64,000 nucleotides of DNA, from contig NW_026782282.1 of the NCBI RefSeq assembly GCF_031769215.1, positions 1,488,001-1,552,000 on the forward strand, in the 5' to 3' direction. The position numbers and the translations under genes are program-made. This stretch comes from Ylistrum balloti. Lineage: Eukaryota. The notes beneath the pieces are model-generated. The model worked only from the letters and a program-made list of their open reading frames with translations, was not told the origin of the DNA and did no database searches. Below are positions 1 to 64,000 of this stretch, piece after piece (the first letter of the stretch is position 1; every line of letters starts with the position of its first letter).

Positions 1-12605: not shown

Positions 12606-15600
12606 GATACAAATACTTCACGAAAGATACACAAACGAATGTCCTCTTTTGATTGAAATTTAGAGCTAGATACAGTACAGCGATGCAAAGGGCCTACATT
12701 TTGGAGTCTAGGAGGCGATTGAGAAGTGAAGTAAAATCAAAATCTGGATCGAGAGATGCACTAGTTCTATGATTCAATAATTTTGGAAAATTTTCTCATA
12801 ACTGATAATTTTGAAACAACGTCAAGCTAGTACATATGTTTGCTCTGAACCGTGTCATTATTCGCATGAATTAAAATGAGGCATACTGGTTATGGCAGAT
12901 TTCGGGCACTAAAAGACTATCAGCTGTAACTACCACCTCCAATCTCGAGATTTGTACTAAAGGCACACAAGGAAACTAAGCATAGAACAATAGAAACAAT
13001 ACGCGGCAAAACATCAAACAGAAACAACAGAAGACAAAACATCAAACAGCAACAGACAAAAAAATCAAGCTAAAAGGAGACAAAACGTCAAACAGAAACA
13101 ACAGGAGAAAAAACGTAAAACAAGAGGAATTAAAACAGACAAAAAACATCAACACATTGCTACCAGGTAAAATTATGTAGCATTGCAAACGAACTTAGAT
13201 ATCCTTCAAATCAATTATTCTTAATGCTACATAATTTCAATTTTAAAATTTTGATAACTGTATTAGGTTGCAAAACAATTTTATGTGTGTGATATAAAGT
13301 TACTTATGACAATGGAATTAGTCATTATTTGACCGTTGTCATCCACTATAACTTCGTGCCGGCAGTCTACTTAATACCAATAACAAAAGCAACCAGACGG
13401 ACACAACCGTAGACCCAATGTTCTTTCCCGTTGTGACCAGAAATGTGATAGTTTTGACAATAATTTACGAGAATCTTTATGAGATATAACAAGGCAGTCA
13501 TTATCACTGATTGTTACGCACAAAACAGGAAAACTACTAGTGCATTAGCATGCGTGACTATATATTGTTGAAGGCGTACTTCAAGCATCATAATTTTCTA
13601 TTTTTTATGATCGAAAGAGTCGCACTCGATTATCAGACCAACGAAATCGAATTTTCCCTTCAGAAGAAAGATGACGAAAAAAAACCGACTAGACGTTTCA
13701 TTAATGGTACACCCATCCTCCCTCCTCTACTGAATGAACTCGTCCTGAAGATTTCCATAATACCACCTTGCTTCGTTTATCCAATTGTTGTAGACAGCGT
13801 ACATGTCCTGACATTGGCACAGATGTAACAAATGCCATTTTCCGTGTGCCTGTGTTTGATTTAGAAATGAGAACTGGAATATCATTTAAGCAGCAAAGTG
13901 ATCTACCGAATCAGGCCAAGAAAGCTTAGATTTCCCGCGTCAATTTAAAAAATATTAGGACATACATTCAATTTCTCTCAGAACACATTAATGACATGAT
14001 AATTTCAACTCTAATTTTAAATACAGGTATCTTTTCTAACGGGAAAATGCAAACTGGCGCGTCAATTTTAAAACGGATTAACCTGAAGATATATGATAGT
14101 AGAATTCAAAAAAATTAGTCTATATGAGGTAAATATGAGAATATCACCTTTCAATACATTTTCAAAGAAAGTGTAGCACAGTCGAACCATGAATCAGTGA
14201 TTCTGGGGGTCTGAAGTGTTGAAATGACAGGCGATTGAGGAGGATAAAAAATTGTCGAAATGTTGATGGGCATATCCCATACACCCATAAATCAATCAAT
14301 ATAATAGTTTTCAAACATTATTCAAATACTTTTTAAAAATAAGTTGATATGTGGCATGCGGGCTATGGTAAATCTCGGTGATTACAGTCCACTAGAGTCT
14401 GTCACCTGTAATTAAAAACATTACGTCTTTTGTTGGATAAAAGTTGAAGCACTTCAAACTGATAAATAGCAAGGAAAATATATATATATTTAAGACCCTC
14501 AACTGAAATGGGGGACTGATTATGTTTGCCCTATTTCTCATTATTATCATTAAGCAATCCCAACGAAGTCAGCGGGATTTATCTTTATTTCTTTATATCT
14601 TATGTCAAGTTGTGCTTCTTACTGCTTTTTCACGGATTCAATTTCCAAGATGGGCGCCATAGGACGGGGAGTGGGGCTCGCAATTGTAATTCTAGTTATT
14701 ATTAATGAAAGATAAACGTTGATAAGTAAATACGTAGTCGTGTATTTAAGATACAGCTGTGTCTCAGAAAAGATAATGTTTATAGTATGCTGATATTGGC
14801 CGAGGGGTCGGACGAAAAGTGAAACAGCCATCAGGGTAAAAAATTCGTTGTATGTAATTTGGTATTCACCAGATTTATAGCAAAAATATTAAACTCGAGG
14901 AAAAATAGGAAAATAAATAGGAAACAAACTAAAAAAATGTATAAGTAAAAAGTGTACCAGCTGAGCTTCGAACCCAAAGCCATAAGTGACTTCTTGTTTA
15001 AAGTTATGTAGCTACGGTATCGTAAATTTATTGACTATTTGTTCCACAATAGTGCATTAGCAGCTTACCTATACTTAATCTGGCAGCAGGTTGATAGTTA
15101 AGGAAAAAGTAGCCGATAAACTTCCGAGTTATTACGTTACGTTGTAATGGCATGAGCAATTTTGGGGACTCGTTTAACGGTATCCGTTACAATTAAAACT
15201 TAATTCATTCTTCACGGTGGTTTTTTCCCGCAGCCGTTGCATGAATGTTGATTTTAACTACCTTTGAGTCACTGGTAATGTTTATGGTCGCTGTGTAAAT
15301 GGTGTTTTATATGGTCGCTGTATCTGTGATGTTGTACAAACTCAGAAACTTTCTTTTTTTTATCTGAATCCATTATACGTCATAGCCAAGAACATAAATC
15401 CTTGTAAACTAAAACGGTATGGATTTTGGCTCCTCAGGCTTAGTGTTTTCAAGTTACTTCCCAAAGATAGCCTTTTGTGGGTATCAGTTACATATACCAC
15501 AACATGGCAGTGACTAAACGATACATATTTAGGGTGTACACAAGGCAGAGTTAATCGATCTATTCACTGCATGTTTACTTATGGTTCATAATCCCTATAA

Positions 15601-15644
15601 GTGTTATTAGTTGAGGTCATGCATTGAATAAAAACTATTTGAGA

Positions 15645-15716
15645 GAGGGGGGGCGAGGAGAGAGAGAGAGAGATAGGGGAGAGAGCGAGAGAGAGAGAGG
15701 GCGAGAGAGAGAGGGG
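15645..15716. repeat. GA-rich microsatellite abutting an assembly gap
   Basis: Read directly. Confidence 0.9.
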
Positions 15717-16046
15717 NNNNNNNNNNNNNNNNNNNNNNNNNNNNNNNNNNNNNNNNNNNNNNNNNNNNNNNNNNNNNNNNNNNNNNNNNNNNNNNNNNNN
15801 NNNNNNNNNNNNNNNNNNNNNNNNNNNNNNNNNNNNNNNNNNNNNNNNNNNNNNNNNNNNNNNNNNNNNNNNNNNNNNNNNNNNNNNNNNNNNNNNNNNN
15901 NNNNNNNNNNNNNNNNNNNNNNNNNNNNNNNNNNNNNNNNNNNNNNNNNNNNNNNNNNNNNNNNNNNNNNNNNNNNNNNNNNNNNNNNNNNNNNNNNNNN
16001 NNNNNNNNNNNNNNNNNNNNNNNNNNNNNNNNNNNNNNNNNNNNNN
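15717..16046. other. Assembly gap (N run)
   Basis: Run of n. Other gaps: 27728-27859, 27889-28137, 28518-28700, 60303-60721, 63207-63350. Confidence 0.99.
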
Positions 16047-18182
16047 TTGTTTGACGACTCGATTTTTCACTTTAAACACGAAAAAAAGCTGAAAAACAAT
16101 ATCATTTGAATTAATACTTCTGAGCTACTCTTTTTTATGAACAACGTTTCTCATGGCTGAATATATTTATATATATATCACTTTTCTGATTTTCAACGAA
16201 TACAAAATGTGATCAATTTAAAAGAATACTTTAAAGTATAAAATATCGCAACAATTTCAGGTGAAGGGAGAAGAACAAGAAGACTAATGAGGGGAGACTT
16301 ATAATGTCATTATCTGAACTATAACAACCCCATGTTATCAATATGTAGTAAACAATTTTTAGAAGAGTTTCAATTTATTATGAAATATAAATCTAACAAG
16401 TGGCTCGGTAAGATTAAACATTCTAGGATTCGTTTTATGAACCTATATCGACCGACAAGGGACATCTTACACTCCCGTTTAAAGATAATTAAGGGTCGCT
16501 GAACATCTGAAAGCATTACCTACGATTTGTAAATTTTGTTTTGCATATAAGTTTTAAGAAATTTGATGTCTTTAGAAAGAGATTAAAAAAAACAAGTAAT
16601 CGAAATTCGATTAATTTACAACACATTCTTGTCTCCGATATTTCCATTCCAAACCTCAGTTCTGTAACTGAAGTTATTTTTTCCGTGATGAAATTTGTAA
16701 TCAAAAATAGATAATTTTTAATAGAAATAAACGAGAACGCCATCTTGTGACAGACGTGTTTGTTGAAATTATCCTTGATAATGGAAATAAATCGCTTCTC
16801 GCCGCAACACATATCATATTTAAACTTTATACAAGCATTGTTCACCGACAAACGTTTCCGATTAAAATATCTGACAAACACAAATGTTTCTATGAATTTC
16901 AATTCATTATTCAACCGTTATTTCAAAATTTCTGTTGTAAATGAATAAATAAATATCCACATATGACTGTGAATATGTGAAATGTAACTCGGGTTTGGCT
17001 TGTCATTTAATAGATTGCAAAATAATATATTTCATAAAAGACAAATCTCATTATCCTCAGAAATTTTACATGTGATCACTCCGTAATCTTAAACCTCTGT
17101 GCCATTTCTTCCCGCAGTGTTGTATTACTCAGCCTCTGTTGTAGGTCTCGTTTTAATGTGGCAATCGAATTATTTATAGATTCGGTGAAGACATTATCAT
17201 TTCAACAAGTTTTCTAAGTATTCATTTTAGTAATTGGAAGTCTTGTATTTTATTGCTATTCAAAAAGGTTTTCGCAATTGTAAATCTTGTCCCCGTGGGA
17301 CCTATAAATCGCCTTCGAACCTTTTACCACGCTCACAACAAACCACAGTGTCTGGGACTCAAACCCGGTCCCATGGGACATGCGCACATCTACTTTATCT
17401 CTATAACACATACTTCATCCCAGTTCTCCTTGATTCCCATGGCTACTCTCTTATTGCCCTGAAACGTCCATCTCGGCCTCTTGGAGTCCTCGGCCCAACC
17501 TTTCTCACGATTGGTTCTCGTTTTCTTTACTTCTAACTATTTTTAATTTTCGATTTAATCCAGGTCATTGCTTTCTTAGTACATTAACACCCCTGTCATT
17601 AGATAATGCAATAGTGATTTATGAATCCTAGTAACGAATAGTGACATGTGTAAATTGAAACGAAATATAGATAACATCAACGGGAAAACGTACATGAAAA
17701 GATTGTATGCGGTCTTGCAGTAGAATTTGGGTTGATCACAGAACTGGGGATATAACGGGAGAGTACATAAAACATTTATCATTATACTGTTTCTAAAATT
17801 TATTCCATATAAACATCAATGGAATGATGATATCAGAACGAGACTATCAAACGAATTAAAGATTGTTGCCATCAGATGAGGACTACAATGTTATAAATCA
17901 AAAATGATGAAGAACATGAAGATTCTGAAGTATGTATAGTTTGGCGGGAAAGAGTATTCTATTATGATATGCTCTGCTTTGGTAGCGGATTTTTATCATC
18001 GCTATAAATGTTATAGCAGAACTGTTACATATTCCCTAGGTATACAGGGAGTGTATACAACGATTATCCATTACGTAGTATAGATTTTATTATAAAATAG
18101 GACGGAACAAAAGACACACACGAGTAAAACATTTCAAGACAAATTTAGAATTAGATGCATTGAGCTGAATAATGAATTAAAC

Positions 18183-18626
18183 TGCATCATACAGCTATTT
18201 CGTCCTTCTAGGACCCGTCAGTGATGTTACATCATACAGCTGTTTCGTCCTTCTAGGACCCGTCAGTGATGTTACATCATACAGCTGTTTCGTCCTTCTA
18301 GGACTCGTCAATGATGCTACATCATACAGCTGTTTCGTCTTTCTAGGACCCGTCAGTGATGTTACATCATACAGCTATTTCGTCCTTCTAGGACTCGTCA
18401 ATGATGCTACATCATACAGCTATTTCGTCCTTCTAGGACCCGTCAGTGATGTTACATCATACAGCTGTTTCGTCCTTCTAGGACCCGTCAGTGATGTTAC
18501 ATCATACAGCTGTTTCGTCCTTCTAGGATTCGTCAGTGATGTTACATCATACAGCTGTTTCGTCTTTCTATGACGCGTCAGTGATGTTACATCATACAGC
18601 TATTTCGTCCTTCTAGGACTTGTCAG
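18183..18626 (-). repeat. 45-bp minisatellite array A (~10 units), inverted relative to arrays B and C
   Basis: Reverse complement of unit gaaggacgaaacagctgtatgatgtaacatcactgacgagtccta. Confidence 0.96.
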
Positions 18627-19429
18627 CGGCACTAAGGCCCTAAGGAAGTGAAACCTGGTGAGCTACAGAAGAGGATCGTAGTCTGTGATAGTGGCAGAAT
18701 AGGACCGTGTGTATTTTAGGCAGCAAAGCCACGAATGTCGGCAGGCACACAGTGTGTATAGCAGAGAGCGGTGTTGTACTGTAGCTTAGTGTACATGTAC
18801 AGCGCGAGCGTGTAGTATACTGCAGTATTGGCCAAAATTGTAGTTTGGTTATCGAAAACGATTTTAAACTTACAGTTAACTTTTTATATTCTGTTTGTAA
18901 TAACATGCTTATATCAATACTAAGTTGATACATCATTCATTTTATCTACTTTGGTTATTATTGATAAAAAAGGAACTCACAAAATGACTTTCCTGAGTAT
19001 ATATATGTACATAACATCTCAGACATCTACAAGGTGATCATTTTAAAAGGTTTTAAGGGGAAACAAAAAAATACAGTTATTGAAAAAGGATTTGCATTAT
19101 TTACCAAGCCGTTATGGAAAGATAAGATTATAATATCTTGTAATTCGCTCGTATGAAAGCTTGTCATTGCCAAGAAATAACATTATGTTAAGTTGTTCAT
19201 TTCAACTGTACAAATCGTCACGTTCTTACCAAAACCCGGAAGCAAAAACATAGTTTATTAAATGGGCCTTGGGTTTCTATATTTATCTTATTTTAAAATT
19301 CATTTTTTTTCTTTTATTTTATCGACAAATATTCGAATTAGCAGGTCGGGGCATAAATCTTTATTTCGACTCATTTTGATTTTTCACAGTCGCCTCTAAG
19401 ATTTCATTACTTTAGGTCTCTAATACCAA

Positions 19430-20186
19430 TGACGAGTCCTAGAAGGACGAAACAGCTGTATGATGCAGCATCACTGACGAGAACTAGAAGGACGAAATAG
19501 CTGTATGATGTAGCATCACTGACGAGTCCTACAAGAACGAAACAGCTGTATGATGCAGCACCACTGACGAGAACTAGAAGGACGAAACAGCCGTAACATG
19601 TAGTACCACTAATGAACCGTAAAAGGACGAAACAGCTGTATGATGTAACATCACTGACGAGTCCTAGAAAGACGAAACAGCTGTATGATGTAACATCACT
19701 GACGAGTCCTAGAAGGACGAAACAGCTGTATGATGCAACATCACTGACGGGTCCTAGAAGGACGAAACAGCTGTATGATGTAACATCACTGACGAGTCCT
19801 AGAAGGACGAAACAGCTGTATGATGTAACATCACTGACGGGTCCTAGAAGGACGAAACAGCTGTATGATGTAGCATCATTGACGAGTTCTAGAAGGACGA
19901 AACAGCTGTATGATGTAACATCACTGACGGGTCCTAGAAGGACGAAACAGCTGTATGATGTAACATCACTGACGGGTCCTAGAAGGACGAAACAGCTGTA
20001 TGATGTAACATCACTGACGAGTCCTAGAAGGACGAAACAGCTGTATGATGTAACATCACTGACGAGTCCTAGAAGGACGAAACAGCTGTATGATGTAACA
20101 TCACTGACGGGTCCTAGAAGGACGAAACAGCTGTATGATGTAACATCACTGACGGGTCCTAAAAGGACGAAACAGCTGTATCATGT
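19430..20186 (+). repeat. 45-bp minisatellite array B (~17 units)
   Basis: Unit gaaggacgaaacagctgtatgatgtaacatcactgacg(a/g)gtccta; explains ORF 19612-20211. Confidence 0.97.
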
Positions 20187-21750
20187 GCGTTACTTCATTA
20201 TTTGTCTCTAGTCTAATTCTAAAATTATATTGAAAGGTGCTATTCACTTGTGTGTCTTTTGTACAAGCATTCGTCAAAGTACAGATATACAATACAGAAT
20301 CATTATGGATGATCAATAATTAATATGAATGGGATCTGACACATCATATTGTCTACCACTAACAAATTTACAATCATTTATAGACATTTCAACTGTGTCA
20401 CTTAAATTGCACAAGATGAAAATGTCTTGGAACATACACACACCGTATAAAATGTCCTTGTATTGATGGGAAACGATGCAAACCAGTCTGATGGGAGACG
20501 TAGAAAAATAATTTTCAGGAACAGGGCAAATAGGCAATGAAATTACGTCAGAAATACATTACAAATGTATATATTTCTTATAAATATTTAAACGAATCGC
20601 TTTTTCATTTAGATCTGGTATCCTATTATCGATAGCATGCATTATCATCAATAGTTCCCATTGGATCAATTAATATGCCATTATTGATAGTGTAATGCTT
20701 TTAGAAGACAACGCGTCTTTCTAAATCGACAGCGAATTATATTTTCGTATAAAATGTCAGTCGTTTTAACATGTTCGTTCAGTGTTTTATCTAATCAAAT
20801 CAGCCGTGGTATCTGGAGATTGTTTCCAATGATGGGCGTACCTATAGCGCCACTGCGCTGAAGCGGCACTATCTCGATACGACAGCTGAACAGTGCACTC
20901 GGTCAAGTTATACTGACAATGTGTTAAAATATCTGTCAGGATACATACTCACACCTCTGTTAATCTGTCAAATGTTTTTTGTAGATTGTTTAAGCTGTCA
21001 TATGACTTTTTTCACTCTAGAAGATTATTCAGGTAACATTTCAAAAATCAAAAGAAAGATTCTCTTTTTTAAAAAGTTGACTTTTATCACTTTGAATAAC
21101 AAATGCATTAGTATGCCTCCAACAAGCCAAAGTGAAATTATAGTTTACCAGCTTATAAGGTATAAAATATATAAATACCTTCAACGATTAGATAATTACG
21201 AATAAACAAAAATCTGACATCATTTGGTTTGAAAGTGGATCCGTCATATTCAACATGAATTATATTTCTCCTGCATGTAGACAGTAAAATGGTATACTAC
21301 TCTGCATTTGAACGTGTGGACCTCTTGGCAATGAGAAGTCGCTCTTTGCCATTTTTTTTTTTTAATTTAATTTAAATGTCTGATTTACAAAAAAAGCCCG
21401 GGAAGCTAAAACAACAAGAGCCATTCGCCAACTGATCATTTGAGCAAATCCTATATTCCTACTCCCCACCAAGCTACATGTAACGGCAGTATGTTATAAT
21501 TCGGAGCCTTATAAATCGCTAGAAATTGGTTCAACATATTTCATCCAAACGACATCTAGACAAAGACGAAAACAATTTTTGAACAAACCAGAAAGTTATC
21601 TTGCCCAGCAAGATTACGTAGCAAAATCTACACATCGGACCTTATAAACAGTTTATATTGAATCAAATAAAAAAAAAACAGCATTATAGAAATACATCAT
21701 GTCTATTCCATGTATATCTTTTACGTCTGAGCTCAGAAGACAGTAAATTT

Positions 21751-21946
21751 TCCTATAAACCGATATATTTCCACTCGGGTTATTTTCGCCCCGGTACCGT
21801 TATACAAGAATTAGCCCCGTGTTGATTTCTTTCTCTGGGTTTGTTTAAATGTAACAAATTGTTTCCATCGTGTTGAATTCGCCCTTCCAGTTCATAGAAG
21901 AAAACGGCGAAAATTAAACGGAGCGAAAATTTCCCGGTCTGCAGTA
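21751..21946. mobile_element. Degenerate MITE with ~40-bp imperfect TIRs
   Basis: Left tcctataaaccgatatatttccactcgggttattttcgcc vs reverse complement of right end tactgcagaccgggaaattttcgctccgtttaattttcgcc; TA follows the right end. Confidence 0.55.
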
Positions 21947-22169
21947 TATATAAAAACTAGCGATGAATGGAGACTGATAAAATCTAGATCACGGTTTATT
22001 ATGTGTCGAAGTTCTCAAGCCCAGGAACCTTCACTGTGATCTGATTTTATTAAGTTCTATATATGATATAACAGCAGTAGTGATTAAGATAGAAAATAAA
22101 TTATTAAAAAGAGTTCGGAATATTTTAGCAGTAAGGCAACACACATTCCTCATTTCAGTTTATCAACAT

Positions 22170-22500
22170 CTCCACGAATTATCAGCTCAATGGCACCGCT
22201 GGAACTTGAGAAATTTAAAATGTGATTTTCAAGATGGTGGTCATGGTGGCCACATTGTATTTCGGGCTGACCTCAAATATAAAAACACCTCGACAGAACT
22301 ATCTCAGGATCACTTCAGACAAATTTAAGCTGAAACCAAACAATGGAACTTGATGAGAAGAAGATTGAAATATGTGTTGTTCAAGGAAAGCATGACAGCG
22401 CAATCATTTTTTGAAAATGGCTACCACATTAAAATTCCGACCAAGCCGAAAAAATAGCAACACAACAAATCTTTTACCAGATTACAGGTCGGTATTTAAC
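22170..22500. repeat. Degenerate interspersed repeat of the caagatggcggccat type
   Basis: ttttcaagatggtggtcatggtggccacattgtatttcgg and aaaatggctaccacatt resemble repeats recalled from bivalve Helentron-associated elements; related words near 29520-29660. Family assignment is from memory. Confidence 0.4.
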
Positions 22501-23459
22501 TTCTTTTGACGGCGAAAAACTAAAATATAGAAATGTTTTCACTATATGACGAACAGTAAGCAACGTTCAAAATCGAATAATATATAGCAAACGTCCAAAG
22601 GACCTAAAACGATCATAAATCTAGAATTTTTTATTCGACCAACCACAGACAACGTCTTAAAAGACGCCTTATGTGATTGGATAATCAAAAATTTGTGACT
22701 AAATAGAAAAATGTAGTTACTGTAAAGATCGTTATTTTCAATGAGTTTTATTTCCGCCATTTTCGATGGCGGGATTAAAACGCGATGAATAGTAACCCTG
22801 AAAATAAAATTAATTAGGATAACAATATGCCATTACATGACATTTGCACTTTAAATGATATTGTGTATATCACCACATCTTTATATACTAAACGAAATAT
22901 TTTACAGTTAGTTACAAATGTATACTTCTAAAAAGAAATTTTTCATTTGTCATCGACAGAACCGGGCTTCAATCATTCTCGTATCGCTCGACATATTAGC
23001 TCCCTTAGAAATGTCGACAGGACAGAAAGATTTCCTTCTTTTCTAACGGCGGAAACAAATAAAGCTACAACGGTACATTATCGAACAATCTTAATTGGTA
23101 TGTATTGACTTTGTGTTAGGCAAATGTTGTAAAAACTATGAGAAATGCGACAGTGATCAATGTTAACAGGCGTTTGTTGGTTATGTGTTGATAATGGGTT
23201 CTTCTTGTTTTCATTGTTTGTTTTATATGCTGTCAAGACACATTAAAAGCAACCGCAGCTATGTCGTATTTACTAAGCTAGCGGCGGCACCCACCCACTG
23301 CGCATGTCCGTCTTACTGACTGCTTCCTCTTTCTCTGAAATGATATCTACAAATCATCCGGACGTCGGCTAGACTTAACCAAAACAGAAGGTTTGGCAAT
23401 CTAAATAAATCGAGAGGGCTGTTTACCATAGATAGTTATCAGATGGCATTCATTGAATG

Positions 23460-23760
23460 AATTAGACAAATGTTTTACATTCTATATCGTGTTTTTGCCT
23501 GTTGGTTCCGTTAGAATGACATTACTTACTTGGATTGACCAAGGTTTACATGGGGGTGTCGTCGATGAAGCAGAAGACGCTTGTTTTTCCGGAACACTTG
23601 GTCTTAGTCCCCTTGTGCTTTTTCATGAGTCTCCGTGTAAATCTTTCTTTTTCTAGTATTTTGCTTTAGTTTTATTGAATTTGAGTTTGGATTACGATTA
23701 TGTTGACATATTAGTATTTTCTCGTTGTTTTCTGATATTTTTATGAAATAAATTGCAAAA
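23460..23760 (+). repeat. Dispersed retroelement 3'-end repeat (best-preserved copy)
   Basis: gacattacttacttggattgaccaaggtttacatggggg...gtcgatgaagcagaagacgctt...ccggaacac; aligns with the reverse complements of 31540-31730 and 46310-46530. Confidence 0.8.
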
Positions 23761-24619
23761 TAACCACATGTAACCCTTAGAAACAACCTTTACGTAAAGG
23801 GGAACTCAACCTTTAATATGTCTTAATATACAACCACTTAGTAGAGTAAAAGCCTTATATCATCCCCTTTGATTAAATAACCGACAAAAAATGCGTTTTT
23901 TATTTTTTGGGTTTTTTTTTTTTTTACATAACATCAAAACAGCTTTAACATAGACAACTTGCAGGGCTTTAAAATTTTTATAGACCAGCATCTAATATAT
24001 TGTAATGAATATAGACAGATTAACCAAAAGTAACTGATAATATCAATATTAGAAAGTCACACATAAGTGGACCAACCGGGTAACTTATTTAAAACAGAGA
24101 CGAAAGAGTCATTATTTAGAAGGAATTTCATGCAATTTTTTCAAACCATGTGTCATTAATATCTTTACCACACACCGAAATTATACAATTAAACATATGA
24201 CGGTATGAGTTTGTGAAATGCAAACCGACAACAATGATTTTTTTTTTTTTATTGTTTTATTTTCATTCATGGTTAATCTTTCATCTTGCAAGGTGAAATG
24301 TGTTTCTTTAATCAACAAGTAAAAAAACTAGTTATTTTGTTTAGAAACAGAATTACATAAGGGATTCTGAGACCAGTGGAGAAAGTTCAGTCACTATAGA
24401 GCCTTTCTGGTGATTCAGAGCAATACTCTTGATCAAGTATTCAAAAGCTTCAATACAATTAAACTATATGACAAAAATTAAACCTGAATAAAGTACTATC
24501 ATATAATGCTTGTTTTCTGTATTTCTTTTTCTCATATGTTCTAAAACCCAGAAAATTTCTGAAAACCTTTACTATAAAAAAAGAAATTGATAAAATGATT
24601 GCAAAATTAAGAATCGATA

Positions 24620-24685
24620 ATCCAAGTAACTAATGTAACGTTCCCAAAATGAGAACAAGGTTAACAACGGAACCAACAACTTTTT
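24620..24685 (-). repeat. Short fragment of the same dispersed repeat
   Basis: tccaagtaactaatgtaacgttcccaaaatgagaacaagg matches 31620-31660 and 46467-46505. Confidence 0.65.
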
Positions 24686-38710: not shown

Positions 38711-40939
38711 TATTTTGACTGATTTTATTTTTTTCGTCGCTCGCCTTAGGTCTCAATGATTTAGGCCCTTCGTATCAATGACGAATTCTAGCTACACGAT
38801 AAGTTTTAAATCGTTATAGGTTTTTCTATGTCTAATTATAAATCTTAAAATGTAATAGTCTCTTGGGTGTCTTTCATACAATTCTTAGAATCTGGTTATA
38901 GCAGATTTATTTATTTATCACGAATATATCTTAATATTTATAATATACATAGTCGTTCTCAGAGATTAGATCACACAAAAACAAATTATACAAATTAATT
39001 GACAGTTTTGTTTTACAATATTCGTTGTTCTAATCCTATCATATAACATCAAATATTGCTCTGCCACCCGTGTGACGTCATATCGTAAATTTTCCCCGTT
39101 CTTGATTTTTTTTTTTTTTTTTTGACGTCACGTTGTTTTGCATTTGTATTTGTCATCTAGGTGGCTCAGTATACAAGAAAATAATTACCAAAATAGGAAA
39201 ACGCCATCATATCTAATCTTTCAAAGTGTGGCTCAAGTTTAAATTAAGTAAAATGTTACTCACGAATAAATAAGATCCACAGTATGCACATGTGTCAACC
39301 ATTGTCGGAAGTTTGGCAAAAAAAAAAAACAAACAAATTCTCTGCTTGCTTACGATTAAAATAACTAAACTTATTTTTTATTTATTATATTTGTCAATAC
39401 ACTAATATTACTAAAAAAATCATCCATAAATATGTCAATACGTTATAGTATGGTAAGTTGAACTATTTCATATTTGTAGACTTCAATCTTTTTTTTTAAT
39501 TTTGAAATAATGATGACCGATTTGCATTTCATGCTAAGAATAGGAACTGTTAGTGTAAATAAATGCAGGAACGTCTTAAAGTACATTCTAAATATGGATG
39601 ACGATAAAAGTTTAGGTAAACATAAATCGTGGTCAAGTACTTGGGAATTTATCAGACATCAGCTGGTTGTGAACAGCTGTGAGTTTTTACTTGCGACAGG
39701 TAACTCACCTGTAGTCTACTCCTGCTTTCTAAAGCCAAGCTTACCATAATGTTGATCTCACAAAACTATTAGGGAAAGATCCTGAATTGAACACCTTCAA
39801 ATAACCATTATTACGTTCTTTGGTAGGCCAAATATATCTCAAGCACTGTCTGATTTTAAACTATAATGCCTAAAACGATCATATCAAAGTGTTAGATTCT
39901 TATGTCAAGGAGATACACGAGGATAAGATGTTGAAAGATACAGCTTATTTCGACCTCGTAAATATATCTGTAGTTCCATCCAGCGAAAAGACCAATCTAA
40001 ATGTCAATACTCCCACGAAAAAGTCTCACATTTCGATTTGCGTTCGGAATCTTTTACAGTCCGAGATATTCAACATTTCTTCTTTTTGCAGCTATGTACA
40101 ACGTAGTCATAACAACTCCTCAGATTACTTAATATTAGGTGTAGCGATGAAAATTTTGCAATTTCATTTGGCATTTGAGTGAAGGGAACTCCAATGTTTT
40201 GTCAATCAGTCTCGTTTCATGCATTTCAACATTTTTTATTCTCAAAGCAAACTTGATTTTGGTTTGAGAGCCTGAAGTTCCGTTTTCCGTTAAAGGAACT
40301 AGGAACCAGGAACTTGGAATCAACTTCAGGCATGAAAAGGTAGGTTGATAACACGGAGAAGTTAATGTATTGTACAAAAGACACACTGCACCATCTGATA
40401 CAAATTTAGGTAAGATACAGTAGAACCAAACATTACTTTAAACTACATAATGTCATATAGTAGTCACATGGGCTTACTCTAATCAACAGATGACAAGGAC
40501 ATAGTCATTAAGATCCCTCACCCATGCTCATTTGTAAATTATACTCAACAAAAAAAGAAAGGTTAACATGTTTCCTTGGCGAATACCTGTAAATGAGTGA
40601 AAACAAAATGACGTTTGTGCAATATTAGAAAATGGTAATGTTTTACATTACAAAATCCATTTTAAGTGAGCATCTAATAGTCAGGTTTGTAAAGTTGCAA
40701 GAAAGTTACTTTCAGGAAAAGAAAGAATAGCTGGTGATGGTGCAACATCACTTTGAACATTTGACTCCAAAAAACATTTTGAAGATTCACTATCATAGGT
40801 TTATTAGAAGGTTTAACCAACTAGTAAGAAGACCTATTGTTATTGTTCTGTTTCTTATCATTATCATACTTCTTCCATGATTTTGTGGCATCTAAATTTC
40901 CGAATCGGTAAGAGATATTATTAATACTTCAGAAGATAT

Positions 40940-41800
40940 TCTGTGTAAAGCAATCAGTCATTCAGGTCACAGCTGTTGCATTAGATATTTGCGGAATTAG
41001 CTGATTATCAAACTTAAGAGAGTTATTAAGGTACTAAGTCTGCTAGGCAAGTCTCAAAACAAATTTGATAGGTTCTTTGAAAGAAGAGTGGAAAGCGATG
41101 CTTAAGATTGTTTCAAGAAACCAGCCAGTTAGGTAAGAGCATCATGATTAAATATGCATGGAATTCACGGTTGATCGAACTTGAGTGCAGAGATTAGGTA
41201 ATAAGTTTACCAAGCAAGTCTCATAAAAAATCATTTGTTCCAAGGAAAGATAACATGCGGAAAGCCTTCAGTAAGGGTACTGAAAGACATCAGCCAATCA
41301 GGTCACAGCAGCTTCATTAAAAATGTGCAAAATTCGCAATTAATCAAACTTGGTCAAGGGGCTAAGGTAATAACTCTACCAAGCAAGTCTCATCACAATT
41401 CATTTGTTCCTTCAAACGATAACATGCGGAAAGCCTTCAGTTAGAGTGCCGAAAGATATCAGTCATTCAGGTCAAAGAAGTTTCATGAAATATGCACAGA
41501 ATTTACCGATCATAGAACTTGAACAAGGAATTAATGTGATAAGTCTATAAAGCAAGTTTTCTAAAAAAAAATCGTATCCTTCCTTAATAAGACAATGCAC
41601 ACAAATATTTCTCACAGTGTAATTCAAGAAATCAGTCAATCAGGTAAGAGCAGCATCATTACAAAAGTGCAGAATTTGCAATCAATCGAACTTGGGCAAG
41701 GGGTTAAGGTAATAAGTGCACCTACTATGTTTCATCAAAATCTGACCTGTCCTTTAAAAGATATCATGTGGAAAGCAGCATCCGGGCGGACGGCATCATT
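40940..41800. repeat. Highly diverged ~169-bp tandem repeat, 5 units
   Basis: Anchor a(t/c)cag(t/c)ca..(c/t)aggt at 40953, 41120, 41289, 41458, 41631 (spacings 167, 169, 169, 173); shared internal words gaactt/aaactt and agcaagt. Confidence 0.8.
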
Positions 41801-42022
41801 TGAATATCCCCGTCAACTTTGTTGAGCGGAGGATGATAATGATCTTGATAATGGATCGTAGTTTATAAGGTAAGGGAATAAAAGATATACATTGATGCTA
41901 GTTTTCACTGCATTTTGTATTTCTACATATTGATATGTACATCTGTGACGGTGTATGTAACTCAACGCCTTTTGTGTTGTAACTGACAATAACTAATGAT
42001 ACTGTAATAATGTGTGTCAAAA

Positions 42023-42062
42023 CAGAGACGTATATATCACATATATGATATATACGTCTCTG
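42023..42062. other. Perfect 17-bp inverted repeat with 6-nt loop
   Basis: cagagacgtatatatca-catata-tgatatatacgtctctg. Confidence 0.92.
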
Positions 42063-43604
42063 GTCGAAACAATTTTTAAAATGTCAAAAAATCAAGATTG
42101 GACATATTGGTAAAAATTTCTATCTTTGAGAGAAGTAGATATAAAGTAGAGCACCATTTAACGTCTATGGGAAAATTGATGTTTTCTTCATTTCATTTCA
42201 ATTTTAGGCGATAATCTTTGATATGGTGAGTTATATAGTGTCACATATCTGTTGATTACCGTCTGTTGTGCAGCATGGCTGTTGTCCAGGAAGTCTTATT
42301 CACAGGATAAGAGGTTTATCTCTCTGTATCAGACTCGCCAGAGGAAATAAAACTATACAAGTACTTTTATTCTGACAGAATATTAGCAATCAATGTTACA
42401 GACTGAAGGCCAGACGATAATAAATCGCCCATATCAGGAGATTATTTATCGGCAATCTCATACGTTCTCGTTTATGAATGATAGGCTGGCGAGAGATAGC
42501 GAGACATCCACACATATCATGACCTATATATTAGGTATATGTGTAGATGTGAAATATAAGTAAGATGTCTTGTCAGATTATGTCGGACACGGATGTTTAT
42601 TTTTAGTGTACATAAAGATATGGAAACAGGGGTATGTGTTTAACTTTGAATGGTCATTGATGGGTTTAATCTTCAGTGTAGAGAGGTATTTACCTGTAAG
42701 TGTGTTATCAGTGTCACACGACGGCGGGCCATAACATAATACAGTATAAAGGTTCAAATGCTTAAACAAAACGAAAATGTATATAGATAAGACAGTGCAA
42801 ACACACTGTAATTGGGATGTTATTAGTTTCTATTGCTTTGTTTATGTAGGATATATATTTTGACTTACTGTATAAAATTCGATAATAGGGGGAGCTCCAC
42901 CAAAAAGGAAAACAGAGATAGTATATAGATTGTTTTTTGATTGTGGAAATTTTCGCAGTTTTTTCCGAATCGTGCATTTTCCGCAAAAAAAATTTGCGAC
43001 TGATTATGGTTTCTGATAATTTGATCTTATTTCTAAGGAATGTATTTTCCCTATTTAATTCCTTTCCCTTTTAAATACCTCATCAGTATCAGTAGTAGAA
43101 AATTCAGAATATTACTCCCGTTTTCTTTTTTTTTTAATCATTGATATATTTCATTTGAATGCTGATTTTTTTAACATCATCTTCGTCACAAAAATAATAA
43201 CAATATATGTTTCCATATACAACGACCTATCAAGAACGACAACGTTTCAAAAGATGAATGAATCATATTAATTGGAATATAGATTATGAATATAATGTTG
43301 CGTGGATGAGAGGATAATTCGTCAGTATCTATTTTCTTTAAAATCAATATTTATGTAGGAATATTATTATCGATTCAGAACCCTTACAAAATGATATAGA
43401 AAGTTATGTCAAGTTCAGTTATCAATATCAAAACTTTAACAAATTTTCTTTGCAAAAGATTTGTTTCTAGCATGAATAATGAGTTCAAGAAAGACTAGAC
43501 AACAGTATAACTCATTACTTACGCCCTTTGTGCCATTCGTTGATAAACGACAGGTCGTTCAAAGCATGTTGTGTTATTGTCTTTTCCTCAAACTTTTACC
43601 TACA

Positions 43605-44330
43605 CAATATCCTTACATCAAAGGCCTGTCAGAAACTATTCAAAGGATTTGCCGTGGCCATGCCATTGCAACAGATAAAAAAAACCTAACAAGACTCTCC
43701 GGAATATCCTAGTCCATTCTAAGGACAAAACATCCAAAAAGAACGTCGTAGAATGCGTATACAAAATCGGACTCAAGAACTCCCATCCAATATCGGAGAA
43801 ACATGGAGGAGATTAGGGGTCCGACTTAATGAACATCAGAAATCCCAGGAAGGCAAAAAGTTCACTAGATCACAGCGAAAACATTCACAGTCCAAGGTCA
43901 ATAAATCGGCACTCACAGGTCATTCCACACAGCAAAATCATATCATTGATTGAGAAAATACAACGGGAAACAACCTTTTAATGCAGCTGTTAAAAGAAGC
44001 CATCTGGATACGCCGCAGATGACCAGTACTAAACAGGGACGAGGGGGCCATAAACTCTCGCACATCTATGACTTAGTGTTACACAAAGTATCTTGTTGTC
44101 ATCTTGTGTATTTTTTTCTTTATTGTTTTGTCTAAAATCTTTTCTACAGCTCCTTACACTTTTTTCGACATTAGTATGCATACGATCTCGGTGTACATGC
44201 GATTATAGTACAGCCGAAAAGTTGGTCGATTCCATCTCGTATACTACGTGCGTCAGTGCTAGTACGCTCCTCACTAGTCATTTGTTTGATGAAGGTGACA
44301 GTGTAGTCTAGTCATAGAAAAGTAACACTT
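43605..44330 (+). mobile_element. Decayed 3' part of a Penelope-like retroelement (GIY-YIG endonuclease region and 3' end)
   Basis: Across frameshifts: PYIKGLSETIQRI..KPNKTLRNILVHSKDK..VECVYKI..NIGETWRRLGVRLNEH..KSALTGH..HIID* ..KEAIWIR..GGHKLSHIYDLVL, matching PLE GIY-YIG motifs (PYVKG, VY.I.C, YIGET.R, EH, SA, KEA). Ends near tgatgaaggtgacagt. Confidence 0.85.
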
Positions 44331-45500
44331 TGTGTTATAAGAACTTGTATTCTAACGATATCGTTTTACCCCTGCTTAATGATAACACTATTCATGAAGA
44401 CAAACACGGGAAACAGGCATAGATATTACGAAATATCAATATTGTCAAATCTTGATACTGAATAAGGAAGAAGGAGGGTAGATAGAGAGACGATTTAACA
44501 GGATACAACTTGGAAAACATCAGTGCTCCTGAATGATGATTGCCCCCCACCCCCTTGTCAACAACAGAGAAATACGAGAAATATTTTCTTGAGAATACTT
44601 TCATTGCAAATTCTGTATTTCACTTACCTGTGAATGGTGAACTCCTAATAAAACATTTTAAAACACAAACACGATGGGTTGTCCAACAGCAGCAGGAAAA
44701 TCAACATGAATACAGTGTCCAGTTTTATCCACAACCAAGTCAAGTGGGGTCGTTGGTCAACAGATAACGCGTGACATGCTTTAACACATCATGACAATGT
44801 CATTGTGTAGGTTTCCTCATCAACACAAACAAGAGTCTATGCATCAGAAGCTTGACAACTCGGAGCGACGTTTACCGACGGTTATATAGGGTGATTACAG
44901 GTATGAAGGATATGAAACTAAATATAGAAATTTATCGAATATCACATAAGTATTGACTTACTGGATTAAACGACCTCTCATGTAAAATATATACAAGGAA
45001 GTCAACAATTCATTTACACTGAGGGTAAAATAGTATAGAACAGAGACTAGCACGAACAAATTATCAAGATCTCAAACAAAAGTCCAGGGATACTTCATTT
45101 ATTTCATTGTAGATACACAAACGAGTAGTAATTCGATACTTAAAGCATGACATGAAAAAGTACATCTGATAGGTGAACACACCAGTATTATCGTTACACT
45201 TATATCTGTATGGAGAATGATATAAAGTTTGAATTTGTATTTAACATGCCATTTCCCTATTTAAGCACTGCGTAAAGATCGAGCACAGATTTCTCTTTGT
45301 TATAAAGTGCATGTAGTGTTTTCTTGTTAGTCTAGTTATATTTTCCAACGTTGAAAAACAAAATTTGATTAAAGTGCAACTTGAAAATTTCAAAAGGGTT
45401 GTATAAAGTGCATCGTTAGTCAATATCTCCGCTTAATTTCAATAATTTTTTTCATCAATCCTCATACGCCTGTATTACTTGACCACCTACTCTTCATTCC

Positions 45501-47217
45501 CTAGGTCCTGAAATTCCGTTCTCCATTGAGTCGTACTGCCCAAGTAAGTTCATATGTTTTTGCGGCGTCCGCGTAAGAGCTTTTTATCAGTGACTGATCA
45601 TTCTTTCTGACGGCCTGCAAAAACGTCTCCAGCTCCGTACTGTAGGAGTCACTCCCTTCAAATGTAAAATCTTTGTCCACGTCACGTTTCCCGTTCTCCA
45701 TTGAACGCATGCGTAGAATACAACTTTCCTGATATGGTTCTATTAGGGACAATTTCAATCCATCCAGCTGAACGTCAATATTTGCCTCGTATCTTGTACC
45801 AGGCAACGCAATCGAATGCATCATAGTTCCAACCCCTGCATTTTCAAATCTCCAGTGACTGATGGTGACCCGTGGGATTCTTTTGCGTGGTGGAATATCT
45901 TCCTCTGCACCCAGCGGAACATGTCCGATGTGGCCCGCGCCACTGCGGTCGTCTTCTTCAAGCATGAGTGTGTGTATGGATGATAAATCAACGTCTCCCA
46001 CAATGTACCTGGCCAGATCAAAGAAATGAGTGGCTTGCTCAATCACCGGACCACCACTCAGGTCAGCGTTATACCAATATTTATTGGTCATTTCAGTGTA
46101 TGCGTAGTAATATCGTGCATTAAATGCCATGACCTTTCCTCCGTGTTCTTTCATCAGTTCTTTCATTTTCCTAACTGCTGCATGATATCTGTAAAGTGAA
46201 GGTACGCATTATTTTGTTGAGATAGACAGCTTTTCTCATGAATATTGATTGTGCTTACCGGTTTAAACAATATAAAAAAAAACAACAATAAAATATCAAC
46301 ATGTCAAGATAACAATAATCCTAACTCAAATTCAATAAAACAATGACATAGGAAATATTTACACGGAAACTCCTCAAAAAAGTACAAGAAGAATAAGACC
46401 TAGTGTTCGGGAAGAGTGAGCGTTTACTGCTTCATCGACGACACTCGTCATAAAAACCTTGGTCAATCCAAGTAATTAATGTCACGTTCTCAAATGAGGA
46501 CAAGGTATACAACAACGAAACCAACAGAAAACGAGCGTCAGACACATTCAGCTTCATATCGCAAATATGTTTTTTCTTTTCAAAGGCTCAGTGCGGAAAA
46601 GTTTTAATTTACTTTTTGGGACCATAAGTCTGACCATCAATTATCAGGAAGCAGTAGGGGATTTTGTAATTTTTAATATAGATATAAGTTATATTTCTTT
46701 TATATCTCAGTGATGCCTTAAATACTTTAGTTTATTACAAGTGAGAAATTAAATACCTGAACATATATCCTACAGAGAGAACCACATTGGATTCCTCTAC
46801 TGCTTTCTGCATAGCTGCAGCATACAGCCGGAAGTCGTCAAGCGGCAGAACTGACATGGGCTTCTCTACAAATACGTGGATGCCTGCCCGTACACACTGC
46901 AGTTCAAGATCCTTATTATACTGAAGGCTACCCCGAGCTACGGGTGGCACACCTATAAAAACAGCGTCTGGACGTTGTGCAATTAATTCGGCGAGGTCAG
47001 CCATTATTCGACATTCCGTGTAGAAGCTGCCATTTTGTGACGCCAACCGTGTCTGTAATACCTGCTTCGCTTTCACTGTGTCGGGGTCCACAATGCCTAT
47101 AACTTTGAAACCACCAAGACGTTCAAGACGTGACGCATGGTCCCAGGAAACGTTCCATCGACCGAAATTAATACATCCAGCTCCTAAAAAGCCGATTCTT
47201 AAGATGATGTCCGACAT
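45501..47217 (-). CDS. Gfo/Idh/MocA-family NAD(P)-dependent oxidoreductase, copy A (382 aa); join(46757..47217, 45501..46188)
   Basis: Rossmann GFLGAG, VDPD, VFVEKP, VGYMFR|YH, GGPVIEQATHFFD, SYADAAKTY. Donor TTCAG|GTATTT at 46757/46756, acceptor tttacAG|A at 46189/46188 (phase 2). 1149 nt, stop TAG 45501-45503. Confidence 0.9.
46310..46530 (-). repeat. Dispersed retroelement 3'-end repeat inside the intron of oxidoreductase copy A
   Basis: aactcaaattcaataaaac...gtgttcgggaagagtgagcgtttactgcttcatcgacg...aaaccttggtcaatccaagtaattaatgtcacgttctcaaatgag. Confidence 0.8.
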
Positions 47218-48567
47218 ACCTGCAGTGGATAGATATTGTATCTTTCTTTAATATTTGTACATACACAGACAGGAACTTCAAGAAATATTTATTGAATTTA
47301 AAACGCAACTACTACAGATATCACGATTTATCATTTCCTTTTAATCCGTGAACTGATAAAATGATCGGATATCCTTCCCGTCCCTGCAACAAAAACTTCT
47401 TACGAAGACTGTCTTAATATAGTGTCATAATACTGACAGACTATAACCTGGACACAGCAGCATGGTGCCCTATCCTGTTCTATTGTAATGTCGTCGGACC
47501 ATCGCTACGCTTGTCCAAACAGCAGAAAGTTTTATAAACTGTATTGACTTTTATCGGTCAGGAGATTCGTGACGGACAATCAACTCATAGATTACAAGAG
47601 AGCTGTGCCAAGGTTGACATTAGAAAAAGGAACAGTTGTTAAGGGGAGGGAGAGGGGGGAGAGAGAGAGAGAGAGAGAGACAAGATCGATGTCTTACACC
47701 CTACCTACAGGACATTTTGATTAGATACACTACTGAAAAATGTTACATCTAGCAAGGTAAAACAACAAATAGTGATCACAATATTCAGGACAAAATAGGA
47801 AAAAAATGGTTGATTTGAAAAAATTTATCTGATTTTAGTATTTTGAAAAAATAGTATCAATAATGAAGCATGCTGCCATTCGGATGCCAACATAATATAA
47901 GCATACCATTGTTAGTCATTCTATTTGACTCTGGAACAGTTTTCACAATACCTTACCCTATTGCTTATTCATATATACTAAAAGCATAAAAATAAATGCA
48001 AGAATATTTCCTGACTGGAATTGTTTTTGGCATTTCTACAAAAGAATGTATTAACAGCGAGCTTATGGTCGCGCGTCGACAACCATTCAGGAAATAAGTT
48101 GATTTCTATAATGTTAAAACTAAGTCATACCTTATAAGGTTTAGATATGGCAATGCAATTTCCAACAACGATTAATCCTTTCTATAGTAAATATCATATG
48201 CAATGCAATTAAGAATCTGATATTAAATGGTCTTATTCCTTGTTTGTATATAGTACCTGAGCCAAGGGTTTCCCTGTGTGGAGGATTGGCCAGCTCCTTG
48301 ATACCAGAATATTGTTCACGCTAGACTCTTTACACCAGATAAAGCAAGTACACATATATCCTTATCGTAAATGCTGACAGATATCTATGAATTATAAATT
48401 GTCACTAGGAAGTAGACTATGACCAATTCTTAAATTTGCATCAAACAACACTTTAACGAAGATTGTTTCTTTTATGTGTACACATTATATTACTATATCA
48501 TGGTGAACTTACAAACAATTTTAGTAGATATAATAAATTATTAACGTATTAGAATTCTAATTCAGGA

Positions 48568-48681
48568 CACTTCATCTTGCCTTCGCTCTGACGCCGTATT
48601 TCAATTTGTACGTTCAGCTGGCGGCTTCATACGAACTGTCGATAAGGGATCGTTTCCTCTGACGAACAGCTTTAATAAATA
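48568..48681 (-). pseudogene. Orphan remnant of the 3' end of oxidoreductase exon 2 (fifth, deleted copy; copy-C-like terminus)
   Basis: Minus strand reads FIKAVRQRKRSLIDSSYEAAS*TYKL..IRRQSEGKMK with an internal stop and a deletion; the KMK end matches copy C (GEAKMK*). Confidence 0.8.
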
Positions 48682-48884
48682 TGATTACGTCGACTTCGAG
48701 TTAAAGAAGTTCTTTTATTTTAATTTAGGTATGGTTGACAATCAAGGGATGCAATCCCAAAACATGTAATAATTAAAACTGAATATTGTATTAATGTAAG
48801 TAAGATATACGCAGGCTTTGGTTCTGAAGGATTCTACATGTATAAGTTGATTGTGATAGAGAATAAAAAGCTATTTTCCAAGCT

Positions 48885-51027
48885 TTATATCTTGACTTCG
48901 CCTTGTCGCCGTATCGCCCAGGTCAATTCGTACGTTTTCATGGCGTCTTCATACGAACTCTTGATTAGGGATTGATTCCTCTGACGAACAGCTTTGATAA
49001 ATGTGTCCAATTCGTTCAGATACGTGTCGTCGTTTTCGAAAACGAAATCTTGGTCTTGGTTGGGATTTCCACCCTTTAAGTTTCGGACTCGGAGTACACT
49101 GGTACTCTCATAAGGATCAATGAGAGAGAGCTGGAGACCGTCCAACTGAACGTCAATGGTTGCTTGGTAACGACTTCCTGGTAACGTAACAGAGTGCATC
49201 AAAGTGCCAAGGCCACCGTCCTGGAATCTCCAGTGACTGAGTGTGACTCTAGGGATCCTCTTGTTGGACGGAATGTCGTCTTCTGCCTGGCTAACTAGGT
49301 TGTTCAGCTTACCGGCTCCACCCTTATCAGAATCGTTTAGCATAATAGTGTGCAGTGACGTCATATCTATATCCCCGACTATGTACCGGGCCAGGTCACA
49401 GAAGTGGGTGGCCTGTTCTACGATTGGTCCCCCGAAGAAGTCAGTGTTGAACCATTGTTTGTTTGTTTCCTGTGTGTAAGCAAAGTAATAGCGCGCATTG
49501 AAAGCCATAACCTTCCCACCATGGTTTTGAATTAACTCCTTCATCTTCAGAACGGCAGCATGGTACCTGGGGAAATGCAATGTTATATTATTGTTTTAAA
49601 GACAATTTGCTAAGGTTGACTGAAAACAAACACAAAACAAAACAAAAAACACACAGAAAAAAAAAAACAAAAACAAAAACAAAAAACACCCTCCTAGAAA
49701 AGTATCATATCAAATTTATCATAATTTTGGTTAGATATGGTGTTATGATAGTGTTTTTCGGTGATTTAAAAACCTGGTACAATGAAGGTTTTATTTTACA
49801 ATATTTTCTCATTTGAAAAGCTATTTTAAATGACAGCTTCAAAAGGATTGGATGAGTTTAAAATTGTATTCTGTAAAGTGACTTTACTTATGATGGGTCG
49901 TGACGAAAACGATGGTTTTCAAAGTGTGCTTTTGTACATTATTTCCACCAGACAATATTTGTGTGACGATCAGGCGTCATGTTGCATTAAGAATTACAGT
50001 CACAATTGCAGGGAAAGGGTTCACAAATTGTTTTCGTTTAATCTTTATTATCTAAAAACTATTAAATACGTATTTCCTTGGGGAAGAAATATTGCGGGAA
50101 GAAATTTGTGGAATCTGTAGGTTTATCACGTAGCTATGTACCTGTGCAACATAACTCTTCGTTTGCAAGGGGCAAAGACGACACACAGCTCATTCGCTTT
50201 TTTTATTTTTGTTTCTATGGAAGCTGAGAAACGAACTGTTCAATACTAATGGCATGCGTGTTCCCTTTCGAACCATACTTTAGTCGTATTACACTGGATG
50301 ATATCAATGGGCCTCCCATATTTTTTCACTGCTACTACGAGAAGACCTCGCCTCTACATAACCCTGTCTGTTCACGGGCGACAATGCCAACAAGCAAAAT
50401 CTATTCTGTATGCACCTAAACTAGTATCGTAACATATATGGTAAAAACTGCTCTAAGCTGAAGTACTTTCACCACCCAAAGTCGATTTTGGAACTTTCGA
50501 ATAAGATTCATAACAATTCTAATATTTCATTGATGCAAAATAATCCCGTCTTATAGACCTTACCTGAACATATAACCAACTGACAGCACAACGTTGTTGA
50601 TCCGACATGTTTCTGAAACTGAATATGCGTAAGCAAAGAATTCTTCTGGTGGCACGATTGAAAGCGGCTTTTCAACAAAAACATGTATTCCAGCCTGAAC
50701 AAACTCCAGTTCTACGTTCTTTCCTTCTATAGGAGACCCTCTATGTGCTGGAGGAATCCCGATGAAGGCCACATCCGGTTTCATTCCCAGTAACTCCTTG
50801 TAGTCGGTTAGTAGTCGGCAGTTTGCATACATGTGTTCGTGGTCAAGAGAGGCGAGTCGTTCATTTAGAACCTTTTCACTCCGACAGGTGTCAGGGTCAA
50901 CGATTCCTATCACCTCTAGTCCACCAATCTTCTCTAGGCGTGACGCATGATCCCATGGTACTTCCGGTCTACCAAAGTGAATCGCTCCAGCCCCAATGAA
51001 TCCAATCTTCAGAGTTTTTTCATTCAT
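48885..51027 (-). CDS. Gfo/Idh/MocA-family oxidoreductase, copy B (381 aa); join(50564..51027, 48885..49566)
   Basis: GFIGAGAIHFGRPEVPWDHASRLE, EKP, GGPIVEQATHFCD. Donor AG|GTAAGG at 50564/50563, acceptor ttccccAG|G at 49567/49566. 1146 nt, stop TAA. Confidence 0.92.
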
Positions 51028-52591
51028 GCCTGCACTTCTGTGATGTTCAAAAATTTAAGCAGTCATATATATACACCAAGTTCCTTTATAAACAAAATCA
51101 TAGCAATAACAACGCCCGAGGTATGCTACTTAACAAGATAAACCATAGATTTTCCGTAATGCATATTTATAATTATTATGTATGTTGAACTAGTTGTACA
51201 CTAATGTATGATAAAATAACAAACACCATAAACGACGTCTATTTGTTTACCAATACGTTAACACGTGTCTGTGCATACCTTGATTTGACCTCTTCTGTAC
51301 ACACCCTTCACCAATCTGTCCGAGAAAAGACTGTCCGCTTAAAAACATCTCAGGTAGATAAACAAGTCAGATGTCTGTTAACAAATCAGAATCGCCACAC
51401 GACTTCGCCCGAAAATCACTGTTGGGTATAGTAACAGTGTATAACTTATCAAGCTGCGTGTTCGCTAGATAATCATTAATTTCACAACAATTGCAAAACA
51501 ATTTTTTCCAACTTAAATGAATCCCCCTTTGAGGGCTCGGGTGAAAGCTCGCGACAATCTTACTGAGGGAGGAAATTGAGTATCCACGTGGTCGGCCAGG
51601 AGACGCATGTCCATTATGGAATCGAATACCGGGTGTCCAGGAGCAAGGCGACTGTGTGACCACTTCACCAACCGACCACCTTAAGGTTTTGATATTATTT
51701 CTTCTTAAAACCTTGATTAAGATAAATCATATTGTCCATCGTGGTAGTGTGATCATAACATATCAGTACTGTACACAGATATCTTTAGGCGGGATACCAA
51801 GGATTATACATTGTTATTATCGTCTTCTAGGACACAAAAGTCTCCCCAATTATTTCACAATATGATTTCCACTGATTATTCCTCCGTTCTGTGTTGTATG
51901 TGGCCCAGAAGTAGTTTCATTTTACCAGCGACAGCGAAGATGTTATTGTTGAATAGCCAGCATACCAATGTTCTTTGATTGAAAGTAGTTCATTTGTTAT
52001 ACTGTTAACATCTCGTATCCTATAGATTGCCTCAATGATGTTTTTATTGCTAACAGTTATCCACGAGTTATATTTCCAAAACTGTTGAAATAAGTATTTA
52101 TATTTATCCACGAAATCAGGTGTAAGTTTTTTTTCAATATCACGAAAATTAAGCCCCGAAAAAATACTCGATTTTACACTATAGCTTGTTCAATTCAGAG
52201 AGGCATCGCCCAAGCAATGTACTGATAATTGAATGATATTGGTCTAGTAGTGTAAATGTTATGTTATAAATGGTTAAAATTATAGAATTTATATAACAGT
52301 GTATTATTTTCTTAATGTATTATGTTTAATCAATCCAAGGAGAAAGATGCTGAATAATGTGCCAAAGGATTTAGCGATCTAAAGTACGAAAACGATATGG
52401 GAAAATTATGGAAAATAACCTAGTTGACTCTAGTTTCTTCTTGTTTATAAAAAATATGTTCTTTACACTAAACAAACGGTTAAAAAGTAGAAAAGCATAC
52501 ATGAATAATCCCGGACGTCGTAATTTATTCTATAGTGAGTACATCATGGTATGATTAATGTAGGTGACATAAAACGATGGCTTTATGTTGT

Positions 52592-54431
52592 TCACTTCAT
52601 TTTGGCCTCTCCCTGTCGCCGTATCGCCCAGGTAAATTCGTATGTTTTCATGGCGTCTTCGTAAGAACTTTTGATTAGGGATTGCTTCTTTTGACGAACA
52701 GCTATAATGAATGTATCCAGTTCTCTGAGGTACATGTCGTTCTCGAAAACCAAGTCTTGGTCCTGGTTGGGATTTCCGCCCTCTAGACTCCGGACCCTCA
52801 GGATACTGGAACTTCCGTACGGGTCTATCAAGGAGAGTTGGAGACCGTCCAACTGAACATCAAAAGTTACATGGTAACGACTTCCAGGTAGCGTAAGAGA
52901 ATGCATCAAAGTACCGAGACCACCGTCCTGGAATCTCCAGTGACTAAGTGTAACTCTGGGGATCCGTTTACAAGAGGGGATGTCTTCTTCTGCTTGGTTA
53001 GAGAGATGATTCAGCTTACCGGCCTCGCCCTCGTCTGAATCGTTTAGCAAGAGCGTATCTAGTGTCGACATGTCGACTTCCCCACAAATGTACCGAGCTA
53101 GGTCACAGAAGTGGGTAGCCTGTTCTACAATTGGTCCACCGCTGATATCGGAGTTGAACCAGTATTTGTTAATACCTTCGGTGTAGGCAAAGTAATAGCG
53201 GGCATTGAATGCCATCACTTTTCCGCCGTGTTGAGCAATCAATTCCTTCATTTTTAGGATGGCTGCATGGTACCTGCGAAAATATCCATCGAAATTGAAT
53301 AACATTTATATCTCATTAGCCTCAGATGGGGTCTTATCATTTTAACATAACAAAGCAGGTATGAACTAAACGACGTTTAAATGAAATAAATTACTAAATA
53401 GAGGTTGATTCGTGAATGATGATGATGAGGAGGAGGAGGAGGAAAAGGAGGAGGACGTGATGAGGATGGTTATGGTTGTTGATGTGTTGATGATGAATTT
53501 TTATTTGATATTTTTACACATTTCATGATTACATAAGCGTGTTCTAATCCTTGCTGCAACGTATTTAGAGAGAATAAGAGAATAACCTTCTATATGTATG
53601 CAACTGGGAGGCTAAATTCATGCCACTTAGGAAGCTTTAAAGTATCGCAACAATAAGAAGGTGTTTGTTGTGGGTAATGAGATAGTGAGAGATATAATAG
53701 CGTTTAACGCCCAGTCAGCATTGGGGATTTCAGAAGAATGCTATTCTAAAAAGATAATCTTGGAAATGCGTGAATGTACAATTCTTTTCTGTATTCAGAA
53801 ATTCATTTCAGAAGAAGTGCTTGGAATAGTGATTCTTCATCGCCCTAAGGGTTTTGCCTATGGACACTGTGATACTGGAAAGGATGACAAAATTATTTCT
53901 CATATGTCATATATGAGATATAAACTATACATGATATACAACCAATGATCAAGAAAAGTGTCCCTACCGAAACTTATAGCCAACTGACAGCACGATGTTG
54001 TTGACCCGACACGCCTCCGTTACTGCGCATGCGTAGGTCGAGAACTCTTCTGGTGGCAAAACCGACAGAGGTTTTTCTACAAAAGCATGTATCCCAGCTC
54101 GAGTGAACTCAAGTTCTATATTCTTTCCCCCCAAAGGGGATCCTCTATAACCCGGGGGACTGCCGATGAAGACAACATCCGGGTTCATTGCAAGTAACTC
54201 CTCGTAGTTTGCAAGGAGACGGCAGTTTGTGTACATGTGTCCGTAGTCCGGAGAGGCCAGTCGGTCCTTAAGTACCTCGTCACTCCGACGGGTGTCAGGG
54301 TCAACAATTCCAATTACCTCAAGTCCGCCAATCTTCTCCAGGCGCGACGCATGATCCCAGGGTACTTCCGGTCTACCAAAGTGAATCGCCCCAGCCCCAA
54401 TGAATCCAATCTTGAGTTTGGCTTGATTCAT
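52592..54431 (-). CDS. Gfo/Idh/MocA-family oxidoreductase, copy C (381 aa); join(53968..54431, 52592..53273)
   Basis: Same motifs (GYKFR variant). Donor CG|GTAGGG at 53968/53967, acceptor tttcgcAG|G at 53274/53273. Start MNQAK at 54431 chosen by alignment with copies B and D. Stop TGA. Confidence 0.9.
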
Positions 54432-55599
54432 AACTGCACTTTTGTACTGTTCGGGATTAGAATAAAAATCAATTGGGATTATGATAATAACATGGTTCAG
54501 TGACGAATACCTTTTCAAGAGGATCATCAATGAAGCTTGATATTGTCCACAAATGTTGAGATATACTGCAAAGTATCTTATTTTTACCGAAGTTAAATCA
54601 AAGCCCGGACTAGGGTTCCCTATATTAATGATGTATCTTACTCTAAATTATGAAAAGATGCTATTCATTTGTGTGTGTTTTGTACAATCTTTTTTTAATA
54701 AAATTGTACAGTAACTATTTTATCGACTTTTCTTCGACTCCGGAAACAATAAAAAATTAGAATGCTTTTACAGGATCTCTTTAGCGTTAGAAGTATAAGT
54801 GAATGAGAAATCTAAATTTTATCTATCAGGCTATTACACCGCAACATGACAGTGTATTGGGATGTCGTATTAAGGACTATATAGCAAAGCCTATCCTGTT
54901 GTGACAAAATACCAGCGCGTCGTCTCATTTAAAATAAAACCATATTTCGCATGGTTAGCACATGCTATGTAAGAGTATAACAAATTGTTTCTGGTTTTTC
55001 TAGAAGTTTTCCCATATTTGGACTCGCAATCTTCGTTGTATCATTATCTGTCTGTCTACAATCTATATTTGTACATTAATGTGCTATTCGCATGTTTGCC
55101 TTTCGCACAAACTTAACAAAACAAATATTAAGATTGTCATTGCTAATAGAATGTCAGCTGGAGATATCGCCCTTCCAGTGTGAGATACAAATTTCTTCTC
55201 AAAGAACAATTAATACTTCTAAAATCCACATAACGAATGTGATAACGGCATTATTTGATGTAGTTGAAGGTAGCCTCGAGTAATCTGGTAGACCAAACAG
55301 TGGATTTACATATATGAGGAAAATCCGAGAAAAAGCGTTTGGATACCTCACTAGATATGAATTTGAGTTTCATTTAAATAAATGATTTAGCTGCTATGCT
55401 GTATTTGTATTGATTTAACTACCAGCGTATAATTTAATTTTCAAAACAAAGAGCTGCGATATTATGAAGTACATGATAGAAAACATCTCACTTTATTTAC
55501 TGCAGTATTTGTCATTGCATTTTATTGTAACATGCTAGAGTTTGTTCCTGTTAGTTGTGAAGCAGGGGAAATAGATTGCTTAAAGGAGTGCTCTGCATC

Positions 55600-55960
55600 T
55601 CAACCTTATAGTGTTTACATGTCGCTAGTGAATCGATTTTCATTGGCTTGTTCCCGATATCACGATTTCCATACGAGATGTCAGCAACTGATAAACAATT
55701 TCACGACACAGGGTTTCGAGAGATGCAGGCTGATGAAGATACCGTGGAAGTATAAAAGTCGTTATTATGATCTCGAACGTGTTTGATGCTCATTAATTGC
55801 TTGTTGGTCCAATTTTTACCTCGTTCTTATTTGGGAAGGTGACATCACCAAGGTTTACATGGCGAAATCAGTCGATGAAACATAAGATTTTCACTCTTCC
55901 GGACCTCCTAGAATTTCCATGCAACTCTTTTTGACCAAATTTAATGAAATTTTAGTACGA
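55600..55960 (+). mobile_element. Decayed C-terminal RT (thumb-region) fragment of a Penelope-like element, followed by its 3'-end repeat
   Basis: QPYSVYMSLVNRFSLACSRYHDFHTRCQQLINNFTTQGFERCRL resembles the PAYGVYISQLIRYSRACS.Y.DF..R...L..KL..QG motif recalled from invertebrate PLE-type RTs. Directly followed by gtgacatcaccaaggtttacatggcg...gtcgatgaa, the window's dispersed repeat. Confidence 0.7.
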
Positions 55961-57820
55961 GTTAAGGTGTTGCTGACATGTTGGTATTTTCTTTGTTGTT
56001 TATTGCAGTGTTGTTGTCAAAAGGACATATTACGAGCATATATAGCTTGCCTAAGAAATTATGCAACATGTTGTGTTTTCAACGCCTACCTAGTCTAAGG
56101 TTAAAACAAACAAGATACGTGAATCTGTGCATATGTCAGCTGAGAAGCGCCCTTAAAGCTTTAACGACATCTGCGTGGTTCTGAGACAGGTTTCATAGAC
56201 TGTAATTAGTTTGAAGACAGAACCCGCAGATACATTGAGCTATATTTTCATTCTTTTTAGTGGTGGAACATAGGTCCCTATAGGAATTTGAATGAAAGAA
56301 GTACTTCCGAACTTTGTCGCACTTTGCATGTCTGTGCATTTAATGGAGTCCATTTTACTACCGATTTAGGTTTGGAGAAGCTTAAAGCTGAGTTGATCGG
56401 TATATATATATATATGTTGCGACAGATCCATTTATCACATGTAGACAGTTCATTCTTTTGATATGCCCCTACGTGATAATGAAATGTAATTTTATAGGAA
56501 TGATAATAAAATTACTTAATAACAAGGTACTTGGTGTATTTTCTTGGGTGTAAGGCAAGTGCAAGCTTCTCTAAGTATTGTTGTTATGGCATTACACTAC
56601 TGTTGCATATTACAAGTAGATATCTATTACCACACAATGTGGTAAAATATCAGCTATTCAAATAATAATTCAAAGATAAATAACCCTTTCTTTGCCAACG
56701 TAGTATTTCTTCCTATAAAACAGTTTCCTTTTATCTACTATCTACTTTGACCTCTATCAGTTTCGTCATATCATATTTCTTTATATTCTCATTCAAGAAT
56801 TTTCATAACATTTTTTCTTCGCTATCAATTAAAGTCAAGAATTTCTGACCACTTAAACACATCATATATGTATCAACAATTAAACAGACCAGGATTTAAT
56901 TGTTTTTTAATTTTAAAAATGTCATTAAAGGTTTGACTTACTATAAATTGAAATACAAACAGCGTTTTAAGATCCCATGGTTAAACAAATCGCATATTGC
57001 AAAATGAAATTATAACAAAATCAAAATCTAACGACCTTTTAACTTAAACAGTTATTCACGTATATGGCTCAAACAAATTAGAACACTGTAAGAATGTAAT
57101 GACTGTTTAACTGGGGAAACTATCACAAATGCCTAACACGAATATGATGAAATATACTCTGAAAATTTATACGATTTCTACAAACTACAAAAAAAACTGT
57201 TCTCAATGTAAACTTATACAATGCTCACCTGTTGACTTGACCAAACTAGAGCCACAATTGTGTTTACTTTTGTCCACAGATAAACCGTCTGGAGTTCTTA
57301 TCGCAGATCAAGGACAAAAGGGAAGAGCTAGGCGCTTTAGTGTTGACAAAAAATTGACAACTCGTCCCTCAGCGGACAAGAAAGATTTTAGAATATTCTG
57401 TTGTTTTACGACCTGGATTCGTTATGATATATCTTACTGATATTGGTCAATATCGCAACTGCAACATATCAATAATCAAATTCAATATGCAGAACTTCAC
57501 ACGGTAAATGATTACCCGTTTAACTAATATCCGTGTAACTCGAATTTTTTCATGTTCCCGTCGACTTCTAGTTAAAGAAGTTTGACTATAATTTCTATAT
57601 GCAATAACAAATACAAATGTTTATGTTTAAGATCTGAAATCAGGTATTTCTTTCTCGTTATTAAAAGAATTATGACCATGAAAGGGTGTAATCCATATAT
57701 GTATTAAGATTTTAAGATATGATCTTGTTTCTCCGAACATGTAAGATATACACAAGTTTTGATTCTAAAGGATTCAACGTGTATTAGCTGATATTTAAAA
57801 AAAGCTGTAGATCGAAGGCG

Positions 57821-59212
57821 CTATATCTTGACTTCGCCTTGTCGCCGTATCGCCCAGGTCAATTCGTATGTTTTCATGGCGTCTTCATACGAACTCTTGA
57901 TTAGGGATTGATTCCTCTGACGAACAGCTTTGATAAATGTTTCCAACTCTCTTAAATACGTGTCGTCGTTTTCGAAAACGAAATCTTGGTCTTGGTTTGG
58001 ATTTCCACCCTTTAAGTTTCGGACTCGGAGTACACTGGTACTCTCATAAGGATCAATGAGCGAGAGCTGGAGACCGTCCAACTGAACGTCAATGGTTGCT
58101 TGGTAACGACTTCCCGGTAACGTGACAGAGTGCATCAAAGTGCCAAGACCACTGTCCTGGAATCTCCAGTGACTGAGTGTGACTCTAGGGATCCTCTTGT
58201 TGGCGGGAATGTCGTCTTCTGCTTTGTCTGCCACGTACATTAGCTTACCAGCATCTCCCTTATCCGTATCATTCAGCATGATAGTGTGCAGTGACGTCAT
58301 ATCTATGTCCCCGACTATGTACCGAGCGAGGTCACAGAAGTGGGTAGCCTGCTCTACGATTGGTCCACCGCTGAATTCGGTGTTGAACCAATATTTGTTG
58401 ACTCCTTCAGTGTAGGCAAAGTAATAGCGGGCATTAAATGCCATCACCTTTCCCCCATGTTGAGCAATTAGTTCCTTCATTTTGAGGACGGCCGCATGGT
58501 ACCTGCAACAAAACTAGAAAATTACATTTTTGGAAAGCAAGGTTGTGATATCAATTTTCAACTTGATTCTGTATTTCCTCTGTTTTAGAACATAACAGAC
58601 TCGCTTTAATCGGCGATATTGCCTTGTCCATATGACATGTTGACTCGTTTCCTCATGAAGTGGAATTGTTAACTTTGTTAAGACTATTTCTTATTTATAC
58701 AGGTACACATTGTACGGTATGATGACTTCAATTATGAATTAATCCTACCTGAACATGTACCCAACAGAGAGGACAATATTGTTGGTCCGACATGCATCCG
58801 CCACTGCGCCTGCGTAAGGAGTAAACTCTTCCGGTGGCACTAGCGAAAGAGGTTTTTCTACAAAAACATGTATTCCAGCGCGGGCAAATTCTAATTCAAG
58901 ATTTTTGCCCTCTTTTGGAGATCCTCTGTAAGCTGGTGGAATTCCTATAAAAACAACATCCGGTTTCATTCCCAATAACTCCCTGTAGTCGGTTAGGAGT
59001 CGGCAATTTGCGTATATGTGTCCGTGGTCAGGAGAGGCCAGACGTTCGTTTAGTACCTCTTCACTCCGACAGGTGTCGGGGTCAACAATTCCAATTACCT
59101 CCAGTCCACCAATCTTCTCCAGGCGCGACGCATGATCCCAGGGTACTTCCGGTCTCCCGAAATGAATCGCTCCGGCTCCAACAAACCCAATCTTGAGAGT
59201 GGCTTGACTCAT
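57821..59212 (-). CDS. Gfo/Idh/MocA-family oxidoreductase, copy D (381 aa); join(58749..59212, 57821..58502)
   Basis: Same motifs. Donor AG|GTAGGA at 58749/58748, acceptor ttgttgcAG|G at 58503/58502. 1146 nt, stop TAG. Confidence 0.92.
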
Positions 59213-62200
59213 AATTTTGCTGTGATGTTCAAAACTAGAACAGAAGAATTTTCAGATTTCAAACATCGCACTTTTTCTGTTGATGCTAGCCAACTTTCAT
59301 AGAATGTCATGATGAACAAATGGTTCTGCAGCAAATTACATTTGCCAACAGCATTTCTATATCAAAAACAGATATTTTTTTACCATCATCACAGTTTCAG
59401 AATTTTATGTCAGCTAATTTATCATCAACAGAACATTATTTAAAGGATGAAATGTTTTTTACTTTCTTAATTTGAAGAGTTTTTTTTTAAATAAATCGAC
59501 ATTTCTAAAAATCGTACATATTCTGCAAACTGACAGTTTGTTATCGAATTTCAATCCTGTTTGGTATAATGTTGAATAAACGTATAATTCGCTGATTAAA
59601 ACGTCCTAACATGTCCAACTTTTGACATATGTATCGACATTTTGATCCTTCAGCAATACCTTCAAAATCAGTTTGTAGAAGAGTTGCCCAATTCAACATA
59701 TAGTTAAGTTTCAGTTACCTTACATTTCATTATTTCGAGAGTGAGAACAGAATGCAACACTTTTGTTGCGCGTGTATGTACGGTGGGGATATTCCACAGC
59801 TAATGCCCCAAAATGTGGTATAAAACACTCGATTCTTGTAAAATGTCTAATTATGTTACCAAAGCTGGTAAATATATATACATCATGTTATTTCTACATA
59901 CAATTCAAAGCTAAATACAGTTTGTCCAACGGATCAACAGTATTCAGAAACACAGACTACAAGGTAATAACTACTGGTTTTTCATTCCTTTAATCTATAT
60001 AGACGAAACTATCCATATACCGGGGCATAGGTATTATTCGAGGTTCTACAACTACAAACGACTGTGTAATATTCCTGTTAATCTTATAGGTGTACCGTTA
60101 TTCAGTTACGTGTTTGCACGGGATTAATGATTTTTTTTTTATTTTCTCCGTTGCAACTGTATTGGTCCTGTTCTAGGAGTTAAGCATGGATGAGTATGAC
60201 AACATACAGATCCAGGATTTCTAATTCCATACTGATAATTTACATTCCATACTAATTATTTACTCAAAAGAGCATTGAAATGGTATGCTTACTAAAGACA
60301 AANNNNNNNNNNNNNNNNNNNNNNNNNNNNNNNNNNNNNNNNNNNNNNNNNNNNNNNNNNNNNNNNNNNNNNNNNNNNNNNNNNNNNNNNNNNNNNNNNN
60401 NNNNNNNNNNNNNNNNNNNNNNNNNNNNNNNNNNNNNNNNNNNNNNNNNNNNNNNNNNNNNNNNNNNNNNNNNNNNNNNNNNNNNNNNNNNNNNNNNNNN
60501 NNNNNNNNNNNNNNNNNNNNNNNNNNNNNNNNNNNNNNNNNNNNNNNNNNNNNNNNNNNNNNNNNNNNNNNNNNNNNNNNNNNNNNNNNNNNNNNNNNNN
60601 NNNNNNNNNNNNNNNNNNNNNNNNNNNNNNNNNNNNNNNNNNNNNNNNNNNNNNNNNNNNNNNNNNNNNNNNNNNNNNNNNNNNNNNNNNNNNNNNNNNN
60701 NNNNNNNNNNNNNNNNNNNNNTATATTTATGATAGAGTTTACTCCACTTCCAAATTAATAGAAATAAATCAATTTAATCTATTTCAGCCTTTTCCTAGGT
60801 TAATGGTTTACCTTGGTACTTTGAAAAGATCGTTTACACCTTGCTGTCAAAAGGTTCTTTCATACGACTTAACAACAAGTATAATGTGACAAGAATGTTT
60901 ACATAGCATTAGAAATAGTGGCAGGGTGCGATGAAATGATTTGTATATGCATTCGACAAGGAAATACGATGACAAAGACATACCAAGATGTACCGGTATT
61001 CATATATAGATTTATCGATAAACTATCAGTAGTATTTACGTAACGCCAGTCTACAAAGTGTATGTGATAAAAAAGATTATGAGTCTTAAAGTAAGTAAAT
61101 TCCGATCTATCCAGAAGCAGTTTTATGTTGCATTTCATACAAAACAACTGATATACATCGTTCAACTATGTATTGTATTATGTGCCATCGTGTTCATTTT
61201 GCGTTGTATGTCCACGCAAAGGCTAACTAGGGTATCTTTGGTTGTTTGCGGTAATTCAGTTTATGTAGCGCAATCATACTGAAATGTCATTAACTTCTGA
61301 CATCTGAATGTGTCGAACATTTTGAGCTCAACATGGAGTGTGAAGTAAAGATTGCAATGACGTAGATATGCCATTGCCTCGTGAGAGGCCACATAACTGT
61401 TAACTGGTTTCCTCATGAAGACAGAGACAACGACACAAAGAAACTGTTGGGACACTGAGGACTGGGTAGGTGTGTGTAGAGGGGAGGATATTGTTTAAGA
61501 AGAATTCAAGAAAAGAGAAAAGGTCCCAGATTTAGTCGCCTCATACGATCATGCAGTGGGAACAGCAGGTACAATTCTTACGCCCTACCTGCAGGGCACA
61601 TGACAATAACTGTTCAGATGCAGGTCTATTCATCTAACGAGAAAAGTGGGTTTTTTCTGTAACAAAAGTATTGTTATAGAGATATGTCGACTTACACTTA
61701 ACAGCATTAAAATTTCTAAAGAATTGAGTTCGACCTCCTATCAATCAGACCTATTTTGTTACTTCTTTAACCCACGCTTGCGCCTACGTATCAGTTAATT
61801 TCTTGCCAATTTTCAGCCCGACCTTAATTCTAGATATTGAAGAGTGGAAAAGCATGAAAACATTGTAAATCCAGTGGAAATAAACATTTCTAAGGACCAC
61901 GAGTGTCAGTTAAACACATTACTACTCTTTTATCAGTGTATAACCGTTGTAATAAAATCCACTACATTTCAATACCTACCCATTGTTTCAATCGTAACAT
62001 TACCAGAGATTGGTATGGATTAGGAAAACCGTCAATTTTCATTTCATATTAGACTCATGGAAGTTTCCGAGAACAGCAGTGTGTATCATTAACACGTGAA
62101 TTATACCATTACCCTGTTATCAGTGCAACACTAGCGTGATAAAACCCCTTACATTTTAATACCTAGTCGAGCTTTGATTAAATAAGCTAGCCATTGTTTC

Positions 62201-62246
62201 GATACTAACGTCACCGAAGGGAGAGATATGGTATCAGAACATCACC

Positions 62247-62955
62247 ATTTTCTTTACACCTTCGGATCGAAAGATAGGGGGCATTTTCTTTTTGTACTGT
62301 CTGTTTATCGGTTGTCAACATTAACCTTGCCCATAACTATTGCACTGTAAGAGGTAGGGCTTTCGTATTTGGCATGTGTATTTCTTGTGACAAGACCTTT
62401 CCAGTGGTACCGATTTTTTTTTTACCACGTGACCTTGACCGTGACCTTTATCTGAAAGCGTAAAACATCATTACCACAATTAAGACACAAGTGTTTCACA
62501 AAGTATGCTTGCAATTAGCACATGCCTTACACGGCACAGTTTTAATGTCCCACTTCAGAACTATGCTACAACCGGGAACGTTGTATTTCATACACTGTAA
62601 ACACATATTGTTTTTGTGCTGTCTGTTCGTCTGTTGCCAACTTTAACCCTGTTGTCATATTTGGCATGCGTGTTCCTTGTGACACGACCTTTCCGGTGGT
62701 ACCAAAATGTTTGACCATGTGACCTTGACCGTGACCTTTGACCTACATTGACCAAAACTATTGCGCAGCAACCTTCACCTTCATTTGAAAAACTTAAACA
62801 TTGGCCTCAACTTTTGCACAATGAAGACATAAGCACGGTTTCACAAAGTGTGCATGCAAATAGCGCGTGTCTTATACGTTACAGTTTTAATGTCCCACTT
62901 CAGAATGATTTTGTTGCAACCGGGAGCGTAATGATTCATACACACATTTCATTAT
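62247..62955 (+). mobile_element. Head-to-tail pair of Helentron-associated (HINE/pearl-like) non-autonomous elements
   Basis: 5' hairpin-like ccttcggatcgaaagataggggg followed by a ctgtctg tract. Blocks tttggcatg..ttgtgaca.gacctttcc.gtggtacc and gtgaccttgaccgtgacc occur twice (~62370, ~62660), as does cagttttaatgtcccacttcagaa...caaccggga (~62537, ~62882). Family assignment is from recalled bivalve repeats. Confidence 0.6.
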
Positions 62956-64000
62956 TATTGTCTTATTAATCAGGCTCTGAACGTATTGTTTTCATGAGTG
63001 CTTGCGAAAGTATTCCAGTTTTCACGTAAACGGAATCTTACAAAAGACAGTCCTTTTGTTCCCATAACCCTCGCCATAGTCTCCTTAACACATTAAATTA
63101 ATGAATAGACGATTTTTCAGTCTTGTTTACGTGTGTCGGTGTTTGTGTTGGGGGGAATCGGTGTATGTGTTGGGGAGTCGGTGTGTGTATGTGGGGGGGG
63201 GGAGGTNNNNNNNNNNNNNNNNNNNNNNNNNNNNNNNNNNNNNNNNNNNNNNNNNNNNNNNNNNNNNNNNNNNNNNNNNNNNNNNNNNNNNNNNNNNNNN
63301 NNNNNNNNNNNNNNNNNNNNNNNNNNNNNNNNNNNNNNNNNNNNNNNNNNGATCCTGAGAGCGACATGATCGTCTAAAACTACAGCTCGCTTGCAGCGTC
63401 ATCTCATGCATAGTCTGTTTTCAGTATAATATGAGCATGTGGGTGTCTAGCTACGTTGTTTTTTGTGATATCGGTTGGACAACCAGTGTATTGTATCATA
63501 GCGTCATTCCACTAGTGGTCACATACTTCACAGACACTGTTTCAGGTATGGATATCAAACAAGCAATGTGGCTTCCCTCTTCTTTTTGATGTTGTATGAT
63601 CCTACCAACAATACGACCCTGTGGAACACTTTTACACTCATCGACGATCCGGATAAGATTTTGTTATAATTTTGCACTAGATCCTGTGCTTTTTGCAGAA
63701 AGCAAACATAATTTTGCATATCTTGTTTTCCATTTTTTCCTTTTTATAACATCAACAAAGGAAACTAGAGAAGGAGAGAAAAAAACTTCAGACACCCAGT
63801 ATAGAACATGCTCTGACTGTGGTAATTTATAATTTGTTTTCTCACTGGTTGGCTGGTAAAGATGCTAAATCCAGAGAAAAATATATTGTGACTAGCACCT
63901 GTGAACCGTGGTCCAAGGTCACTAAAGTATTCTGAATTAACGAAACGTGACAGTGCGTACACTGGAATAATAGGAGTCGGTAGATTATGTGAATATGTAT

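What the first reader, a model, noticed from the sequence alone, without database searches (positions are those of the whole stretch)
45501..59212. Four-gene tandem array of an atypical Gfo/Idh/MocA oxidoreductase in an animal genome
Seen: four intact 381-382-aa paralogues, same strand, one coding intron each, with a Rossmann GxGxG-like motif, EKP, and E-x-x-x-H (EQATH) where inositol-type dehydrogenases have D-x-x-x-H. Established: the familiar animal members of this family (DHDH, biliverdin reductase A, GFOD1/2) are usually single genes. Inference: the N-terminal GAG(A/C)I(H/N)FG..E.PW.H..RLE signature is what I recall from an uncharacterised, mainly fungal subfamily (e.g. S. pombe SPAC26H5.09c-like), not from those animal enzymes. 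That recall is unverified. A patchily distributed, possibly laterally acquired enzyme amplified four-fold and kept intact suggests a lineage-specific sugar/polyol or xenobiotic redox pathway of unknown substrate.
Basis: partly seen in the sequence, partly recalled or inferred. Interest (0 to 1): 0.7.

Follow-up and report, generated by a model that had tools for sequence, protein, structure and literature searches.

The report
Scallop tandem array of PF08635 oxidoreductases
Four intact neighbouring genes in a scallop genome encode an uncharacterised sugar-type NAD dehydrogenase that most animals have lost, and the evidence says scallops inherited it from early animals rather than picking it up recently from microbes.

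Summary
The window comes from the scallop Ylistrum balloti. It carries four same-strand, two-exon genes of 381-382 aa. All four share one phase-2 GT-AG intron at the same codon, and their proteins are identical to RefSeq models LOC132554579, -81, -93 and -95.

All four are Gfo/Idh/MocA enzymes of the PF08635 ('ox_reductase_C', S. pombe UNK4.17-like) subfamily. EKP, E-x3-H and the Asp after strand beta-2 are invariant across the family.

The copies are old: dS is 0.6-1.0 or saturated. They are under purifying selection, with dN/dS about 0.11. Orthologous copies exist in Pecten and Mizuhopecten.

Named animal hits are limited to bivalves, a nemertean, krill and three sponge classes.

Recent lateral acquisition is not supported:
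- Animal sequences form one clade with a species-tree-like order.
- The nemertean gene shares the scallop intron exactly.
- Fungi, Amoebozoa and a few Planctomycetota-type bacteria also carry the family.
- The deepest branching is unresolved.

The likely function is a cytosolic NAD-dependent dehydrogenase acting on a ring hydroxyl of a sugar or cyclitol. The substrate is unknown. This is an ordinary, already annotated gene family with modest interest.

The parts
58749..59212 (-). Gene D (LOC132554595, P0001) exon 1: Rossmann NAD-binding half, residues 1-155
   Evidence: ATG at 59212 and GT donor after 58749. PF01408 E 2.5e-16.
57821..58502 (-). Gene D exon 2: PF08635 C-terminal half, including the stop codon
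   Evidence: AG acceptor before 58502. PF08635 E 2.3e-36. 100% identical to P0001.
53968..54431 (-). Gene C (LOC132554581, P0007) exon 1
   Evidence: PF01408 E 6.9e-15.
52592..53273 (-). Gene C exon 2
   Evidence: PF08635 E 7.8e-40.
50564..51027 (-). Gene B (LOC132554593, P0002) exon 1
   Evidence: PF01408 E 2.5e-16.
48885..49566 (-). Gene B exon 2
   Evidence: PF08635 E 1.9e-41.
46757..47217 (-). Gene A (LOC132554579, P0015; the divergent older paralogue) exon 1
   Evidence: PF01408 E 7.9e-17.
45501..46188 (-). Gene A exon 2
   Evidence: PF08635 E 3.6e-38.
48587..48679 (-). Relic of a C-terminal exon (equivalent to residues 344-374), with in-frame stops, about 200 nt downstream of gene B
   Evidence: tblastn 64% identity, E 1e-6. 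The translation shows stops.

Best explanation
The region is a bona fide scallop (Ylistrum balloti) tandem array of four expressed-type, selectively maintained genes. They encode cytosolic enzymes of the PF08635 branch of the Gfo/Idh/MocA superfamily.

Mechanism (inferred):
- The N-terminal Rossmann domain binds NAD(H). An invariant Asp44 at the end of strand beta-2 favours NAD over NADP.
- The C-terminal alpha/beta domain holds a sugar or cyclitol.
- The K120 (EKP) / E205 / H209 triad transfers a hydride from a secondary ring hydroxyl to NAD+, or the reverse.
- This matches inositol 2-dehydrogenase and levoglucosan (sugar C3) dehydrogenase, except that Glu replaces the usual Asp.

Origin:
- The family is old in Amorphea (animals, fungi, Amoebozoa).
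- It was present in the animal ancestor and was lost in most animal lineages.
- It was retained in sponges, bivalves, a nemertean and krill.
- It was duplicated in tandem before scallop genera diverged.

The gene models, family membership, selection, tree and shared intron are shown here. The cofactor, the chemistry and the substrate class are inferred.
For: Gene models:
- Pfam gives PF01408 plus PF08635 well above the gathering cut-offs.

Fold:
- The AlphaFold model has pLDDT 91.2 and pTM 0.91.
- Its best PDB folds are levoglucosan dehydrogenase, GFOR, 1,5-AF reductase, scyllo-inositol DH, glucuronide-3-DH and SqgA, at TM 0.7-0.76 and 14-21% identity.

Catalytic residues:
- A profile-versus-PDB search aligns EKP with EKP and E205/H209 with the D/H of TM0414 and levoglucosan DH. 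D44 aligns with the Asp of 'ISD'.
- D44, E119, K120, E205 and H209 are invariant in 28 diverse members.

Selection:
- dN/dS is 0.113-0.116 for the B/C/D pairs, with dS 0.59-1.03. A versus the others is saturated.

Conservation in scallops:
- Pecten maximus has tandem copies.
- Ylistrum_A groups with Pecten_4 at 100/100. Ylistrum_C groups with Pecten_2 at 95-96 SH-aLRT.

Careful ML tree:
- Animal clade 98/85.
- Bilaterian clade 100/98.
- Nemertean plus bivalves 100/99.
- Bivalves 99/93.

Sponge and other labels:
- Sponge members come from Oopsacas, Sycon and Oscarella.
- Fungal-clade members include a chytrid, Neolecta and Amanita. Amoebozoan members include Balamuthia, Vermamoeba, Endostelium and Luapelamoeba.

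Intron and loci:
- The phase-2 intron lies in the same Arg codon in Tubulanus (CG|G) and in scallops (AG|G).
- The krill gene spans 77 kb.
- The Sycon pair lies next to a C-type lectin gene.

Transcription in related bivalves:
- Full-length 378-383-aa ORFs sit on Logan contigs of 1171-1504 nt, too short to hold the intron. That these are transcripts is an inference.
Against: - No member of PF08635 has a tested activity. The literature search found only expression data and one phylogeny.
- All NCBIfam equivalog scores are far below cut-off, so the substrate class rests on fold and motif analogy at about 15% identity.
- The deep backbone of the tree is unresolved, and quick trees disagreed on where fungi and bacteria attach.
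- The free ML tree does not recover eukaryote monophyly. The constrained tree is only 2.4 lnL worse (p-AU 0.30).
- Absence from other animal phyla rests on named hits in capped lists (120 rows). Many unlabelled exon-like fragments fall nearest to the animal clade and could be further phyla.
- There are no transcript data for Y. balloti itself.
Confidence: 0.72

Rival explanations
1. Ancient lateral transfer at the base of animals. The metazoan stem acquired the gene from a Planctomycetota-like bacterium, or such bacteria acquired it from an early animal relative, independently of the copies in fungi, Amoebozoa and protists. The gene was then inherited vertically and lost repeatedly.
For: - Scallop proteins are as similar to Planctomycetota proteins (up to 47%) as to krill or nemertean ones, and more similar than to fungal ones at 42-44%.
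- One quick tree grouped bacteria with animals at SH-aLRT 93.
- The careful tree leaves animals, two bacterial groups and the other eukaryotes as a polytomy.
- Only about 27 of 185,579 prokaryote species genomes carry the family, nearly all PVC bacteria. That narrow spread suggests transfer in one direction or the other.
Against: - Eukaryote monophyly is not rejected (p-AU 0.30, delta lnL 2.4). It was recovered in the outgroup-rooted quick tree at SH-aLRT 90 and as a bipartition at 98.
- The fungal branch is long, which lowers fungal identity without implying transfer.
Confidence: 0.18
2. Recent lateral acquisition by bivalves or scallops from a fungus, protist or bacterium, followed by four-fold amplification.
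For: - Named animal hits are few.
- The family is best known from fungi, and it has been reported as a fungus-to-hornwort transfer with later duplication (PMC7027989).
Against: - The animal clade includes three sponge classes, krill and a nemertean, at 98/85, with species-tree-like order.
- The intron position and phase are identical in the nemertean and the scallop.
- dS between copies is 0.6 to above 1.
- The paralogues have separate orthologues in Pecten and Mizuhopecten.
- The array shows no compositional anomaly.
Confidence: 0.03
3. The array is microbial contamination or a mis-assembly, or some copies are pseudogenes.
For: A relic fragment lies downstream of gene B. Bacterial homologues exist.
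Against: - The genes have spliceosomal GT-AG introns and sit in AT-rich animal-type DNA on a 2.29-Mb contig.
- A Tc1/mariner element and an ANF-receptor exon lie in the same window.
- All four ORFs are intact, keep every catalytic residue and show dN/dS about 0.11.
Confidence: 0.02
4. The proteins are not simple dehydrogenases. They are NAD-dependent oxidoreductive glycosidases or redox-neutral isomerases (like SqgA, GH109 or GH4-type chemistry) that keep NAD as a tightly bound cofactor.
For: - SqgA (8qc3) is among the fold hits and has the highest sequence identity of them, at 19%. It also gives weak sequence hits, and GH109 appears at E 9.5e-4.
- In one Planctomycetales clade the homologue lies next to a GH4 NAD-dependent glycosidase and a GlcNAc-2-epimerase-like gene.
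Against: - The best fold and profile matches are plain dehydrogenases: levoglucosan DH, inositol DHs and GFOR.
- The neighbourhood signal is limited to 5 of 23 bacterial loci.
Confidence: 0.1

Closest known systems
PF08635 / IPR013944 'putative oxidoreductase C-terminal' family (S. pombe UNK4.17 = YEAH_SCHPO; 'NAD-binding dehydrogenase')
   Same: The architecture is the same: PF01408 followed by PF08635, about 380 aa. PF08635 scores are 125-141 bits against a cut-off of 22.5. NCBI names the scallop orthologues 'UNK4.17-like'. Family-wide invariants are shared: GAG..FG, W25, H27, D44, EKP and GGPxxEQATH.
   Different: The animal members form their own clade. The fungal members sit on a long separate branch at only 42-44% identity. 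No member has a known substrate. The fungal genes are known only as stress- or stationary-phase-regulated.
Levoglucosan dehydrogenase (PDB 6a3f/6a3g/6a3i), a sugar C3 dehydrogenase
   Same: It is the best structural match, at TM 0.73-0.75 and E 9e-22. It is the second-best profile hit, at E 7e-13. EKP and the catalytic His align.
   Different: Identity is about 15%. Glu205 aligns with its Asp. The NCBIfam equivalog score is 39 bits against a cut-off of 650. The scallop proteins are not members.
myo-Inositol 2-dehydrogenase IolG and relatives (TIGR04380; PDB 3ezy, 4n54, 3mz0)
   Same: It gives the best profile hit in the PDB (3ezy, E 3e-14). The K/D/H triad aligns position for position with K120/E205/H209, and the NAD-type Asp after beta-2 aligns too. 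The nearest non-PF08635 clusters in the 1.84-billion-protein search are IolG-like.
   Different: Scores are 34-50 bits against a cut-off of 355. The motif is E-x3-H rather than D-x3-H. There is an extra insert after the glycine loop, and the C-terminal sheet is longer.
Hornwort PF08635 genes (Anthoceros angustus; PMC7027989, Fig. 4b)
   Same: The Pfam family is the same, and the genes were also duplicated after arrival in the lineage. That published tree already includes metazoan, stramenopile, bacterial and fungal members.
   Different: That paper infers fungus-to-plant transfer. Here the animal genes form their own deep clade with a shared spiralian intron, which argues for vertical descent.

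Membership tests
Gfo/Idh/MocA superfamily | N-terminal Rossmann NAD(P)-binding domain (PF01408) with a glycine-rich loop | tested here: met
   PF01408 E 7e-15 to 8e-17 against a cut-off of 24 bits in all four exon-1 translations. G(F)(V/I/L)GAG(A/C)I(H/N)FG is present.
Gfo/Idh/MocA superfamily | EKP motif with the catalytic Lys | tested here: met
   E119-K120-P121 is present in all four copies and invariant or near-invariant in the family. It aligns to EKP of 3ezy and 6a3f.
Gfo/Idh/MocA superfamily | C-terminal alpha/beta domain with GG-x3-D-x3-(H/Y) | tested here: inconclusive
   The fold is met, at TM 0.7-0.76 to many members. The motif reads GGPIV-E-QAT-H, with Glu aligned to the canonical Asp. 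This is conservative, but it is not the literal motif.
PF08635 ox_reductase_C (UNK4.17-like) | Score above Pfam's gathering cut-off on the C-terminal half, and the best-scoring C-terminal family | tested here: met
   Scores are 125-141.5 bits against a cut-off of 22.5. This is far above PF02894 and PF22725, at 23-35 bits.
PF08635 ox_reductase_C (UNK4.17-like) | Clusters with family members in a tree, apart from other Gfo/Idh/MocA enzymes | tested here: met
   A 100/100 branch of length 0.66+0.66 separates the family from IolG-like outgroups.
Inositol 2-dehydrogenase IolG (TIGR04380) | Equivalog score at or above 355 bits | tested here: not met
   34.3 bits for P0001 and 49.7 bits for P0015.
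Levoglucosan dehydrogenase (NF052479) | Equivalog score at or above 650 bits | tested here: not met
   About 39 bits.
UDP-GlcNAc 3-dehydrogenase (NF040723) | Equivalog score at or above 450 bits | tested here: not met
   49-51 bits.
Familiar animal Gfo/Idh/MocA enzymes (DHDH, BLVRA, GFOD1/2) | Closest relatives carry these names, or the BLVRA-type C-terminal domain is present | not tested
   I made no direct comparison with these proteins. None of the 120 best rows or 26 carries such a name, and Pfam reports no BLVRA-type C-terminal domain.

The most novel reading that the evidence does not exclude
PF08635 enzymes catalyse a still-unknown step in the breakdown of a diet-derived microbial or algal sugar or cyclitol. 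Under this reading the family moved between PVC bacteria and early eukaryotes or animals. Among animals it has been kept, and repeatedly tandem-duplicated, mainly in marine suspension feeders: sponges, bivalves and krill. That would make the scallop array part of a lineage-specific nutritional pathway with a new substrate specificity, linked to the Glu-for-Asp catalytic variant.
Probability: 0.15. Interest if true: 0.55.

Novelty: new member of a known kind. Interest (0 to 1): 0.3.

Why it matters
- This settles a tempting horizontal-transfer story. A 'fungal-looking' enzyme in a scallop is an ancient animal gene that most animals lost, not a recent import.
- It marks PF08635 as a compact family with a clean catalytic signature (K/E/H) and no known substrate. 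The search found about 200 clusters at 50% identity among 1.84 billion proteins.
- The family spans animals, fungi, Amoebozoa and Planctomycetota-type bacteria. The four scallop paralogues, the sponge and nemertean pairs and the bacterial homologues give a ready panel for de-orphaning it.
- Beyond that, this is an ordinary tandem gene family that RefSeq has already annotated.

Tried and rejected
- Single-exon phmmer against the PDB gave nothing significant. The only hit below E 0.01 was a spurious match to mitoribosomal mS33.
- The first cluster look-up returned no organism names.
- The neighbourhood analysis of 23 bacterial loci gave a weak signal only. GH4 lies next to the gene in 5 loci, a GlcNAc-2-epimerase-like gene in 3 and an acetyltransferase in 3. 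A second 'cluster' was an antisense-ORF artefact of high-GC DNA.
- Quick trees conflicted. Basidiomycetes were sister to animals. Bacteria were sister to animals. Eukaryotes were monophyletic. I treat the backbone as unresolved, following the careful tree and the AU test.
- The scan's own notes held nothing on this locus or family.
- The literature holds no biochemical characterisation.
- Contamination, pseudogenisation and recent HGT were considered and rejected, as set out under the rival explanations.
- The third word-index protein search and the second structure job were not used.
Full report
**What is there**

ORF listing and direct reading show four minus-strand genes between 45501 and 59212. 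Each has an exon 1 of about 154 codons ending ...SVGY(M/K)FR and an exon 2 beginning YHAA(V/I).... The word-index search with exon 2 of gene D, given by reference, returned a 100% identical 381-aa RefSeq protein of the scallop Ylistrum balloti (LOC132554595). It also returned three further Y. balloti proteins on the same 2.29-Mb contig.

A script located the boundaries that reproduce those four public proteins exactly.

| Gene | Exon 1 | Exon 2 | Intron (nt) |
|---|---|---|---|
| A | 46757-47217 | 45501-46188 | 568 |
| B | 50564-51027 | 48885-49566 | 997 |
| C | 53968-54431 | 52592-53273 | 694 |
| D | 58749-59212 | 57821-58502 | 246 |

All four introns are GT..AG, and all are phase 2 in the same Arg codon.

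**Procedural note**

I submitted no joined model of my own to any search or fold. Full-length analyses used the public proteins P0001, P0002, P0007 and P0015 returned.

The one exception is. That script concatenated the exon strings in memory only, to test equality with those proteins. Nothing joined was saved, printed or searched.

**Family**

Every exon 1 matches PF01408, the Gfo/Idh/MocA Rossmann domain. Every exon 2 matches PF08635 'ox_reductase_C' at 125-141 bits against a cut-off of 22.5, far better than the generic C-terminal families. NCBI names the Pecten and Mizuhopecten orthologues 'UNK4.17-like' after an uncharacterised S. pombe protein. I could not verify the specific locus it named, SPAC26H5.09c.

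In an alignment of 28 diverse members, D44, E119, K120, E205, H209, D212 and R215 are invariant. The GAG..FG..W.H..R.E signature is nearly so. NCBIfam equivalogs score far below their cut-offs: IolG 34-50 against 355, UDP-GlcNAc 3-DH 49-51 against 450, and levoglucosan DH 39 against 650.

**Structure and chemistry**

AlphaFold2 on that alignment gave a confident model, with pLDDT 91.2 and pTM 0.91. Foldseek placed it among sugar and cyclitol oxidoreductases at TM 0.70-0.76 and 14-21% identity:
- levoglucosan dehydrogenase
- GFOR
- 1,5-anhydrofructose reductase
- scyllo-inositol DH
- glucuronide-3-DH
- the oxidoreductive sulfoquinovosidase SqgA
- KijD10

A family profile against PDB sequences gave TM0414 (3e-14), levoglucosan DH (7e-13) and inositol dehydrogenases. 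The printed alignments put EKP on EKP. They put E205/H209 on the canonical Asp/His, and D44 on the NAD-type Asp after beta-2.

From the established mechanism of this superfamily (Lys/Asp/His, or Tyr), I infer an NAD-preferring dehydrogenase or reductase acting on a secondary ring hydroxyl. There is no signal peptide, so the protein is presumably cytosolic. The substrate is unknown, and no member has been assayed. The literature offers only expression changes in fungi and one phylogeny.

**Are the copies functional and how old are they?**

All four ORFs are intact and keep every catalytic residue. Nei-Gojobori estimates were computed exon by exon with the split codon skipped.

| Pair | dN/dS | dS |
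|---|---|---|
| B-C | 0.113 | 1.03 |
| B-D | 0.116 | 0.59 |
| C-D | 0.113 | 0.92 |

A versus the others has saturated dS and dN of about 0.33. So the duplicates are old and under purifying selection.

Pecten maximus carries tandem copies too. In the trees, Ylistrum_A pairs with Pecten_4 and Mizuhopecten_2, and Ylistrum_C pairs with Pecten_2. The array therefore predates the split of scallop genera.

Short Logan contigs of 1171-1504 nt carry full-length ORFs from related bivalves. They are too short to contain the intron and so look like transcripts. This is an inference, and there are no such data for Y. balloti itself.

**Distribution**

Named animal hits in two word-index searches are limited to the following taxa:
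- Bivalves: Pectinidae, Potamilus, Pinctada and Mytilus.
- The nemertean Tubulanus, with two genes.
- The krill Meganyctiphanes.
- Sponges of three classes: Oopsacas, Sycon (two adjacent genes) and Oscarella.

No gastropod, cephalopod, annelid, insect, cnidarian or vertebrate name appears. The lists are capped at 120 rows. Many unlabelled exon-sized fragments fall nearest to the animal clade and could come from further taxa.

I ran the exhaustive profile search of 1.84 billion cluster representatives because the claim rests on absence of relatives. It shows a small family, with 214 clusters at E<=1e-30. Among the full-length clusters, only one further Tubulanus paralogue and one unlabelled sequence joined the animal clade.

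Outside animals the family occurs in these groups:
- Fungi, from a chytrid through Neolecta to basidiomycetes.
- Amoebozoa: Balamuthia, Vermamoeba, Endostelium and Luapelamoeba.
- Unlabelled protist transcripts.
- About 27 of 185,579 prokaryote species genomes, almost all Planctomycetota. Single Lentisphaerota, Myxococcota and Hydrogenedentes-type MAGs also carry it, at 36-47% identity to the scallop protein.

**Phylogeny**

The careful tree used IQ-TREE LG+C20 PMSF on 76 rows, rooted on IolG-like outgroups. Supports below are ultrafast bootstrap / SH-aLRT.

| Clade | Support |
|---|---|
| Animal clade | 98/85 |
| Bilaterians | 100/98 |
| Nemertean plus bivalves | 100/99 |
| Bivalves | 99/93 |

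The sponge lineages are unresolved at the base of the animal clade. This order follows the species tree.

The backbone joining animals, the other eukaryotes (94/90) and two bacterial groups is unresolved. Quick trees disagreed there. An AU test does not reject monophyly of all eukaryotic members (delta lnL 2.4, p 0.30).

**Independent evidence**

- The Tubulanus gene has its single intron at exactly the scallop position and phase, CG|G against AG|G in the Arg of MFR|YH.
- Sycon has a different intron, near residue 351. Oopsacas has none.
- The krill gene spans 77 kb.
- The Sycon and Tubulanus pairs lie beside ordinary animal genes, a C-type lectin gene and BORCS6.

**Conclusion on origin**

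Recent lateral acquisition by bivalves is rejected. Contamination is excluded by the introns, the composition and the genomic context.

What stays open is the very deep history. The animal copy may descend from the same ancestor as the fungal and amoebozoan ones, which I favour. Alternatively it may reflect an ancient exchange with PVC bacteria. I put that second possibility at about 0.18.

**Function hints from bacteria**

The hints are weak. In one Planctomycetales clade the gene sits next to a GH4 NAD-dependent glycosidase. A GlcNAc-2-epimerase-like gene, GH123 and an SDR lie nearby. This is consistent with carbohydrate catabolism but is seen in only a few loci.

**Verdict**

The subfamily assignment and the patchy distribution are supported. 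The lateral-transfer idea is not supported.

This is a real, already annotated, selectively maintained tandem family of a known but biochemically orphan Pfam family. I classify it as a new member of a known kind, with interest of about 0.3.

Noticed in passing
window 37401-38507 (-): An intact 368-aa Tc1/mariner-type transposase ORF (DDE_3 plus HTH_Tnp_Tc3_2). It sits in a local GC peak of 0.45, about 7 kb from the array.
   Followed up: partly
window 4610-5062 (-): An exon with a hydrophobic N-terminus that looks like a signal peptide and the start of an ANF_receptor ligand-binding domain (PF01094, E 3e-9). It is probably the first exon of a receptor guanylate cyclase or glutamate-receptor-type gene.
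   Followed up: partly
window 18185-18626, 19430-20186, 34495-35341: Three arrays of a related 45-bp satellite (about 10, 17 and 19 copies, 89-92% matches). The first is in the opposite orientation to the second. They create long spurious ORFs.
   Followed up: no
window 3098-3918 and 11584-12609: A 30/60-bp tandem array (about 14 copies of the 60-mer) and a 22/44-bp array (about 40 copies). Both give long repeat-derived ORFs on both strands.
   Followed up: no
window 48587-48679 (-): A 31-codon relic of the family's C-terminus (FIKAVRQRKRSLIDSSYEAAS*TYKL...) with in-frame stops, about 200 nt downstream of gene B. It is a remnant of an abortive or decayed partial duplication.
   Followed up: yes
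L037:2355-7848 (Sycon ciliatum) and L039:933-4412 (Tubulanus polymorphus): Both species carry their own same-strand tandem pairs of this gene, so tandem duplication of PF08635 genes recurs independently in animals.
   Followed up: partly
L004, L005, L009, L012 (Planctomycetales MAGs) and L008: The bacterial homologue lies next to, or within 4 kb of, a GH4 NAD-dependent glycosidase. In three loci it is also near a GlcNAc-2-epimerase-like gene and an acetyltransferase.
   Followed up: partly
L027:837-1541 (MAG labelled Hyphomicrobiaceae) and L030:3680-4874 (MAG labelled Armatimonadia): The L027 match contains a 180-residue stretch (residues 21-200) identical to the Phycisphaeraceae protein P0101, which suggests a binning error. 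The L030 match contains two stops, so it may be a pseudogene or a frameshifted assembly.
   Followed up: no
window 15717-16046, 27728-28137, 28518-28700, 60303-60721, 63207-63350: N runs (gaps or masked stretches).
   Followed up: no
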